Source: a virus. Taken from it: 64,000 bases of DNA. Positions 1-64,000 of the stretch are shown piece after piece; position 1 is the first letter of the stretch, and every line of letters begins with the position of its first letter. Both the position numbers and the translations under genes were made by a program. The stretch lies in the IMG/VR virus record IMGVR_UViG_3300005274_000001, positions 93,226-157,225 of that record, one strand, 5' to 3'. Under the pieces are notes generated by a model. That model did no database searches. It was not told the origin of the DNA and worked only from the letters and a program-made list of their open reading frames with translations.

Positions 1-391
1 TGTATTCAACAAGATTTTCACCTTCTTGTCTTTGCATTGAGCACCTAGCGAAAACAGGATTACCTTGTTGATCTTTAATGATTAGCGTCAGTTTAAAATT
101 AGTCTTTATTTGTCCACCAAGAACGCCATAGATACCAGCCTCTAGCATCTTACCTATAGTACAAGTATCAACACCAAGGTCTTCTTTTGTGAGCTGCATT
201 AAAACAAAAACAGGTTCTCCTTCTATGACTACATTACCCGTTTCTAATGTATACCACTTACCTTCTTTATAAAAACCGTCAGCGTATTCAATTATTACTC
301 TTAAAGATTCTGTTGCAAAATCTCTTTCTATGTGAAAGCTTTTGTGTCTTCTCTCTATTTTTGTTTGAACCTCTCCTATCTCTAAAGGCAT
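1..391 (-). CDS. Hypothetical, probably structural protein; runs off the left edge of the window
   Basis: Not in the ORF track. ATG at 391 reads MPLEIGEVQTKIERRHKSF...LTLIIKDQQGNPVF with no stop to base 1. TAAAAT lies 6 nt upstream of the ATG. Confidence 0.75.
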   Translation of the reverse strand, partial: MPLEIGEVQTKIERRHKSFHIERDFATESLRVIIEYADGFYKEGKWYTLETGNVVIEGEPVFVLMQLTKEDLGVDTCTIGKMLEAGIYGVLGGQIKTNFKLTLIIKDQQGNPVFARCSMQRQEGENLVEY

Positions 392-397
392 AATTAT

Positions 398-428
398 ATT
401 TTACAACAAAACCTTTTTGTGGTATGAT
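398..428. promoter_or_regulatory. Overlapping divergent promoters
   Basis: Minus strand: TAAAAT (403-398)-6 nt-ATG391. Plus strand: TTTACA (400-405)-17 nt-TATGAT (423-428, preceded by TG)-6 nt-ATG435. Confidence 0.6.
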
Positions 429-434
429 GTGTGT

Positions 435-608
435 ATGGAAATTTACTACAAGCTAAAAGGTAAATTTGATTTTGGGTATTTTATTAAGATTAAGTTTGAT
501 GCAAAAAATTTGTTTTTTGTTAGCGCAACAAATCTTGAAGAAAAATTTTGCGAAATAAAAAACACTCTACTTCTTGATAATATTCAAATTTCTTATAAAC
601 TCCTCTAA
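435..608 (+). CDS. Small hypothetical protein (57 aa), leaderless
   Basis: Track ORF 417..608 restarted at ATG435, 6 nt after an extended -10 box. Overlaps the 3' end of the tape-measure-like gene convergently by 42 nt. Confidence 0.45.
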   Translation: MEIYYKLKGKFDFGYFIKIKFDAKNLFFVSATNLEEKFCEIKNTLLLDNIQISYKLL

Positions 609-3600
609 AGGAACTGAAGAAATACTTCCTTCTACAATAATCACATGTGTTCCTCTAACTCCAGAAGATGTTTGTAAAGAAGGTGTTGTAGTAGTAGTAG
701 ACGAAGCAATAGAAACACTAGAAGAAGTAGTAGTTGAAGGAATGTTTTCAATATTTCTTCTCATTTCATCAATGATTCTCTTTGATTCGGGGCTTAGATT
801 GAGATACTTGTAAAGAAAATCAGTTCCTCCTTCTATAGCTTCAGATGTTAGATTTATTATTCCTTTTCCTAGGGGCTCACTAAGTTTTAGTGTGATTGCA
901 GCTAGAGTAGTGATGTTTTTATTTAGACTTACGACTGCTTGAGAGTTTTCTTTAAAAGTGTCAATAAGAAGTTGGAAAGAAGAATTTAATACATCTAATT
1001 GCTTAGCGAAAACTTCATCTGGTGTCTTTGTAGTTGGCATTCCTTTTCCTAGCTCTGTTTCTACAATCCTTCTAGCTCTTGTAATATCACCAGTAATAGA
1101 AGCTGCGATTAGTGTTCTAAACACTTCTGGAGAAATGTTAGTAAGACCTAAGACTTGCTGCATTATAGGAATTAAAAAATTCTCTGCTTGCGCTGTAAAT
1201 CTTCCTCCAGTAAACTGACTAACTAATCCAGTTTCTATAGAAAGTCTTCTTAAAACTTGAATTAAGTTTTCAGGAGTAGCACCTCTTTGTAAATCTAAAG
1301 GCGTTAAGCCTGCACGAATACCAATTCCTAAAGCTATAGGATTTCCACTTAAGCCGCTTCTAATAAATTCGTTAAAAGTAGAAACAGCTTGTTGAACTAT
1401 TTCAGGATTTCTTTCAGCTAATCTAGCGATTTGATAATTTGAAAAATTGCGCAAAACAGTTTGCGCTGCTAAGAAAGTATTAAAGTAATCATAAGGATTC
1501 AATCCTTGTCTAATAGCAATTGAAGTAGAAGCGTTAATCAAAGCTTCACTAAAAGCTTTAGTAAACGCTGAATACTCACTTCCTACTAAGAAAGCTCCTC
1601 TTATTGCTCTTCTTTCATCTATTAACGCTCTTCTAGAAGTAGCTACAAGATTAACAGCCTCAGCTATAGATGTGCCAAATAAGTTTGCTACTCTAGCGCT
1701 ATTTAATAAAGCAGAAGAAAAATTATCTACACTTCTACTTAATCCGCCGATAGATGCAAATAATCTAGCTGATGTACCTAGATATTCTTCAGGTGAAAAT
1801 CCTTGATTTACAGGAAATACTCTTCCTCCAAAAGTAAATTGTCTAGAAACACTAGCTACATCTCCTCCTAACTGCTCACGAATTTGCTGAGGAAGAAGTC
1901 TTATTTGTGTAAAGCGACTATAAAAAGTATCATAAGCTTTATTTACGCTCTGCAAATAGAAATCAGTAAGAAACGCTGCTGAACCTGCTAGAACACCTGC
2001 GCCTACACTAGCTGCTGATGTAGCTATGTTTCTTCCTACTATATTGTTAGCAGATAAAGAAGCTGCTATACCTAGTGAACCTACTGAAGTTGCTGCTAAG
2101 TTTGTAGCAATAGAAAATTGATTTAGATTTTTTGAGGCTTCAAAAATATATTGTTTAACTTCTTCTCTTTCTCTAGGAGGAAAAAGTCTATCTAAAAGTA
2201 AATTAGTTCCTACACCTGCTGCTACGCCAAGTATAGGATTAAAAATTCCTGCGATAGCGCTTACTGCGAAAGATGCACCTGTTTTTAAGATATTTTCAAT
2301 AGTAAAAGTTCTTCTTAATCCTTCACCTAAATCTCCAGCTTCTAAAGTATTTAGAACAGCGTCTAAGCCTATGCCAAATAAAGCACCTGTTGCACCTACT
2401 CTTAAACCTCTAGAAAGGTTTGTAGGAGTTCTACTAGTAGTAGGTCTATTCGTAGGAACAGGTGTAGGAGTCCTGTTAGTAGGAGGAGGTGTTGTTGTAG
2501 GAATTCTATTTAGAGGAGGAAAGTTTCTAGCTAACAAATTATCTACTGCGTTAAATACATTTGTGCCTATTAGGAAACCTTGTCTAAGTGAAGAAGCAAA
2601 TATATCTACAAAAGGATTTCTTGTTGTTGAAAAAATGTAATCGAATTCTCTAAATGAGAAATTTTTTAATGCGCTAAAAAGTTCTCTTAGTTCTTTGTTT
2701 GCTTCGTTTCTTATCTTTAATTCTTCTGCGTATAGTTGTGTTAGAGATTTGAGGTAGTTAAATCTTTCTTCTTGAAGTCTTGCTACTTCTTCTGGTGATT
2801 GAGCTTTTTGTAGGTTTTCATTTACTCTATTTAATTGCGCAATAAAGTTTGACCTAGCTATGTTTATAGCGTTTAGTGATTCGTTATAGAATTCGCTTAG
2901 AGTTCTAGATAAAAATACTTCTCTTTCGCTTCTAAAAATTCTTTCAGATAAAGGAAGTTGATTTCTGGTTGTTTTTGCGAGTTCAAAAAGACTTCTAAAT
3001 TCTGAAAAAGCTTTTTGTGCACCAGTTTGTCTTAGGTCAAAATAATTAGAAAGAAAATCTCTATCTAAATCACCTGAAGCTTCTAGATAGTATACAGTTA
3101 TAGGAAACTTTTCAATCGCTCTTCTATAAAATGCACCTAAAGCGATATCTTGTAGTGTTTTATCTTGCGCTCTTAAGTCTTGAAGTTTTAAATCAGCTAT
3201 AAATTTTTCTATTGCGCTTCTAAATTCTTTTAGGTTTAATGAAGCTATACTTAGTGCTTTAGGAAGTTGTTGTGATAATTCTTCAACAAAGTTTCTTCCT
3301 GTAGCTTGAGATAAAAGATTTAAGTTTTCTATCTGTTGTCTTATTGAAGAAATAAAGTTTTGTAGTTCACCTAAATCTCTAGCATAAGGTACTGATAGAC
3401 CTCTCGCTCTTCTAGCTGAAGAAACGCTGTATTCTAATTGTTGTAGAGTTTCAATTAGCTGTTGTGTGTTTCTAGCTGTAGCTCTTATTGTTGCTGATAA
3501 AATTTGCGAAAATGTTCCTGTTTCTGAGCCTAGAAGTTCTTCTATTGAACCTCTAGACTTTATTAGGTTTCTTAGCTCACCTAAGATTTCTTTTGTGCTT

Positions 3601-3620
3601 TCATCTCTGTCTTCAGGCAT
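567..3620 (-). CDS. Tail tape-measure-like protein (1017 aa)
   Basis: Long helical, Ala/Gly/Ser-rich protein with no Cys or Trp. Glycine-rich hydrophobic segments (GATGALFGIGL, ILGVAAGVG), a coiled-coil N-terminus and a Pro/Thr linker. Lies in the tail region. Confidence 0.65.
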   Translation of the reverse strand: MPEDRDESTKEILGELRNLIKSRGSIEELLGSETGTFSQILSATIRATARNTQQLIETLQQLEYSVSSARRARGLSVPYARDLGELQNFISSIRQQIENLNLLSQATGRNFVEELSQQLPKALSIASLNLKEFRSAIEKFIADLKLQDLRAQDKTLQDIALGAFYRRAIEKFPITVYYLEASGDLDRDFLSNYFDLRQTGAQKAFSEFRSLFELAKTTRNQLPLSERIFRSEREVFLSRTLSEFYNESLNAINIARSNFIAQLNRVNENLQKAQSPEEVARLQEERFNYLKSLTQLYAEELKIRNEANKELRELFSALKNFSFREFDYIFSTTRNPFVDIFASSLRQGFLIGTNVFNAVDNLLARNFPPLNRIPTTTPPPTNRTPTPVPTNRPTTSRTPTNLSRGLRVGATGALFGIGLDAVLNTLEAGDLGEGLRRTFTIENILKTGASFAVSAIAGIFNPILGVAAGVGTNLLLDRLFPPREREEVKQYIFEASKNLNQFSIATNLAATSVGSLGIAASLSANNIVGRNIATSAASVGAGVLAGSAAFLTDFYLQSVNKAYDTFYSRFTQIRLLPQQIREQLGGDVASVSRQFTFGGRVFPVNQGFSPEEYLGTSARLFASIGGLSRSVDNFSSALLNSARVANLFGTSIAEAVNLVATSRRALIDERRAIRGAFLVGSEYSAFTKAFSEALINASTSIAIRQGLNPYDYFNTFLAAQTVLRNFSNYQIARLAERNPEIVQQAVSTFNEFIRSGLSGNPIALGIGIRAGLTPLDLQRGATPENLIQVLRRLSIETGLVSQFTGGRFTAQAENFLIPIMQQVLGLTNISPEVFRTLIAASITGDITRARRIVETELGKGMPTTKTPDEVFAKQLDVLNSSFQLLIDTFKENSQAVVSLNKNITTLAAITLKLSEPLGKGIINLTSEAIEGGTDFLYKYLNLSPESKRIIDEMRRNIENIPSTTTSSSVSIASSTTTTTPSLQTSSGVRGTHVIIVEGSISSVPLEEFIRNLNIIKK
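2418..2510 (-). repeat. Pro/Thr-rich imperfect repeat linker (NRIPTTTPPPT-NRTPTPVPT-NRPTTSRTPTN)
   Basis: Visible in the translation; repeated gtagg/gtagga on the + strand. Confidence 0.7.
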
Positions 3621-3636
3621 ATTCTTCTTCTTTTTA

Positions 3637-4161
3637 TTATGCTAGATAAGCTTTGATATTTAGTATTATTGGCAAATTAAATACTCTTTCTATTGCGCCA
3701 ACTAAACTTACTTTTATTGCAAAAGGATAGAAGTCTTGATAATACAAAGTTTCTCTTATTTCTATTGCGTTTCCTTTAAACGCTATGAAGTCTTCTATGT
3801 TTTTTCCTTGAAACTCTAATATTTCTCCATAAGGCGTATAAGATAAATGTGTTTTATTTTTGCCAAAAAAGCTTGTAATAACAACTTCTGATTTGATGTT
3901 TTTTAGCAGGTATAAATCAAATTTGTCTTGGTGAAATTTGTAATCAATATATTGGCTTATTTTAATTTTGTACACATAAAATTCGCTTTCTAATTCGTTG
4001 ACAAAATAGAAAAATCTATATTGAAAATTTCCCAAAATTGAATCCAATTCGTTGAAAGTAAAAGTTAGTTTGTAGGTTTCTTCTGCTAGGTAGCCGCCTA
4101 GCGAATTTTTTCTTTCTGAGTTTCTTATCTTTAGTGGGAAAATAAGATTGCTTGAAAACAT
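3637..4161 (-). CDS. Hypothetical protein (tail/baseplate region)
   Basis: 174 aa ORF co-oriented with its neighbours; TAAAAT 8 nt upstream of the ATG. Confidence 0.7.
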   Translation of the reverse strand: MFSSNLIFPLKIRNSERKNSLGGYLAEETYKLTFTFNELDSILGNFQYRFFYFVNELESEFYVYKIKISQYIDYKFHQDKFDLYLLKNIKSEVVITSFFGKNKTHLSYTPYGEILEFQGKNIEDFIAFKGNAIEIRETLYYQDFYPFAIKVSLVGAIERVFNLPIILNIKAYLA

Positions 4162-4175
4162 AATCTTTTATTTTA

Positions 4176-5216
4176 TTATTGCACAGAGAAACAAATTTGC
4201 ATTGGCGTTGAGCTTCTTTTAGTGTTAAAGCTAGGACACAAGCTTTGTGTTACTGGACTATATACCTTATTTTGACCAAAACTCTTTAGAAAATTTAGAG
4301 GCTCAATGTAACCATAATACTTTGCGTAAGAGCCTCCATAAAAGATTTCATCTGAGGTAGCTTGAGTATATGGATTATTTTTTCCGAAAAAATTCCAGGG
4401 CTCACTTGGATCCATGAAGGAGGATATGTAATACTTATAGTCTATGCAGTATTGCGTTAAGGATGTTGTGTTTTTTAGTGTGTCGTACAGAATTGCTGCT
4501 ATATAAGCTAAATTTAGTCCTTTATCTTTGTACATGTTTCTTGGATAGTTTTTGGGAAAATTTGAGTAAATATTTTTTAGCGTGGTTTCAAAGTGAAGGT
4601 GAGATGTACTATTGCATTTGTATTCTCCTATTGAAGCTATTCTTTCTCCCGCCTTGACTTTTTTTCCAATGCTTACTTCTGGAACGACATGACCATAAAG
4701 CGCATAAAAAATTTTATTTTGACATCTATGTTCTATTGCTACAAAACCAGAACAATCACAAGATGCGCTACAAAATTGTCTACTAGCGTTGATTACAACG
4801 CCATCGGTTACTGCATATACAGGAAGTCCTAAATCTTGATTTCCTGAACCATAATTTATATCAACGCCTGGATGAAATGAAATGTATTTAAAATTTGACT
4901 TGTCAATCAACTTTGCTCTATCTGATAAAATCTTCCCTCTAGAGAAGTTTAGTTTTTGTGGATTTGTGTTGACTATGAATTCCAAAAGAAGAATTCTATT
5001 TTTTATAGAGGCCAAATCTTGTGGTAAATTTGGATAATTCTGTTTAAAGGAAGAATAGTTCAATTCATAAGATTGTATTAAAGAAGTTATGTCAAACAAA
5101 ATTTTTTGTTCTTGTTGCGTAAAAAATTTTTGATTAGGGTAAGGTTCGCCATAGTTTGTAGTTATGGTTATTGGCGATAAAGAACAATTTATTGGAAAAT
5201 AAACTCTTTGCTCCAT
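4176..5216 (-). CDS. M23-family Zn metallopeptidase (peptidoglycan hydrolase)
   Basis: HxGxD motif (FHPGVDI), PVYAVTDGVV, YGH and HLH (SHLHFE). Confidence 0.9.
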   Translation of the reverse strand: MEQRVYFPINCSLSPITITTNYGEPYPNQKFFTQQEQKILFDITSLIQSYELNYSSFKQNYPNLPQDLASIKNRILLLEFIVNTNPQKLNFSRGKILSDRAKLIDKSNFKYISFHPGVDINYGSGNQDLGLPVYAVTDGVVINASRQFCSASCDCSGFVAIEHRCQNKIFYALYGHVVPEVSIGKKVKAGERIASIGEYKCNSTSHLHFETTLKNIYSNFPKNYPRNMYKDKGLNLAYIAAILYDTLKNTTSLTQYCIDYKYYISSFMDPSEPWNFFGKNNPYTQATSDEIFYGGSYAKYYGYIEPLNFLKSFGQNKVYSPVTQSLCPSFNTKRSSTPMQICFSVQ

Positions 5217-5220
5217 AGCT

Positions 5221-6171
5221 TTACCAAGCAGTCATTACTGGTCTGTAATAAGGAGATAGTAGTTCTCTTAATCTTTCTTTGTATTCGTTATATAGATTTT
5301 CATAAAGAAGGCCATTGTTACCAAAGGAAGCATTGAAGCCTTCTATGCCAAAAGATCTAAGTCCTGCTGTTAAATTTGCAGATATAGCTAATATGAATTG
5401 CATTGCAGTTCTTATTGCTACTGCTTCTAGCAAATCATAGGGCGGATCTGTGTAACCAAATTCGTAATCAATTACTATAACTTGAGGAATTCTAGGTGCA
5501 ATTGGACCATATTGCGAACCCCAAAGTGGGTCTTGAGAAGTTGTTTGCGATAGAATTCTAGCCATTACAGCAGGAAATATGTGTATTTCTCCGGTTCTGT
5601 AGAAGTAGAATTCATTTGGTTTATACAACCTAAAGAATAAATTTTTTCCTTCGTACCCTGGAGGAGCTGTAAACGCTAAGGCTAGAGAGTAAACAGTTAT
5701 TATTGGAGCGTAATAGGTAATGATTAGTGGTGTTCCTTTTCCGTCTTGTCTTTCGGCATCGCCAATTTTATTTGGAGCAACACGAATGTTTGAAACCCAT
5801 TGGTTTAATTGGTCATTTGTTAAGAGATCAAAAGGCAGAGATCCAGGAACATAAAAACTAGGATTATTTCCATAAAGATTTTTTTGCGCCGCCGTTAAAT
5901 CTTCCCACTTGGGAAACTGATAAAAGTTTTCATTTATAGCATCCTTGTATTTGGCCCTGTTTTCGTAAGCTTCTCTAGGTGTTTTTGGAAGATTAGTAAA
6001 TCTAGCTGGTGTTAGAGAAGTTCTCAATCTGTTTTCTATATATTGTGCAGACCTTTCTATCTCTCTTTCTAAATATTGTTGAACTTCAGGTGTAATTTCG
6101 GGCATTAAAACGCCCTCTACCTTGTCTAAAAGTATTTGAAATATGTCTTGTTTTACTTTTTCTGTAAGCAT
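5221..6171 (-). CDS. Head-tail adaptor/neck-like protein
   Basis: N-terminal helices (IERSAQYIENRL) and C-terminal IDYEFGYTDPPYDLLEAV...LLSPYYR, the Y-x-x-G-Y...P pattern of gp6/gp15-type connectors. Confidence 0.6.
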   Translation of the reverse strand: MLTEKVKQDIFQILLDKVEGVLMPEITPEVQQYLEREIERSAQYIENRLRTSLTPARFTNLPKTPREAYENRAKYKDAINENFYQFPKWEDLTAAQKNLYGNNPSFYVPGSLPFDLLTNDQLNQWVSNIRVAPNKIGDAERQDGKGTPLIITYYAPIITVYSLALAFTAPPGYEGKNLFFRLYKPNEFYFYRTGEIHIFPAVMARILSQTTSQDPLWGSQYGPIAPRIPQVIVIDYEFGYTDPPYDLLEAVAIRTAMQFILAISANLTAGLRSFGIEGFNASFGNNGLLYENLYNEYKERLRELLSPYYRPVMTAW

Positions 6172-6175
6172 AATT

Positions 6176-6436
6176 CTATATTAGAGTGTACAGGTGATAG
6201 ATGATAGCTAATAATCCCAAAACCATTAATAGCGCCAAAATGTGCGCAACCCAAGGTTTTGTTTTAGATTTCCTATAAAACCTTTCAGAAAGCGTGATTC
6301 CAGTTAGCCTTATAGAAATGTATTCTCCTACTCCTAAAGCTATGAGAACCAGAAGAGTGAAAATTGCCCACTCTTTTAATCCTGCCAAATAAAATGCCGT
6401 AGCCCAAACCATGAATGTTCCTAGTACTATTAGCAT
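6176..6436 (-). CDS. Small membrane protein with 3 hydrophobic segments; holin candidate
   Basis: 86 aa with three hydrophobic stretches and a basic loop (RFYRKSKTK); two genes upstream of the M23 peptidase. TAAAAT-6 nt-ATG. Confidence 0.55.
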   Translation of the reverse strand: MLIVLGTFMVWATAFYLAGLKEWAIFTLLVLIALGVGEYISIRLTGITLSERFYRKSKTKPWVAHILALLMVLGLLAIIYHLYTLI

Positions 6437-6492
6437 AATTTCATTTTATCTAGCAATCTTTGTTTTTTCACTTTTTGTTTTACAATATAAGT

Positions 6493-6678
6493 GTGCAGAC
6501 ACTTAAAACATGGTATCAAAATAAGATGTCAGTTTATAGAGAAACCAACAAAACAATTAAAGATATACAAAATTTAAGAACCTTTTATTATTTAATGAAA
6601 GCTGAATACGGAGAATATGCCATGAAAGATTGGAACACTTTATTTAGGAAATTTTTAAAGGATCAAGGACTTTTGTGA
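6493..6678 (+). CDS. Small hypothetical protein (61 aa)
   Basis: Track ORF 6460..6678 restarted at GTG6493, 6 nt after TACAAT (6481-6486). Confidence 0.55.
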   Translation: MQTLKTWYQNKMSVYRETNKTIKDIQNLRTFYYLMKAEYGEYAMKDWNTLFRKFLKDQGLL

Positions 6679-6701
6679 TAGAATTAAAAAGGGGAAGATT
6701 T

Positions 6702-7124
6702 ATGAAAAAGGTAAAGGTAAGATTTAGGCCAAGAACAAGCTTAAGGGTTGCTTACAAGGGCATGGTTTATAGATTGGTTACTGAAGGAGAAGAGCAATTT
6801 GTTGAACTGCCAATGAGAAATATGGGAGAAAAAGAAGCTGCTGAACTTTTGGAACACCTAAAGAAAATTGGAATTTTGTCCAGCTACGAAACAAAAGTTG
6901 TTGAAGATACTGTAGCAGTCCAACCACAAAAAGAAAGCCCAGAAGAACCTCAAAAGGAAGATACTCCTACATCTCAGGTTAGCACAGAAGAAAATAGCGC
7001 TAAAGAAGAAGCGGTAAAAGAAACAGTAAAAGAAGATGAACCTGAAAAAGAAACAAAAGATAGTTCTCAAAAGTCTGAAACCTCGCAAAGCACTAAAAAG
7101 AGGAGGAGCAGAAAAACAAATTAG
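6702..7124 (+). CDS. Hypothetical protein with acidic low-complexity region and basic C-terminal tail
   Basis: ATG6702 follows AGGGGAAG; E/K/S/T-rich C-terminal half ending KKRRSRKTN. Confidence 0.7.
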   Translation: MKKVKVRFRPRTSLRVAYKGMVYRLVTEGEEQFVELPMRNMGEKEAAELLEHLKKIGILSSYETKVVEDTVAVQPQKESPEEPQKEDTPTSQVSTEENSAKEEAVKETVKEDEPEKETKDSSQKSETSQSTKKRRSRKTN

Positions 7125-7133
7125 TGGACTATC

Positions 7134-7622
7134 ATGATTCAAATAAGTCTTTCGCAAGCAAACCCATTAACTACAACATTATCTGGTCATATCTTTGATA
7201 CTAACAATGTTAATTATTATGATATCGGCGTAGTGAAGGAAGAGGTTTCTGGACAAACAAAAATTTTTCTTAGTAGAGAAACTTTGCAAAGTGTTACAAC
7301 TCCCAAATTTCTTTTTTTCAAAATTAGCGCAAATAGTTTTTTAACACATTCAGATTTTTGTTCATCTTATTCTTCTGACATTTGTTCTGGATTTACTATT
7401 AACTACCTTTATGGTGGTGAATATATATCACTTATCTTTATAAAGGGGAACATTTTAAATATTGTAAAGTTTCTGTTTGATTTGAATCACCCAGCGTTTA
7501 CAATTAACTCAACATTTAGTGAAAATTATATAAACGCAAAACTAGCGTTTGAAGAAGGAGCGCTTAGATTAAGAACAGAAAATGTTGATACAGGCAGTCC
7601 TTACAAAAAATATTGTTTTTGA
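7134..7622 (+). CDS. Hypothetical protein (baseplate region)
   Basis: 162 aa ORF directly upstream of baseplate J. Confidence 0.7.
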   Translation: MIQISLSQANPLTTTLSGHIFDTNNVNYYDIGVVKEEVSGQTKIFLSRETLQSVTTPKFLFFKISANSFLTHSDFCSSYSSDICSGFTINYLYGGEYISLIFIKGNILNIVKFLFDLNHPAFTINSTFSENYINAKLAFEEGALRLRTENVDTGSPYKKYCF

Positions 7623-7640
7623 AAACTTAAAATAAAAGCG

Positions 7641-9629
7641 ATGAAAACAAAGTTTGAGATATTAAACTTTTTAGAAAATACATTTTTAGCAATACAAAAC
7701 AAAATCAATGCAATAAAACCTGGTAGTGTAATAAGGTCTATATTTTACTCTGTTGCTAGTGCAATTGAAGATGTTTATGCGCTAATAGACGAAGTAAAGC
7801 AAAATTCATACATACACACAGCCACAGGTGAATACTTAGACCAATTGATTTATGGATTTTCTAAACTTGAAAGGATAAGAGGAAGAAGAGCCTTTGGTTA
7901 TGTTGTTCTTAGTCCAATAGGTTTCAATTTTGATTCCATACAAAGTATAGATTTGTTGTCTAACACTATTTTTTCAAAATACGATGTAAAAAATAACCTA
8001 ATTTTTTCTCCCCCACTTTCCGCTAAATTCAGCATTTCAACAGCATATGGGATTTTTAACTATCTTCTATTGCCTCCAATTAAATTATCTCTTCAATATG
8101 AGGACGATTTCTACTATGAGATAAATCCAAACACGGGAAAGCAAAGAATAGCTGAGATTTTTGCTGAAACCATAAAGGCAAACTTTCTTCAAAACCCAAC
8201 AAAGAGGATAAAGTACATAGTTCTACCTATAATTTCGGAGGACTTTGGAAAAGAAAAAAATTTGCTACCCTCATCAATAGATGTTGTTTTACAATTTGGC
8301 ACAGCAAAATTTTCTCTAAGCAACAATTTTGAGTACACGCTTTTGACAGATGAAACTTTTGTTGATTTAGATTCGGTATCTTCTTATGAAGACACCCTTC
8401 TTATTCTAGGAGAATCCTCAGAAATCAAAGGAGGATCTTCAGAAGAAACAGACGAAGAATACAGAAACAGATATTGGAATTTCTTAAATTCTTTATCTAA
8501 GGGAACAATTTCCTCAATTGAAAACGCCCTCTCTCAAATAATACAAGGTGCAAAAGTAAAGGCTATTAGTTCTCCCAACCCCGGAGTAATAGATGTTTAC
8601 ATTTATTCAGACACTCAAACAATAAGCAATTCACTTGTTTTACTCTCTCAAGAAATTGTAGACGAAGTTAAGCCTGCTGGTTCTATAATAAACATAAGAT
8701 TTCCAAAGACTGTTTACATAAACCTTCTTGTTGATAGCAAACAGTCTATCACAAAAAACGATATTGAAAGTATTAGACTAAAATTCAGAGATTCATTCTC
8801 TGAGTTAAATATTGGCGATTCCTTCTCCTATGAGAAATTTTGGGAGTTTTTAAGTGGTCAAAACTCTTCGTTTGCTAATCCAATGTTTGGTTTATCTTTA
8901 AATCGTGAACTTTTTGAGCTGTATAAAGATAGCATCAAAAAGTTTGTCTGTTTAAACTACTACGAAAGCCACACATATTTCACAACACTACCTGACTTTT
9001 GCAATGGAACTTCTGAATTTACTTATAGTGATTATTTAAACATCGTTTCAGAAGGAAAAATAGCTCTATATATCTACGACAAAAACATAAACTACAAATC
9101 GTATATAACTAACAACAGTTATTCTTCTAACCTAAACATACAGGCTCCTAGATACCCTCTAAAAAAAGTTATTTCTAGAGTCCTTAGTGGAGAAGAAATT
9201 CTTCATCCAAGTATAAGAAATGCAATAAAAGCTAGATGTAAAAACATATCTGCAGACATTTGTTTGAAAGAAATATCTAGAAATGGCGACTTAGATGCAT
9301 CTGGAGTGCAAAGTAGAATAGCTATACCCATTTTTGATTTGGACGAAATTTACGCAAACTACTTTAAGATAAAACTCATGACACTACCTGTAAGGTCAAC
9401 AAACGATATAGAGTTGTGCGAAAACAAAATATCTGATTACGGATATTGTTCTAGCAATTCTTACGAATTCAAGATTTTGTATTTCTTACTAAACGATGTG
9501 CAATACATAGAATACAAAGACTTGGACGAAATACAATATTCAGATAGTCTTATTCGTTTACAAACATCTAGCCAACTTAATAAAGACTTTATAGCAAAGT
9601 ATAATGTAGCTGTAAGGAGTGAGCAATGA
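7641..9629 (+). CDS. Baseplate wedge protein, gpJ-like
   Basis: PGSVIRSIF...ATGEYLD...RAFGYV and GGSSEETDEEYRNRY...KGT...PGVIDVYI...VKPAG, the hallmark motifs of Baseplate_J. Confidence 0.88.
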   Translation: MKTKFEILNFLENTFLAIQNKINAIKPGSVIRSIFYSVASAIEDVYALIDEVKQNSYIHTATGEYLDQLIYGFSKLERIRGRRAFGYVVLSPIGFNFDSIQSIDLLSNTIFSKYDVKNNLIFSPPLSAKFSISTAYGIFNYLLLPPIKLSLQYEDDFYYEINPNTGKQRIAEIFAETIKANFLQNPTKRIKYIVLPIISEDFGKEKNLLPSSIDVVLQFGTAKFSLSNNFEYTLLTDETFVDLDSVSSYEDTLLILGESSEIKGGSSEETDEEYRNRYWNFLNSLSKGTISSIENALSQIIQGAKVKAISSPNPGVIDVYIYSDTQTISNSLVLLSQEIVDEVKPAGSIINIRFPKTVYINLLVDSKQSITKNDIESIRLKFRDSFSELNIGDSFSYEKFWEFLSGQNSSFANPMFGLSLNRELFELYKDSIKKFVCLNYYESHTYFTTLPDFCNGTSEFTYSDYLNIVSEGKIALYIYDKNINYKSYITNNSYSSNLNIQAPRYPLKKVISRVLSGEEILHPSIRNAIKARCKNISADICLKEISRNGDLDASGVQSRIAIPIFDLDEIYANYFKIKLMTLPVRSTNDIELCENKISDYGYCSSNSYEFKILYFLLNDVQYIEYKDLDEIQYSDSLIRLQTSSQLNKDFIAKYNVAVRSEQ

Positions 9630-11521
9630 AGAAGTTTAAACCTAGCTTCGCAAAGTTTATAAGATTTTCTGACTTAAGTTCTTTAAGTGAAGAGAACACA
9701 TCCTTCATATTGAAGCTAATAAGCAACACTTTTGGCAAAGGATATTATTCTGAAAAAGACATAAATCAGGTTGTTTCTTTTGATGTTCAAACTATAGGAA
9801 CTACAGAATATTTGAATTTTAGAATAAAATCAGGTGAAACTTTTACCTTTTTAGACGACAACGGTTTTTCTGAGTCGGTTGGTGGAGATTTAAATTTTTA
9901 CAGCATAATTTTTGACGAAAAAAATCCTCTAAACGGTTCTACTGAAAATCCTGTTAGAATTCCTTATGGTTCGTTTCCAGTAAATACTGTTATTGGTTAC
10001 AGCAAAGAAAACATACCTGTTCTTTATGTAAATGGTACTCCTCAATTTAGTAGTGATTTTTCAATTTCCAAAGATTCTGAATACTCAAAAATAAGCTTCT
10101 CTAGAATTCGTGGCGGTTATATTTATCCATTACCAAAGGATAAAAATGGAAAGTTTAATACAAAGGTTGTTACAGGTACAACATTCTTAGAATTTAAACA
10201 AGACTTTTGTGATGATAATTTAAACTGCTACCTAGATTTTGGATTTTTAAATACTGTAAGCACGAATAAATATCTTGTATTAAAGGTTTCGTCTTTAGGG
10301 CTAGAAACATATTACCATATACCCAAAAATCTTCCAATTTATAACAATGGATTATATTACTTAACTTCTGCAGACAAGCCAAATGTTGTCATTATAAACT
10401 TTTCTGAGTTCACTTTAAACGACAGCGATAATGTAGAATTCTATTTCATAGAAAATGCTCCACCAACAATAACAACAGTAAGTGAAACTTTCATAAACCA
10501 GTACAACTTGAATGTAGAAAATCTTCTTGTAGATACAAACTCTTCTGCAATTGTTTTAGCATTAGACGAACAAAATGGAACTTTTATAAACTTATCTAAT
10601 CTAAACGCACAACTCGCAACAAATATTTACACAATAAACACATCTTATGGAAAAATACAAGTGAATACTTCTTACCTACCTAGTCCTCAAAGCAAAGTTT
10701 TCGTAATTAACTACTACTACTCGCCTCCAATAAAGGTTTATCCGAACATAGATTATTTAAACAACATATCGTTCTACGGAACATTTGGAAGTTCAATACC
10801 AGTAAACTCAAAACCAAAAACAGTTTTCATTTACGCCAAAAACACACATGTCCCCTTCTACGGAACAACATATTATGATTCTTCTTCAAACATAATCTCC
10901 GAACCTTATGTATATGAGATAATGCCATACTTTTTGCTTTCAGAAACAACAATAAGTGATCCGCAATATACCTACATTGGATCTGTAACCTTAAACACAG
11001 GAAATAGCACAAACTTTTCACCATCTAGTGATATACAAGTTCCTTACCAAAACCTAATAAATTTAGCTCAACAAATTAATCCTCCTCCAAAATGGAGAAC
11101 AATAAACATAAACAGGTCAGAATTTTCTTCTGGTACAAATACGACAATTAATATTCCGATATTACCTGTTTTAACAGAAAATAATAGAGTAACTTCAATA
11201 AAAGCTATACATTTAAAATTAAGAGTTTATGTATATGACATAAATGATGGTCAAGTCGATATACCTTTTGATTTAAAGCTTTCTCTTAGAGATGGAATCA
11301 CGATAAAGAACACAGTAACTTTGGGCTCCTCTTTGTCAACCTCTACTTCTCAAGTGTATCAATATGGAAACAGCAACCTGTTTAGTCAAACAAGTCTAAT
11401 GTCTTACAACTTTGATTCAAACAACGATGTGGCTCCAATTTACTATTTGGAATTTTCTGCTTCTTCAACAAATTATTTTGTAGTTTTTGATTACGCAATT
11501 ATCTACTTTGAGATATACTAA
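9626..11521 (+). CDS. Putative baseplate/tail structural protein
   Basis: ATGA overlap with gpJ; beta-rich N/S/T/Y composition. Confidence 0.6.
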   Translation: MKKFKPSFAKFIRFSDLSSLSEENTSFILKLISNTFGKGYYSEKDINQVVSFDVQTIGTTEYLNFRIKSGETFTFLDDNGFSESVGGDLNFYSIIFDEKNPLNGSTENPVRIPYGSFPVNTVIGYSKENIPVLYVNGTPQFSSDFSISKDSEYSKISFSRIRGGYIYPLPKDKNGKFNTKVVTGTTFLEFKQDFCDDNLNCYLDFGFLNTVSTNKYLVLKVSSLGLETYYHIPKNLPIYNNGLYYLTSADKPNVVIINFSEFTLNDSDNVEFYFIENAPPTITTVSETFINQYNLNVENLLVDTNSSAIVLALDEQNGTFINLSNLNAQLATNIYTINTSYGKIQVNTSYLPSPQSKVFVINYYYSPPIKVYPNIDYLNNISFYGTFGSSIPVNSKPKTVFIYAKNTHVPFYGTTYYDSSSNIISEPYVYEIMPYFLLSETTISDPQYTYIGSVTLNTGNSTNFSPSSDIQVPYQNLINLAQQINPPPKWRTININRSEFSSGTNTTINIPILPVLTENNRVTSIKAIHLKLRVYVYDINDGQVDIPFDLKLSLRDGITIKNTVTLGSSLSTSTSQVYQYGNSNLFSQTSLMSYNFDSNNDVAPIYYLEFSASSTNYFVVFDYAIIYFEIY

Positions 11522-11531
11522 AAAATAGACT

Positions 11532-13922
11532 ATGGCTATAGAGCATTTAAAACAAGTAGAAGTTTATACCTCCGAAACAACGAATGATTCTGTAGATTTA
11601 ACCACTTTTTCTCCTTTAAACATACAAGACGATTTAAATGTAATAAGAACGATATTAAAAAATGTTATTGGCGGAACAAACTTTAAAGATATTGCAAATA
11701 TCTATACATTAAAAAATCTATACACTTGGAGAAACACGCACTTTACTTCTTCGGGATTAAAAGCAACATCTATAGATGTTAGTGTTGTCGCTGATGTAGA
11801 TAATTTCAGCTTTGTTTTATCTAATAACTCGTATTGGCAAAAACTAAAAAGTTTTTCTCAACAATATTTAAATACACAAAACAAAGTTCTTTGGTCTGGT
11901 ATAGCTTATACGACTACTGAGCTTAACAATGCTATAAGTACCTTACCAGTTATTACCTCTCTTCAAACAAATGTTAACAATCTACAAACATCCATCAATT
12001 CTATTCAAACTAATCAATCTATTTTCTTTCAAGAAATTTATGGAACAGTAGTTTCCTCTTCCTCTGGAAACCAGCCAATTTTGGATAGATTGTCTAATTT
12101 AGAAGCTAAAGTTAGTAACCTTGAAGTTGTTTCTGACTATGGTAATTATATAAATGTAATAAGCACAGAAATTTATGGCTACTCTCCTCCTCCCTCCTCT
12201 CCAGTAGGAACAGATTCAATACTTACAAGACTTAATACAGTTGAAAGCGATATAAATTCTCTACAAAATAACATTGGTCAAATTCCTCAAATTCAATCCG
12301 ACTTGCAAAGCTTACAGAACAAAGTAGGATATTTTGACTATAACGATTATTTAAATACTATTAGCGAAATAAACACAAATATAAACTTTTTAAGTTTTGT
12401 TTCTCAATTTGGAGTTAAAGAGAAATTATTCCTAGACATAGGAAAACTAAAGGTATTGGACCTAGATAAAACAATAAGAAACTTCATTGAGTTGCAACCT
12501 GCTCCCGACATTGTAAACCTTTTAAATTCGCTAAAAGAAAACAACATAGGAGAAGTGTTTCTTTTATACAGGTATATAAATCTAGTTAACTCTTCAAACA
12601 TTACACTAATTGAAAAAATAAAAGAGATTCTTAACACCCTGTCTTATTCTAATAGCCTAGATAAACTCCCTAAACTAACTGTTCTAATCGTGCTAAACAG
12701 CTCTACCATATTAGATGAAACTGTTCTCTACTCTCAATTACCCCAACTTGTTGCCAAACTTCTTCCTTATGTTGATGTTGCTCTTCAAATAGAAGAAAGT
12801 TTCAATGTTTGGACGGATTCAACATATTCTTCCACAACAACCGTTTCTTTAGAGGAAATTATTAATCAAATAGAAAACACAATAAAGTACATTTACGAAC
12901 AAGAAAAACCAGTAAAGGTGTTTACAAACAATCCCAAGTTAGTTTTATCTAGGTTTGGAATGTATAACTTAGAAGTCTTCTCTCCAGTACAATTTTATTG
13001 GCCGCATTCCATAAATGGTTTCAATGTAAAAATTGATAAAGTTGGCCTATTTGACAACGCCTTTGATGTGAGTTACTTCTGTACACTATTTCCTCCAAAC
13101 GCATCAAACCCATCTTCCGATAACATCTCTTGTGATTTAATTTCTAGTCCAACTTTCCAAGGAGTTACATTTGATCTGTCATTTGATACAAATACAAATG
13201 ACTACACTTCTCCATCAGATGTTCAAAAGCTTTTCTCTGCTATATCAGAGAATATAAAAGTAGAAATTCTTACAAACTATCAGTCTTCTTATACAGTTTT
13301 TTCTCCACTTTCAATAGATGTTTCTGACCCCTCAAACATTCAGCTTCAATTTTCAAGCGTAAAATCTGGTTTTTTTAAATTTTATAGAAAGCTGAAACTA
13401 TTTAACAAGGGTATAAACAACTTCCCAGCAACAGAATCTGATAGACATACAGCAATAGATGAATTTTATGATTATTACTTACTAGACACAATAAATTCTT
13501 CTGCTATAATCTACGAATCAGGGATAAAAGATGCATTGATTTTTGCTACATCTTTAGGAGAGAATTTTGAAATAGAACTATTTATTAATGGTTATGATAT
13601 TTACAATCAATCGTACAACTACATATTAAAGCTTTCCTATGATGCATCTACGGGAGATTTAGCTGGATACGACAGTTCAAATAACGCAATAACTGGGTTT
13701 TCTAAGAACATAGGTACTAGCGGTTTAGGTATTTTTAAGGTGTTTCTTATAAACAACGGTACAGATTTAGATATTTATTTGGGAAGTATATCTGATATTA
13801 CACCTCCAGAATCCCCCAAATACACAATAACAAACATGAATTTTGATGGATCAATCAATATTATTTTGAACTTTACAGGAACTACAAACCTGAAAATAAA
13901 AGTTCTATCAAACGATGTATAA
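11532..13922 (+). CDS. Fibritin/whisker-like structural protein
   Basis: Segmented heptad coiled coil with repeated EIYG...ILxRLxxxE units in the N-terminal third, followed by globular domains. Confidence 0.55.
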   Translation: MAIEHLKQVEVYTSETTNDSVDLTTFSPLNIQDDLNVIRTILKNVIGGTNFKDIANIYTLKNLYTWRNTHFTSSGLKATSIDVSVVADVDNFSFVLSNNSYWQKLKSFSQQYLNTQNKVLWSGIAYTTTELNNAISTLPVITSLQTNVNNLQTSINSIQTNQSIFFQEIYGTVVSSSSGNQPILDRLSNLEAKVSNLEVVSDYGNYINVISTEIYGYSPPPSSPVGTDSILTRLNTVESDINSLQNNIGQIPQIQSDLQSLQNKVGYFDYNDYLNTISEINTNINFLSFVSQFGVKEKLFLDIGKLKVLDLDKTIRNFIELQPAPDIVNLLNSLKENNIGEVFLLYRYINLVNSSNITLIEKIKEILNTLSYSNSLDKLPKLTVLIVLNSSTILDETVLYSQLPQLVAKLLPYVDVALQIEESFNVWTDSTYSSTTTVSLEEIINQIENTIKYIYEQEKPVKVFTNNPKLVLSRFGMYNLEVFSPVQFYWPHSINGFNVKIDKVGLFDNAFDVSYFCTLFPPNASNPSSDNISCDLISSPTFQGVTFDLSFDTNTNDYTSPSDVQKLFSAISENIKVEILTNYQSSYTVFSPLSIDVSDPSNIQLQFSSVKSGFFKFYRKLKLFNKGINNFPATESDRHTAIDEFYDYYLLDTINSSAIIYESGIKDALIFATSLGENFEIELFINGYDIYNQSYNYILKLSYDASTGDLAGYDSSNNAITGFSKNIGTSGLGIFKVFLINNGTDLDIYLGSISDITPPESPKYTITNMNFDGSINIILNFTGTTNLKIKVLSNDV

Positions 13923-14937
13923 GCTAAAGATAAACACCCAACTAGGAACTTTTGAGGGAGTAGACACGAAAGAAGTTCATTTGCCAATTTTTAGCATAAT
14001 TGATGAAGATAATCCTTATCAAGAACTTGAACTTTTGATTGAAACTACTGAGCCACAAAGTTTAGATTATATATATCCGAATACATCGTTATTAATGTTC
14101 AATATTTCTCCTTCCATAACTTTGGAAAATGACTTCTCCCCATTAACATTAGAAGTTTCAATCCAAAACTCAGAAAACCTTCTCGTTATTAACGACAAAA
14201 GAGCGTTTGATGGATATAGTGTTGTTGGAGTAATCTTTTCATCTGATTACGATTTAATTGTAAACTTTGAAAATTCCGACATTTTACGAAGAAAGTTTAT
14301 TCTTGTTCCTTATAAGTTGGGCGCAAATAGTTCATACTCAATAAAAATGAAAATTTATAGAAGCACAGAAGAAGCCCAGTCATCGCTAATAAGAAATAAA
14401 TTCTACGGGTACGAAAAGATATTGTATGATTTTTCAAAGTCTTATTCTGGTGCTTTAGAAACAATAAATAATGTTTCCTTGTCAAAGTTTTATGAAACTT
14501 ACGGAAGAGAACGAAGCTTCTTAGCAATAGACAAAAATGCTTTGATTAACGAAGTTTTCTATCCAAAAGATTTTCTATATATAAACCTCGCAACAAACTC
14601 TATTATGGTTCTTGATGATGGATCTTTAGATTCGTTTATTTTAAACTACGAAAAAAACTTTTTATCAGATTATAGGATAGAAGTAAATACAACTTCGAAA
14701 TTTCCTTATTTAAAGTTCATCAACACACTAAATACGCTAGTTGGAACCTACGAAAACACATCAATTAATACAGAAAACTATTTAAAAGAAGTTTCGAACC
14801 TAGTATTTGCTGAAATGTTAAAACCTTATATTGCAAATTCAGGCTTCTTTCCAATAAATACTTCACAAAACATAAAAGCGCTATCTAGCTTTTTTAGAGA
14901 GAATTCTTCAACACTTGGCTACACTTTCTACAGTTAG
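13915..14937 (+). CDS. Hypothetical structural-module protein
   Basis: 340 aa, overlaps the upstream gene. Confidence 0.7.
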   Translation: MYKLKINTQLGTFEGVDTKEVHLPIFSIIDEDNPYQELELLIETTEPQSLDYIYPNTSLLMFNISPSITLENDFSPLTLEVSIQNSENLLVINDKRAFDGYSVVGVIFSSDYDLIVNFENSDILRRKFILVPYKLGANSSYSIKMKIYRSTEEAQSSLIRNKFYGYEKILYDFSKSYSGALETINNVSLSKFYETYGRERSFLAIDKNALINEVFYPKDFLYINLATNSIMVLDDGSLDSFILNYEKNFLSDYRIEVNTTSKFPYLKFINTLNTLVGTYENTSINTENYLKEVSNLVFAEMLKPYIANSGFFPINTSQNIKALSSFFRENSSTLGYTFYS

Positions 14938-16027
14938 AGAAACTATAGTAAACTATACAACCTTCTCTGGAAACTTACTATCAGAAGAAAGACAAAAACT
15001 TTGGTTCTCAATTTTCTACTTAGAATCAATTTTCTTTGTAGATTTTGTAAATTCGCTTTTGCAAAAGGGTTACATAAGTTCAATCCCTTCAGAAGTTTCG
15101 TCATTAAAAAATACTTTAGATTCCTACATTCAAACATTTTTAGATTTTTCATACTTTCTAAGTAGTCTAAGCATAGTTGAACAAGACTCTCTAGATATAG
15201 ATTTCATATTATCCTTGTTCTTCGTGGTTTACTTATATCATTTATCTGGAAAAAACATCATTCCTTCTGGATCATCGATAATTAAATATCTTGAAGTTTT
15301 TTACGACTATTATATAAAGCTTTCTGAACAGCTATTTTCTGTAAGAACTAACCTCAACCCAAACAAATTTATAAATGATTCCACAGTTTCTATAAATACT
15401 GTGTCAAATAAAGCTATTTTATTGTCTTTGTATTCATCTTTATTCGGTAGAGAAGAGTTTTACATAGACCTGTTAAATAGACTAAGTGCCTACGGTGCAA
15501 CTAATACAAATGTCGAAGAAGGTATAGAATACTACACAATTTCCATAGAGCTTTCTTCTTTATCCTCTGGAACAAGGCAAGCTTTATATAGTCAAAATAC
15601 TGTTATTTTATATCCAGGAAGCGGAAATGATGAAAACTTTCATGGTAAAAATGTCGTCTTAGCTAACTCCTCTCTTAACGAATATTACATATTCTTGCCA
15701 TTCTCTATATTTTCCACAGAAATAAAAGGAAACAAACTTATTTTAAAAGTTAGCAAAAGAAACTACATTGTTAATGATGATAAAAAGTTGGTTCCAAGAT
15801 TTCTTACGCTAGACCTTTCTGTAAACCTAATTAATCTATACACAAAGGTAAATGGGCTATTCATTGACAATAACTACTTCATTTCTAGTGGAGGTAACAA
15901 TCAAATTGATGCAATTGCAAACACATTCGTCTATGATTTCTTGAAGTTCTTACTTTCTGGAAACTTTAACAACAAAGTTTCTCAAAATACAACAAATATA
16001 AAAATTATTTTGACAAACACCTTTTGA
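14915..16027 (+). CDS. Hypothetical structural-module protein
   Basis: 370 aa, TTG start, overlaps the upstream gene. Confidence 0.65.
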   Translation: MATLSTVRETIVNYTTFSGNLLSEERQKLWFSIFYLESIFFVDFVNSLLQKGYISSIPSEVSSLKNTLDSYIQTFLDFSYFLSSLSIVEQDSLDIDFILSLFFVVYLYHLSGKNIIPSGSSIIKYLEVFYDYYIKLSEQLFSVRTNLNPNKFINDSTVSINTVSNKAILLSLYSSLFGREEFYIDLLNRLSAYGATNTNVEEGIEYYTISIELSSLSSGTRQALYSQNTVILYPGSGNDENFHGKNVVLANSSLNEYYIFLPFSIFSTEIKGNKLILKVSKRNYIVNDDKKLVPRFLTLDLSVNLINLYTKVNGLFIDNNYFISSGGNNQIDAIANTFVYDFLKFLLSGNFNNKVSQNTTNIKIILTNTF

Positions 16028-16050
16028 AAAAGTTATACTAAAATGTAGCT

Positions 16051-16950
16051 ATGGCCGAAAGAACTTTTAAGCTACATTATCCACAAAATACGCTAATCGA
16101 TCCAATGGGATCAATAATTATCAATGTCAATACAACAGCAAACCCTCAGTTTGAATGGGCCTACATAAATTCTTTAAATGGAGTTGGACCAGTTGATCCG
16201 TCAAAAGAGGTCAACATTTCTCTACTAGGTTTTAAAGACACAACATCTTACAAAATAAGGTACCTAGAGAACATTACAAGACACAATAACACTTTGTTGA
16301 CTGTAGGATCAGCAGCTTGTTTAACTAGTCCTGACGCTGTTTCTTGTCAAGGATATGGACCATATATAGTTTTTGGTAAAAGATACTACATAGACTTTAT
16401 TGTTTTATACTTCGTAAACAGAAGCGTAGTACCCCAAGGAGGCAATGAGGCTGACTACTACTTATCTAGCCCGATATTTTCAGTAGATACTTCTAGGTGT
16501 ACACCAGATTACGGAATTTTTATTGCTTCACCAAAACCTAAAACACCAACTAATAATTCCGATCCATATATAGAAGCAACAGCTGGTACTGGTGATAGAA
16601 AGATGTTTACTACGCTACCTTCTTATACTAACGAATTGGGATTCTTTAACCAAAACATAAAATACAGAATAACTGCTCTAAAAAGCGCAAATTCCAACGA
16701 CTACATGGACGATGTTATACTAACTCCAGGAAATATTGTTCAGGCACTACAAAACACTATAAACTACGGCCAAACTAGTATTGTATCTGTAAAAGATGAC
16801 AACACGCCAATAGTATTAAAGCCTCAAGCTAGTAATACTTCTTCATTTAACCCTCAATCATTTTTGCCCTTCATCTTGTTTAGATACATAAGCGTAGATG
16901 CTCCAACAAGACGAGTATTTCTTTCTTTCTCTTTTGCTCCTAACGCATAG
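16051..16950 (+). CDS. Putative virion structural protein
   Basis: 299 aa, beta-rich; leaderless TAAAAT (16039-16044)-6 nt-ATG. Confidence 0.65.
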   Translation: MAERTFKLHYPQNTLIDPMGSIIINVNTTANPQFEWAYINSLNGVGPVDPSKEVNISLLGFKDTTSYKIRYLENITRHNNTLLTVGSAACLTSPDAVSCQGYGPYIVFGKRYYIDFIVLYFVNRSVVPQGGNEADYYLSSPIFSVDTSRCTPDYGIFIASPKPKTPTNNSDPYIEATAGTGDRKMFTTLPSYTNELGFFNQNIKYRITALKSANSNDYMDDVILTPGNIVQALQNTINYGQTSIVSVKDDNTPIVLKPQASNTSSFNPQSFLPFILFRYISVDAPTRRVFLSFSFAPNA

Positions 16951-16955
16951 TAACT

Positions 16956-17306
16956 ATGAACACGATCTATATAGACTTTATAAACAGATTTTTCCCCTCT
17001 ATTGATTTTAGAGGTGCAGTAAATATACTTAATTCTGATTTTCCTGATGGAAATTTAGCAGTTTACAACATAATAAATAGAGAATACCCAACAATCAGAG
17101 ATTGTAATAGGACTCCAACAATGATCTTTCATGGAAATAATGAACAAATAAATTTTAGAATTTCATACGGAATTGTTGTTTCTTCTACAAAAGAAATAAA
17201 TGTTAGCGCAGAAGGAATGATTGACGATAAGCACTTAATAAAGAAGCTATTTGAAAATCTACCTAATTACTTCGCTTCTCTGGAGGAGCAAGAAGATGAA
17301 AATTAG
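16956..17306 (+). CDS. Hypothetical protein
   Basis: 116 aa ORF within the operon. Confidence 0.65.
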   Translation: MNTIYIDFINRFFPSIDFRGAVNILNSDFPDGNLAVYNIINREYPTIRDCNRTPTMIFHGNNEQINFRISYGIVVSSTKEINVSAEGMIDDKHLIKKLFENLPNYFASLEEQEDEN

Positions 17307-18159
17307 CAATGTATTAATCGATAACAATAAAACATTTCCCATTGTGATTTCTCCAGAAGCAAACAATGTTGAAGAAATGAGTAACAAATACTATCTTTAT
17401 GGATTGAACAAATATTTTGGTGTATTACCGATTTCTCTTTATAACGAAAAGGGGCTTATCTCACTATTTGAATTTCTTTCAAATACTTCGAAAACTTTAG
17501 TAGATTTAGCATATTCCTTGGACGAATTAGAAAACAAATACTTTAAAAGTTCCAAAATTACACAAGGAGTAATTGAGGAAACAAGGAGATTTTTTTATCC
17601 AGTATATAACGATGATGTTTTTTCTCTTAAACCAGAACTTTGGGACACGCTTTATAAGTTTTTATACATGTTTTACAAATCTGTTTTGTATGATGGCCTA
17701 AGAATATACATGTCTTACACCCTTACAAAGGTAAACAAGTTTTTTTCGTTTTCAATATTAAAAACAGAGTGTTCTAGCAGTAGTGAAGTAGAGATTAAAT
17801 CCTTCTTTGAAAAAATAAGAAGGGCTTTTTATAAAACCATAGCACCAGACACAAATGATGCTTTAAGAAGTTATCTTCTTTCTTTGACATCAGATGCTTT
17901 TTATATAGAAGATTCAATTTTGCCTAATAAAACAGCTGACTTAAACTTTTATGACGCTTATACAAGTGCATTAAGAGGAGCTACAATAAAACAGCTAAAG
18001 TTAGAAGAGCTTTATCAAAGCTTCAATCAAGAGTTTGATTCATTCTATAGAGGCAAGTTATCTGAAATTTTTTCTCAAAATAATATTTTTTACCAAGAAC
18101 TTGTTAGTATTGTAGGAGGAAGTCTAGCAGATGAATACCTTAAGTTCCTCATCTCCTAA
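17296..18159 (+). CDS. Hypothetical protein
   Basis: Track ORF 17251 restarted at ATG17296 (MKISNV), which follows GGAGGAG. Confidence 0.7.
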   Translation: MKISNVLIDNNKTFPIVISPEANNVEEMSNKYYLYGLNKYFGVLPISLYNEKGLISLFEFLSNTSKTLVDLAYSLDELENKYFKSSKITQGVIEETRRFFYPVYNDDVFSLKPELWDTLYKFLYMFYKSVLYDGLRIYMSYTLTKVNKFFSFSILKTECSSSSEVEIKSFFEKIRRAFYKTIAPDTNDALRSYLLSLTSDAFYIEDSILPNKTADLNFYDAYTSALRGATIKQLKLEELYQSFNQEFDSFYRGKLSEIFSQNNIFYQELVSIVGGSLADEYLKFLIS

Positions 18160-18931
18160 GTTAGTATTTAGCCCTCCTATACCAGGCACTTCAAGGCCTG
18201 AGGAAAGGCAGTTGTCTTTCACCCCTGAACAAGTATCAATAAAAGAAAGAGCATCGCTAAAAGAATTTAACAATACTAAGCTTGCTGCTAAAGATGTTAC
18301 ACAAGCTTTTATACTTTATTGGGAACCGTACTACACAAATGGTTTTATTAACATTCCTTACCGTGATGTATATGCGAAATTCTTAAGAGAGTATGGAAAC
18401 AACATAGAGCCAGAAATAGTTTACAGATATCGTGGACTAGATGTTCTTTTAATGAATGAAACAGATTTTAACAACTTTGAAAATAATGAAATAGCTGTAT
18501 ATTTACCAATTTCAGTTGGAAGATATTTGGTATTAGAAAAGTTTGAGCTTCCTAGGACAATAATAAGCGCACAAAAAGTTTCCCAAGAAGGAAAATTTGT
18601 TTCTGTGTTTACAGAAAACTTTCCTAGATTTTCAATGACATTAAAGGCTGTAATCTTTGGTAGTGTTCATATAAAGACAAAACAATTTTTCGATATTGTA
18701 ATAAAACATATTTCAAACAATAAACCTGGTAGATTGATTCTTTATGATATATTTGGAAATGTAAAAGTATCTCAAGCTGACATCTTTCTAACTTTGCAAT
18801 ATAACAAAACACCTTTCTACCGTCTTCTACCAACAAATGTTTCTTACTCAAGAACTTCATCTGAAAACACATACTTAAACATAGAAATTACTGGTACAGT
18901 CTTAGAAATACACAATGAAAGATATGTTTAG
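18131..18931 (+). CDS. Putative tail tube initiator/baseplate protein
   Basis: C-terminal strand pattern (FSMTLKAVIFG...LILYD...NVSYSR...YLNIEITG) resembles tube-initiator folds; precedes the hub-like gene. Confidence 0.4.
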   Translation: MNTLSSSSPKLVFSPPIPGTSRPEERQLSFTPEQVSIKERASLKEFNNTKLAAKDVTQAFILYWEPYYTNGFINIPYRDVYAKFLREYGNNIEPEIVYRYRGLDVLLMNETDFNNFENNEIAVYLPISVGRYLVLEKFELPRTIISAQKVSQEGKFVSVFTENFPRFSMTLKAVIFGSVHIKTKQFFDIVIKHISNNKPGRLILYDIFGNVKVSQADIFLTLQYNKTPFYRLLPTNVSYSRTSSENTYLNIEITGTVLEIHNERYV

Positions 18932-21900
18932 TTCAGAAACCTTTAAAACATATGCAGTTGTAGTAATTGAATCTCTGTGGCCTTCTAGAGAAGATTATAG
19001 AGGCGAAGGAGAAAATATCGTTTTTAGCAGCGGTGCTAAAAACTATGAGCTACTGAAATTTTCTCCTCTTCAGAGCAAGTATTCTGGTTATTACAAAATA
19101 ATACCGCTAAACATTCTTAGCGTTAATACATCGTTTTCCAAAGAGGGTGGAAATTTTAATATTTCGTTTACAGCAAACAACCTGCTATTTTTATCGGATA
19201 GAGAACTTCCAGACAGGATAAAGAAAATACTGGAATCAACATCAACTAGACTAGAAAACTTTCCTATAGACCAATTTCCCTTTTTAGAAAAGGTTTTGGT
19301 TGGCAATGACAAGTTAAGAGTTGGTTACATAACAAACTACAATGTTATATCTCAATTTATAAGAGAACTGGATACTGTTTCAATCTATTTGGTGAATATA
19401 AAAGAAAATCTTTCAAACGATTTACTTCCTCTGTATATCGGTAAAAATCCTGGAAGGACAAAACAAGCTGAAGCAGCTCAATTAGCAGACAAAAAGAACA
19501 AAATTTTGGTTTCTCTCGGTATATCAAAAAAATGAATTGAAGTTTGTAGACGATGTTTTAAAGAGCAAAGACTTAAAAAACATGCTGTTTTACTACAGAA
19601 AATTTAGCTATCCTCTCATAATTAATAGATTCTTCAAGGCGTTAAACATTCATCTGTTTTCTCTTAATTCCGAATTTAGAAATAAAATTTATCAACAAGA
19701 ATTGAATAACGCAGAAACAGAGGACATAGAAAACTTTATAAATTTGTTTGGAAGAACGATTTTTGAGTACTACTTTAAGGATAGGAACGCTAGAAAGCAG
19801 ATTAAATCTTGTATTGAATCTTACTATAAAGCAAATTCTGTTTTGAGCAAGTTAATTTCATGGACCGCTTTTGAAACTTTACGGCTAAAGTTAAATGAAT
19901 CTTTAGGCGTTTCTCCAGGTCTTTGCTTTTCTAGGAATTCCAAGGTAGAAGAAGAAAGAAAATTTAAAACAATACTAAATGCCATAGTTATTGACAATTT
20001 CCTCTACGAATATGCAAACAAAGTTTTGGGGTCTGAAAGTCAGGAAGAGCTGGAGTTTGGTATTAATTTTATAAACAATATCTTGGGAAACAACTTGTTC
20101 AGTCTTGAAGATTACTTGTTAGGTATACATAGCCTTCTATCGATATTCGTAAAAGACTTTTACAATACAGAATCAAACACAGAAGAAATAGAAATTAGCG
20201 ATATTCAGGAAGAATTAACTATTAATAATTCTGGTGATGCGCTTAGTCTAGTCTTTCGTGGACATATAACAGACATTTCAAGAAGTGTATCAATAAACGA
20301 AAACTCCTCTGATATAACTATCTCGATAAAAGGAAGAGATTTTAGTCATCCTCTAAGAAATCATGAAGTTTACGCTGACTATACTTCAATAAAATTTGCT
20401 GCACAGCCACTAGAAAACTATTCAGTAAAAATTTTAACACCCGTAGAAGCTGTGCTAAAAATAATGAACTCCTTTGCGCCACAAAAAATAAATATTTTAG
20501 AACTAGATAGAGAAACTTTTTTAACTTCTGTGATTTCCTCTAGAGGATTTGATACCTTTTACAACGCTGGTACACAAAACATACTAATAAATCAAGGAAA
20601 TGTTGTTGCACCTTCTTATGACGCTCAGTTTGACGAGCTTTCAATCTTTACACCTATTCACTACATCAGCTTAGATTTCATACAAATGGTAAAAAATGCC
20701 TTTGATACTGAAGGAATCCTTCAAAAGTTTTTAGCAAATGTCAATGTTGATATTTCTGATGGTCCTCTATTCGATGTTCTAAAAAGAGTTATATCCTCAA
20801 ACTCTGCATATAGAATTTATGTTGATCACCTTGGTTATTTAAAAATAGAATATGAACCAGCACACATATCTTTTCCATTTTCACTAAGTCTTAATAGAGA
20901 AATAGATGACTACTACACATTTTCTATAGAACATTCTTCAAGCGAAAGCAACATAACTACTTTTGTAGAAGTGATACCAAAATCCTTTGGTACCAGCAGT
21001 CCAAGTTCTATGGGTATAGCTTCGCTTTATGGACGAAGCATACCTCCAACAATTCAGGAATTATACTCTACGATTGAATACATAGACAGCAACAAAGATA
21101 AATTTGTTGAATTTCTTTCTGAAGCAGTTAAATTGTTAGATAACAAACTTAAAGACCATCTTATACAAAGAGAGGGCGAATACGAAAAAGAAGTTTTTAA
21201 TGAACTTAACAAATTAAATACCTTTATAAACCAACAAAACAACAATGACTTGTTCTCTGCTCTTCGTGGTCTTACAAAAAAGGAATCTGTATCTCAGCAG
21301 ATATCCTCCATAGATATAGTTACTGAAACCACTTACAGAGAAGATTTTTGTACTGGAGAAAAAATACCAAATACCTCTTACACCATACAAGAATCCACGA
21401 AAACTATACAAACACAAGTTGAGGTTCCAATTAACCTGTTTAAACCGGAAGTTTTATCCAACATATTTAATGTTGGTAGAATAGATGAAAAATTTTTCTA
21501 TACAAATGTAGATCACGAATACTATAAGCTTTTTGCCAAATCTTTTGCTACACTAAATGAATATTATGTAAACAAAATTGCTTTATTAAACGATATCTGT
21601 CCAAAACTTAACGCTATCGCAAGAACAAAGTTTAAACTTTCTTCCTCTGCTAATGTTTGTTTTGAAGAAAACTTAGATGTTTTGTCAAGTCTAATGGTTC
21701 TTGGTGCGAAATTTGAGCTTTACGGAAAAACAGATAGAGAGAACGCTACTTTAGGAAATTTAATTACAAACATAATTAACTCAATTAGAATAAAATCTTC
21801 TGAAAATATTTTCAAGATTAACTTGTCAAAAGTTGATGAAAATAAAAATCAAACAATAAGTTATCTTAAAGACTTTTACGCATATTTTATACCGTTTTCA

Positions 21901-22959
21901 GATATATCTAATGTAGTAAAAAACGAAAACAATATACTCAAGAACCTTTCACCAGACCTGTTTATATACGGCCTAAGAAGAAAAACATTTTCTGATGCTT
22001 TTATATCTGTGGTAGATTCGCTAAGGAATGAAGAAAGGATTTCTGCTAAGCGTGCTGAAATTATAAGAAAGCTAAACTCTAAACCAATAAACACAGCAAA
22101 AGTTTCTGTTTTAGGCCATAATTACTTTGTCGGCTATACTACTCTACTAATAAATGAAAAACTACCTCCACTAAACGATGCCTTTATTTCACAAAAAACT
22201 TTGAACGATATAAATGATGACGCTAAATTCGTCAAAGATAAGGAAAACCTAATCATTTACATCAACGAAAAAGTTTTAACAAAAAGATTTTCAGAAATCT
22301 ACAATAAATTATTGCCGCAAATACCTGGCTATAATCCTCCTTCAAAGGTTGATGAAGAAACAATAATAAACTACTTCACAGAGGGTATTAAGTTTATTCT
22401 TAGTTTTAACTATGACTATGTTCCCTATCAGTATTGGGTACCTCTTTGGGGTGTTTATACCAAAGAAAGCCTAGAAAACATAAATCTAGGAGATTATGTC
22501 AAAATTTTGCTAACTGAGCTTTTGTACCACGTTCCCGAAAAACAGCAAGATTCTTCAGAATATTCTGAACTGCTATTCAGATTTATATCAAACAATCAAC
22601 AATATATGCATATATATCAAGAATATGTAAAACCGCAAAATTACCTAGTAGCTCAAGGACACATAGAAAATGTTGAGCACTCTTGGTCTTTAGGAAGTGT
22701 TTACACCACAAATGTTGGGCTTAACTATCTCCTTCCAGCTATTTATACATACCTTCCACTAGGAAAAAAGAAAATAATTATCGGATATGTGGTTATAGAC
22801 TCTCCCCTTTCCAAGTTCAATGAGTCTGGTCAGTATAACAAGTTCTTGAAAGATGAAGAATTTTTTAAGTACTTTAGACTTTTGAAGCGACTTTATCTGA
22901 ATTTCTACGAAAACGAATTAAATTTCGTAAAAAATAACGCAGTACTAAGTTTACTGTAG
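18915..22959 (+). CDS. Baseplate hub (gp27/gpD-like) protein, split into ORFs 18915-19535 and 19537-22959 by a +1 break at an A7 run
   Basis: Hub-type motifs span both ORFs (ILSVNTSFSKEGGNFNISF; VFRGHITDISRS...ISIKGRDF; IYVDHLGYL; HIENVEHSW...YTTNVGL). Removing one A at 19526-19532 gives one 1347 aa ORF. Confidence 0.6.
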
Positions 22960-22984
22960 GTTGTTGTGGTAGAATAATGAGGAT

Positions 22985-23509
22985 ATGAAGGAAAAACACA
23001 AGACAATGTTAAACTTTGAAGAGGGCGTTCAAAAAAACGAATTTTCGTTTGGTGCTTATAAGTTGGTTGCTAGAGTTCCAACTCTTTTCGAAGAATCTAA
23101 AATTTTTCTTAAGAGGTTCGAGATTTTTAAAAAGTTTTTGAACGAAGATGAAGATTTCAAAAACTATTTTAGCGATATAACTGTAAAAGAGCTGAAAATA
23201 AATGACGAAGGTAAACCAGAAATAGTCGATGTTCCTTTTGATCCCAAAAAGCAAGACCACATTGAACATGTGTTCAACAATTATCTAGGAGAAGAGTACA
23301 GAGAACTTATTAACAGATTAGCCTATCTTGATGTCGTTATAGAAAAAATTTATAGAGGAGAAGAAGAGCTTCGTGGAAAGTTTTCCGATTTATTCTTTTT
23401 CCAGCCAACAAGCGGTCTTCATTTAAGAGAGATATTTAACCTTTCTGAAGAAATTATCAACTGGATTAACTCAGTAAATGAGGTTGACCCTTTTTTGTCA
23501 AAAAATTAA
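22985..23509 (+). CDS. Tail assembly chaperone-like protein (G form, 174 aa)
   Basis: RVPTLFEESKI...LAYLDVVI pattern; ends in stacked slippery heptamers; lies in the tail module. Confidence 0.55.
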   Translation: MKEKHKTMLNFEEGVQKNEFSFGAYKLVARVPTLFEESKIFLKRFEIFKKFLNEDEDFKNYFSDITVKELKINDEGKPEIVDVPFDPKKQDHIEHVFNNYLGEEYRELINRLAYLDVVIEKIYRGEEELRGKFSDLFFFQPTSGLHLREIFNLSEEIINWINSVNEVDPFLSKN

Positions 23510-24030
23510 TATCTGAAGATATTCATCTAAATGCTATAATAAATGCTTACTTCTCTTCATTCTCTGTTCCGGCAATTGATTCGTCAATAAAAGCAGACAT
23601 AAAATCTCTAGCAGAAGGTGGAAGTATTAGTCAGCCTTTATTTCTTCCCCTTTTAAAACCTTATGAAAAATATTTTCCTCTTAATACTCTAACAAAAGGA
23701 AAGCTAAATTTGATTCTTGGAATAGAGTTTTATTTCGGAAGGCAAAAAACTTTGGCGTTATACCTTTTGTCAACAAAAAACAAGAAGCTTAAAGAATTAG
23801 TTGAAGCTGCATCGAGATTAAAGATTTTGAAGGACAAAAGTCTTGGGCTTCACGAAGAGATAGCGGAAAAAGGTTTATCAAAACTGGATGAAATATTGAT
23901 GGAAATCGAAAAGTTAGATATAAAAGTAAAAACGCTTTTAGCAGAAGTTTCTTCTGACAAGTCTTTGCAAAATGAGTTAGGGGTTGGAGGAGAAGAATTG
24001 AAAACTATGATTGAAGAATTTATAGCCTGA
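23488..24030 (+). CDS. -1 frameshift extension (GT form) of the tail chaperone
   Basis: The -1 frame is open for 180 codons from 23488 (right after TGA 23485-23487) to 24030 and contains track ORF 23710..24030, which has only a TTG start with no SD or promoter. Confidence 0.65.
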   Translation, partial: PFFVKKLISEDIHLNAIINAYFSSFSVPAIDSSIKADIKSLAEGGSISQPLFLPLLKPYEKYFPLNTLTKGKLNLILGIEFYFGRQKTLALYLLSTKNKKLKELVEAASRLKILKDKSLGLHEEIAEKGLSKLDEILMEIEKLDIKVKTLLAEVSSDKSLQNELGVGGEELKTMIEEFIA

Positions 24031-25087
24031 GATCAAACTGCTCTTCTGTAAAAGAATTTTGGGCAAACTTTCTATTTACAGCGTCTATGTAAAAGGTTCT
24101 AAAACCATCCTTTACTACTGATTCTTCGTATATTTCTATGTGTTCTTTTAATTTTTCTACAAATACACTATCAACTGATATGGTAACTATTTTGTTTTTA
24201 GTTTCATATTTATTGTTCCTAGGTGAATATAGAAACTTTATTCTATCAAGATATTTAGCAATAGAAGCTACATCTGAATCAACATTTAAATATTTTCCTC
24301 TCCCCACTCTTTTGTAACCTAAAAGAAGAATTCCCAAATCAATATTCGAAGTATAAGGAAATTCTTCGCCTACAAGTTTGTAGTTTTTATATTTGGCAAC
24401 ATATATTTTTCTTATAATTTTCTTCAAACTTTCTTGATCTTTGAAGTGTATTCCCTCAATTAAGTGAATCTTTATTTTGAATTTTATGTCAAATATTGGA
24501 CTATCTAAATTGAGCAAATCTAACAGATTGTAATTCTTTATTTTGTTTTTTTCTTTCCTTATGATTTTCTCTATTTTGGATGTAAATGGATACAATCTAA
24601 AAATGTAAAAATCTTCTATGTTACTTAACAATTTTTTTACTTCACCGTATTCTTTTCCTGGTGTTGGACTGAAACCGACACCTATGGAAAACGAAAATTC
24701 TGCACCATTTGAATTTAAGTAGTACTGCAAGTAATTTTCTTTATTGCTTTTAACTTCTTCAAAAAGCCTAAGAAGATTTCTGTAACTAAATATGTCTTGT
24801 GCAAAATTCAAATTCTTGGTAGTTAGAGAAAAGAACAACCTTCTCTTTATTGTTTCAAGAAACACATCAAATATATAGGGATATTGTGTTGGTTCTCCTC
24901 CACCAACAACTACTTCCAACACATCGTTTTCATTAAGAAAATCTAGAACTTTTTTTATGTACTCAAAATCAGCATGTTTTCCAGTAATCTTAGAGTTCTG
25001 GTAGCAAAAAGGGCAACCATAATCACAATAGTTGGTTACTTTTAGGTCAACGCTTATTGCCTGGTTTTTGATGTTTTGTAGGTTCAT
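24020..25087 (-). CDS. Radical SAM enzyme
   Basis: CxxxCxxC (CDYGCPFC) and GGGEP; no C-terminal SPASM cysteines. Confidence 0.92.
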   Translation of the reverse strand: MNLQNIKNQAISVDLKVTNYCDYGCPFCYQNSKITGKHADFEYIKKVLDFLNENDVLEVVVGGGEPTQYPYIFDVFLETIKRRLFFSLTTKNLNFAQDIFSYRNLLRLFEEVKSNKENYLQYYLNSNGAEFSFSIGVGFSPTPGKEYGEVKKLLSNIEDFYIFRLYPFTSKIEKIIRKEKNKIKNYNLLDLLNLDSPIFDIKFKIKIHLIEGIHFKDQESLKKIIRKIYVAKYKNYKLVGEEFPYTSNIDLGILLLGYKRVGRGKYLNVDSDVASIAKYLDRIKFLYSPRNNKYETKNKIVTISVDSVFVEKLKEHIEIYEESVVKDGFRTFYIDAVNRKFAQNSFTEEQFDLRL

Positions 25088-26037
25088 CTTAGATCTCCAC
25101 CTCCCAACTCGTAAATCGCATAAATGTTTTCTTGCGGATCATATAAAACTAATTCATTTCCTTTTCTGGAAGATATTGAGAAATTAACATTCTTCGCTTT
25201 TCCTAAGGCATTAACCTCTCTATGAAAAACATTAGTTTCTAGGTTATTTTGTCTTTCTGTTATGATGTCTAGAACGATGTCTTTAAAAATAGCTTTTCTA
25301 TTTCTTTTGTGTGGCTTAGAATTTCCATAAACTTTAGAAATTGCTACTTCATTTGTTAAACTTTTTCCCAAAAATGAATATTCTTCCTCTTCGTATACTA
25401 GAAGTAGTGTTTTTACTCTTTTCTTTAGTTCTCTGTAATTATCCAAAATCGCTTCTTCGTCAAAATTATATGTTTTTCTATCTATCACAGGATTAAACAG
25501 TATTTTTAAGTAGTTGGCGTATATGTAAAGAGGAAAATTTAGTGTGGAAAACTTTGCAATAAATAGATTTCCTTCTTTCTTCATTTCCTCCAAATAAATA
25601 TTTACAAATTCATTTCCAGGAAGAAGAACATCTCCTATTTTTCTAAGTATTTTGTATATCCTATTTTCCACAGAATCCTTTTTTACCTTTTTAAACTTGT
25701 GATAAAAGTCAGATATTTCAATAAATGATTCAACCGCTAAAACAAGCAGAAGAAAGTTCCTTATCTTTTCATTTTCATTGACCAAATAAGCTACGAAATC
25801 TTCTTCAAGCCTATTTAAATAATTAAATGAAGCACCTTTTAATTCTTTCTTAAAGATTTCGTAGTTTGAAAGCTTTTTGATGAAACTACTAGATTTCTCA
25901 TCTTCCTTTATGAACAAAAGCAAATCACCATAAAACACATCATCGAAGGAAGAATCTTTATCTGAAGGTATAACTAGCATAGAAGCAGAAGAAGAATTTG
26001 TCATGCTGGTAAGTCTTATTTCTTTTAGCCTTCTCAT
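25084..26037 (-). CDS. Radical-SAM-associated protein with N-terminal TNSSS motif
   Basis: MRRLKEIRLTSMTNSSSASML; ATG26037 follows GGAGGTG; ATGA overlap with the radical SAM gene. Confidence 0.7.
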   Translation of the reverse strand: MRRLKEIRLTSMTNSSSASMLVIPSDKDSSFDDVFYGDLLLFIKEDEKSSSFIKKLSNYEIFKKELKGASFNYLNRLEEDFVAYLVNENEKIRNFLLLVLAVESFIEISDFYHKFKKVKKDSVENRIYKILRKIGDVLLPGNEFVNIYLEEMKKEGNLFIAKFSTLNFPLYIYANYLKILFNPVIDRKTYNFDEEAILDNYRELKKRVKTLLLVYEEEEYSFLGKSLTNEVAISKVYGNSKPHKRNRKAIFKDIVLDIITERQNNLETNVFHREVNALGKAKNVNFSISSRKGNELVLYDPQENIYAIYELGGGDLR

Positions 26038-26052
26038 GCTCTTCTTCACCTC

Positions 26053-26691
26053 CTAAAAAAACTCCACCTTTTCAGCATCTAAAGTTATCGCTTTGTGAGC
26101 CTCCAAAAATTCTACTACTTGGTATATATCTTCAAAGTGTTTAATCAGTTTAACCTCGTTATGAGGTATTGGAATGAATATTCCTTTAACATTTAAACTT
26201 TTAATGCTAAATTCGCCAAAAGTGTAGAGATTTATATACAAAAACACCTCATCTGTCAACGAAAAGCTAGGTAAATTTAAAAATACCAAAGAGTGAAGAG
26301 TAATTATCTCAACATCTTTACTTCCATCTAATTTTTCTGGTAAGTACTTAATTGCTATAAAATTTTTTGCTATCAACGAAAACAAATCATAATCTAATAC
26401 ATCTACTGCCAAAACAAAATCTGCAGATTGTGTATTGTTAAACTTTTCTTTTACAAAACTGTTTGAAAATTTTACCGCTGAAATCCAGCTTTCGTAAAAT
26501 TCTAAAAACGGATTTTTCTTTTCGCTAATTGTAGAAACAATGTAGCTTGAAGTTATATTTAATCTAAACTTATAAAACCCCAAATTTGTGTTTTTAACTT
26601 TAACATCTTTTTCATTAATTGCATCTATTGCTGCTTCTAAAAACTTTTTTAATTTTTCTCTATCGTTTTTCAGAACGCCTGGTACTTTCAC
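26053..26691 (-). CDS. Hypothetical protein, first gene of the radical SAM operon
   Basis: 212 aa; GTG start 6 nt after a -10 box. Confidence 0.75.
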   Translation of the reverse strand: MKVPGVLKNDREKLKKFLEAAIDAINEKDVKVKNTNLGFYKFRLNITSSYIVSTISEKKNPFLEFYESWISAVKFSNSFVKEKFNNTQSADFVLAVDVLDYDLFSLIAKNFIAIKYLPEKLDGSKDVEIITLHSLVFLNLPSFSLTDEVFLYINLYTFGEFSIKSLNVKGIFIPIPHNEVKLIKHFEDIYQVVEFLEAHKAITLDAEKVEFF

Positions 26692-26697
26692 ACCACA

Positions 26698-26726
26698 ACC
26701 TTACCACACCGTGTCTTTGGTGTCAA
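26698..26726 (-). promoter_or_regulatory. Sigma-A-type (early) leaderless promoter
   Basis: TTGACA-17 nt-TAAGGT (preceded by TGTGG)-6 nt-GTG26691. Confidence 0.8.
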
Positions 26727-26761
26727 GCCATTGCGCTGATGGAAGATGCTAAAATAAAGCT

Positions 26762-27307
26762 ATGACAAACACTTTAAATTTGCTAGCAAAGGAAGTTGCC
26801 AATAGATTGGGATTTCTTTACTTGAACACAAAAGATTTACATCACAAACTTGAACCTGTTAAATTTTTTGTTTCAAGATATTTAGAAGACAGAGTAATAG
26901 ACGAAGAAGACATAGAGTTTCTAACTTCTAGCTACGAAGACTTTCCTTCCTCAAACCTTTTGAGAACTGAAAGCACTTTTTTAATTCAAAGCTTTTCTGA
27001 TTTGGCTGGTTTTGCAGAAGAACTAGAATTGTCGTTATCAAATATTGCTTCACCTTCATCTCTTATAAGGATAGATAACTATTCAAAAATAATAACTGTT
27101 GATGACATTGAAATAATGTTCTATGCTATAGAGGATTATGAACATGTTCTTTTGCCTTATTTTTTGTTTTTTCTTCTTGTAAGTATCAATAATGTTGAAG
27201 ACGTTGTAGATAGTAAGTTAGAACCATCTTCTATAAATAAAGAAGACTTTAGAAAGTTCTCAAAAGAAACAAAACAAAAAACCAATCTTCTTGCAAAATT
27301 ATTGTGA
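26762..27307 (+). CDS. Hypothetical protein
   Basis: 181 aa; TAAAAT (26750-26755)-6 nt-ATG. Confidence 0.75.
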   Translation: MTNTLNLLAKEVANRLGFLYLNTKDLHHKLEPVKFFVSRYLEDRVIDEEDIEFLTSSYEDFPSSNLLRTESTFLIQSFSDLAGFAEELELSLSNIASPSSLIRIDNYSKIITVDDIEIMFYAIEDYEHVLLPYFLFFLLVSINNVEDVVDSKLEPSSINKEDFRKFSKETKQKTNLLAKLL

Positions 27308-27345
27308 AGGACAGTTCAAAAATTTGAAATAAAATGAAGTAGAGT

Positions 27346-27975
27346 ATGGAAATTATAGCCAAAGAATATTACAAATTGGGAGAGAACCTTCTTTTTGTTA
27401 TTAGGGGATTTACTAATGATGTAAGCTTAACAATACAAACAATAAAGTCTGGAAAATATATTTTTCGTAACACTTTTGGTTGGACAACATCTGATACACA
27501 AACCTCAACAACTTTTCTTTTTTCTGACGCATTAGACGATAACGGAACTAAGTATTTTATCATAGAAATACCAAAGGAAAGTTTATTAAAAAACGATATC
27601 TACAAGTTATTTGTTGATGATGGTAACACACAAACAGAAAAGTTTGTTTTTGTTGGAGATTCTTTTACTTCTCCACCGAAAATAAATGTTTATGGCAATT
27701 TATATGATGCACTTGGTAGACCAGTTTCATCTACAACGCTTACATTTAGCGTTCTTAATCCTGTTGGTCATTTTGATAACTCTCCAATTACCAGTATGAG
27801 CGCTTCTACAACAACAGATGAAAACGGATATTTTTCAATTCTTCTAAACAAAAATTACAATTATGTTGTTGTCGTTCCAGAGCTAAATTACAGAAAAGTT
27901 GTAAAGCTTTCTGAACTTCCTAATAATGTTACTTCTGTAGAACTTGTCTTTGGAGAGGTAAGTAATCTATGTTAA
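27346..27975 (+). CDS. Putative structural protein with C-terminal carboxypeptidase-regulatory/prealbumin-like beta-sandwich
   Basis: VYGNLYDALGRPV...TTTDENGYFSILL. Confidence 0.55.
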   Translation: MEIIAKEYYKLGENLLFVIRGFTNDVSLTIQTIKSGKYIFRNTFGWTTSDTQTSTTFLFSDALDDNGTKYFIIEIPKESLLKNDIYKLFVDDGNTQTEKFVFVGDSFTSPPKINVYGNLYDALGRPVSSTTLTFSVLNPVGHFDNSPITSMSASTTTDENGYFSILLNKNYNYVVVVPELNYRKVVKLSELPNNVTSVELVFGEVSNLC

Positions 27976-28358
27976 AAGTCTTAAAAATTGAATTATCTAA
28001 CTTGTTTACAAGACCCTTAGAGGGGGCAAAGATAGAAATTTATCCTTATCCAACAAAGGTTTATTATTTGCAGGACAATAGAAGAATATATTTGCCTAGC
28101 GTTGTTGCTTATTTGACAGCAAACCAATGGGGCAACGCTGAAACTCAATTAGTGCCCAACGATTTGCTTAGTCCTTCTCCCAACTTTTATGTAGTAAAAG
28201 TTATGTATAAAGGAAGAATTTACTATTTTGTAGCAAAAATAACTAGTGATATGGATGATATTGTTTATCTACACGATGTAGTTATAAATAAAGAAGAAGA
28301 ATGCGAAAATCAACAAAGTCTTCCTTATAGGATACTTGGTAATAACTATTACATCTGA
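27969..28358 (+). CDS. Putative structural protein, beta-sandwich similar to the upstream gene
   Basis: RPLEGAKIEI...TANQWGNAETQLVPN...YVVKV. Confidence 0.5.
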   Translation: MLKVLKIELSNLFTRPLEGAKIEIYPYPTKVYYLQDNRRIYLPSVVAYLTANQWGNAETQLVPNDLLSPSPNFYVVKVMYKGRIYYFVAKITSDMDDIVYLHDVVINKEEECENQQSLPYRILGNNYYI

Positions 28359-28403
28359 ATAAAAACAAAAAGCAAATTTTAAAATTGAATAAGGAGGCAT
28401 ATT

Positions 28404-29897
28404 ATGGCTATTGAACTACCTCAGTATTCAGAAACTATAGAAACCAAGCAATTTACAACTCAGTCTGAAATAATCAGGCTTCCATATGTATTTCATGCCC
28501 TTGGGATTACAAATAAGGGAAGTGTACCAGTAAAGGTTTATTTATCAGAATCAAACCCAAACTCTTATGTTGTCGTAGATGCAAACTCCTACAAGGAAGT
28601 TTCTGCGTCCTCTAACTATATAAAATTTGTTTATGATGCTACAGGTACATACGATATAACACTTGAAATCTTTAGCCTTTTTTCCGAGGGATTTTTGGCA
28701 CCAAGGTTTCCTAATCTATATGTGCAAGATATAAACGGAAACTATGTTTTATACAATCCACTAACTACTGACGGCTTCTTTACAGAAACATACTCTTACG
28801 GCGATTCTTTAGCAGTTAATAGACCTTACAACTCTGAAACAATGCTAGAAGTAGACTATTGGTTTAACGGCCAAAAACTAGCCTCTACAGATGGTACATT
28901 TTCTAGTGATTTCTTTGCCACTTTGATACAAAACTTTATAACTTCTGTATTTCCTTATTCTGATGTAAATGATGTCTTGCGTCCTCTTCCTGGTGGACAA
29001 ACTGCAGACATCATAAACAAAATTAAAGATTATTGGCAACAAATAGATAGACCAATTAACGATGAATATGTAGGCGGTTGGGCGAAACTTGAGTCTTTTG
29101 ATAGGAAACTTAGCTTACTTAGCTTTGTTTTAAGTGCTGGTGATAAGATAGAATTCCCATTTACTGTATTAGGCTTCAATATAGAGAACCTTGATAGCTC
29201 CAATAACGCTACTGTAAGGATTTATAATGAAAGCGCTTATACAGACCAAACCATTTCCCCATCCTCAAGTTATGTTGGAAATCTTGAACCAGCAACAAAG
29301 TTTGAAGTGCTAAGTGGAATAGTAAAAATCTCTTTCAGCGGTTATGCCGTTAAAATGCTTACCTTTGCTCCGATAATTAATATTTACTATCCAATTGGCT
29401 TTGATGAAACTAGTGGTTTACCAAATGATGCTTATACTCTCTTCCAAAACCGACTTACAGAGTTTGAAACTTGGTTATCAAATGCTAAATTTTCTGGTAG
29501 AGTCTTTAAATATAAGTGGGTACAGCACGTACCAGAAACAAGAAATGTTTGGGATGCAGATTATTATCAAATAACTTTTGCCGATTCTAAAATTCCTCTT
29601 CCTTTTGATGAGCTAAGACTTTACTTAAGAGATTGGTATACATATTCCCAATTGGAAAAGCAAATAATTTCTAGAGTTTGGGACGAAAATTATTCTGTTT
29701 TGGGGCAATATGGAAAACCTAAAGACATGAATGAAATTATCAATAATGACAACATCGTTTATGTTCTAGGACAAGATTTCTCCAGTTACGCTGCTGGTAC
29801 TGCAAGAAGAGAAGCCAAAAGAGAATTTTTGAGAAAAGTATTACTTGAGGGTTATCTAGGAAACTATGCTGGAACTTTAACTTATTCCATAAATTAA
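28404..29897 (+). CDS. Putative abundant virion structural protein
   Basis: 497 aa; TAAAAT plus strong SD (AAGGAGG); two similar beta-rich segments. Confidence 0.6.
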   Translation: MAIELPQYSETIETKQFTTQSEIIRLPYVFHALGITNKGSVPVKVYLSESNPNSYVVVDANSYKEVSASSNYIKFVYDATGTYDITLEIFSLFSEGFLAPRFPNLYVQDINGNYVLYNPLTTDGFFTETYSYGDSLAVNRPYNSETMLEVDYWFNGQKLASTDGTFSSDFFATLIQNFITSVFPYSDVNDVLRPLPGGQTADIINKIKDYWQQIDRPINDEYVGGWAKLESFDRKLSLLSFVLSAGDKIEFPFTVLGFNIENLDSSNNATVRIYNESAYTDQTISPSSSYVGNLEPATKFEVLSGIVKISFSGYAVKMLTFAPIINIYYPIGFDETSGLPNDAYTLFQNRLTEFETWLSNAKFSGRVFKYKWVQHVPETRNVWDADYYQITFADSKIPLPFDELRLYLRDWYTYSQLEKQIISRVWDENYSVLGQYGKPKDMNEIINNDNIVYVLGQDFSSYAAGTARREAKREFLRKVLLEGYLGNYAGTLTYSIN

Positions 29898-29923
29898 CGA
29901 CTTAATGTTGATAAAATGAAGTT

Positions 29924-31012
29924 ATGCCTAAGGAATATGAACATTGCAAAGAAAGTTATCTAAAAAAGGGAGTTTCAGAAAAGAGGGCGAAAGCAATTTG
30001 CGCTGGAATGTATTATAATAGACATGGTATTACAGTAAATGAAGCTAAAAAGAGGGGGTTAAAAAGCATGAAACTTTTATATTTAGGTAGAACAAAAGAG
30101 GCTCTAAAGTCATTAATTTTGGCTAATGGAGAAGAACTAAAGGATTTTGTTATTGTAAAGGTACCTGATTCTCTAAGAAAGAACAAAGTAGTTAAATCTC
30201 TCTATCCCAAGGTAGAAAACGAAGAATATGTTTATGTAGCTGTTCATAAGTCTGTTGTTGATGTAACTGTTGAAGGAAAGGTTGTTCTTTGTCTTGAAAA
30301 GCTCCTTTCTAAGGTTGAAGAAAACGAAACCTCTAAACAAAACGAAGACAATGTTGCCCATGTAGAGGCTGGTAAGGAAGTTGTTAAGGACGGCAAGTTA
30401 GAAAAAAGCTCTGGAGAAAGCGGCCAAACTGGTTCTCTAAAAGAAGAAATTCATGAAGAAGTTGTAGTAACTAAGTCTAAGAATAGTGAAGAAGAAAAAG
30501 ACGATAGCAAGGTTTCCATACTAGACGATGTTGTCGAAAAATTAAAGAAGAAGAATATCCTTACAAATGAAGAGAGGGCCGCACTAGTTAATGCTCTTAG
30601 AGTTATTGAAGAATTCATGCAAGATAAGCTTACTGATGAACAAAGAGCAAATCTTTCTACTGCAATTAGTGATGTAGACATGGCACTTTCAGAAGAGGGC
30701 GATAAGAGTGAAGCTGAATCAGAAGAAAAGGCATTAGAGGCTACTTCTTCTACAGTAGAAGCAGTAGAGAAGGAAGATCTTGAACCTGAAGTTGTTCCTG
30801 TAACAAAAAGCCTTTCTGAGTATGAAAAGTTTCTAAGCCTAAAGTCGGTTGACGGAAAAAATCCTGTTTTTGAAAGCAAACATGATGCTAATAGGTATGC
30901 TAGACTGTATAACCTTCATAATGAAGGTAAGAAAGCTGTTGTGCTTCCTGCTTCAATGAATGAGAAGAGGAAGTACGGTACAAAGGCTAAATATGTAGTT
31001 GTTTTTGAATAG
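29924..31012 (+). CDS. Acidic head-associated/scaffold-like protein
   Basis: E/K-rich, nine K-S dipeptides, short Cys-containing N-terminal motif (EHCKESY...AKAIC); leaderless TAAAAT-6 nt-ATG. Confidence 0.5.
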   Translation: MPKEYEHCKESYLKKGVSEKRAKAICAGMYYNRHGITVNEAKKRGLKSMKLLYLGRTKEALKSLILANGEELKDFVIVKVPDSLRKNKVVKSLYPKVENEEYVYVAVHKSVVDVTVEGKVVLCLEKLLSKVEENETSKQNEDNVAHVEAGKEVVKDGKLEKSSGESGQTGSLKEEIHEEVVVTKSKNSEEEKDDSKVSILDDVVEKLKKKNILTNEERAALVNALRVIEEFMQDKLTDEQRANLSTAISDVDMALSEEGDKSEAESEEKALEATSSTVEAVEKEDLEPEVVPVTKSLSEYEKFLSLKSVDGKNPVFESKHDANRYARLYNLHNEGKKAVVLPASMNEKRKYGTKAKYVVVFE

Positions 31013-31023
31013 ACCAATTTAAA

Positions 31024-31059
31024 AAAATAAGCAAGGCCTGTTTTGGCCTTGCTTATTTT
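31024..31059 (+). terminator. Intrinsic terminator
   Basis: AAAATAAGCAAGGCC-tgtttt-GGCCTTGCTTATTTT perfect inverted repeat after gene 29924-31012. Confidence 0.85.
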
Positions 31060-31073
31060 GTTATAATAGCATT

Positions 31074-31577
31074 ATGACTGAGCAAGAACTTAATCAAGCA
31101 ATTTTTCAAAAGTTTGATGAAATAAAAGATACAATCAAAAATGAATTCTATAATTCTTTAAACAGTAAATTTGTAGAACCCATAAGAACAAATAATACCT
31201 TTTACAACTCAGAAGAATTGGCTAACCTTGTAGAAACTGAATTAAAAAATCGTTTTGATGAAATTTTTCAAGAGGCAGAAAATGAATTTAAGTCTTTTAA
31301 ATTTTATCTGTTTAATGATGATGTTGGTAGAGAAGATTTGGGATTTAAACCTGGTTTTTGTAGAACTTCAAAAACTCACCTTATTATAGAAGGTCAATTT
31401 AGAACAGTAGATTGTGGTTTCATATTGTTTGAAAATCCACAAATTCTTAATAAATTTATTGAAGCTTTTATAAAAAGAATCTTTAGCGCACTCATTGTAA
31501 AAAGGCTAAATGAGATTTCCGCAAAAATAATCGAAGAAAATGCTATAATATCTACCGATAATTATGGTTCAGCTTAA
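31074..31577 (+). CDS. Hypothetical protein
   Basis: 167 aa; TATAAT (31062-31067)-6 nt-ATG. Confidence 0.75.
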   Translation: MTEQELNQAIFQKFDEIKDTIKNEFYNSLNSKFVEPIRTNNTFYNSEELANLVETELKNRFDEIFQEAENEFKSFKFYLFNDDVGREDLGFKPGFCRTSKTHLIIEGQFRTVDCGFILFENPQILNKFIEAFIKRIFSALIVKRLNEISAKIIEENAIISTDNYGSA

Positions 31578-31827
31578 GTTACTAGACCAAGACTTTGAAG
31601 TGGAGGTAGACGATAGGTATCTAATCCTTTACTCAAATGACGATTTTTGCTCTTCTCCAAAGACGCTTAGATTTATTGGTTTTGAAATATATACATTTGA
31701 CAATGTTTTTTGCGGAATAAAAATTAGATTAGAAAAATTGGACGATAGAAAATTAGAATCAATAATTCTTGTTGATGAATATAATTACGAAATAGATTTA
31801 TCTTCATTTGTTTCCAGCTACATATAA
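31564..31827 (+). CDS. Hypothetical protein
   Basis: 87 aa, overlaps the upstream gene. Confidence 0.6.
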   Translation: MVQLKLLDQDFEVEVDDRYLILYSNDDFCSSPKTLRFIGFEIYTFDNVFCGIKIRLEKLDDRKLESIILVDEYNYEIDLSSFVSSYI

Positions 31828-31836
31828 AACAAAAAC

Positions 31837-32742
31837 TTAAAACAGCAATAATCTAACTACTCCTGTTGGAACATTTGCCATATCAGATGATGTATATCTG
31901 TTTCTATATAAAGAAATTATTACATTGCCGCTACTCCAACTTATCCCAGTAACAGCATACTCGTTGTCATGGGAATTAGAGGATGTTCCTTGGTACACAG
32001 ATAAAGATGCGCCAACATTAGTATAAACACCACTTATATTGTTTATTCCCATTCTTGTCAGCGCACCTTCAAGTGGAATAGACAAATAGATATAACCTTC
32101 CCCCATAAAACCTGTATCTATAGAAGAACTACTAATTAACGATATGATTTGTAGATCTAAAACAGAAAGAGAAACAAACATTAGTATTGCTCCTAACTCA
32201 AAATAGGCACTATTTACAACACTAATACCACTACTAACTGTATAACCTACATATTCTGCCGGAGTAAAGTCGATAGGATAATATGGGGTTCTAAATACAC
32301 CAGTTAACCCGACATCTGACAAATAATAAATCGTTCCACCCGATGGAGGGGAAGGAGAATATGTTCCGTCATATACTATATTTACCGCACCTACTGCCGA
32401 CAATTCCAAATTTACTAATCCCCTAACTTTTACTTTTAACCAAACTTCACCCGGAAGAGAGGTGTCGTTTGGAACATAAAATATAATATCTGAGCTATTT
32501 AAATAACCAGAAACGATTCCCCCAATTCCCGGCGAACTACTTAAAGAAAAGATAACATTGACCAGACCTCTGCCCTCAGTAGAAGAATATCCTCCTAAAA
32601 TTCCATTAATTTGTAAGATTCCATTTCCTCTATCAATGGTTGCTAGTTTGTAATATCTAGTTTCTGGTATATTTCCAAAATCCAAATAAACATGCAAATA
32701 TCTCTTATCACCTATTGTTGTATTTGGTAAAAGCTTTGCCAT
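31837..32742 (-). CDS. Putative tail fibre/receptor-binding protein
   Basis: Gly/Ser-rich beta protein directly downstream of the chaperone-bearing fibre gene; SD AAGGAG. Confidence 0.5.
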   Translation of the reverse strand: MAKLLPNTTIGDKRYLHVYLDFGNIPETRYYKLATIDRGNGILQINGILGGYSSTEGRGLVNVIFSLSSSPGIGGIVSGYLNSSDIIFYVPNDTSLPGEVWLKVKVRGLVNLELSAVGAVNIVYDGTYSPSPPSGGTIYYLSDVGLTGVFRTPYYPIDFTPAEYVGYTVSSGISVVNSAYFELGAILMFVSLSVLDLQIISLISSSSIDTGFMGEGYIYLSIPLEGALTRMGINNISGVYTNVGASLSVYQGTSSNSHDNEYAVTGISWSSGNVIISLYRNRYTSSDMANVPTGVVRLLLF

Positions 32743-32744
32743 AT

Positions 32745-33569
32745 TTAAATTTCTCCTTTCAAAAACTCTTCAATCTTTTTTAGTCTATATTCTAATTCAT
32801 CGATTTTCTTTTTCTTCTCTTTTAAAGCTGCAACTAGAAGAGCTACAACAGCATTGTAGTTTAGCTGTAAATAACCATCTTTATCTTTCTTTACCGCTTC
32901 GGGAAAGACTTCTAAAACTTCGTCAGCTATAAGACCAGCACTAGGTTCTTTTTCTTTGGTAAATATGTATCCATTTAGTTTATTTATTTTCTCCACCGCA
33001 CTACTTATTTGTTTAATATCACTCTTTATCCTTATATCTGAAGTTTCGTAAATTGCTCCATTTACATATAAATCGCTCGTTATTCTTGCTGTTCCACTAA
33101 CATCTAGTTTATAGGATGGATTACTAGTTCCAATACCAACATTTCCAGAAATAACAATTAAGTTATCGTTTACCGTTAGATTTCCAGAGCTGATTGTTAA
33201 GTTTCCAGTCATTGTATCACCATCTTTATTTACTGGTGTATAACCAATGTTTGCAATAGCAGCACCAGAAGCAAGTTTTGCAGATGTAATAGCACCATCA
33301 GCAATTTTACTAGTTGTAACAGCACCATCTGAAATCATTGATGTAGTAATGCCGCTGTTGGCAACGCTTAAAGTAACATCTCCAGTTAAAGTGCCGCCAC
33401 CTGTTAGTCCTGAACCAGCAATGACAGAAGGATGTCCAGACAGCCTAGACCAGGGTACAGTACCGCTTAGTAAACTGCCCTTCCAATAAACATTTCCACT
33501 AGGATCGACATTAATTATTCTAGAAATGTTGTTTAGGTCTAAACCTGTGTTAAATTTCTTGATTGCCAT
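32745..33569 (-). CDS. Short tail fibre with C-terminal intramolecular chaperone (peptidase S74) domain
   Basis: AGSGLTGGG, DGAVTTSKIADGAITSAKL repeats, KDGDTMTG, GNVGIGTSNPSYKLDV, then SDIRIK...GLIADEV...PEAV...LNY and a terminal coiled coil. ATG33569 or TTG33575 start. Confidence 0.85.
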   Translation of the reverse strand: MAIKKFNTGLDLNNISRIINVDPSGNVYWKGSLLSGTVPWSRLSGHPSVIAGSGLTGGGTLTGDVTLSVANSGITTSMISDGAVTTSKIADGAITSAKLASGAAIANIGYTPVNKDGDTMTGNLTISSGNLTVNDNLIVISGNVGIGTSNPSYKLDVSGTARITSDLYVNGAIYETSDIRIKSDIKQISSAVEKINKLNGYIFTKEKEPSAGLIADEVLEVFPEAVKKDKDGYLQLNYNAVVALLVAALKEKKKKIDELEYRLKKIEEFLKGEI

Positions 33570-33675
33570 AATCAACTATATTTTACTTAAAAAGTATGAA
33601 GCTTTTATATTGTAGAACAAAAGAAAAACTCTTTTATAGAATTTTTAGTTCAATTAATTGTTTTGAAGATCAATT

Positions 33676-35643
33676 TCATCCAATAATTACTACTCTAAGT
33701 GCATTGTTTCCTGGGGGAGAAGAGGTTCTGATTTCTATAGAATTAGTAGTTGGCCTTCTAATTTCAACTTCTACATCATCGTAGTTACCTGAGTTGTTGT
33801 ATACGCTAACATGTATATCTCTAGTGTTTAAGTTGTGTGTAATTGTATAAACAGTATTTGTAGTATCACCTATAGTAGCCACATATTTCTTTAGATTTGT
33901 AGTATAGTCTGTTTCTAGATTCGTAGTATAGTTTGTTCCTCCTCCGCTATTGCCGCTCTCACTATTACTTTCACCACCTCCTCCACCTCCTCCACCGCCT
34001 CCTTCACTAATTATAAATGCAGAAGCAATTACTGGTCCATTTACTGTTAGGACTCCATTAACATTTGTAATTGTAAGTGATGTTATTCCTGAAACATTCA
34101 AATTTCCTTGTAATTGTGTATTTCCCTTAACTAATAAATCCTTACTAACTGTCAAATAATCTTCAATAACAAACTGGTCTGCACAAAATGTAAACTTTTT
34201 TACGCCGTTTTTGTTGTTTTCTACTTTAAAACAGCCGCTAGAAGAATCGGCAAAAATATCTACATATGTTGCGTTTTCTACATGCGTATTAAAAACTGAC
34301 TTAGAAGAATCTGAAGAAAGTGTTATGTAGGAAAAAGAACTGTGCTTTTTAGCGCCAAAAATTACAGATTGACCATCACTTAAAGCGTTGGCATATGTAA
34401 AATCTGTTCTTTTTAAAGAAGTATCCTTGTTTCCTCTTAAAAATAATCCAAAAGAATAGTCGTTTAAACTTGAAGAAGATTTTTGTAAGTTTTTAAACGA
34501 TTCTTTTTCAGCATTTAGAATTAAAACATGTTGATAATTTTCTTTGTAAAACTGTTCAAACAGCAAAGAAGGATAGGTTGAAATAAATGTTCTGTTAAAA
34601 TTATCGCTTTTTTCCAACAAAATAGAAGAACCGTCATCGTTTCTTATTCTTAACTGACTTTTATTTCCAAAGTTGATCGCTGAAAATTGCTGGTCCTTAC
34701 TTGTCTTTAAAAGCAGAAAAGAATCCTTTTTGTTTATCTTGTAGAGGCCGATTTTATTTCTTCCTAACTTTATTTCCCTAAACTCTTGCGCATAAAATAT
34801 GTCTTCGCCAAGATATCCTTCTGCTTTTGTATTTAAGATTTCATCGTAGGATGTTAGTATTAATTGTTCATCTATTTCTTCTCTTGCTTGAAGAAAAGGA
34901 TACTTATCTGTATCTCCTTCTGTGAATAGAGTTATTTTTTTGTCTAATTTTAACAGTTTGTCTTGCTTATTTTTGGGCGAATATTCATGCGTAAAATCAA
35001 ATACTACATCTGGTCTAAAAGGAAAATTCTCGTCTTTGTTTCTGTCTAATAAGTAATCTTTATAGGTAGGGTTCTCTGACAGGTGAAATATGTATTTCCT
35101 TGAAATTTCGTCTTCATTTTTGTCGTTTAATATGTCCCAAAATTTCTCATCGTAGTTAAAGACATCATAACTTGACCTATAAAGGTCATAAGAAGGAAAT
35201 TCAACAAATCTTTTGTAAAGTGCATCTGGTTCTTTTTTTAGGTAAGAACCAGTATAGGTTAGATTTATAAGAGATGAGTTATAAGATTGACCAAAAGACT
35301 TTTTGTCAGAAAATTGCGGTATTGTTGGTTTGAATATAAACTTTTCGTTTTCTCTGTTTTCTTCTTCGAATTTTTTATTTAGTTTTGCGACAAAAATTGA
35401 ATATCCTGCGCTTAAGCGTTTTACAAGTATGTAATCTCCAGGTTCAACGGGTATTTCGTTTCTGAAGGGGTGAAGTATTGTTATTACCTGTTGAGGTAAG
35501 TCTGTTCTTACTCCTATAAGATAAAAATCTGGTTTTCCTTCCTCTGCTTCTTTATAATCAACAACCCTAGTAACTAATACCGGAAAATAGTCTTCACTTG
35601 AAGTGTATAGAGATAAAGTTTCTTTTGTGAAGTCTATAAGCAT
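33676..35643 (-). CDS. Baseplate central spike/distal tail fibre protein
   Basis: OB-like N-terminus (VTRVVDY...PVEPGDYILV), beta-helix-like repeats (GNTQLQGNLNVSG), a Gly10 linker, then IGDTTNTVYTITHNLNTRDIHVSVY, a fibre-tip-type motif. Confidence 0.6.
   Translation of the reverse strand: MLIDFTKETLSLYTSSEDYFPVLVTRVVDYKEAEEGKPDFYLIGVRTDLPQQVITILHPFRNEIPVEPGDYILVKRLSAGYSIFVAKLNKKFEEENRENEKFIFKPTIPQFSDKKSFGQSYNSSLINLTYTGSYLKKEPDALYKRFVEFPSYDLYRSSYDVFNYDEKFWDILNDKNEDEISRKYIFHLSENPTYKDYLLDRNKDENFPFRPDVVFDFTHEYSPKNKQDKLLKLDKKITLFTEGDTDKYPFLQAREEIDEQLILTSYDEILNTKAEGYLGEDIFYAQEFREIKLGRNKIGLYKINKKDSFLLLKTSKDQQFSAINFGNKSQLRIRNDDGSSILLEKSDNFNRTFISTYPSLLFEQFYKENYQHVLILNAEKESFKNLQKSSSSLNDYSFGLFLRGNKDTSLKRTDFTYANALSDGQSVIFGAKKHSSFSYITLSSDSSKSVFNTHVENATYVDIFADSSSGCFKVENNKNGVKKFTFCADQFVIEDYLTVSKDLLVKGNTQLQGNLNVSGITSLTITNVNGVLTVNGPVIASAFIISEGGGGGGGGGGESNSESGNSGGGTNYTTNLETDYTTNLKKYVATIGDTTNTVYTITHNLNTRDIHVSVYNNSGNYDDVEVEIRRPTTNSIEIRTSSPPGNNALRVVIIG
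33893..34002 (-). repeat. Gly10 linker plus YTTNL tandem duplication
   Basis: (GGN)10 at 33973-34002; actatactac(g/a)aatcta occurs twice at about 33893-33931. Confidence 0.8.
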
Positions 35644-35645
35644 AA

Positions 35646-38291
35646 TCAGTTAAAAGCTTCCTCAGAAGTAACTATTGAATTTCCTATTAGGGAGAACGGA
35701 GTTACTGCTACTCTAGGAGCATAAATTATTATAGCGTCTTTATTTTTGATTTTCACTTTTTTTGTGTTTGCTGCGAGGTTTTCTCCTATGTTCATGTCAA
35801 CGATATAAACATCGTGAATGTAGTCCTTTGATTTTACTCCAATACCATAAATATACGGTTTATAAATTTTGTAGGTTTGCGCTTTCCCATCAAAAGATAG
35901 AAGTACATCGTGTATAGTTCTATAAAGCTCTTTTGGAGAATTTAGTTGTGGTATTACATATTTATCTCTCGCCTTTAATTCATAAATTACTGGAACTACT
36001 TCTCTTGAAGATTTGTCGTAAATAAACATTCTTACATCTCCAATGCCCCCATGCTCATCTTTTATATAAAGAATGTATTTGTTGTTACCAACTTCATATG
36101 CTTTATACTTTATTTCTTGTGCTTCTAGTCTTCTTTTTACTGAAAAAGTTGAATATTCTTTGTTACTATATCTGTCATTCAAGTAGTATTCTAAAATTTT
36201 TAAAAATACTTTTTCAAACGCTCCTCCTTTATATTTCATCCATCCATAAGAGCTTGAAGACAGTCTATTTAATTCATCCATTATTGATGAGGAAGTCATG
36301 TATAAAGAATAGGTATCTCTATAAAAGTTTTCAATTAGTCCACTACCTAACAACGCATTTGTAACATCCTTATCTGTTAACAGACCACTAAAAAACTTAT
36401 CTACTAAATTAAAACTTATCTCAGCTATTTTATAAAGGTGTTCAAAGTCATCTATATCCTTTGGCGCTAAATTATCCGCCCCAGAAAAAAGTTCCTTGGG
36501 GCTTTTTTCTCTTACTGTAAAGTTAAAAACAGGACCACTTTTATCTCTGTTATATTCATAATCAATTAGGGAAAGATATCTTAAGGATGCCGAAAGTAAG
36601 TTTCTTCGTGAAATGTAAAAACTGTTAGGCCCTACCTGAAAAATTTCTTCATCAATTAGTCTTTGTTCATCTTTGGGAAATAACAGTTTTAATCCAAACA
36701 AGTCCTTAATTAACTTATCTATTTCCTGGAAGGAATGTTCACCTTCAAAAATCTTTGGATACAATTGTTTCAAAAATAGGAAATCTAGAAAAGACAATCC
36801 AAGTGCAGGTGGTCTTGATATCATATCATACAATATTGAGCTTATACTCTCTTTTACTAGAGATCTGAAGTTTAAAGAGTCTACAATGTTTGACAATTTT
36901 TTAGCTCTTGTCCTTGTTTTTTCTAAAAACTTTTTGTATTCATCAAGTTTATCAATTTCGTTTGCGTCAAAAACCAAGAAATGAACAACTACAAACGCAG
37001 ATTCAAAACCGTGAGAAAACGGTATGTAAACAAAAGTCTTTTCTATGTTTTTTGTTTCTGCTTTTTCATTTGAATATATCCTTGCTTTTATTGAAAATTC
37101 ATCAGATATTTTATCGTGATTCAAAGTTCTCAATATAGGCAAAAAATAGTTTTGTTGTCCTTTATACTTATAGTCAGTTTTTGGAATGTATAGATTTTCC
37201 TTTCCTGGAAAGTATTTAGATACTTCAACAACAACAGAAGTTCCGTTCTCTAGTTCATAGTTAAAAACTCCGTTTCCGGCATATACGGAGCTTTTAACTC
37301 TCTCCTCTAGTCCTAGATCTTTCCTAACCAACCTGAACAGAAATTCTGGATATGAAATAAAGAATGCAAACATTCCTTCATCAACAAATTCTCCATGTAT
37401 AGGAACAGATATAAAATGACCTTCCCTAGAGTGAAGGATTTTTTGAATTTGACTCAACAAAAGCTCTGTCGGTAACTGGTATTTCTTCTTTTTTTGTAAA
37501 TCCTTCTCCTTTAGGAATTCTTCTGAAATTTTGTACAACTCATAAAACATCGATATTGCTCTTCTTGAAAATTCAAATTGCCTTAACGCATCATATAGGT
37601 CATACAAAAACCTTCCAGTAAAATCATCTTCAACTTTTCGTTTTTCTAAAGCATCTTTAAATCGTTTATATATAGAATTTCCGTTTGATATTTGCTTCAA
37701 CAAGTTGGGTAAGTTTACACCAGAAGACAAAGATTTCTTTAAATCTCCCTTTAGATAAACAAGTGATAAAGTTGTTTCCAAATAATCTATTAGGCTTTGG
37801 GCTGAATTTAAAAACTTTTCTTCTTTTTCATCCAAATTTGTCCTACCTTTAAACTCTAAAACTGCTTTCTCTACAGATTTTTTAAGGTTTTCAATTGAAT
37901 GTTCTAAAAATTCTATACTTGACTCCCACAAATCTTCTATATTTACTTCAGTTTTATTTTCTAAAAATGAAGAAAGCTTTAACGCAGATTGAATCGTTTC
38001 TAACTCATATTTAATCTGAGCATCTATTTGTTTTTTTGCTTGTGTTTTTGGTGTGTTTTTTTGAACGGTACTTTGTTGGGGCATTGGAGAAAGAGGCACA
38101 TTTTGTGTTGTAAAAGAAATATCTACCAACTCCCAATCTTCATCTAACAAAACGCCTCTCCAACCAGGAGAAGATTCTGGAGGAAAAAACATTCCTGTAG
38201 GTTTATGGAGCAAAATATAGCCTGGTGGAACCTTTTTAACCACCTGTTTTCCATCTTCTCTTATTTTTATAAATTCATTAGAGTTCTCCAT
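35646..38291 (-). CDS. Large head-module protein (881 aa) with possible C-terminal PD-(D/E)XK-like domain
   Basis: Overlaps the portal 3' end. C-terminal GGAFEK...GIGDV...IYELK spacing resembles restriction-endonuclease-like folds. Confidence 0.5.
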   Translation of the reverse strand: MENSNEFIKIREDGKQVVKKVPPGYILLHKPTGMFFPPESSPGWRGVLLDEDWELVDISFTTQNVPLSPMPQQSTVQKNTPKTQAKKQIDAQIKYELETIQSALKLSSFLENKTEVNIEDLWESSIEFLEHSIENLKKSVEKAVLEFKGRTNLDEKEEKFLNSAQSLIDYLETTLSLVYLKGDLKKSLSSGVNLPNLLKQISNGNSIYKRFKDALEKRKVEDDFTGRFLYDLYDALRQFEFSRRAISMFYELYKISEEFLKEKDLQKKKKYQLPTELLLSQIQKILHSREGHFISVPIHGEFVDEGMFAFFISYPEFLFRLVRKDLGLEERVKSSVYAGNGVFNYELENGTSVVVEVSKYFPGKENLYIPKTDYKYKGQQNYFLPILRTLNHDKISDEFSIKARIYSNEKAETKNIEKTFVYIPFSHGFESAFVVVHFLVFDANEIDKLDEYKKFLEKTRTRAKKLSNIVDSLNFRSLVKESISSILYDMISRPPALGLSFLDFLFLKQLYPKIFEGEHSFQEIDKLIKDLFGLKLLFPKDEQRLIDEEIFQVGPNSFYISRRNLLSASLRYLSLIDYEYNRDKSGPVFNFTVREKSPKELFSGADNLAPKDIDDFEHLYKIAEISFNLVDKFFSGLLTDKDVTNALLGSGLIENFYRDTYSLYMTSSSIMDELNRLSSSSYGWMKYKGGAFEKVFLKILEYYLNDRYSNKEYSTFSVKRRLEAQEIKYKAYEVGNNKYILYIKDEHGGIGDVRMFIYDKSSREVVPVIYELKARDKYVIPQLNSPKELYRTIHDVLLSFDGKAQTYKIYKPYIYGIGVKSKDYIHDVYIVDMNIGENLAANTKKVKIKNKDAIIIYAPRVAVTPFSLIGNSIVTSEEAFN

Positions 38292-41136
38292 ACTTTTTCT
38301 TGATAAACTCTTTTACATAATCTTTTGCTTCTTGCCTTTCTAGTTGTTCACCTAGAAGGGCCTTAGAAACAAAGTTCTTCATAAATATATTATCAACTTC
38401 TTCAGATATACTTTCCACTAAATTCATATAATCATCAAAGTTTTCTGCTACAAAAACAAAGTTTATGTTCTTATTTTGACCGAAAGAGGAAATTAGCGAA
38501 CCAATAGTACCAAGTAGACGAATTTTTTCGAATTCGCAATCAATGCTAATTGTGTCAATAAAGTATGAAAGTGATGCAATTACTTCTCTAATTTTATCGT
38601 AGCTAAAGCTCAGCAACCAATGAAGCCTATCGTTAGTTTCAAAATTTTCTACCTGCATACCCAATAGTGCTTCTAAAACGCCTCTACAGGAAGTAATCAA
38701 ATTATTAATCTTATCTACACCAATTTCTTCCATCAAAGAAAATAGAAGGAACAGAGAATAAGGAGCAACTTTATAGCTGTCAATAAGATTAGACAGTTCT
38801 CCTTCCACAAAAAACTTTTTCTTGAGTAGATTTACAAGATTTTCCAGTTCTTCGTATGGAGTTACTAGTAATTTCTCTACATCATCCAAGTAATCAAAGC
38901 TGTCATAATTTTTCTTCTTTATAAAATCGCTAAGTTGAGAATATCTCAATAAGTCGACATCCTTAAAGTTCTTAAATTCTAGCCAATCAAAAACAATTTC
39001 TAGTTTTGTTGGCTTTTGTGGTGTATAGCTTAATAGCTCATCTAATCTTGTGAACTTATCTTCCGAAATTATCGGAGAACAAACTGATAAATTTACAAAC
39101 ACATATCTCTTATCTTTATCTGAATAAAATTCTACCTTTGGTACAGTATGACAATCAAAGTGTGTAGCTATCAGTCCAAAAGTTTCTCTGTGGTCTAAAG
39201 AGTTTTTTCCTAATAATCTGATAACTACATCTCTTTCTGTCGTATAAATAGTTTCGTCTTCCACCAAAGAGTTATATTTGAAGCTCAACATATCTTTTGC
39301 GCTTACTTCTATGTCTGCTTCATTATTGCTTTCTATAAACTCGCTTACCGAATCTAAGCCAACAGATTTCAAAACTCTTGTAAGTATCTCCTTTTCTCTC
39401 AAATAGTTATCATCATTAGTTAGTTCTATTACTTGTCTTAAGTTTTCTGAAACATTTGTATTAGCATCTAAAGACTTAAACAGGTTTCTAAGAACTTCTA
39501 ATCCTGCATTTTTTTGTTCAGAAGCACCTTCTGCTTCTCCTACTCCACCCCCTCCTTGCTGAGGAGGTTGTGCACCCATTACTTGTGCAAGCTGGGGAGG
39601 AACAGCACCCTGTGGTACAGCACCTTGTTGTGCCTTAACTTGTTCATCTTCAGGCTTCCAATTTCTCAGACCCGAAAAGGGTACATCTCCCCAAGGTACA
39701 GGTTCCAAACCTTTTTCCATTCTTGCTTCATTTATTGACCTAAATCCTGTATTTAATTGTCCCTGAATTATGTTCCACCAATCTCTCTCTTTTTCTAAGT
39801 CATCTTCTTTAAACCACAATTTTATATCCTTTTCTTCCCTAAATTCACTAATTACTTCGTCAAAACCTTTAGAAATGGTAGCCATCAGAGGTTCTAAACC
39901 TTTTGCCTTAGTTAAAGAAGCCATTACCTCTGCTGTTGCCTTATTTGAACCCTCAAGAATTCCAACATCTTGAGGAGATACTTGATATACAGCACAAATT
40001 TTTCTAGCAACAAATTCTGCAAGTTCCTTAAACTGCATATCCCTTCTTTTTCCTTTAAAGTCTATCCAGGTAAATTTCCCACCAGAAAGAATAGGAACTT
40101 GCGTGTAATCGCCCATCATTATTGCTTGAAGTTGTCTTTGTATAGATTCTAGTTGTTCTCTAGAAAGTTGAGGATATATATCACCTTCCTTATAGGAAGG
40201 AGGCTCGATAGCTAAAATTCCCTCTGGTATGCTTCCACCCTTTCTGTAATAATCTAGGTTTCCTTTGTCTATAAAGATATCTGAAAGAATTACCTTGTAA
40301 AGAATTTCGATTGGCGGCAAAGAATAACCATACATATAAACATCTGGTGTTAAATTTTGCCTGAAAAGAATAACATCTTTCTTATCAAAATAAGCAACAA
40401 TAGATCCGTCTACCTCTTGAACATAACCAGCTACAGTACCTGTGTTTTCACTTAAAATCGGCTTTATTGTAGTTCCATCAACTGGTGTTATAGCTACCAA
40501 ATTGCCTTGCTCATCTCTAATTTTTACTATTGCTCCTCTATCTATCGTCAAAATATCGTCTAATACCATTCCAAGAATATATTCCCAACTATTTACTTCA
40601 GAAAAGTAAGGATCCGGTCTTTCTAAAAATTCCAAGATATTTCTAGCATCTCTTATTCTTTTTAGATAGTAGTTTACATGCTTATCTTCTATGTGTTTGT
40701 ATATTTCTAGTTCTCTGCTGGTAAGTTTTTTAGGTATTTCGCTTACTTTGATAAGTTTGTTGTCGTTGTTAAAACGATATTTTCTAAAAAGATTTATTAG
40801 AAAGAACGCATCTGGATCGCTGATTGAAGGAAGGTACATCAAGCTCTCTGGTGAATACTCAAATAGGTTAAACTTAAAAGGAGGTTCCTGGTGATTGTAA
40901 GGAACAATAATCTTTTCCTTTTTTAATACCTGATTTTTCCTAAAGATGATAATCGAATAAACGACTGTACTATTCCAGGCTAACGCTCTATATGTAAGTA
41001 ATGGTTTAAATCCAGGATAATCTTTTCCTCTAGAAAGAGAATCTACATTAGCCTTTATCGTTGAACTAAAGCTTGGCCTTCTTTGTTCGTTTGCGTTTAC
41101 TATAAATCCTTTAATAATGCTTTCTAGGCTTTTCAT
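38278..41136 (-). CDS. Portal protein with about 400 aa C-terminal extension
   Basis: RDEQGNLVAITPVDGTTI, YGYSLPPIE, GSIPEGIL, DMQFKE, ICAVYQVSPQDVG, SINEARMEKGLEPVPWGD (HK97-type portal motifs), then a Q/G/P linker. Confidence 0.92.
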   Translation of the reverse strand: MKSLESIIKGFIVNANEQRRPSFSSTIKANVDSLSRGKDYPGFKPLLTYRALAWNSTVVYSIIIFRKNQVLKKEKIIVPYNHQEPPFKFNLFEYSPESLMYLPSISDPDAFFLINLFRKYRFNNDNKLIKVSEIPKKLTSRELEIYKHIEDKHVNYYLKRIRDARNILEFLERPDPYFSEVNSWEYILGMVLDDILTIDRGAIVKIRDEQGNLVAITPVDGTTIKPILSENTGTVAGYVQEVDGSIVAYFDKKDVILFRQNLTPDVYMYGYSLPPIEILYKVILSDIFIDKGNLDYYRKGGSIPEGILAIEPPSYKEGDIYPQLSREQLESIQRQLQAIMMGDYTQVPILSGGKFTWIDFKGKRRDMQFKELAEFVARKICAVYQVSPQDVGILEGSNKATAEVMASLTKAKGLEPLMATISKGFDEVISEFREEKDIKLWFKEDDLEKERDWWNIIQGQLNTGFRSINEARMEKGLEPVPWGDVPFSGLRNWKPEDEQVKAQQGAVPQGAVPPQLAQVMGAQPPQQGGGGVGEAEGASEQKNAGLEVLRNLFKSLDANTNVSENLRQVIELTNDDNYLREKEILTRVLKSVGLDSVSEFIESNNEADIEVSAKDMLSFKYNSLVEDETIYTTERDVVIRLLGKNSLDHRETFGLIATHFDCHTVPKVEFYSDKDKRYVFVNLSVCSPIISEDKFTRLDELLSYTPQKPTKLEIVFDWLEFKNFKDVDLLRYSQLSDFIKKKNYDSFDYLDDVEKLLVTPYEELENLVNLLKKKFFVEGELSNLIDSYKVAPYSLFLLFSLMEEIGVDKINNLITSCRGVLEALLGMQVENFETNDRLHWLLSFSYDKIREVIASLSYFIDTISIDCEFEKIRLLGTIGSLISSFGQNKNINFVFVAENFDDYMNLVESISEEVDNIFMKNFVSKALLGEQLERQEAKDYVKEFIKKKYGEL

Positions 41137-41137
41137 A

Positions 41138-41794
41138 TTAATCTCCTAAGACAGCTATTCCAGATATATGTATGAAGGGAATCTCACTTCTAAAAACCTC
41201 ATTAATATATTTTACGAAAAGTCTGTCTTCTAGTATCCTTTTTACTTGTGGATTGCTCTTTTTGTTTTTTATTGAAACAAAAATCTCCATAGTGTTACTT
41301 GCATTTACTATATAATCCCCATCAAAAACTCCATTTTCCATGTCTAAGATATTTATTTCCACCTCTGAAAATTTAGAAACACAAAACTCATCATCGTAAT
41401 ATTTTTCTAAGCAAAGTTTTAAAAAGGCATCAAAAAGTATATAATTTATCAGCCCACTTCTTGTCGTGTTTTTCTTAAAAAACCCTTCATAGTAATATGG
41501 AGAAGACACTTTGAGATTAAACGATTTTGAAAGGTCTGATACCCTTGTAGAATCGAAGTAGTTTCCAGAATTTGTGTAGTTATTAAATTTTATTTTTTCT
41601 TTAAACTTAGAAAAATTTTCTTCTTTAACAAAGAAAACTCTTGACTTAACAAGGATATAAAGCGAAATATACAAAGAGTATATAGATTGCGCAAACAAAA
41701 AAAGTAATTTTCTGAGATTTTTAAATCTCTTTGTTTTTGAATAGTCTGATTCTTGGTAATTGTTAAAGGTTATTTCTACTTTGAGTCTTTCCAC
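41138..41794 (-). CDS. Hypothetical protein
   Basis: 218 aa; TAAAAT-7 nt-GTG; heads the portal operon. Confidence 0.7.
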   Translation of the reverse strand: MERLKVEITFNNYQESDYSKTKRFKNLRKLLFLFAQSIYSLYISLYILVKSRVFFVKEENFSKFKEKIKFNNYTNSGNYFDSTRVSDLSKSFNLKVSSPYYYEGFFKKNTTRSGLINYILFDAFLKLCLEKYYDDEFCVSKFSEVEINILDMENGVFDGDYIVNASNTMEIFVSIKNKKSNPQVKRILEDRLFVKYINEVFRSEIPFIHISGIAVLGD

Positions 41795-41821
41795 TAAAAT
41801 TATTTTAACAGAACAAACCGT

Positions 41822-42214
41822 TTAAATCTCGTTACTTATATTTATCTTATACACTCCACGCCTGTTTATTCCTCTTTTGAGTATCTTTATATCATCTATA
41901 ATGAAATTCTCTTTCAAAATTGACAAAGCTTTGATATGATTAAAACTATTTCCACAGGTATATATATCTAAAGAAACATAACCTTCATCTATCCAGTAAT
42001 GCCAAGATAAATGAGATTCACCCAAAAGAAAAACTCCAGAAGAGGCTTCATTAGGAAAAACAAAGTGTTTAAAATCTATTATTGTTGCATTTGATTCTTT
42101 TAACAAATCATAAAAAAAGTCTTTTAATCTATCGCCCCTAAACTCTTTACCCTCCTTAACTTTTAGTTCTAATATGACATGGGTACCTTCAGTAGGAACA
42201 TGTTTATTTTTCAC
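41822..42214 (-). CDS. speD: S-adenosylmethionine decarboxylase proenzyme (pyruvoyl-dependent)
   Basis: GTHVILEL, LLGESHLSWH (E-S self-cleavage site), LDIYTCG. Start moved to GTG42214, 7 nt after TATACT; the longer track start runs through a terminator. Confidence 0.88.
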   Translation of the reverse strand: MKNKHVPTEGTHVILELKVKEGKEFRGDRLKDFFYDLLKESNATIIDFKHFVFPNEASSGVFLLGESHLSWHYWIDEGYVSLDIYTCGNSFNHIKALSILKENFIIDDIKILKRGINRRGVYKINISNEI

Positions 42215-42238
42215 AAAAAAAAGTATACAATTTTTGTT

Positions 42239-42279
42239 AAAAAAAATTAACCCCCACACAGGTTTGTGTGAGGGTTAAT
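42239..42279 (-). terminator. Intrinsic terminator
   Basis: AATTAACCCTCACAC-aaacct-GTGTGGGGGTTAATT followed by a T run, downstream of the Hc1-like gene. Confidence 0.8.
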
Positions 42280-42290
42280 TTGTAAATCTT

Positions 42291-42515
42291 TTACTCTGCA
42301 GTATTTACTGGTTCGAACTCTACTTCCTTGAGGAGCTTTCTAGACTCCTTAAGAAGCTTTTCGAGCGCTAGAGTGTTCTTGCGAAGCCTTTGCCTTGCTA
42401 TTTTCTTGCCCTTCTGAGTAAGTTCCCTAAAGTTCTTTTGTAGGGCAATAAACTCCTCTTCGACAGCTACCATGAGATCGTCCAGCCTGTCTACTCCTTT
42501 TACCTTGTATCGCAT
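42291..42515 (-). CDS. Histone H1-like Hc1-family small basic protein
   Basis: KGKKIARQRLRKNTLALEKLLKESRK matches the Hc1 N-terminal pattern KGNKAAxxRxRKxxxxLEKxxKxxRK; strong SD. Confidence 0.65.
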   Translation of the reverse strand: MRYKVKGVDRLDDLMVAVEEEFIALQKNFRELTQKGKKIARQRLRKNTLALEKLLKESRKLLKEVEFEPVNTAE

Positions 42516-42527
42516 GTTTCTTCCTCC

Positions 42528-43139
42528 CTAAATCAGGAACTCATCTCCGAGTTCCCTTACCTCATCATTATACACCAAATTCTCCTCATTTGATTCATTA
42601 TCTACCGTTTTTCCTTCAACATTACCAAACTCTACGAAAACATAATCTGCAATTATAGAAAACTTATCTTTGTAATTTTCCAGTACGCCGTCAATCATTA
42701 GTTTTTTCCCAATCATACTCTTATCTACTTCTATTCCCCTGCTGTTGAAAAGCGTTACAAAAATTCTAGTTGACTTTTTCCTTGTTGTTTCAATCAACAA
42801 TCTTTTGCGATTTTGATTATCATAAACCCCAACCAAAGTACCGGAAATTGTAGCAAACCTTTTTTCCTTTTGAGGATATGAAGAGAACGAAATTGATGTG
42901 GTGTAAATATAATCTTCTTTTTCTCCATTTGACAACATTCCGTACACTAAAGCATACAAAGAAGCTTTTTTCTTCAAGCTGCTTATAACTTTTTCCTTAA
43001 CTATAGAAAAGTCCATTGGAACTAGTACTGGAAAAACATTTTTTTCTACTTCAACCATAAACACATCATTCCTAGCGTCTACAAGCTTTCCAGCCAACAA
43101 AGCGCTGTTTTTGTCGTACCTAAACTTAAATGTGTCCAC
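42528..43139 (-). CDS. Single-stranded DNA-binding protein, tandem OB-fold-like
   Basis: Two OB-like halves (ALLAGKL...ALVYGML; ATISGTL...LMIDGVL) and an acidic tail ending DEFLI. Start uncertain (GTG43139 proposed). Confidence 0.55.
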   Translation of the reverse strand: MDTFKFRYDKNSALLAGKLVDARNDVFMVEVEKNVFPVLVPMDFSIVKEKVISSLKKKASLYALVYGMLSNGEKEDYIYTTSISFSSYPQKEKRFATISGTLVGVYDNQNRKRLLIETTRKKSTRIFVTLFNSRGIEVDKSMIGKKLMIDGVLENYKDKFSIIADYVFVEFGNVEGKTVDNESNEENLVYNDEVRELGDEFLI

Positions 43140-43647
43140 TAGAACCAAACCCCCTCTCTCCTCTTTCTGTATTAGCGTATTTCTCTGCAAACTCTTCCTC
43201 GCTTACTTCAACCATTTCAAAAAATGACCCAGTATCATAACCAATTAACACTAATTGTGCCACAGCAATATCATTCTTAATGTTAAATATACCCGTACTA
43301 TAAAACTTAAGTCCAACTTTTATTGGGCCACGATATGAGCTATCAATTACCCCATGGAACACATCTACTCCAGACTTAAAGAAGTTACCACTTCTACCAA
43401 ATATAATCCCATGGATGCCTTTTGGTAACGCAATTTTATAGGGAGTAGTAACGAAAACATAATAACCAGGATAAAGAACAAGAAGGCTTACTTCATCATT
43501 AGAAATCTTTTTAACCCTAATTGATTTTTCGTCTGGAATTTCTACAGTTGAAACATCTGGAAACAAATCAATTCCAGCATTTTCCAAAATGTTCGCCTTC
43601 AAATCCTTGGCCGACTTGTTCAGCTTAGTGTAAGGGATTCTGGTCAT
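43126..43647 (-). CDS. dut: Trimeric dUTPase
   Basis: AGIDL, GRSG, GVIDSSYRG, AQL, RGERGFGSSG motifs. ATG43647 follows GGAGG. Confidence 0.95.
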   Translation of the reverse strand: MTRIPYTKLNKSAKDLKANILENAGIDLFPDVSTVEIPDEKSIRVKKISNDEVSLLVLYPGYYVFVTTPYKIALPKGIHGIIFGRSGNFFKSGVDVFHGVIDSSYRGPIKVGLKFYSTGIFNIKNDIAVAQLVLIGYDTGSFFEMVEVSEEEFAEKYANTERGERGFGSSGHI

Positions 43648-43663
43648 CCCTACCTCCGTTACT

Positions 43664-43692
43664 AGCATAGCACCAACGGGCTTATATGTCAA
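43664..43692 (-). promoter_or_regulatory. Sigma-A-type promoter for dut, partly embedded in the thyX 3' end
   Basis: TTGACA-17 nt-TATGCT. Confidence 0.75.
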
Positions 43693-44509
43693 GCCCCTGC
43701 AGCCTCCTTAGCCTTTTGACTTTATTTTCAAGTTCCTCTAACTTAGTTGCACTTAATTCTTCTTTATTAATTATCGTGAAGTTTGTAAAGTCTATGTGTT
43801 TGATATCGTCTTCAGAAAGCTTTACAGCATTAAGTTGATGCTTTAAAAACGCTCGCCAAGTCATTGGAACAATCTTAGCAACAAAAGAGGCCATTGCTTT
43901 TGCAACTTCTCTAGTTTCCTTTTGTGTATGATCGTCTAATCTAAGCCTCAAAAAGTTCATTAAATTTCTCAGGTCTTGCTTGAAAAAGAACATTGTGTAT
44001 GTACCTAAAGGTAGAAGGCTTCTCGCAACTTCTCTAGCCAAGCCTTCATCCAACATTTCTTGATAGTTTTTATAAACATATTTGTAAGTTTCATCGAAGA
44101 TTTTTATCGTCTTAAGTAGCTTTTCTGTATTGTTCTCTTCAATAGAGGATTGTCTGTTTGCTTTGGAGTTTGTTCTAAATTCGTTAGGAATGTAAAACTC
44201 ATCTTCAAGTTTTACATATCTACCGCTTATTTCATTGAAGCTAGCTGTTCTGTGTCTAAAAATTTGTCTTGCTACAAAAATCGGCACCTTAAGGTGGAAA
44301 ACAAACTCTACCATTTCAAAGGGCGACATATGTTCATTACGCATTAGATAATCTATTAACGCCTCATCTTTAGACTTTCCTTTAAAATTGTAAGAAACTC
44401 TAGCAGCCTGAACAATTAGCTGATCGCTTCCCATGTAATCAACAAGACGAACGAAACCTTTATCGAGAACTTTTATCTCTCTAGGAAACTCTCCAAAACC
44501 TTCCTGCAT
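43682..44509 (-). CDS. thyX: Flavin-dependent thymidylate synthase
   Basis: HMSPFE, RQIFRHRTASFNEISGRY, AREVARSLLP. ATG44509 follows GGAGG. Confidence 0.96.
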   Translation of the reverse strand: MQEGFGEFPREIKVLDKGFVRLVDYMGSDQLIVQAARVSYNFKGKSKDEALIDYLMRNEHMSPFEMVEFVFHLKVPIFVARQIFRHRTASFNEISGRYVKLEDEFYIPNEFRTNSKANRQSSIEENNTEKLLKTIKIFDETYKYVYKNYQEMLDEGLAREVARSLLPLGTYTMFFFKQDLRNLMNFLRLRLDDHTQKETREVAKAMASFVAKIVPMTWRAFLKHQLNAVKLSEDDIKHIDFTNFTIINKEELSATKLEELENKVKRLRRLQGLDI

Positions 44510-44541
44510 CTTCTTCCTCCGCAACCGCTGCTACTAGTGTA

Positions 44542-45057
44542 TCAGAAAATCTTCTTTTCGTTTGAAGCACTTAAGGAAATTTTGTGTTTTATTGAATAGT
44601 GCAACATTTCTAAAATCTCATAAAGACCGGAAAGGTAATTTAGATAAGCCTTATATAGGGCAATTTTCTTCTTTAAATTTCTATATTCTTCATTTAGCTC
44701 AACCAATTTTTCTACCTCTGTATTTGTAATTTTCTTTTCAGCAGATAAAGAAGTTTTTATTTGTATGAAAAGATTGGCATACATAGATTCTTCTTCGTTG
44801 TCTTTTATTGCCAAGATTCCTTCAATTAAAGTCTTTTTGTAATTTATATGTTCTAACCAAGAAAGGACAGAGAATAGAAGTTCATTTAGTTCTTCAGGGG
44901 AAAAATCGTTTATAACAGAAAAATCTAAAAAATATGTTTCTTCATCAAAGGGCATCTTTAATGTTTGTGCAACATCTTTTATGCTGATTTTATAAACCTC
45001 AGGAATTTCCTTGAAAATTGTTTTGTAAGGACTTTCTAATCTTCTTTGACTATCCAT
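44542..45057 (-). CDS. UvsY-like recombination mediator (candidate)
   Basis: All-helical, with KKITNTEVEKLVELNEEY...YLNYLSGLYEILEMLHYSIK; in the recA operon. Confidence 0.5.
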   Translation of the reverse strand: MDSQRRLESPYKTIFKEIPEVYKISIKDVAQTLKMPFDEETYFLDFSVINDFSPEELNELLFSVLSWLEHINYKKTLIEGILAIKDNEEESMYANLFIQIKTSLSAEKKITNTEVEKLVELNEEYRNLKKKIALYKAYLNYLSGLYEILEMLHYSIKHKISLSASNEKKIF

Positions 45058-45509
45058 ACTAGTAGCTTATCAAAAAGCTTCCTGTTTGTCAATGCATCAT
45101 CTAAGGACACACTTTTTAAAATCTCTTCTGCAATTTTCTCCCTTTTAAAGTCCCCATTTTTATTAAAAAATTCCTTGATTAAGTTGAAAACAAGGACATA
45201 AACTATGTTTTCATTACCAAACCATTTTCTATATGTTCTTGAGAAGCCCAAATCGTGTCTTTCCTTGTGATGAAAATCACACAATGGTATTGTTGAAAAG
45301 TCTGTAAATCGCTTATAATTTCTATAGCAGTAGGAAAGATTTTCGTGGTGAGCAATTGTTTCTGTTTTTGAAAAGCTTCTTTTCCCCAAATAACAAGCAA
45401 TGCATTCAAAATTGTGAATATAATCTAAATATTCCTTTTCTAGCTGCTCAAAAACATCTCTATTAAGATATTCTCTCATTGAGCTGCAGGAATAAGAAAA
45501 ATCACTCAT
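45036..45509 (-). CDS. HNH-like Zn nuclease (DUF968/Ref-like)
   Basis: CIAC...AHHE...IPLCDFHHKERH; immediately downstream of recA. Confidence 0.65.
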   Translation of the reverse strand: MSDFSYSCSSMREYLNRDVFEQLEKEYLDYIHNFECIACYLGKRSFSKTETIAHHENLSYCYRNYKRFTDFSTIPLCDFHHKERHDLGFSRTYRKWFGNENIVYVLVFNLIKEFFNKNGDFKREKIAEEILKSVSLDDALTNRKLFDKLLVWIVKED

Positions 45510-45538
45510 CTTCCTCCTCCTCAGATAAATTTACAGAT

Positions 45539-46513
45539 TTAAGGTTTGCAATTTTTTCTTTGATTTTTTTGCTCAACAAGCTCTGCAAAGTGCTTGTTGT
45601 TTTTTATTTCTTCAATTAATTGAACTGCGCCATGAAAAGCTTTCTCTTCTCCAGTTATTTGTTCTTTGTACCAAGCACCCGATTTCTTAACAAGTCCAAG
45701 TTGACTCAGTATTTCTGGATAATCTATAGTGTAAGTTCCATCATAGAACAGTAGAAATTTGGCTTTTCTCATTGGTGGAGCAAACTTATTCTTTTCTATT
45801 TTTACATGAACTTCATCTCCGATTTCTCCATCTTCATCTTTTATTGGTTTTTTGCGCATATTAAGTCTAAGGGACGAGAAGAATTTTAATGCTCTACCGC
45901 CTGGAGTTGTTTCTGGATTTCCATAAACTCCTATTTTTTCACGAATTTGGTTGATAAACATTATCGTTGCTTTATTTTGCCTTATGACGGGCATTAACTT
46001 TGAAAGTGCCATTGAAAGTACTCTAGCCCTTACACCAACCAAGCTATCTCCGTAATCAGCATTATTTTGGGATACGGTAGGTGGGGCTACAATTGAATCG
46101 TAAACAACATATTGAACACCTTGGTTTATTAAAAATTCTAATTTCTCAAGGCTTTCCTCCAAGGAATTTGCCTCAATTAAAAGCAGTTCATCAAGGTTCA
46201 CGCCAAGAGTTTCAGCCCAAATTGGATCAAAGGAGTTTTCAGCGTCAATAAAAGCACATATTTTATTTGCTTTCTGCATTTGAGAAATAGTTATCAGACT
46301 AAAAGTGGTTTTACCTGAAGATTCTTGGCCGTATACTTCAATAATTTTTCCCATTGGAATTCCACCAATTCCTAGTGCTAAATCTACTGTCAATATTCCG
46401 GTAGAAACTATTTCCTCTTTAGTTTGCTTTAATTCTTGACCAGTATAAATTTCTTCTCTGCTAAACTTTTTAGCATAAGAAGAGATAATTTGCCTTATCT
46501 TTTCGTTGTTCAT
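45539..46513 (-). CDS. recA: RecA recombinase; C-terminus probably extends to 45502
   Basis: STGILTVDLALGIGG, GQESSGKTT, FIDAE, FINQIREKIG, TPGGRALKF, KNKFAPP. Confidence 0.97.
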   Translation of the reverse strand: MNNEKIRQIISSYAKKFSREEIYTGQELKQTKEEIVSTGILTVDLALGIGGIPMGKIIEVYGQESSGKTTFSLITISQMQKANKICAFIDAENSFDPIWAETLGVNLDELLLIEANSLEESLEKLEFLINQGVQYVVYDSIVAPPTVSQNNADYGDSLVGVRARVLSMALSKLMPVIRQNKATIMFINQIREKIGVYGNPETTPGGRALKFFSSLRLNMRKKPIKDEDGEIGDEVHVKIEKNKFAPPMRKAKFLLFYDGTYTIDYPEILSQLGLVKKSGAWYKEQITGEEKAFHGAVQLIEEIKNNKHFAELVEQKNQRKNCKP

Positions 46514-47085
46514 TCAGCACCTCCCTTCTTCCCCAATGCGTACTCTTTTGCTTGCCTGTAAAGCTTATCGCCTATAATCCTAAGGTTTGCCAAAGCCTCT
46601 TGTATCGGTTTGGAGTTGCGATTCTTTAGTTCTTCTTCCGTTGCAAATATTTGATTTTTGAAAAACCAAATATACAAACCGATTGAATGATTGGCAGCAG
46701 CTCTCCTTATTGCGTCTGTTTCTGCAGACTTAGGATCTGCCTTAATAAATTGTTTTTTTAACTTTTCTAAATCATTATCAAAAACCAAGTAAGAAGAACC
46801 AGTTCCTGTCATTGTTTTGCCCATGATTGTAAGCTCAGCCTTTGCCATATGTCCAACAATCAAAAATCCACTTTTATCGGTAGTTTCTACAGTTATTGGA
46901 GTTATTTCTGTTCTAAGTTCCCACTCTCCAGGGATCATTGTATTTAAACGATGAATTATGTACCTAACGTCAAGATATGGTACTACCAAATAAGAACCAT
47001 TTTTTAGCTTTTTATCTACACGGAAAAGAATCGCCTGATCTGGAAAGGGCCGCATTAATTCAATTCTGATCTCCTTCTCAGTCAT
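46510..47085 (-). CDS. Rad52/Sak-family single-strand annealing protein
   Basis: ELMRPFP, VPYLDVRYIIHRLN, KSAETDAIRRAA...IGLYIW. Confidence 0.85.
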   Translation of the reverse strand: MTEKEIRIELMRPFPDQAILFRVDKKLKNGSYLVVPYLDVRYIIHRLNTMIPGEWELRTEITPITVETTDKSGFLIVGHMAKAELTIMGKTMTGTGSSYLVFDNDLEKLKKQFIKADPKSAETDAIRRAAANHSIGLYIWFFKNQIFATEEELKNRNSKPIQEALANLRIIGDKLYRQAKEYALGKKGGAE

Positions 47086-47102
47086 GCTCCTACCTCTCTC
47101 TT

Positions 47103-47132
47103 AGGGTATAACAAGCTTGCGCTTTTTGTCAA
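47103..47132 (-). promoter_or_regulatory. Sigma-A-type promoter for the sak-recA operon
   Basis: TTGACA, then TATACC/TACCCT at 16-18 nt spacing, then SD GAGG/AGGAG. Confidence 0.65.
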
Positions 47133-48472
47133 GCCTTGCTCTTTTTGTCGTCTGTCTTTTTGGTGCTACCAAATTTAATTTCCTCCACATTAAAATCAAA
47201 GGTTTTTGTATCATATGAAATAACTGCAGTAAAAAGTGGACCATTTCTCTGCTTTTTAACATAAAAGTTTATATATTTTCTTGTCGAAACAATCTTTTCT
47301 CCATTGTTTAGCGTTATTGAATCAATTTCTTCCTCCTTTTTGTTAGACATTAAAGCAATCAGAGAAGCTGCTTGTTCAATATCTCCACTTTCTTTTAGGT
47401 CATCAATATTAGGTTCTTCGCTTAATTTTCTTGACAACTGAGAAACTTCAACAATTGCAACATCCAACTCAATAGCCAATGTTTTTAGTCTTTGCGCAAT
47501 TGAGCCAATTTCTAGATGTCTATTTCCAGAAAACTTAATGTTTGACATGAGTTGTAAGTAATCAATAAAAACAATTTTTGTGCCATTTTCATATACACTT
47601 CTTCTAATAATTGACTCTATGTTTTCTATAGATCCATCGTGAGTAGAAGTAAAGTAAAGGGGCCAGCTATTCATTTTTTCAACTGTTATTTGCGCCAACT
47701 TCTTTTCTTCATCAGTTAGTTCTTTTTTAAATATCTTAGATGCGGGTATCTTTGCAATCATTGAAATTAACCTACCAAAAATCTGAAATTTGGTCATTTC
47801 CATTGAAATCAGGTGAACAGGTATATTTTCCAAAGCATGCTTATAAGCAACATGCAAAGATAGGAGGGTTTTTCCTATACCAGGTCTTGCACCAATAACA
47901 ACTACATTTCCCGGTACAAAATCATAAATGTAGTCGTCAAGGTTCATATTTCCGAACCTAAATCCAAACCTATAAGTGTCTTTTTTGTTCAACTCATTAA
48001 AAAATTCTCTAGACATATCTTCAACAGATAAAATGTCAACATTTTTTATTCCGCTTCTAGAAATTTCTTCTTGAATTTCTTTGAGTTTGGAATAAACTTC
48101 TGAAGTTGATAAAAACTTTTTTATTGACAATTCTTTTAATTGTGGGGAGATTCGTCTAAGAACACTTTTTTCCTTTAGCCAATTCGCATACTTAACTGTA
48201 AGATTAAGTCCTTTTTCATCCGGCGTAATTTCATCATAAAGTTCAACATCTTCTGCTTTAACTAAACCAAGTTGTACAATATCCGACAATAAAGAAGCTT
48301 CTGGTTCTTGGTTGTGATTTTTAACATATTCAAAAGCTTTTCCTAGATACACAAAATCATCTTCTGAAAGGAAAATAACTTTCTGTATAAAATCTTTGTG
48401 TTTAATTAGGCTAAAAACGATTTCTAACTCAATAAGATAGAGGTTTTCATCGAAAAGCTCATTTTGGTCCAT
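47129..48472 (-). CDS. dnaB: Replicative DNA helicase
   Basis: GARPGIGKT, SMEM, IDYLQL, SQLSR, DLKESGDIEQ, KQRNGP; no intein. Confidence 0.96.
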   Translation of the reverse strand: MDQNELFDENLYLIELEIVFSLIKHKDFIQKVIFLSEDDFVYLGKAFEYVKNHNQEPEASLLSDIVQLGLVKAEDVELYDEITPDEKGLNLTVKYANWLKEKSVLRRISPQLKELSIKKFLSTSEVYSKLKEIQEEISRSGIKNVDILSVEDMSREFFNELNKKDTYRFGFRFGNMNLDDYIYDFVPGNVVVIGARPGIGKTLLSLHVAYKHALENIPVHLISMEMTKFQIFGRLISMIAKIPASKIFKKELTDEEKKLAQITVEKMNSWPLYFTSTHDGSIENIESIIRRSVYENGTKIVFIDYLQLMSNIKFSGNRHLEIGSIAQRLKTLAIELDVAIVEVSQLSRKLSEEPNIDDLKESGDIEQAASLIALMSNKKEEEIDSITLNNGEKIVSTRKYINFYVKKQRNGPLFTAVISYDTKTFDFNVEEIKFGSTKKTDDKKSKA

Positions 48473-48752
48473 ATTCGTACCTCCCCGTATATGGGTTCAT
48501 CTGGAGTTCCCAATCGCAAGGTACTTTCTCGTACTGCATCGTATATGGATTATACTTTGTGCACATATTCTCATCTTGGCTCATAACATATGAAGACTTA
48601 TATTCGTTATAAGTTACATCATCTTTAGCGAAAACATACTTATCTTCGCTTGTATCGTAGGGATTTTGAACAATATCTAAGTCATCTTGTGTTAAGTCGT
48701 ATGTCTGCCTATAGGGGTTCATTTTAATTACTTTTCTCTTTCTTACCACCAT
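48459..48752 (-). CDS. Small early protein with NPY repeats
   Basis: ATG48752 follows GAGGAGG; four NPY motifs. Confidence 0.75.
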   Translation of the reverse strand: MVVRKRKVIKMNPYRQTYDLTQDDLDIVQNPYDTSEDKYVFAKDDVTYNEYKSSYVMSQDENMCTKYNPYTMQYEKVPCDWELQMNPYTGRYEYGPK

Positions 48753-48774
48753 GTGGCCTCCTCTACCTATGGGA

Positions 48775-48803
48775 AGCTTACCACATCCTTGGGGGTGTGT
48801 CAA
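48775..48803 (-). promoter_or_regulatory. Sigma-A-type promoter
   Basis: TTGACA-17 nt-TAAGCT, preceded by TGTGG. Confidence 0.8.
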
Positions 48804-48837
48804 CGGGTTGCAGAATTGATGATAAAATAATTCTGCT

Positions 48838-49167
48838 ATGGCTAAGAAGTTTTCAAAAGAACCAACAGTAGCAACACTAAAAAGTGAAATAAGAAAAATA
48901 CTAGATTCTTATTATCCATACAACAATTTTAAAGTTTCTGTAAAAACTGCTGACGACATGCTAATAATCAACATTGATGGGTGCGACTTTGACGAAGAAT
49001 TTCGAAACATGTTAAATAGGTTTGTTGATTACAAAATTAAACACATTTACAGAAAAAAGACAGTAAAAGAAGAAAACAAAATTGTCGTAAAAAGAATACC
49101 TTACAAAGATTTTTACATAAACATAAATGATGATTGCGTCATGTTCAGCTACTACCGTTACTTGTAA
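48838..49167 (+). CDS. Hypothetical protein (weak LPD29-like N-terminus)
   Basis: EIRKILDSYYPYNNFKVSV...IINIDG; TAAAAT at 48823-48828. Confidence 0.6.
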   Translation: MAKKFSKEPTVATLKSEIRKILDSYYPYNNFKVSVKTADDMLIINIDGCDFDEEFRNMLNRFVDYKIKHIYRKKTVKEENKIVVKRIPYKDFYININDDCVMFSYYRYL

Positions 49168-49176
49168 AATGTAGGG

Positions 49177-50289
49177 GTGATAAAGATGTACAACTACACA
49201 CAAGAAGACCTTTCCTTCATCGAATTAATAGAAGATATAAACTTTCACACAGAAAACTTCTACGGTAGCTTTGAGGATTACCTAATACTTCCTACATTTC
49301 TTGAAAAGGAAATCTCTAGAAAACAGACAAATATAATGCAAGAGATTGTTGATATTAGAGGGGGCAAAAGACTTGTAAAGCCAATTATTTCTTCGCCGAT
49401 GAGCTTTTTTGGCAAGAAATTTGGGGAAAAGTTAGTAGAAAGGAACTTTATCTACTCAATTCCACGAATTAATAAATCCATAGAAGAGAGGATAGAAATT
49501 TACAAAGAGCTGAAATCTAAATATTACTCTCCAATTATCCTTTCTGTTGGGGCAAAAGAAGAAATTACAGATGAACTGGTAGATAATTCAGACATTTTAC
49601 TACTTGATATAGCTCACGGAGCTTCAAAGCACTCTGTAAATTTCTTATATTCTCTAAGCATTCTAGGCGTTAATTCTGGTGTAATGTTAGGGAATATAGG
49701 TTCAATAAATGGAATGTTGTACCTTCTTTACTTTGCAGCAAAATTTGGTTTTAGAAATATTTACATAAGGAGCGGAATAGGTTCGGGAAGCGCATGTACA
49801 ACAAGGCTAAATACTGGAATTGGATTTCCACAGCTAGACTTAATGAGAGATTTGCGAAACTTTTTACGCAACTTAAATTCTTCTAAGTTAGGAAGATATA
49901 TAGAAAATCTTTCTAACATAAATGTATACCTTGTTTCTGATGGTGGAATAAAGAATTATGGAGATATAGCGAAAGCTTTGATATTTTCAGATTTGGTAAT
50001 GGGAGGAAAGATTTTTGCTTCGAGAGAAGTAGATACCTTTGATAACGAAAAGGTGTTTTACTATGGCATGGCCTCACAATACGCAAAACAAAATAAAGAA
50101 AATGTTGAAGGGGACGGTTTTGAAATTAAAAATCCGCCAAATGTAGAAGAAATACTATCAGGAATAGAGGACGGGTTAAGGTCTGCTCTTACTTACACCA
50201 ACTCAACAAACCTAGAAGAATTTAGAAAAAAGGCTAAGCTAGTAAGAGTAAGTTCTTCTACACTAAAAGAAACATATGTAGGCTTTTAA
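49177..50289 (+). CDS. GMP reductase / IMPDH family; GMP reductase more likely
   Basis: DIAHG, GIGSGSACTT (catalytic Cys), SDGGI, MGG, YYGMAS...EG; short flap lacking the IMPDH Arg-Tyr dyad. Leaderless TAAAAT-6 nt-GTG. Confidence 0.88.
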   Translation: MIKMYNYTQEDLSFIELIEDINFHTENFYGSFEDYLILPTFLEKEISRKQTNIMQEIVDIRGGKRLVKPIISSPMSFFGKKFGEKLVERNFIYSIPRINKSIEERIEIYKELKSKYYSPIILSVGAKEEITDELVDNSDILLLDIAHGASKHSVNFLYSLSILGVNSGVMLGNIGSINGMLYLLYFAAKFGFRNIYIRSGIGSGSACTTRLNTGIGFPQLDLMRDLRNFLRNLNSSKLGRYIENLSNINVYLVSDGGIKNYGDIAKALIFSDLVMGGKIFASREVDTFDNEKVFYYGMASQYAKQNKENVEGDGFEIKNPPNVEEILSGIEDGLRSALTYTNSTNLEEFRKKAKLVRVSSSTLKETYVGF

Positions 50290-50309
50290 TGTTTAGTCTT
50301 GGGGGGGGC

Positions 50310-50338
50310 TTGACAACTCTTATAATTTCGTCTATACT
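50310..50338 (+). promoter_or_regulatory. Consensus sigma-A promoter
   Basis: TTGACA-17 nt-TATACT; a G8 run (50301-50308) lies just upstream. Confidence 0.85.
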
Positions 50339-50347
50339 ATCCATGCT

Positions 50348-50758
50348 ATGACTAGACCATGGACAGAAGCAGAAATAAGTGAACTAATTGAATTGGTAAA
50401 TGCTGGTAAAAAGCGTAGAGAAATTGCAAAAATACTGGGAAGAACACCTAAAGCAATAGAATCCAAGCTTAGAGATATTCGTAAAAAGAGTAGAGATAAT
50501 GATGAAAATATTTTAGCAACCGATAAAATGAATAAAAATAACAATTCTCAAGAAAATATTGAAAAAAGCTTTGGCGAAAGAAACGATGCGATTATCTTAT
50601 ATAGAAAGTTCCTCAAAAAATTTTTGCAGAAAGATAGCTTACCAGAAAGAGAGTTTGATAGCTTGGCAAATGCTGTAGAAGAATATTACCTAAAAACAAG
50701 AAATCTAAATGGTGCAATTCTTCTTCTTGAAACAATAATGGAATCTGGTAAGTACTAA
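50348..50758 (+). CDS. HTH DNA-binding protein (Myb/GcrA-like N-terminus)
   Basis: WTEAEISELIEL...REIAKILGRTPKAIESK. Confidence 0.85.
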   Translation: MTRPWTEAEISELIELVNAGKKRREIAKILGRTPKAIESKLRDIRKKSRDNDENILATDKMNKNNNSQENIEKSFGERNDAIILYRKFLKKFLQKDSLPEREFDSLANAVEEYYLKTRNLNGAILLLETIMESGKY

Positions 50759-50759
50759 C

Positions 50760-50805
50760 AAAATAAATAACGACAGCCCGTTTTAGGCTGTCGTTATTTA
50801 TTTTT
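50760..50805. terminator. Bidirectional intrinsic terminator
   Basis: AAAATAAATAACGACAGCC-cgtttta-GGCTGTCGTTATTTATTTT between convergent genes. Confidence 0.9.
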
Positions 50806-50811
50806 GCTTAC

Positions 50812-52047
50812 TTACTTAGAGTAAGCGTCAGAGTACCAACCAATGAGGTTTCCGTTGTCGTCATAGATAGGAATAGCACCATAAGGACCAGTTACATAAG
50901 ACTTAGAAGTGGGATGAGCCTTTTGGTATTCCAGGGCTGTGTAATCAAAAGTATCACCAAATGTTACAGGTACGCTAATGGCTTTACCGTCAAAGTCGAA
51001 AAATACAGCACCATTAGCTGCACCTTGATAGAGTAGGAATACATTTACTGTTTGATAGATTGGATTTCCATTACCATCGTAAGCAACAACAACACGGTAA
51101 GAAGAAGGACGGAACCAATCTTTTAAACCTTCAGAAAGAATTTGCTTTGCTAAATCCTTAAAGGAATCTTTAATTGTAGTATCGTTAATAAGGTTAGCTA
51201 CTGCATCTACTGCATTAGCAACGACTTGATTAAAGTCTATTAGCCTTTCAGGTCTACCAATGATTGTGTAATTACCATTCATTGGCTTAGGAAGGGTGTC
51301 GTAGAAAGGAATAATCTGATACTGATCGCAGAAAACCTTAGAAAGAACAGAATAGAAGAAACTACCTTTACTCAAAGTGTTAGACATGCCAAAAAGGTGC
51401 TCATCGTTCTGCAAAGCAACGGAATCATGAGTAATGTATCTAGAGAAATCTACATCGAGATAAATATCGTTGTCCACAAATCTAACAGTAGGAGCCCCCG
51501 CACCAGCACAAGTAGAGGCTACAGTAATCCACTTATTAAAAATTTCCTTGGGGTTGTTGAGGTACTTTAGGAAAAGTGTTTCATCTGGAGGAGTCATTTC
51601 TGCTATCTCAGCGGCCAAATCCTCGAAGAAAGTTTCGTAAGGAACAGCAAATGTATTGAAAGAAGCTAACCTATAATCCCCTACTCTAAAGAGAAGAAGT
51701 GGAACTACTCTAGCATCTTCATAAACCTTTACAAGTTCAAAATTAGAAAGGTCTGGTGTTGCATCAAATACTGGAGTAGCAGTAGAGCCCCCAAAAACAA
51801 GTCTAAGCTGTCTACCTACTGTATACCTATCGTCAAGCTCAGAAGGAGTTAGAGCTTGAAAAGACAAAGTAGTACCATCCCAAACTGGAACTACTTCTGT
51901 GCTAACGCCGCCGTAAATTGCGGGGTTTAGATAAATTGAAATTTCCTTTCCATCAGAAGCTCTTACATACTTAGAGTATCTTCCTTCTCCATTTACTAAG
52001 ACAAATTTTGCTCCAATGTATTTAAGTGAATACCCTTGAGATGTCAT
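50812..52047 (-). CDS. Putative abundant virion structural protein (411 aa)
   Basis: Stand-alone gene with TACAAT promoter, strong SD (GAGGAGG) and its own terminator; high-expression-type codons. Its position recalls the major structural protein gp19 of phiYS40. Confidence 0.55.
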   Translation of the reverse strand: MTSQGYSLKYIGAKFVLVNGEGRYSKYVRASDGKEISIYLNPAIYGGVSTEVVPVWDGTTLSFQALTPSELDDRYTVGRQLRLVFGGSTATPVFDATPDLSNFELVKVYEDARVVPLLLFRVGDYRLASFNTFAVPYETFFEDLAAEIAEMTPPDETLFLKYLNNPKEIFNKWITVASTCAGAGAPTVRFVDNDIYLDVDFSRYITHDSVALQNDEHLFGMSNTLSKGSFFYSVLSKVFCDQYQIIPFYDTLPKPMNGNYTIIGRPERLIDFNQVVANAVDAVANLINDTTIKDSFKDLAKQILSEGLKDWFRPSSYRVVVAYDGNGNPIYQTVNVFLLYQGAANGAVFFDFDGKAISVPVTFGDTFDYTALEYQKAHPTSKSYVTGPYGAIPIYDDNGNLIGWYSDAYSK

Positions 52048-52104
52048 GTTTGTATTACCTCCTCTCTATATTGTATATTCTTCTTTTTGATAAAATCAAG
52101 CATT

Positions 52105-52539
52105 TTATGCTATAACAAATTTTTGTGTAACTGAAACGCCCTCTATTATTTTTTCCATCAGTTCATCATCTATATCATCCATTTCACCAGAAAGTATCAA
52201 TTCCATTAACGCTTCTTCTACATTAAAAACTTTTATCTCTGCTCCTTTATTGATAGCAAAAGTAAGAAGTTCAAAAATTTTGTCATTTAAAAATTGGGAG
52301 GTGTTTTTGTAAACTTCGTTTGGGTCATTTTTTACCATGCTGAGAACTTCATTTCCAAAAATCATTTCTATCGTCCTATAAACATCTTCCTTTTCATGTT
52401 CTTGTGCGCTTATTGACTTTCCTACTAGCTCAGCTAACTTTAAAGCGGCAAAAACAAATTTCTTTATCTCATCAAATTTAGCAAAAAAGACCTCTCTATC
52501 TGCTTTCTCTTTGAATTTTACTAGGCTTGTCGTTGTCAA
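52105..52539 (-). CDS. Hypothetical protein
   Basis: 144 aa, TTG start after GGAGGGGGAG. Confidence 0.7.
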   Translation of the reverse strand: MTTTSLVKFKEKADREVFFAKFDEIKKFVFAALKLAELVGKSISAQEHEKEDVYRTIEMIFGNEVLSMVKNDPNEVYKNTSQFLNDKIFELLTFAINKGAEIKVFNVEEALMELILSGEMDDIDDELMEKIIEGVSVTQKFVIA

Positions 52540-52916
52540 CCTGCTCCCCCTCCTTTCAAAATCTTATCAATTCCAAAAGAATATTCCTTATTATACTGCT
52601 CCTTTGCCTTTTCTTTAAGTTCGAAAAATTCATTTACTATTACTTTTATCTCTTCTGTAACAAACTTCAATTCCTCCAAAAGTTCCTTGTGCTCTTTTAT
52701 TGTTTTCGCTTGATTTATTTTATCTCTTATTGGTTTTAGAAAAAACAAATCTATGTACTCAAACATATCATCTTCGGGATTGCTTTTAATATCGATTATT
52801 GAAGTATCAAATTCGTAGAAGCATGTAGATATTATTTTCTTTTTACACAAAAACATTATGTGATTAGAAATCGCAACAATCACAGACTTTATATCTGATA
52901 AGGTAATCTCTTGCAT
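52536..52916 (-). CDS. Hypothetical protein
   Basis: 126 aa, follows GAGGAG. Confidence 0.7.
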   Translation of the reverse strand: MQEITLSDIKSVIVAISNHIMFLCKKKIISTCFYEFDTSIIDIKSNPEDDMFEYIDLFFLKPIRDKINQAKTIKEHKELLEELKFVTEEIKVIVNEFFELKEKAKEQYNKEYSFGIDKILKGGGAG

Positions 52917-53662
52917 AAACTCCTCACCTTACATTCTACGCAATTTTTTGTTTTTTGCGGATAAATGCCTGTCATAAGAGATTTTTTAATCATACTAATC
53001 TGTGAATACAGATATTGTTTGTATTCGGAATTGTAGTCGTGTCTATATATCTTCTTTCTCAGAACATCTATGGAAAGAACTATAAATTCTACATTAAACT
53101 TGTCCTTAAGTATTTCTCTGTATATGATGTACGGTATTTTTTGACTTTCCGAGTTTCTTCTGTTTTTGATATCTATTAAAACATAGTTTCCTCTTTTTGT
53201 AAGTGCCACAAAATCCGGTATTATTTCGAACACAATCTCTGGAAATTCTCTAATTTTTCCTTCTATCTTTTCTTCCCAAACCAAAACTTCCTCTACCTGT
53301 ATTGAATTTCGTATTCGAAGCAGAAAATCAAAAGAGTCTATTAGCAACTTCTTTTCTAGCTCATAAAGGTTGTCTTTTTCTTCAATGATATCTTTTTCGT
53401 AAAGCATCTTTACAAAGGCGTGTTCTTTGTCTAACAGAGATTTGTATTCTTCCAAATCTTCGCTAAAATCAAGTTTTCCCAAAACATCTCTATACATGTA
53501 GTAAAAAGATGCGTGAGAAAATCTTCCCAAAACAGCGCTTCTAGTTGGAATCTTCTTAGGTATATTGTTATCCTTCAAGTAAAACTTAGTTATCTGAAAA
53601 TTCCTTGGACAAAAAACATAGGATTTTACTAGTGAGGGAGATATCTTAAAAGGTAAATTCAT
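52889..53662 (-). CDS. PD-(D/E)XK nuclease, Cas4/RecB-like with four-Cys motif
   Basis: SPS...CPR...G..H...IPD...IDIK...CVECKVRSLC. Confidence 0.8.
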   Translation of the reverse strand: MNLPFKISPSLVKSYVFCPRNFQITKFYLKDNNIPKKIPTRSAVLGRFSHASFYYMYRDVLGKLDFSEDLEEYKSLLDKEHAFVKMLYEKDIIEEKDNLYELEKKLLIDSFDFLLRIRNSIQVEEVLVWEEKIEGKIREFPEIVFEIIPDFVALTKRGNYVLIDIKNRRNSESQKIPYIIYREILKDKFNVEFIVLSIDVLRKKIYRHDYNSEYKQYLYSQISMIKKSLMTGIYPQKTKNCVECKVRSLCKRLPYQI

Positions 53663-55322
53663 CTTCCCCTCCCTCCTTTTTGCTTTCCTCTTCTGCTGAT
53701 TCTATGTTTTCTTCAATCTCTAGCGCCCTAGAAACGCTCAAAAATCCCAATCTTCTTGCTATAGATTTTAACTTGCCAGACCTCTTATCTGTCGTTTGCT
53801 CGGATATTAGAGAAATTAAATCTACTTCTTCAGGTTCAGTTTCCACAAGTAAAGAATACTCTTCCTCACTAATTTCACTTCTTTCTTCTAAGAAAAATTC
53901 AACCAGAGATTTTACAGTTTTACTCTTATATTTGTACAGAAGCAACTCTCTCTTTAACGCCATGAGTTTGTCATAATGTCCATTAACAAGATACAAGACT
54001 CCTCTAAGAAGTTTTCTTTCTTTGGGCGGTATGTAATCTATTTCTACAGACTCTATTTCTCTTTTTGCTTTAGATAGCTCCTTATTTATCACATAGTCTA
54101 CCCTTCTAATAAGCGCATCAAAAGGATATTTTGATCTTTCACATATCCTAAGCATTAAGTTATAAACATGCTCATTTTCTCTGTAGTTGAAAAATAGTTT
54201 CATTAGTCTTTTGATGAGTTCTTCTCTAATTAACTCCTTATTTTTTACAGGTAAATCTTTAACAATATTTCTTAAATGCGCATCTATAAACACATCATAA
54301 ACATCCCTTGTGTCTGCTGTTTTTATAAACTCTTCGAACGATTTCTTTTTTAAAATTTCATCTATGTCCTCCTTATCTTTATAAAAAACAAACATTGCAG
54401 AAAAAGAGGGACGATTGGTTTTAATGATAGTTTTAGCAACATTAAAATAGGCCGTAGTTCCAGCATCATCGTTGTCAAATATGAAATAAACAACAGGAAA
54501 TGTGTTTAAAAGGTTAATTTGTTCTACTGTAAAATGTATACCTAACAAGGAAGCAGCTGGTATATCTCTTTCAATTAAAGCTAAGGCATCATATGGTCCC
54601 TCTACTATGTAAATAGTATTCAGGTTTTTCTTCTTTGCTATCTTTACAGCCTCATTCAAAAACGGCAAGTGTTCAGTTTTGCTAAACTTCGTGTTCAGGT
54701 ATTTGGGCAAGCTCATATCATTTAATGACCTTCCAACAAAGCCAACAATTCTATTTGCCCTAGAATATATCGGAATAATAATCCTACCCATGTACCTAAA
54801 CTTCAGCTTTCCTTCTTCATCTCTACTGAAAATTCCAAGCGTTACTAACCTCTCTATGTCTAACTTTTCTTTTACTTCGTTCGTAAAATCTACCAATTTT
54901 TCATTTGGAATATAAAACATCGAGTACTTTGGTACTAATCCTAGTTTCTTAATGTTAAAGTCTTCTACAGTTTCTTTGTCGTTATACTTAGAAAGTAGCT
55001 TAAGAAGTTTTGAAAACAACTCATGATCGTCATTATACTTTTTTTCGCCTTTTGTCTTTACATCGATGCCAAATTTTTCTCTAAGAATCTCTCCAACTTG
55101 ATTTATTGGTACATGTTCCACTAAAGAAATAAACTGATAAATGTTTCCACCTGTATTACATCCAAAGCAGTAAAAAACGCCAAGGTTAGTGTCAATATGA
55201 AAAGAGGGTGTATCTTCGGGATGTAGGGGGCAAAGACCGTAATACTTCCCTCCCCCTCTATGTCTAAGATTTGTGTACCTGCTAGCTATTTCAAAAAAAT
55301 CCAGCCTGTGCTCAATGCTCAT
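53646..55322 (-). CDS. dnaG: DNA primase
   Basis: CPLH...TPSF...CFGC zinc finger, GRIIIPI, PKYLN, VEGPYD, FDNDDAG (TOPRIM). Confidence 0.96.
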   Translation of the reverse strand: MSIEHRLDFFEIASRYTNLRHRGGGKYYGLCPLHPEDTPSFHIDTNLGVFYCFGCNTGGNIYQFISLVEHVPINQVGEILREKFGIDVKTKGEKKYNDDHELFSKLLKLLSKYNDKETVEDFNIKKLGLVPKYSMFYIPNEKLVDFTNEVKEKLDIERLVTLGIFSRDEEGKLKFRYMGRIIIPIYSRANRIVGFVGRSLNDMSLPKYLNTKFSKTEHLPFLNEAVKIAKKKNLNTIYIVEGPYDALALIERDIPAASLLGIHFTVEQINLLNTFPVVYFIFDNDDAGTTAYFNVAKTIIKTNRPSFSAMFVFYKDKEDIDEILKKKSFEEFIKTADTRDVYDVFIDAHLRNIVKDLPVKNKELIREELIKRLMKLFFNYRENEHVYNLMLRICERSKYPFDALIRRVDYVINKELSKAKREIESVEIDYIPPKERKLLRGVLYLVNGHYDKLMALKRELLLYKYKSKTVKSLVEFFLEERSEISEEEYSLLVETEPEEVDLISLISEQTTDKRSGKLKSIARRLGFLSVSRALEIEENIESAEEESKKEGGEDEFTF

Positions 55323-55328
55323 GGCTTC

Positions 55329-55357
55329 ATGCTAGCACAGAGCGCTTAGAATGTCAA
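55329..55357 (-). promoter_or_regulatory. Sigma-A-type leaderless promoter for dnaG
   Basis: TTGACA-17 nt-TAGCAT-6 nt-ATG. Confidence 0.8.
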
Positions 55358-55371
55358 GACGCAAAAGATTT

Positions 55372-55980
55372 TCAAGACTGCTTGAGGCTAAAAAATAAGT
55401 CTGGTCTTTCTAATATCTCTTTAGAAACTTCTTTAGGATGTATATAGCACTCTTCACATCTTGGTTCATAATGCAAATTAATTAACACTTGCTTATTCGG
55501 AATTATCGGTAAAGGCTCACCATCATAAACTGCTTGATTGTATTTAGCCTTTCTTCCACACAAAGAACAATAAGACTCTAATTCCTCACTAATGTCTGCT
55601 TCTTTCATAAGAAATTCAAACTGTTCGTAAACATTAGCTTCATAATCAAACTTCAAACCTATGAAGTTTATCATAACATCTTTGTATTTAAAGTACTTGA
55701 TAAGCTGTTTCAGCTCATATTGCTCTATTAAATGAAAATGTTGAACATGAATAACATAACTTTCATCTTTTTTTACTTTGTAAAAAACTTCGTGTGGATA
55801 ATAAGAATGATGATAATACACCTTTCTATTTTTAAAACGAACTTCTTTTTGGTTAGAAATAAAAGTTGGTCTTATTAGTAAGTAATTTACATTATACCTT
55901 TTTGAAAGGATAGAGGACATGTAAACCATTTCCGCTTTTCCTGATTCTACTGTTCCCCAAGAAACTCCAAAGACTGACAT
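55372..55980 (-). CDS. Thymidine kinase-like protein with degenerate active site
   Basis: GTVESGK P-loop, GLKFDY, CSLCG...YEPRCEEC Zn site, but VQHFH replaces IDEAQF. Start ATG55980 after TTGACA-17 nt-TATATA-6 nt. Confidence 0.75.
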   Translation of the reverse strand: MSVFGVSWGTVESGKAEMVYMSSILSKRYNVNYLLIRPTFISNQKEVRFKNRKVYYHHSYYPHEVFYKVKKDESYVIHVQHFHLIEQYELKQLIKYFKYKDVMINFIGLKFDYEANVYEQFEFLMKEADISEELESYCSLCGRKAKYNQAVYDGEPLPIIPNKQVLINLHYEPRCEECYIHPKEVSKEILERPDLFFSLKQS

Positions 55981-56004
55981 AGTTCTTATATAACACAAAA
56001 ATCT

Positions 56005-56712
56005 TTAGTTGTCAAGGCCCATTTTAAATTTGTAAAACATAGACTTTACCTCATCGTAATTCAATCCAAGTTCTTCAAAAACCTTGTGTTTTCCTTCAAA
56101 AAACTTGTTGGCAATATTGTACTTTATCGCTTCTTCTGGTGTGATGTAAATATCTTTGTGTGCCCCTTTCCCAATCACCTTCTTTTTAAGTCCAATCTTT
56201 TTTATAAACTCATTTTCAAAAATAGTCTTCAATACTTTGTACTGTTTGTCCAAATTGTCAACAATGTCTTTAGAACCAATAGGTTGAGGATGGTTTACGA
56301 GGAAGTCGTGCATAATGAAAAACGAATTAGGTGTAACAAACCTATTAGATTCCTTAGTAGAGAGGAAGATGTAAACACCAGCGCTTGCAATAATAGAATT
56401 AGCTACGAAAACTATATCTCTCTCAAAACATTTAATTAAATTAATTACTCTCATAGCCTGCATTACATCTCCACCAAGAGTGGAGAACTGTACAATGATT
56501 GGAATTTTATTTAGTTCAATACCAACTTCTCTTCCTTTGGCTACTTCAAACTTAGACAACTCATGAGAAACGACATAAATACTATCAATAAACTCATTAA
56601 CAGAAAACTCATCTATATCTGCACTAAAGTTAATTTCAACAAAGTTGTCATAAATTACGCTTTGAGGCCTTTGGTCTTCAGAGCCACAGTTCAGAATCCT
56701 CTTGTGTAGCAC
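56005..56712 (-). CDS. ClpP-like serine protease
   Basis: STLGGDV, IASAG (Ser), FIMHD (His), KDIYITPEEAIKY (Asp). Confidence 0.85.
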   Translation of the reverse strand: MLHKRILNCGSEDQRPQSVIYDNFVEINFSADIDEFSVNEFIDSIYVVSHELSKFEVAKGREVGIELNKIPIIVQFSTLGGDVMQAMRVINLIKCFERDIVFVANSIIASAGVYIFLSTKESNRFVTPNSFFIMHDFLVNHPQPIGSKDIVDNLDKQYKVLKTIFENEFIKKIGLKKKVIGKGAHKDIYITPEEAIKYNIANKFFEGKHKVFEELGLNYDEVKSMFYKFKMGLDN

Positions 56713-57565
56713 CTTCGTCCTCCTCCACCTTAATATACCTCACCTTGCCCCCCTCTGTAAAGAGTTTAAAATCGGGCCAACAAATTTGTGTGAAAGCACA
56801 ATAAGAACATTGCCAAGGTAAAGTCTTCACTACTAAACCATTGCCAAGGTCTTCAATCCTGTACTGATAAGGACGCTCAGGTAATTCGCCCTTAATTCCC
56901 CTTATAGCCTTCCTAAAGTTGTCTATAACTTCTTCTACAACCTTTTCAGAGTACAGAATCGGAACAATCATTCTATTGCTTGTATTTTTGTTGTAAACCC
57001 AAAGATAAGCTTCTTTTATACCTGTAGCATACATGTAGGCGTTAAGCTGCTTAACATAATCTTCTCTAGGCTCTTTTTTAAATTCATTAAAAGTTCTTTC
57101 GTTCACAGTTTTTATGTCTATAATTACATCACGATCCTCCAATTTTAGAACTCCGTCTATGTGTCCTGGTATTTTATAATCATCCACCTCAAGATATACT
57201 GTATCTTCAACGCTTACAAGTTCATTAACCTCGGAAATAAGTGCACGCTCTAATTCATGTAAAGCATGCCCCATTTGAAAAATGCTTATAGCTCTTGGAG
57301 ATAAATCTTTGATTTCTTCTTGCTCCTCAAACTGATAAATTACAGAATACGCTATCGCTCTAGGACATTTACCAGAAGAAGAGAGTCTTAGATAATTTCC
57401 TTTTTCTCTCGAATACTCTAAAGAAAAATTAAAGCTAACCCTTCCTCCATTCTTTGTCATATAAACCAAATATTCTTCTACCAACCTAAGAACATCATGA
57501 ACAGATTTTGCCCTCGGCGGTTTGTTGTTTTCTTCTTTAAACTTTAACACCTCTTCAATGGTCAT
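56678..57565 (-). CDS. Cas4/RecB-like exonuclease with 4Fe-4S-type Cys motif
   Basis: CPR...GHALHE...GHIDG...DIKT...QLNAY...CSYCAFTQIC. ATG57565 follows GGAGG. Confidence 0.88.
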   Translation of the reverse strand: MTIEEVLKFKEENNKPPRAKSVHDVLRLVEEYLVYMTKNGGRVSFNFSLEYSREKGNYLRLSSSGKCPRAIAYSVIYQFEEQEEIKDLSPRAISIFQMGHALHELERALISEVNELVSVEDTVYLEVDDYKIPGHIDGVLKLEDRDVIIDIKTVNERTFNEFKKEPREDYVKQLNAYMYATGIKEAYLWVYNKNTSNRMIVPILYSEKVVEEVIDNFRKAIRGIKGELPERPYQYRIEDLGNGLVVKTLPWQCSYCAFTQICWPDFKLFTEGGKVRYIKVEEDEGATQEDSELWL

Positions 57566-57602
57566 CTTTATCCTCCAGGGGGGGTGTTTTTTATCAAACA
57601 TA

Positions 57603-58952
57603 TCATGAGTATACATCTATCTTAAATTCAAGCTCTTTTTTAATATCAACATCAAGAATATTCTCCATCGATTTGTCTACTACAAAAATTGCTTGTGGTT
57701 CTTTTTTGTTTTTTGTTTTTCTTAAAATTCTGCCAACAAGCTGAACAGAAGAAACTTTGCCGTAAATTAAAACAGAAGTTATCAGCGTATCTAAAGAGGG
57801 ATAATCAAATCCTTTAGACACAACGCCATATGTTGCTATAATCAGATTTTCATTTTCGTCAAGAGCGTCTTTTCTTTTTGATGTCAGTATTTTTGCCATC
57901 GGAAAAACTTTAGCAAGGTAGTCTATCGTTTCCAAGCGAGAAACTACAACAAGTACTCTTCTTCCTTCAGACAACTTCTTGTTAATGATATTAACAAAGC
58001 GATCCCTAAATTTTTCTGAAGACTCCAGTTGCGTCTGATATTGAGCTAACAATAATGTTCTATCCATTCCATTCCAAATCTTCAATTTGTTTATAAAGGA
58101 ATCTTTCACAACCTCAATTGAAAGTTTGTCTTTTAAGTCGTTTTTGTAACCTAATTTTTCGGCATCTATTATTACACTACCTATCGTGTAAAAGTGTAAA
58201 GGAAAGTTAGAAATATAAGGAGTAGCAGTAACGCCAAATATGTATTCAAATCTCCCAAATAAAGCTACGCTTTTACCGAAAGCAATTGCTGCACTAGTAG
58301 TGTGGGCTTCATCATAAATGACCATATTAAAGTTTGATTTGTCAAAAATATCAAAATACTTTTTGAAATCTTTTTTCATTAGAGAATTAAGAAACTGAAC
58401 TGTAGTAACTGCAAAATCATATTCGTTATCTAAAATATCCTCAACATTTTTTCTATCCAAAACTATAACCTCCGGTTGCTCAAAAACTTCATTAATTTTA
58501 TCTACCCATTGGTCAATTAACACCTCTCTGTCAACTACAATCACAGAGGGACTACCTAACCTATTAGCCAAAAGCAAAGCGAAAACAGTCTTACCTGAAC
58601 CAGTAGGAGCTTTTATTAATCCATTTCTTTTTCTCTCAGAAATAATTTTTTCTATGGCCCTTCTCTGCCAATAAAAAGGATCTACTTTTTCTATCAAATT
58701 AAGCTTGTGATTCTTTGGTTTAAAACTTTGAGAAAATGTCCTTATTCCCATCAGGTAAGCAACAGATGAAGGAACAACAACAAGTCCCTTATCTCTACCC
58801 TTTTCCTCCTTAAACAAAAACATACTTTCCGGAGAAAACCTATTTTCAATCAAGGATTCGTAAATCCACCTCTTAGCAAGAGATGAGGAATATTCAATAA
58901 ACACACAATTCGGGTGTACTACAAAGCTCACAGCCTTAGGTAAAGCGCTCAT
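57603..58952 (-). CDS. Superfamily 2 DEAH helicase (UvsW-like)
   Basis: APTGSGKT, DEAH, TATP, GFDYP, QLVGRILR. Confidence 0.93.
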   Translation of the reverse strand: MSALPKAVSFVVHPNCVFIEYSSSLAKRWIYESLIENRFSPESMFLFKEEKGRDKGLVVVPSSVAYLMGIRTFSQSFKPKNHKLNLIEKVDPFYWQRRAIEKIISERKRNGLIKAPTGSGKTVFALLLANRLGSPSVIVVDREVLIDQWVDKINEVFEQPEVIVLDRKNVEDILDNEYDFAVTTVQFLNSLMKKDFKKYFDIFDKSNFNMVIYDEAHTTSAAIAFGKSVALFGRFEYIFGVTATPYISNFPLHFYTIGSVIIDAEKLGYKNDLKDKLSIEVVKDSFINKLKIWNGMDRTLLLAQYQTQLESSEKFRDRFVNIINKKLSEGRRVLVVVSRLETIDYLAKVFPMAKILTSKRKDALDENENLIIATYGVVSKGFDYPSLDTLITSVLIYGKVSSVQLVGRILRKTKNKKEPQAIFVVDKSMENILDVDIKKELEFKIDVYS

Positions 58953-58958
58953 GCTTCA

Positions 58959-59093
58959 ATCGTACTCCAAGAACAAAGAAAAGTCAAGACCCTAGAAAAG
59001 ACACCTCAAAAAGACGCTACAGAAGGGTTGGTACACTATTAACAGAGTCTGGAAAGTCTAATATTGACAGACCACAGGGACTTGTGATACAGT
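58959..59093. promoter_or_regulatory. Divergent leaderless sigma-A promoters
   Basis: Minus: TTGACT-17 nt-TACGAT-6 nt-ATG58952. Plus: TTGACA (59064-59069)-18 nt-TACAGT-6 nt-GTG59100. Confidence 0.75.
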
Positions 59094-59099
59094 CCTATT

Positions 59100-60497
59100 G
59101 TGGGGCTACTAAAGAAGATCACCGAAGACCTTGGATCTTTTACTCATTTGGTGGGCGTAGGTAAGGTCTACTCCCCTCTGAATACTTTTGGAATTAGTGA
59201 AATTAAGTCTTTCTTATCTGGTAGTAAATTTTACTCATTTAGCTTACTGAGTGGAGGCTGCTTTAGATTAATCGTTATTGATGTTGATCAAGAATGGGAA
59301 GAAAATAAAGTATTGCTTTTTCTTAACTACTTGTTTGAGGTTTACAATCTTAAAGTTTACGCTGAGAAAAGTATTGGTGGAAGGATTCATTTCTTGATTC
59401 CTTTCAACTCTGGAATAAAGTTTGAGGAGAGTAAAATATTCTTGAAGTTCATAGAGAGTGTGGCTATTGGCTTTTGGAGAGATGGCGTAGAGGTGTTTCC
59501 TAATGGTCGTTCTATAACGCTGATACTTGATGAGGTTTATGGAAGAAAAGGACTCTTGTTTTCAAATAGCGATTTTAAGAAAAAGTTAAGGTTCTTTTAT
59601 AGGTTTTTCAAAAAGCCGTTTTCTAACACCAAGAAAACTTTTGAGGAAATTTTAAAAACACACAAGGACTTTTTTGGCCTAAATTCTTATGTGAAAAAGG
59701 CTTTAAGTTCAAAGGGTGAAGAGATTGATGTTGTTAGCGTTGGAGAGGGGTTGGAAGATGTTTTTAGAGAGATTGTTCAAAAGATAGCAGAGAAAGATTA
59801 TGTTAGAGGTAGAAGAAACGATTTGATTTTTGAGTTATCTGGATTTCTAGCTTTCATGGGCAAAAGTTTTGAGGAAATAAAGAATCTTTTATGGCCCTTG
59901 ATTGAAAGGGATGATGAAAGAAGTAAAAGAATTGAGCTTATTATCCGGGCTTTAGCTAGAAAGCGTGAAGGAAAAAAGTTGTATTTTAAACAACTTCTTA
60001 CGATGTTTCCTAGTTTGGGTAACTTTGTTGTGAGAAAAAGCATCGAATATGCTGGTTTAGGAGATGTTGTTATGTCAAGGATTTCTAAAGAAACAAATGA
60101 TAAAAGAGTTTTAAAGGTTGCCAATTTTATATCTAAACTGACGAGTAAATACGGCAGTCGTGTGGTTCTTGGATACAATTCTCTGTCAAAAAACCTAAAT
60201 ATGAGCAAAAGAGATGTTTCGTTTGCGTTAAAGATGTTGAGCAATCTAGGAATTATAAGAAGAATTGCAAAAGGCAGATACTTGAATATTGATGGAGAAA
60301 AGATTTCTATAGGCTCGATTTATGAGGTTTGCATTTTGAGTGCAGCTTCTTTTGTCTACAAGATATCTAAAGATATGAAGTTTGCTTTTGAGGTAATTAA
60401 GAACAAAATTTGTGAAATGGGAGAATTTTACTTTTCTAAGGCGAACTTTGAGGAACTAAGAAAAAACAAATTCCTTTTGTTGAGTTCAACCAGTTAG
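59100..60497 (+). CDS. Putative replication initiator: AEP/prim-pol-like domain + PriCT-like region + winged HTH
   Basis: IVIDVD...KSIGGRIHFL...VEVFP, then GRRNDLIFELSG, then LSKNLNMSKRDVSFALKMLSNLGII. Confidence 0.6.
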   Translation: MGLLKKITEDLGSFTHLVGVGKVYSPLNTFGISEIKSFLSGSKFYSFSLLSGGCFRLIVIDVDQEWEENKVLLFLNYLFEVYNLKVYAEKSIGGRIHFLIPFNSGIKFEESKIFLKFIESVAIGFWRDGVEVFPNGRSITLILDEVYGRKGLLFSNSDFKKKLRFFYRFFKKPFSNTKKTFEEILKTHKDFFGLNSYVKKALSSKGEEIDVVSVGEGLEDVFREIVQKIAEKDYVRGRRNDLIFELSGFLAFMGKSFEEIKNLLWPLIERDDERSKRIELIIRALARKREGKKLYFKQLLTMFPSLGNFVVRKSIEYAGLGDVVMSRISKETNDKRVLKVANFISKLTSKYGSRVVLGYNSLSKNLNMSKRDVSFALKMLSNLGIIRRIAKGRYLNIDGEKISIGSIYEVCILSAASFVYKISKDMKFAFEVIKNKICEMGEFYFSKANFEELRKNKFLLLSSTS

Positions 60498-60545
60498 TAG
60501 AGAAAAAGTTGAAAGCAAAGGCAAAAAACAGAGGAGAGTGAGAAG

Positions 60546-61079
60546 ATGAAAAAGGCCATGATAGAATACGCAAAAAAGGAAGTAAATGATGAGTTTTACA
60601 CTCCCAGATTTGCAGTTGAACCTCTCTTGAAATACATACCCAAAGATAAAATACTATGGTGTCCCTTTGACACAGAAGATTCTAATTATGTTAAAGTTTT
60701 CAAGGAAAACGGCTACAAAGTCGTCTATTCACATATAAGTACAGGACAAGATTTCTTTTACTATGAACCAGATGAATACGATATTATCGCTTCTAATCCA
60801 CCATTTAGCATAAAAACAGAAGTTTTAAAAAGAGCCTATAGTCTTGGAAAACCCTTTGCGTTTTTGCTTCCAATAACTACCTTAGAAGGAAAACAAAGGG
60901 GAGAATTATTTAGAAAATATGGCCTTCAACTTATTATTTTTGATAAGCGAATAGAGTTTATATCTAATGAAAAATCTGGAGTTTGGTTTAACACTAGCTA
61001 TTTCTGTTATAAATTGCTACCAAAAGATTTGATTTTTGAAGAGTTGAAAGTTCACTACCAGAAAGATTCCATATTGTGA
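60546..61079 (+). CDS. Small DNA amino-methyltransferase (N6-adenine type)
   Basis: DEFYTP, WCPFD, GQDFF and catalytic SNPPFS. Confidence 0.8.
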   Translation: MKKAMIEYAKKEVNDEFYTPRFAVEPLLKYIPKDKILWCPFDTEDSNYVKVFKENGYKVVYSHISTGQDFFYYEPDEYDIIASNPPFSIKTEVLKRAYSLGKPFAFLLPITTLEGKQRGELFRKYGLQLIIFDKRIEFISNEKSGVWFNTSYFCYKLLPKDLIFEELKVHYQKDSIL

Positions 61080-62809
61080 TAATACAGATAATAGAAAAAC
61101 AGAAACCAGGTTGTTGCTGTTATGCTAGGAAATTCTCCAATTTCATATGTATCGTCATAACCAACCGAATAAGGAAGTAGTTCTTTTAAGATGAAGTTTT
61201 GTATTTTGTCTTTATCTTCTCTTAATTCAAGTTCGTTTTTGAAAATTAAATACTTTGCGTAAAGCGCCTGAAAATATCCTTCAAACCAAAGAAGATTTTT
61301 TGCGCCTGGATAACCAAATTCATTTGAATAGGGTTTGTATAGATTTGGTATGAAAGAAGTATTTGTTGGCCTTATTTTGAAAAATTGGTCCAAGTATTGA
61401 TAGTTTTTAAACACGCTGTTTATGTCAAAGCCAATTTTATAAAGGAAAATCGTACCCCAAGTATAAATATCTAACGCACCTGCTGTATCTTGGTATCCTT
61501 GCGTTAATTTTTCGCCGTCATAAATATTGTTTATGATAGCATTTTTTATTTGTTCTGCTTTTGTGTTGTAAATAGATTCGTTTGTTATATCATATACACT
61601 TTTTAATGCAAAGTAGCTATCTATGTTGTGTTCTGTGCTGTACCACGGAACTATATAAGAGGCATCGAAGTTCCATTGAGCGTCATAAATTCCGTAACCT
61701 CCTCTTACTAAACCGTTAGATTGTATTTCTCCTACTAAATAATCTGCTACGGATTTTATAAAGTTTTTATTTTCTACTGTTTGAAGTTCGGGGATATATT
61801 TGTATGCTTTCGCAAGCGCTTCTAAAAGCCAAGCTACCCCACCGTTTCTTATATATTCATCAGAAAAAAAGCCATAAGAAGGGTAGCTGAAGTTGAAAGA
61901 ATTTTTTGAATTTATTAAATTTTTTGAAGCGTTGAACATGTTAATAACGAGATTTTTTATATTCTCACTTGCACTAATCCTAAATTCTGATAACAAAGAT
62001 AACATTGTGAGCGCTAAATCATATATATATGTTCTCAAAAACGGAAAATCTCTATAACTTACTGGAAGGTAAGTTTTCCAATATGTAAAATCTTCTATAT
62101 CATCTATTTTTACCTTTACTGCCAAAACTTCTTTTTGGTCTGTTTTTTCTATATAATTCACATGAAGAAAATTATTCTCCACTAAAGAAAAGGATGGGTA
62201 GATTGTTTCTACGAGATGAGGTATATCAGTTATTTTATAAACTTCAACTCTATAATCTGTTCCAAACGGATAATAGAGCGTGTAGTCAATCGGTAAGTTA
62301 ATAATCATCCTAGATCCATTGTTCAGTAAAAACTTAACTATAACCGAATTTTCTGAAGGATTTCCATAAATCGGCCCCTCAAATCTCCATGTATTGTAGT
62401 CGCTTATTCCTTCGCTTTTAAGTCTTTCAAATTGAAGATATTCTATACCTGTTTTTACAAAAACTTGTATTTTGTTTAGTGAGTTATATAGAGCGTTGCT
62501 TATCCAAATTTTTATCTGGTTTCCTAAAAACTGATAATCAAGAATTAAATTTTTTATCTGTGTAAATTTTTTGAAGTTCTTGCTTATGGAAATTTTGTAT
62601 TCCCAGGTATTATTTAGACTATTTATCTCTATGTCAAATGTTGCATTGGGTTTTGTGAATAGATAGGCATTTGTGTTTTCTGTGAGTTCTATCAAGCGAT
62701 TTAAGAAATATTCTTTTAGCTGTTGTATAGAAAAAGTCCTTCTTTTTAGGACAACATCAGCGTCTAAAGAAGAGCTGTTTATTTCTTTTATTATTTTGTG
62801 TAGCTTCAT
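61055..62809 (-). CDS. Protein with C-terminal six-hairpin (alpha/alpha)6 glycosidase-like domain
   Basis: YIYDLAL, STEHNIDSYFAL, ALDIYTWG, WFEG, SITATTW helical-barrel motifs. Confidence 0.55.
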   Translation of the reverse strand: MKLHKIIKEINSSSLDADVVLKRRTFSIQQLKEYFLNRLIELTENTNAYLFTKPNATFDIEINSLNNTWEYKISISKNFKKFTQIKNLILDYQFLGNQIKIWISNALYNSLNKIQVFVKTGIEYLQFERLKSEGISDYNTWRFEGPIYGNPSENSVIVKFLLNNGSRMIINLPIDYTLYYPFGTDYRVEVYKITDIPHLVETIYPSFSLVENNFLHVNYIEKTDQKEVLAVKVKIDDIEDFTYWKTYLPVSYRDFPFLRTYIYDLALTMLSLLSEFRISASENIKNLVINMFNASKNLINSKNSFNFSYPSYGFFSDEYIRNGGVAWLLEALAKAYKYIPELQTVENKNFIKSVADYLVGEIQSNGLVRGGYGIYDAQWNFDASYIVPWYSTEHNIDSYFALKSVYDITNESIYNTKAEQIKNAIINNIYDGEKLTQGYQDTAGALDIYTWGTIFLYKIGFDINSVFKNYQYLDQFFKIRPTNTSFIPNLYKPYSNEFGYPGAKNLLWFEGYFQALYAKYLIFKNELELREDKDKIQNFILKELLPYSVGYDDTYEIGEFPSITATTWFLFFYYLYYHNMESFW

Positions 62810-62813
62810 AGGA

Positions 62814-63512
62814 CTAATTTATATACTTACCAATGCGATATACATATGGAGTGGGATATTCTGGTTCTCCAGATATATAAAATTTAAATTTTGACATATC
62901 AAATCCATCAAGGGTCTTCAATTTACCAATAACTTTTACTTCTCCTCCTGTAATTATTGGTTTAGACGATGAATAAGAAATTTCTAATACAGGTTCTTCT
63001 ATTTGCATATCAGTAATTCCTTCATAAATCCTCAAAGCCTTTTCTATTTCATTTATATTAGAGAAAGGTGTTATTGCACCCTTCATGTATGTACTTAACA
63101 AGGACAACCCTGGTGTGATTTTTTCTTTAAGTGTTGAACCCTCATTCACTACTGAGAGATTAAGACTTAATTTTTCTTTATTATTTACATATATTTCCAT
63201 GCTTATTTCTTTCAGATACTGCACTTCAAATTTAAGGTACAAATTCAAAAACTTTCTGTTTAGCTCAGAAGCAGTAATATCAGTACTATCTTTGAAATAC
63301 CAAAGATTTTGTTCTATGTTCTTAAATTCCGATGATTGATTAATGGTTTTAAGCAAAGAATCTTGAGGAGCACCTGGTGTCCTTATAAACCGTCCTACAT
63401 CTAATAGATGTTTCCATTTCTTTTTAATATCTTCAACACGAAATTCATTAATTAATTGTTTTGCTTCATCCCAATTTATAACTACATTTATTTTTAATAC
63501 TTTAAGTTCCAT
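62814..63512 (-). CDS. Hypothetical protein
   Basis: 232 aa, SD AAGGAGG. Confidence 0.75.
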   Translation of the reverse strand: MELKVLKINVVINWDEAKQLINEFRVEDIKKKWKHLLDVGRFIRTPGAPQDSLLKTINQSSEFKNIEQNLWYFKDSTDITASELNRKFLNLYLKFEVQYLKEISMEIYVNNKEKLSLNLSVVNEGSTLKEKITPGLSLLSTYMKGAITPFSNINEIEKALRIYEGITDMQIEEPVLEISYSSSKPIITGGEVKVIGKLKTLDGFDMSKFKFYISGEPEYPTPYVYRIGKYIN

Positions 63513-63527
63513 ATACCTCCTTAATAT

Positions 63528-63845
63528 TTATATTTCCCTTTTTACACAAAAACAATGTACATTTAAAATTGAATCCATACCATATAAATGTAATTCTGAT
63601 GGGGCAGGAGCCTCAGAATGCGGATTCTGCAGAATTGTGCTATATGAATTATTATCGTCATATATTACGCATAATCCAACAACATTTTGATTTGTTGTGT
63701 GGAAAATAACACTTTTTGTTTCTTCATTAAATGCTAAAGTGCAGTCATTGCTTTTTTCATATATAGCAAATATTACATCACTTACTGAATCAACTGGGAA
63801 GAAGACAAAAGAATCTTCATTAGGTTGCACAAGAGTATCTTTCAA
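63528..63845 (-). CDS. Hypothetical protein
   Basis: 105 aa; start uncertain (TTG; an out-of-frame ATG lies at 63850). Confidence 0.6.
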   Translation of the reverse strand: MKDTLVQPNEDSFVFFPVDSVSDVIFAIYEKSNDCTLAFNEETKSVIFHTTNQNVVGLCVIYDDNNSYSTILQNPHSEAPAPSELHLYGMDSILNVHCFCVKREI

Positions 63846-63852
63846 AACATAT

Positions 63853-64000
63853 TTACTCTTTACTGAAATATATGCCTGTACAACTAAATCTAAAGTATTT
63901 GAAGTTAAATTTTTGATTTTTACTAAAATACCCTTCTTGTTTTGTTCAAATTTTACTTCAAATGGTTCTGATCCCCCACCTGGCTGTGAGCAGATACAAT
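63853..64000 (-). CDS. 3' end of a gene entering from the right edge
   Basis: Open frame CICSQPGGGSEPFEVKFEQ...YISVKE ending at TAA 63855-63853. Confidence 0.6.

Follow-up and report, generated by a model that had tools for sequence, protein, structure and literature searches.

The closest described counterpart of the gene reported here is the gpG/gpGT pair of phage lambda, in which a short and a frameshift-extended product share their N-terminal domain (Levin et al. 1993; Xu, Hendrix and Duda 2004, via the review of Atkins et al., PMC5009743). As far as the account in PMC5009743 extends, the lambda slip precedes the zero-frame stop by a few codons, the second frame lacks its own start, and the arrangement is maintained even where sequence identity is low. 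The class mostly shifts by -1, and the haloarchaeal myovirus HSTV-2 has a tail chaperone with a +1 frameshift (PMC5009743). Outside tail assembly, dnaX also yields two products from a homopolymer-rich site, by -1 frameshifting in Escherichia coli, where an SD-like element and a hairpin act as stimulators, and by transcriptional slippage on a 9-base run in Thermus thermophilus; the shifted product of dnaX is the shorter one. Efficient RNA polymerase slippage has been reported for runs of about 9 bases and was undetectable at T5C5 without context, and T. thermophilus has separate tRNA-Lys species for AAA and AAG, which may be why its dnaX uses slippage over ribosomal frameshifting (PMC5009743).

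The gene that we describe here, from a Thermus phage, is a variant of the lambda G/GT theme. It shares with gpG/gpGT, to the extent that PMC5009743 describes the latter, the common N-domain of the two products, the position of the slip, a second frame that lacks its own start and an arrangement maintained at low identity, here in four lineages with no fused form found. Unlike gpG/gpGT in the same account, it is not beside the tape-measure gene, it has no Pfam tail-chaperone match, and both parts are larger (174 + 178 aa). Membership of the lambda G/GT class is not established, since neither position nor sequence family places the gene there and the fold matches are weak. As in HSTV-2, one lineage, made up of the metagenome contigs L007, L008 and L009, appears to use +1; unlike in HSTV-2, both directions would occur in one homologous family, at the same codon and a 2-base indel apart, and it is this use of both slip directions at one codon within a family that appears to be new. 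The likeness to dnaX lies in the two products, the homopolymer-rich site and mechanisms that vary between lineages for the same outcome. The differences are that in dnaX the shifted product is the shorter and that neither the E. coli stimulators nor a 9-base run is conserved here.

The DNA analysed (hereafter the window, 64,000 nt) comprises bases 93226-157225 of a virus record of 157,225 nt with direct terminal repeats. A blastn comparison of positions 22000-25000 of the window with phage records gave 89% DNA identity, over the full length, to the Thermus phages phiYS40 and TMA, and by sequence the source of the window is a phiYS40/TMA-like Thermus myophage; the GC content is about 32%. Both phages are annotated here with a 174-aa hypothetical protein (YS40_159 / TMA_157), a 300-nt gap and a 70-aa hypothetical protein (YS40_160 / TMA_158). 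Their GenBank and RefSeq records omit the frameshift, leaving about 110 codons unannotated, and we found no mention of a frameshift in phiYS40-like phages in the literature searched. The features of the locus in the window are the following:

22985..23509, + strand: zero-frame ORF for the short product (174 aa), homologue of YS40_159 / TMA_157, PHROG 28485
23488..24030, + strand: -1 frame extension of 180 codons, to be read after the slip, with its stop TGA at 24028-30; PHROG 32538 covers part of it
23485..23487, + strand: TGA closing the -1 frame just 5' of the shift tract, 19 nt before the stop in the window, L005, L006 and L010
23488..23497, + strand: conserved shift tract C CCT TTT / T TTT TTG (heptamers 23488-94 and 23491-97), probable -1 slip site
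23500..23506, + strand: third heptamer, A AAA AAT; A AAA AAC in phiYS40, TMA, L005 and L006
23480..23484, + strand: SD-like GAGGT, present in the phiYS40 group and L006
23508..23523, + strand: six-pair A-U-rich hairpin AATATC/GATATT, no better than shuffled sequence and not conserved
22950..22978, + strand: promoter-like site, a consensus match only, ending 6 nt before the ATG at 22985

The first-pass annotation had described the end of the 174-aa ORF, three heptamers and a -1 frame open from 23488 to 24030 directly after a TGA, and every one of these positions was correct on recheck. The ORF ends GAC CCT TTT TTG TCA AAA AAT TAA, and the expected fusion is 348 aa long, with about 178 codons beyond the 174-aa ORF; the chance that 174 codons stay open in a random frame of this base composition is about 2e-6. 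The earliest canonical start (ATG/GTG/TTG) in the -1 frame of the window is a TTG at 23710, codon 75; phiYS40 and TMA have TTA in its place and their first start at codon 111, and in L007 the corresponding frame (the C-frame) has no canonical start until codon 120. What is annotated of the extension in relatives is just its last 70-106 codons, as a separate gene (YS40_160 / TMA_158, PHROG 32538). The promoter-like site at 22950..22978 points to transcripts with a short leader or none. A candidate promoter inside the gene, at 23484-23523, was dismissed because the -1 frame has no start codon 3' of it.

Coding in the -1 frame was evaluated from the substitutions between the window and phiYS40, phased by frame; window, phiYS40 and TMA align over 22940-24040 with zero indels. 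The apparent 200-nt gap at 23510-23709, which had been proposed to be coding, does code in the -1 frame, with 18 synonymous versus 2 non-synonymous codon changes and 16 of the 20 substitutions at position 3 of this frame, and it is conserved across lineages. The same comparison gave 47 synonymous versus 11 non-synonymous changes in the zero frame of 22985-23487, and 15 versus 1 and 18 versus 3 in the -1 frame of 23710-23817 and 23818-24027, respectively. The C-part is conserved across four lineages from its first residues, FFVK[KR]LIxxDI...GIE[FI]Y[FLI]G, and is as well conserved as the N-part (27-37% versus 28-41% identity between lineages). Where the two frames overlap, the C-frame peptide VK[KR]LI is kept between groups, while the zero-frame tails (LSKN versus RKKAN/REKVN) differ in length and sequence. 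The -1 frame is coding and lacks a start of its own, and both the split and the site are conserved.

Relatives of the 174-aa protein were collected in a full HMMER pass against 1.84 billion representative proteins, which returned ten genuine homologue clusters (24-92% identity, 159-195 aa), all of them named 'hypothetical protein'. All ten end at the same alignment column, and nine keep the terminal motif (VDPFLSKN, VDPFFRKKAN, IEPIEVKNS and variants); the tenth is the phiYS40-group representative, in which the motif is visible in the alignment. The most distant clusters, P0010, P0012 and P0013, have the tails IEPIEVKNS / VNPVELKN. In none of the ten is the N-part fused to a C-part-like sequence, and searching for longer C-part relatives brought up none. 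A metagenome scan then supplied six contigs, L005 to L010, and the split is kept in phiYS40, TMA and five metagenome contigs, forming four lineages that are 28-41% identical to one another. N-part identity to the window, site and shift in these contigs are:

L005: 100%; site as in the window but with AAC; shift -1; C-frame opens 19 nt before the stop
L006: 41%; GAT CCT TTT TTG TTA AAA AAC TAA; shift -1; C-frame opens 19 nt before the stop
L010: 30%; GAC CCT TTT TTG TCA AAA GAT TAA; shift -1; C-frame opens 19 nt before the stop
L007, L008, L009: 37-39% (L007, L008); GAT CCx TTy TTT CGT ... AAT TGA; shift +1

The +1 lineage consists of three contigs, two of which are 86-88% identical to each other; its C-frame opens 26 nt before the stop in L007 and L008 and 62 nt before it in L009, which runs off the contig end. 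The tail RKEVN* of cluster P0008 fits a +1 reading too, as judged from the protein sequence. IMG/VR scans with the window protein, P0003, P0004, P0010 and P0013 returned phiYS40 only, and two further contig scans and a phage tblastn gave no new relative.

The earlier proposal had been of three stacked slippery heptamers, and the comparison with related Thermus phages and contigs upholds the T-run and not the A-run. CCT TTT TTG is common to all -1 lineages, in a tract that is identical in the window, phiYS40, TMA, L005 and L010 and reads T CCT TTT TTG in L006, and the -1 frame is conserved with it in phiYS40 and TMA; the junction thus holds the in-frame X XXY YYZ heptamers (C CCT TTT, T TTT TTG) of a canonical -1 frameshift. 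A AAA AAT/C, by contrast, is broken in L010 (A AAA GAT) and is probably not an essential site because it is not conserved there. Conservation of the gene's DNA peaks at the site, where 17 of 24 columns are invariant across the four lineages versus 21% overall, and 19 of 24 versus 29% within the -1 group. The possible slips predict different junction peptides: EVDPFFVK would correspond to a slip on CCU UUU or to a P-site tRNA-Phe slip, EVDPFLVK to a slip on U UUU UUG, which does not present a classic A-site slippery codon, and DPFLSKNLISEDI to a slip on A AAA AAU.

Nucleotide alignment places two extra bases inside the T-run of the +1 group. Skipping the C after TTT, this group would yield DPFF-VKRLIE (the hyphen marks the junction) where the -1 product of the window would be DPFF-VKKLISE, so that both have the same junction, DPFF-VK(K/R)LI. 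All three contigs carry TTT CGT, where, at the level of sequence, a P-site UUU can re-pair to UUC at +1, and CGT is rare (6/105 Arg codons in L007, 4/81 in L008); TTT CGT in L007-L009 has the sequence expected for a P-site +1 slip at a rare A-site codon, of the prfB / Ty1 type. We give about even chances to the reading that a single recoded gene, homologous throughout, has changed between -1 and +1 by way of a 2-base indel in the slippery tract, with the same junction, never a single open frame and no RNA stimulator, at about 65-75 C.

The two further signals noted in the first pass fared less well. GAGGT is present at 23480-84 but missing from L010 and the +1 group, and would be at most a lineage-specific stimulator. 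The hairpin sequence at 23508-23 is likewise present, but it is not conserved, and the folds of the hairpin and downstream region gave z-scores against shuffled sequence of +0.1 to +0.7 in the window and -1.7 to +1.3 among all those tested. Downstream folds of the window, phiYS40, L010 and L007 were no better than shuffled and that of L006 was marginal (z -1.7), and the hairpin is unlikely to be stable at the host growth temperature. A TTGAC/GTCAA stem flanking the T-run was set aside, since inspection by eye showed no conservation of it in L007. Neither kind of stimulator is conserved across the lineages, be it a hairpin or pseudoknot 3' of the site or an SD-like element 5' of it.

The comparative data give strong support to the central claim of a -1 frameshift that fuses the 174-aa ORF to its extension (about 348 aa), and indicate that the gene contains a real, unannotated programmed ribosomal frameshift, -1 in this phage. 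In the mechanism that we propose, most ribosomes would read the zero frame and stop at 23507-09, giving the 174-aa protein, while a fraction would slip back one base on CCU UUU UUG (23489-97) and read on in the -1 frame as far as 24030; the resulting fusion, of about 348 aa, would carry the junction ...VDPFF-VKKLISEDI.... The slip would most likely involve tRNA-Pro and tRNA-Phe on C CCU UUU, or the P-site tRNA-Phe alone, and the slippery tract would by itself be the conserved signal; no conserved structure in the RNA and no conserved SD-like element would be required. We infer the codon at which the slip occurs, how efficient it is, and that it is the ribosome that slips and not RNA polymerase. 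The reading as a whole, a recoded gene with a -1 slip and a probable gpG/gpGT-like tail chaperone pair, is the one that we favour, with moderate confidence.

The pair had been put forward as a G/GT-type tail chaperone; the two-product frameshift stands, and the label is plausible, with weak though recurring fold matches (Z 4.0-4.4) and no Pfam family behind it. The AF2 model of the N-part (pLDDT 84, pTM 0.77) has an alpha/beta fold, and that of the C-part is all-helical and of low confidence (pLDDT 61), a poor model whose search recovered only its own orthologues. Ranks 2-4 among 48,161 chains for the N-part are YqbN 3klu (Z 4.4), 3fgx (Z 4.0) and the HK97 tail assembly chaperone 2ob9 (Z 4.0), the last of which came first in a second look at the Foldseek list (Z 4.3, rmsd 4.5 A, 88 residues aligned); all of these lie under the noise level stated for the tool (Z under 5), with Foldseek E-values of 0.005-0.06. 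The fold of the N-domain appears weakly similar to that of 2ob9 and of YqbN, which we take to be an XkdN-type chaperone of a contractile-tail prophage. Foldseek against the PDB gave nothing significant for the N-part model. Among predicted structures in BFVD, many matches are named tail assembly or tape-measure chaperone (probability 0.9-1.0, E 0.01-0.06), and the best neighbours are Bacillus phage JL S5M8F1, 019DV002, Lactobacillus phage LP65 Orf100 and Bacillus phage G gp181/gp182. These Firmicute myovirus and phage G chaperones match the N-part with Foldseek probability 0.98-1.0, TM 0.38-0.43 and E 0.015-0.04; they resemble it in length (115-230 aa), large myoviruses are their source too, and their sequences show no detectable similarity to it. 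Pfam Phage_TAC_* models gave no hit, up to E 1, to the window protein or to 12 members of the family, searches of the PDB by sequence and by profile found no tail-chaperone family, and Pfam, PHROG function labels and the PDB searches returned no function for either part; Phage_TAC_2 at 0.85 in the Atlas is a lead, no more. By analogy with lambda gpG/gpGT, the shared N-domain would coat the tape-measure protein and the helical C-extension would recruit the tube protein. Pairs of the gpG/gpGT type are further defined by binding of both products to the tape-measure protein and of the extension to the tube protein, by their absence from the virion and by a large excess of the short product.

The gene neighbourhood bears on the same question, and the relevant features of the window are:

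567..3620, - strand: tape-measure-like gene, 1017 aa; YS40_142, PHROG 29223; about 19 kb from the frameshift gene
3637..4161, - strand: 174-aa protein, in relatives the third of three genes following the frameshift gene (about 180 aa there)
4176..5216, - strand: M23 peptidase, following the 316-319-aa gene in relatives
5221..6171, - strand: 316-aa protein, 70-73% identical to its 316-319-aa counterparts in relatives
16051..17306, + strand: YS40_154 and YS40_155 homologues, which in relatives immediately precede the frameshift gene
17251..22959, + strand: three tail-fibre-like genes, separating the YS40_154/155 homologues from the frameshift gene in the window

The 1017-aa protein resembles tape-measure clusters in language-model features (0.94-0.95) and has weak PHROG hits. 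It was correctly noted in the first pass that the frameshift gene lies about 19 kb from it and on the opposite strand, and the gene order of relatives explains this in part. In L006, L007, L008 and L010 the order, on one strand, is 154, 155, frameshift gene, 145, M23, 143 and tape-measure-like gene; L008 ends before the gene of about 180 aa, and in L010 a homologue of the 1017-aa protein, 970 or more aa long, follows on that strand with three genes between it and the frameshift gene. Comparison of these orders indicates that in the phiYS40 group the block 567..6171 has been inverted and moved and the tail-fibre-like genes inserted, and that the odd position is a lineage-specific rearrangement. 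The canonical place of a gpG/gpGT-type pair is between the tube and tape-measure genes, immediately upstream of the latter; in no contig does the frameshift gene adjoin the tape-measure-like gene in this way, three genes intervening in the relatives. Sheath and tube families PF04984 and PF06841 are absent from the genome, and PHROG scans of further window ORFs for a tube gene gave self-families or replication genes only; the 299-aa upstream protein was considered as Hcp1 (E 0.27) and rejected when the marginal hit vanished with a profile.

A true frameshift in a gene with another role, for instance in assembling the tail fibre, baseplate or hub, or in a pair with a structural or regulatory function, is unlikely, and of the alternatives it is the one to be taken most seriously. 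The window gene lies directly 3' of the tail-fibre-like genes 17251..22959 and in no contig does it adjoin the tape-measure-like gene, all fold scores are weak, and BFVD also lists baseplate-hub and gp51-like chaperones (probability 0.14-0.3). The tail-fibre neighbours, however, are specific to the phiYS40 group, relatives being without them at this place, and tail assembly chaperones are both the closest fold neighbours and those that come up most often.

The other alternatives concern the way in which the second frame is reached. Translation could restart after 23507-09 on an Ile codon touching the stop and give an unfused C-protein of about 173 aa, so that two separate proteins would be made; such a codon, ATA, ATC or ATT, does touch the stop in every lineage (TAATA in the window, TAATC in L006, ATTGA in L007), and in both L008 and L009 a GTG or ATG stands close to the site in the C-frame. 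ATA, ATC and ATT are nonetheless very poor bacterial start codons, and no start codon is conserved among lineages. Nor does a restart account for two observations, that the C-frame peptide 5' of the stop (FFVK[KR]L) is conserved where the zero-frame tail is not, and that the 2-base indel between lineages keeps the C-frame reading. We consider a restart quite improbable.

Very improbable, too, is slippage of RNA polymerase on T6 or A6, which would add one base to some transcripts and produce the fusion by normal translation. The two runs are present at the site and the host genus uses such slippage in dnaX (PMC5009743), but at six bases they fall below the homopolymer length of about 9 of the T. 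thermophilus dnaX type (PMC5009743), L010 breaks the A-run, and L007 keeps the split with no run above T3 or A5 at the site (CCTTTCTTTCGTAAAAAGG); it is because L007 has no longer homopolymer there that a ribosomal mechanism is taken as the common one. An assembly or sequencing error, or a recently broken gene, whose true form would be one continuous ORF, is practically excluded because the comparative data share the split: although two other genes in the same record are split by homopolymers one base longer than those of phiYS40, the same frame arrangement is found in phiYS40, TMA, L005, L006 and L010, L007-L009 have the opposite shift, no relative examined has an extra base giving a continuous ORF, and no fused homologue occurs among the 1.84 billion representative proteins.

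With programmed ribosomal frameshifting as the preferred reading, the phiYS40/TMA-type gene would in truth have two products, one of 174 aa and a fusion of about 348 aa. Confirmation of the function would make this the first assembly chaperone identified in a deeply divergent group of thermophilic myoviruses, almost none of whose tail genes are recognisable by sequence, and a confirmed chaperone would anchor the identification of the tape-measure and tube genes. Thermus is the organism most used for ribosome structures, and the site would offer a simple, structure-free slippery sequence for frameshift studies on Thermus ribosomes. The pair of -1 and +1 lineages would be a natural experiment on the evolution of recoding sites; if the switch between them is true, it would mean that selection acts for a fixed two-product output independently of slip direction, in a chaperone-like gene able to lie unlinked from the tape-measure gene.

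Two further genes of the window, the homologues of YS40_153 (703 aa) and YS40_158 (1347 aa) of the Thermus phage phiYS40, are each split into two ORFs, with a homopolymer run of altered length at the break:

13915-16027, split YS40_153 homologue (ORFs 13915-14937 and 14915-16027), break near 14889, one extra base in the T-run relative to phiYS40
18915-22959, split YS40_158 homologue (ORFs 18915-19535 and 19537-22959), break at 19521-19535, A7 against A6 in phiYS40

At the first break the window reads AGCTTTTTTAG where phiYS40 has AG-TTTCTTGG. The split could stem from an error in the assembly, from real breakage of the gene or from a tail-fibre gene prone to slippage, and the same 3 alternatives could apply to the YS40_158 homologue.

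Within 22950-22984, just 6 nt separate the end of a predicted -10-like element, TAGAATAAT, from the start codon (ATG) of the frameshift gene, a spacing that would fit the short-leader or leaderless transcripts of Deinococcus-Thermus reported in PMC12340547.

Database homologues of the frameshift gene, in the clusters of proteins P0006 and P0009, were deposited in MAGs labelled as Thermoproteota and Aenigmatarchaeota archaeon and were also found on contigs 137-163 kb long; the likely explanation is mis-binning of contigs from phiYS40-like phages into archaeal MAGs from hot springs. The -1 frame extension has two database copies, P0014 and P0015, that continue beyond its TGA stop (...EEFI[AS]WDQT.., window 24028-24051), evidently coming from low-GC contigs called by some pipeline with TGA as Trp; the read-through is an artefact of annotation and gives no support for recoding.

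Finally, within the tape-measure block the gene encoding a 316-aa protein (5221-6171, minus strand) is by far the most conserved, with 70-73% identity to its metagenome relatives compared to just 30-55% for the neighbouring genes. Its sole PHROG match, a weak one, was to "head-tail adaptor", and the conservation of its sequence, far above that of the rest of the block, suggests a possible role as a major structural protein of the tail.

Follow-up and report, generated by a model that had tools for sequence, protein, structure and literature searches.

The operon described here lies in a 64,000 nt stretch of DNA (the window) from a Thermus phage of the phiYS40 group, the window being a ~93 % relative of phiYS40 and TMA. 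Three minus-strand genes, encoding ORF1 (212 aa), ORF2 (317 aa) and a radical SAM enzyme (355 aa), follow one upstream promoter (Table 1). The stop codon of ORF2 and the start codon of the enzyme gene overlap as ATGA (..ctaagATGAacc..), read directly, and the ORF reading and the overlap together bear out the three-gene operon with a translationally coupled radical SAM gene that was proposed in a preliminary description of this DNA. The program-called GTG start of ORF2 at 26049 falls inside its GGAGGTGA Shine–Dalgarno sequence, and the ORF2 homologues all begin MR(R/K)LK. The operon plausibly sits within a late tail module, a label that rests on unannotated neighbours.

Table 1. Features of the operon, in window positions
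Feature	Position	Strand	Remarks
−35 hexamer TTGACA	26721..26726	-	Identical in phiYS40; one of a 51-site genome family
−10 hexamer TAAGGT	26698..26703	-	TGg 5′ of the hexamer (extended −10)
ORF1	26053..26691	-	212 aa, GTG start; phiYS40-group-specific
Shine–Dalgarno sequence of ORF2, GGAGGTGA	26046..26053	-	Overlaps ORF1 stop codon; read from the sequence
ORF2	25084..26037	-	317 aa from ATG, start MRRLKEIRLTSMTNSSSAS; NSSS tag on a non-canonical body
ORF2 tag, residues 1–24 (MRRLKEIRLTSMTNSSSASMLVIP)	25966..26037	-	Alignment, hhalign and position matrix
NSSS codons of ORF2	25987-25998	-	Within the tag
Radical SAM enzyme	24020..25087	-	355 aa; GKHAD / GYKxxGRG / YIDAV phage clade
Codons of C21-x3-C25-x2-C28	25004..25027	-	The only cysteines of the enzyme; columns invariant in alignment A5

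The promoter hexamers are separated by 17 nt, and 6 nt between the −10 hexamer and the GTG of ORF1 make for a leaderless layout. The description of this promoter as a consensus one is correct for the −35 hexamer but not for the −10 hexamer, since TAAGGT matches TATAAT at only three of six positions, which is also why a generic consensus scan does not find it. It does fit a family of the phage's own, with 51 TTGAC[AT]-16..18-TAnnnT sites in the genome, many of which are likewise followed by 6 nt and then a start codon, and it is kept in phiYS40 with a single change in the spacer. Promoters of this −35/−10 class are reportedly the early class in phiYS40, which agrees with the early expression first suggested for the operon, its temporal class being assigned from promoter type.

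ORF1 (phrog_31341, function unknown) evolves fast, with 39 % identity to its L112 counterpart where ORF2 keeps 70 %. It has no match in Pfam, NCBIfam or PADLOC and sub-threshold hits only in the ESM Atlas, and all-against-all BLAST of ten loci revealed neither a counterpart of ORF1 in the other loci compared nor any third conserved gene. ORF2 corresponds to phrog_28854, also of unknown function, and is without Pfam, NCBIfam, PADLOC or ESM Atlas matches; a PDB profile search with its family alignment (A4) was empty, and an AlphaFold model from 13 sequences was left out of the fold search because of its pLDDT of 52. ORF2 opens with a basic strand that leads through a T-N-S-S-S loop into a hydrophobic strand, all within its first ~24 residues. 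As anticipated in the preliminary description, the TNSSS motif is conserved among the homologues, and indeed this N-terminus is the best-conserved part of a family whose three lineages are only 24–26 % identical, with nine of the 24 invariant columns in A4 falling within residues 1–17.

The enzyme belongs to the radical SAM superfamily (Pfam Radical_SAM, PF04055, 49.1 bits against a cut-off of 29.5) and carries the cluster motif C21-x3-C25-x2-C28 together with a GGGEP SAM-binding motif. There is no cysteine beyond C21, C25 and C28 and thus no SPASM or twitch cluster; the absence of SPASM cysteines had been remarked on earlier, as had the motifs LLGYKRVGRG, ISVDS and FYIDAV, all of which are seen in the translation. 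By similarity to phrog_16999 (E 1.6e-122) it is a member of a phage clade, itself undescribed, that we define by GKHAD after the cluster, GYKxxGRG, D(S/T), YIDAV..SS and full-length similarity. The columns invariant in the clade (alignment A5) are kept, among them His38, Asp40, Lys259, Arg263 and Asp306 outside the SAM motifs. BLAST against a clade member fused to its tag gives 27 % over 340 aa (E 7e-22), and the phiYS40-lineage enzyme has an insertion of ~70 aa.

We define the NSSS tag as a basic residue, a hydrophobic strand, N-S-S-S, x-H-S and a second hydrophobic strand within the first ~25 residues of a protein whose gene is fused or adjacent to that of a clade enzyme; the pattern among sampled tags is an N-terminal R-x-G-x-x-x-NSSS-x-H-S. 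The search for related loci was built on alignment A7, and the clade that travels with the tag was found in 215 viral contigs. Among 80 IMG/VR loci with the clade, 45 have tag and enzyme fused, 32 have the tag on an ORF of its own no more than 3 kb away, and three show no tag, two of these being truncated by a contig end; a reversed-sequence control gave seven loose hits against 107. The linkage extends to all the cultured-phage lineages with the clade (RM378, Ma-LMM01, Lak-C1, Vibrio phage D479 and Salmonella phage Arash), so that the recurrence of TNSSS proteins beside or fused to radical SAM domains in large phages, put forward in the preliminary description, is upheld by 77 of the 80 loci and by the cultured phages. 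The hosts comprise Thermus, Rhodothermus, cyanobacteria and enterobacteria, and the list extends to gut Prevotella megaphages. Where the tag is separate (32 loci), the tagged ORF in most cases lies directly upstream of the enzyme gene on the same strand, and the separate tagged proteins number from one to five; in Lak-C1, four of five tandem tagged ORFs have only residues 1–26 in common. In two distant loci (L004 and L005) a small ORF is likewise followed by a tagged ~300-aa protein and then by an overlapping radical SAM gene. In L011 and L012 the fused gene contains an intein directly after CPFC, inside CxxxCxxC, and in some phages the tag is re-joined to the enzyme by a split intein.

ORF2 carries its tag at the expected position, with N-S-S-S, an Arg at −6, both flanking strands and an overlap with the enzyme gene. 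A short-model hmmsearch for the tag did not report even ORF2, and a position matrix from 68 independent tags was used instead; it ranks the ORF2 N-terminus first among 71,956 windows of the 157-kb genome. With hhalign, ORF2 residues 1–29 align to the fused N-domains (E 7.5e-5, probability 62 %). The otherwise invariant His19 and the near-invariant Gly10 are missing, Ser and Met standing in place of His19 and Ser20 where L004 and L005 have Thr-Gln, and the tag of the phiYS40 lineage reads R-h-T-x-x-T-N-S-S-S-[AT]-[SQ] and sits on a single large body of 317 aa. On this sequence evidence, the start of ORF2 represents a portable N-terminal tag in a divergent form that lacks the histidine. A profile of the close ORF2 family, run against the full library, matched only the family itself and P0055, so homology of the body does not extend to the other tagged proteins.

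We put at about even chances the proposal that ORF2 and the radical SAM enzyme are a dedicated pair, in which the enzyme binds the tag and modifies the NSSS loop. The pair looks, as far as the sequences indicate, like an undescribed phage protein-modification system, and we found no paper describing an NSSS tag together with a radical SAM enzyme. The enzyme would dock the tag and place the NSSS loop at the [4Fe-4S]/SAM site, where the 5′-deoxyadenosyl radical would take a hydrogen from one of the loop residues, the simplest case being the C-beta or C-alpha of a serine, and the post-translational change thus installed would be needed for ORF2's own job. Host sigma-A polymerase would transcribe the operon early from the −35/−10 promoter, giving a leaderless mRNA, and the ATGA overlap would keep translation of the enzyme in step with that of its client. 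The proposal draws on the linkage of tag and clade across the loci, the portability of the tag, its conservation within the ORF2 family, the gene order shared with L004 and L005, the modelled flexibility of the tag loop (below) and the invariant enzyme residues outside the SAM motifs. Several considerations weigh against modification: the enzyme has neither an auxiliary cluster nor a spare cysteine, features on which maturases known to oxidise or epimerise serine rely; with a fused client, each enzyme molecule would turn over only once; and the ORF2 tag departs from the others in its lack of His19 and Gly10.

The tag is found on a conserved ~200-aa domain as well as on unrelated bodies, ORF2 being of the latter kind. 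This canonical domain, represented by 409 protein clusters, is recognized by FGW.FF, K.NYL, (V/I)DHQS and GGNDN motifs after the tag, and by a crude motif test is absent from 23 of 65 non-redundant loci. ORF2 lacks the DH and GNDN motifs, and against the canonical profiles it aligns over residues 1–29 only, an extended alignment being without signal. The domain has no Pfam family, and a PDB profile search with alignment A3 was empty. Its AlphaFold model has a pLDDT of 84.7 and drops below 50 only in the invariant loop (residues 10–17), as would fit a shape acquired on a partner; Foldseek found nothing in the PDB at E <= 1e-3, the best Z in VIA-align wide was 4.0, and the BFVD matches are family members only. 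Further invariant polar residues (D96, H97, Q98, S99 and G133–N137) look like an active or binding site, and for this reason the domain could be a working subunit in the fused proteins and not a client, a point against the modification reading.

It is conceivable, if on balance doubtful, that the tag is a docking strand and not a substrate, with ORF2, or in fused proteins the canonical domain, acting as a specificity or regulatory subunit that offers the radical SAM core a third-party substrate (a small metabolite, a nucleotide or nucleic acid). Such an arrangement would suit the fusions in more than half of the sampled loci, a common trait of multi-domain enzymes, as well as the D-H-Q-S and G-G-N-D-N motifs that are invariant in the canonical domain besides the tag, and the DNA and nucleotide genes that neighbour the system in other phages (helicase, primase, DNA polymerase, NAPRTase, Nudix, N6/N4 methylase). 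It accords less well with the sharing of one enzyme by several unrelated tagged proteins, or with the retention of N-S-S-S in ORF2 and many other partners without the DH and GNDN motifs, and four invariant small polar residues in the loop are more than docking ought to require. We regard as improbable a self-processing role for TNSSS, such as the serinolysis by which PanD gains its pyruvoyl group, with a separate task for the radical SAM enzyme; PanD-type cleavage leaves a short N-terminal chain and there are serine runs near the N-terminus here, but it would go unexplained why the tag is almost always fused or adjacent to one radical SAM clade, and Pfam, NCBIfam and PDB searches gave no similarity to pyruvoyl enzymes.

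There is very little to recommend the view that the enzyme simply belongs to a characterised family, with ORF2 as an unrelated neighbour. Weak N-terminal matches of no more than 31 bits speak for it, but the curated family models cover only enzyme residues ~5–105, at scores far under their cut-offs (126–650 bits), and the best score of the clade profile against solved structures is 35 bits. A SPASM/twitch maturase is ruled out by the three cysteines and by NCBIfam scores of <=29 bits against cut-offs of 300–650. For an NrdG or PFL-type activase, TIGR02495 gives 27.4 bits against 131, and a search of the complete 157-kb genome for NrdD (PF13597), which did match control genomes, found neither it nor any glycyl-radical enzyme, so that such an activase would be without its glycyl-radical partner. 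MoaA scores 20.6 bits against a cut-off of 231, prokaryotic viperin 25.6 against 180 (PADLOC pVip, 30 bits, residues 13–95 only), and QueE (5TGS) 19 bits with the clade profile. HxsC reaches 30.7 bits against 267.9, the operon enzyme being the sole radical SAM gene in the genome and ORF2 having no HxS repeats. The enzyme thus fits no characterised family, including NrdG, QueE and MoaA, which the preliminary description had singled out. It is also most unlikely that the resemblance of ORF2 to the tag arose by chance in an AT-rich, serine-rich proteome: the missing His19 and Gly10, the modest hhalign probability and the occurrence elsewhere in the window of another N-terminal NSSS, on a 584-aa tail-fibre-like ORF (62809-61055) where it is fortuitous (its flanks score only +1.1 sd), could be read in that way, but the ORF2 N-terminus is the top-scoring window of the genome, ORF2 is placed as most separate-tag ORFs are, L004 and L005 provide intermediate sequences, and the tag is invariant across the ORF2 family.

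The proposed modification system has likenesses among known ones. The anSME/sulfatase pairs, and SkfB, SuiB and PqqE with their RiPP precursors, similarly have an enzyme encoded beside, or at times fused to, a polypeptide with a conserved recognition and modification segment, and SuiB (5V1Q), SkfB (6EFN) and PqqE (6C8V) are the best of the weak sequence matches of the enzyme. Unlike the SPASM maturases, however, the phage enzyme makes do with three cysteines in total and no auxiliary cluster, and unlike the short leader–core peptides of RiPP systems, its candidate clients are folded proteins of 70–320 aa that bear the tag at their very N-terminus; no RRE domain could be detected in the phage system. 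PFL-AE and NrdG are likewise small radical SAM enzymes without auxiliary clusters, acting on a finger loop of the partner, and the R-x-G-F segment of the canonical tag recalls RVxG(Y/F), although the tag glycine is a threonine in ORF2 and variable in FETNSSS-type tags. To our knowledge, maturation of whole proteins by radical SAM enzymes is known in few cases, namely sulfatases, glycyl-radical enzymes and HxsA. The last is the effector of the HXS anti-phage system, which is matured by the radical SAM enzymes HxsB and HxsC (PMC13128918). The phage system would resemble it as a radical-SAM-matured protein effector in phage–host conflict with a Ser/His-rich target motif, and HxsC is the top NCBIfam match of the enzyme; this sub-threshold match spans the N-terminal 73 residues only, however, and the present system is phage-encoded, with one enzyme instead of two, no HxS repeats and no HxsD.

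In summary, one radical SAM clade travels with a portable N-terminal tag, on a partner that has no Pfam family or solved fold relative. We offer as a speculation that this may be a new kind of phage-specific system, in which a ~24-residue N-terminal module could be placed on any body and a cluster-minimal radical SAM enzyme would turn a residue of the N-S-S-S loop into a new functional group, switching on early host-takeover or counter-defence proteins, with the phiYS40 group as its first cultivable, thermostable model. Such a system would also put right database entries labelled, for example, 'Fe-S oxidoreductase' or 'methyltransferase'. Since Thermus thermophilus HB8 and HB27, laboratory strains for which genetic tools are available, support the growth of phiYS40 and TMA, whose proteins should be thermostable, both the chemistry and the role of this pair are directly testable.

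As judged from sequence, the pairing of the tag, the serine-rich N-terminal segment of about 24 residues with its N-S-S-S loop, and the radical SAM enzyme is near-obligate. The link was reached through homologues of the enzyme rather than through homology of the ORF2 body. Of 215 IMG/VR contigs bearing the clade (the phage radical SAM family with GKHAD, GYKxxGRG and YIDAV motifs), 80 were fetched for a linkage count: the tag is fused to the enzyme in 45, is carried by a separate ORF no more than 3 kb away in 32, mostly directly upstream and on the same strand, and was not found in three, two of them ending at the contig end. A reversed-sequence control gave 7 loose tag matches versus 107. These counts bear out the statement in the preliminary description that TNSSS proteins recur beside or fused to radical SAM domains in large phages. 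Among 185,579 prokaryote species genomes there are 15 loci, all but that of Loktanella sp. DJP18 in contigs of metagenome-assembled genomes, and the system is essentially viral. Full-text literature searches yielded no paper on the pairing; among published systems, host HXS is the closest analogue.

The arrangements vary. Two distant relatives, L004 and L005, have a small ORF, a protein of about 300 aa and an overlapping radical SAM gene in the order of the operon, and their partners begin VRITFSTNSSSTQ and FRFTNITNSSSTQ. N-termini of the VRLGFANNSSSSHS type are fused to the clade enzyme in proteins of 470-495 aa, and Salmonella phage Arash gp146c is also a fusion. Stand-alone tagged copies lie two genes from radical SAM genes in RM378 (p106) and Ma-LMM01 (gp130), and a tagged ORF lies 1.4 kb upstream of the enzyme gene in Vibrio phage D479. 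The 'Fe-S oxidoreductase' labels of the RM378, Ma-LMM01 and phiYS40 genes are as uninformative as the 'methyltransferase' label of Arash. In Prevotella phage Lak-C1 five tandem tagged ORFs, all starting MK(I/V)QIR.GVFETNSSS.H, follow straight after the radical SAM gene; several of their bodies are strongly acidic. At two loci, L011 and L012, the gene is in pieces: the first encodes the N-domain, the opening ~16 residues of the enzyme and the N-half of an intein, the middle is a free-standing ORF of 316 aa that may be a homing endonuclease, and the last holds the C-half of the intein with the remainder of the enzyme. By BLAST the break falls directly past CPFC of the cluster motif, and the ancestral gene was therefore fused; the halves are presumably re-joined by protein splicing.

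Features in and around the operon, and coordinates at compared loci
Feature	Location	Strand	Remarks
ORF1	26691-26053	-	GTG start, 6 nt past -10 hexamer
ORF2	starts 26037 (ATG)	-	Preceded by GGAGGTGA Shine-Dalgarno
Radical SAM gene	starts 25087	-	ATGA overlap with ORF2 stop
Divergent neighbour	ATG at 26762	+	TGc-TAAAAT at 26750-26755 plus 6 nt; no -35
Convergent ORF	ends 24030	+	Overlaps radical SAM gene 3' end by 11 nt
Candidate -1 frameshift	22985-24030	+	Would join 174-aa ORF to ORF ending 24030
Promoter-like sites (examples)	43692, 45092, 48803, 55357, 58987 (-)		TTGAC[AT]-16..18-TAnnnT
Tail-fibre-like protein, 584 aa	61055-62809	-	phrog_13714, E 7e-16; NSSS at residues 11-14
Operon relative	L004:4640-8047		N6/N4 DNA methylase and SNF2-type helicase adjoin (GCA_017880035.1 contig, 152.8 kb)
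Partner gene	L005:5082-6014		Public gene call translates the TGA as Trp (P0055 C-terminus ..YEVWYAKP); under table 11 this TGA ends the partner, one base ahead of radical SAM start codon 6001
Split genes	L011:5001-7840; L012:5001-7884
Arash gp146c	L013:4437-5867		NSSS-domain/radical SAM fusion, annotated 'methyltransferase'
Lak-C1 tagged ORFs	L015:6001-9256

The N-terminal part of the fused proteins is a real domain (409 clusters at E <= 1e-3) for which there is no Pfam or NCBIfam model and for which no solved structural relative was found. Its predicted model is good (pLDDT 84.7, pTM 0.82), the sole part under pLDDT 50 being the invariant loop, residues 10-17. Invariant positions are N14, S15, S17, H19, G41, W42, F45, Y56, D96, S99, G133, G134 and D136; those additional to the tag speak for the main rival explanation, as does the large proportion of fusions: the tag would only dock partner proteins, and the enzyme would act on some other substrate. 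The tag is also portable: the later motifs of the domain occur in one of the five Lak-C1 ORFs, the other four being alike in residues 1-26 alone, and a crude motif test put 23 of the 65 non-redundant loci down as lacking any canonical domain.

The alignments place ORF2 in the tag-only class. Its close relatives, 11 clusters each at least 69% identical, are confined to phiYS40-like phages, and a full-library profile search with the family added one further protein. Residues 1-50 are almost invariant in the family; the hhalign match is limited to residues 1-29 (E 7.5e-5, probability 62%), and both the DH and the GNDN motif are missing from ORF2. The tag it carries departs from the usual form (Thr for Gly10, Ser for His19, Met for Ser20) in a pattern shared by L004 and L005, and the three thus form a histidine-less sub-lineage. 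The 584-aa tail-fibre-like protein was rejected as a tag bearer, its NSSS being a chance match because the residues on either side disagree with the tag matrix.

The enzyme matches Pfam across residues 16-95 only, and NCBIfam, PADLOC and PDB sequence searches gave weak N-terminal matches alone (<=31 bits, against cut-offs of 126-650). The clade profile (30 members) scores best in the PDB, at 34.7 bits, with 7TOL, the archaeal tetraether-lipid (GDGT/macrocyclic archaeol) synthase, followed by SuiB, viperins, SkfB, PqqE and QueE. With scores far under the cut-offs and neither NrdD nor a second radical SAM gene in the complete genome, membership of a characterised family such as NrdG, QueE or MoaA is not borne out; the reported lack of SPASM cysteines agrees with a total of three cysteines. 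Outside the cluster, clade-invariant residues include H38 (GKHAD), K259 (GYK), D306 and S345, and A39, D40, R263 and G264 are conserved in >=90% of clade sequences.

The virus record is complete (157,225 bp, with terminal repeats), and the operon region is related to Thermus phages phiYS40 and TMA, with 92.9% nucleotide identity across 3.9 kb. Of the phiYS40 counterparts, YSP_163 and YSP_162 carry the label hypothetical protein, and YSP_161 that of a 'radical SAM superfamily enzyme / Fe-S oxidoreductase'. Plus-strand genes flank the minus-strand operon on both sides, in an order also present in L005 and the relative L112; PHROGs assigns them no function, one has a weak CarboxypepD_reg-like domain, and a tail-fibre-like protein is encoded at a distance of 35 kb. 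It is plausible that the surroundings are late structural genes. Within the operon the Shine-Dalgarno of ORF2 overlaps the ORF1 stop, the ORF2 start Met is the first residue in all homologues, the radical SAM gene is preceded by a GGAGGTGGAG of its own, and no terminator-like hairpin was found.

The promoter reads TTGACA, 17 nt, TGg-TAAGGT, 6 nt, GTG, and the phiYS40 version differs only in a single base of the spacer and in an indel of 5 bp ahead of the -35. Its description as a consensus TTGACA-17-TAAGGT promoter stood for sequence and spacing, which phiYS40 keeps, and as to consensus for the -35 alone: TAAGGT is not a consensus hexamer, which is why a generic scan missed it. L112 (70% identity) retains TTGACA with the 17-nt spacer, and L004 has TTGACA-17-TATGCT-6-GTG, a leaderless start, ahead of its first ORF. 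The whole genome holds 51 promoter-like TTGAC[AT]-16..18-TAnnnT sites, most with a 17-nt spacer and TGn, and ~10 with a start codon 6-7 nt beyond; the 51 include a leaderless subset (6 nt, then start codon) and another followed by GGAGGTGA. Given the -10-only promoter of the divergent neighbour, the 70-bp intergenic region contains a pair of leaderless promoters, back to back and each of its own class. In phiYS40 the -35/-10 class is reportedly early, and the -10-only leaderless class middle or late; from promoter class, by analogy with phiYS40, we infer early-class transcription of the operon.

That the tag is modified, rather than simply docked, is favoured by the several unrelated client proteins per enzyme and by the persistence of N-S-S-S where all else has changed. 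In such a modification the enzyme would accommodate the NSSS loop at its active site, where it would abstract a hydrogen atom from the loop. DesII provides a precedent for alcohol oxidation without an auxiliary cluster, and serine oxidation, or an epimerisation, by the enzyme is therefore chemically possible.
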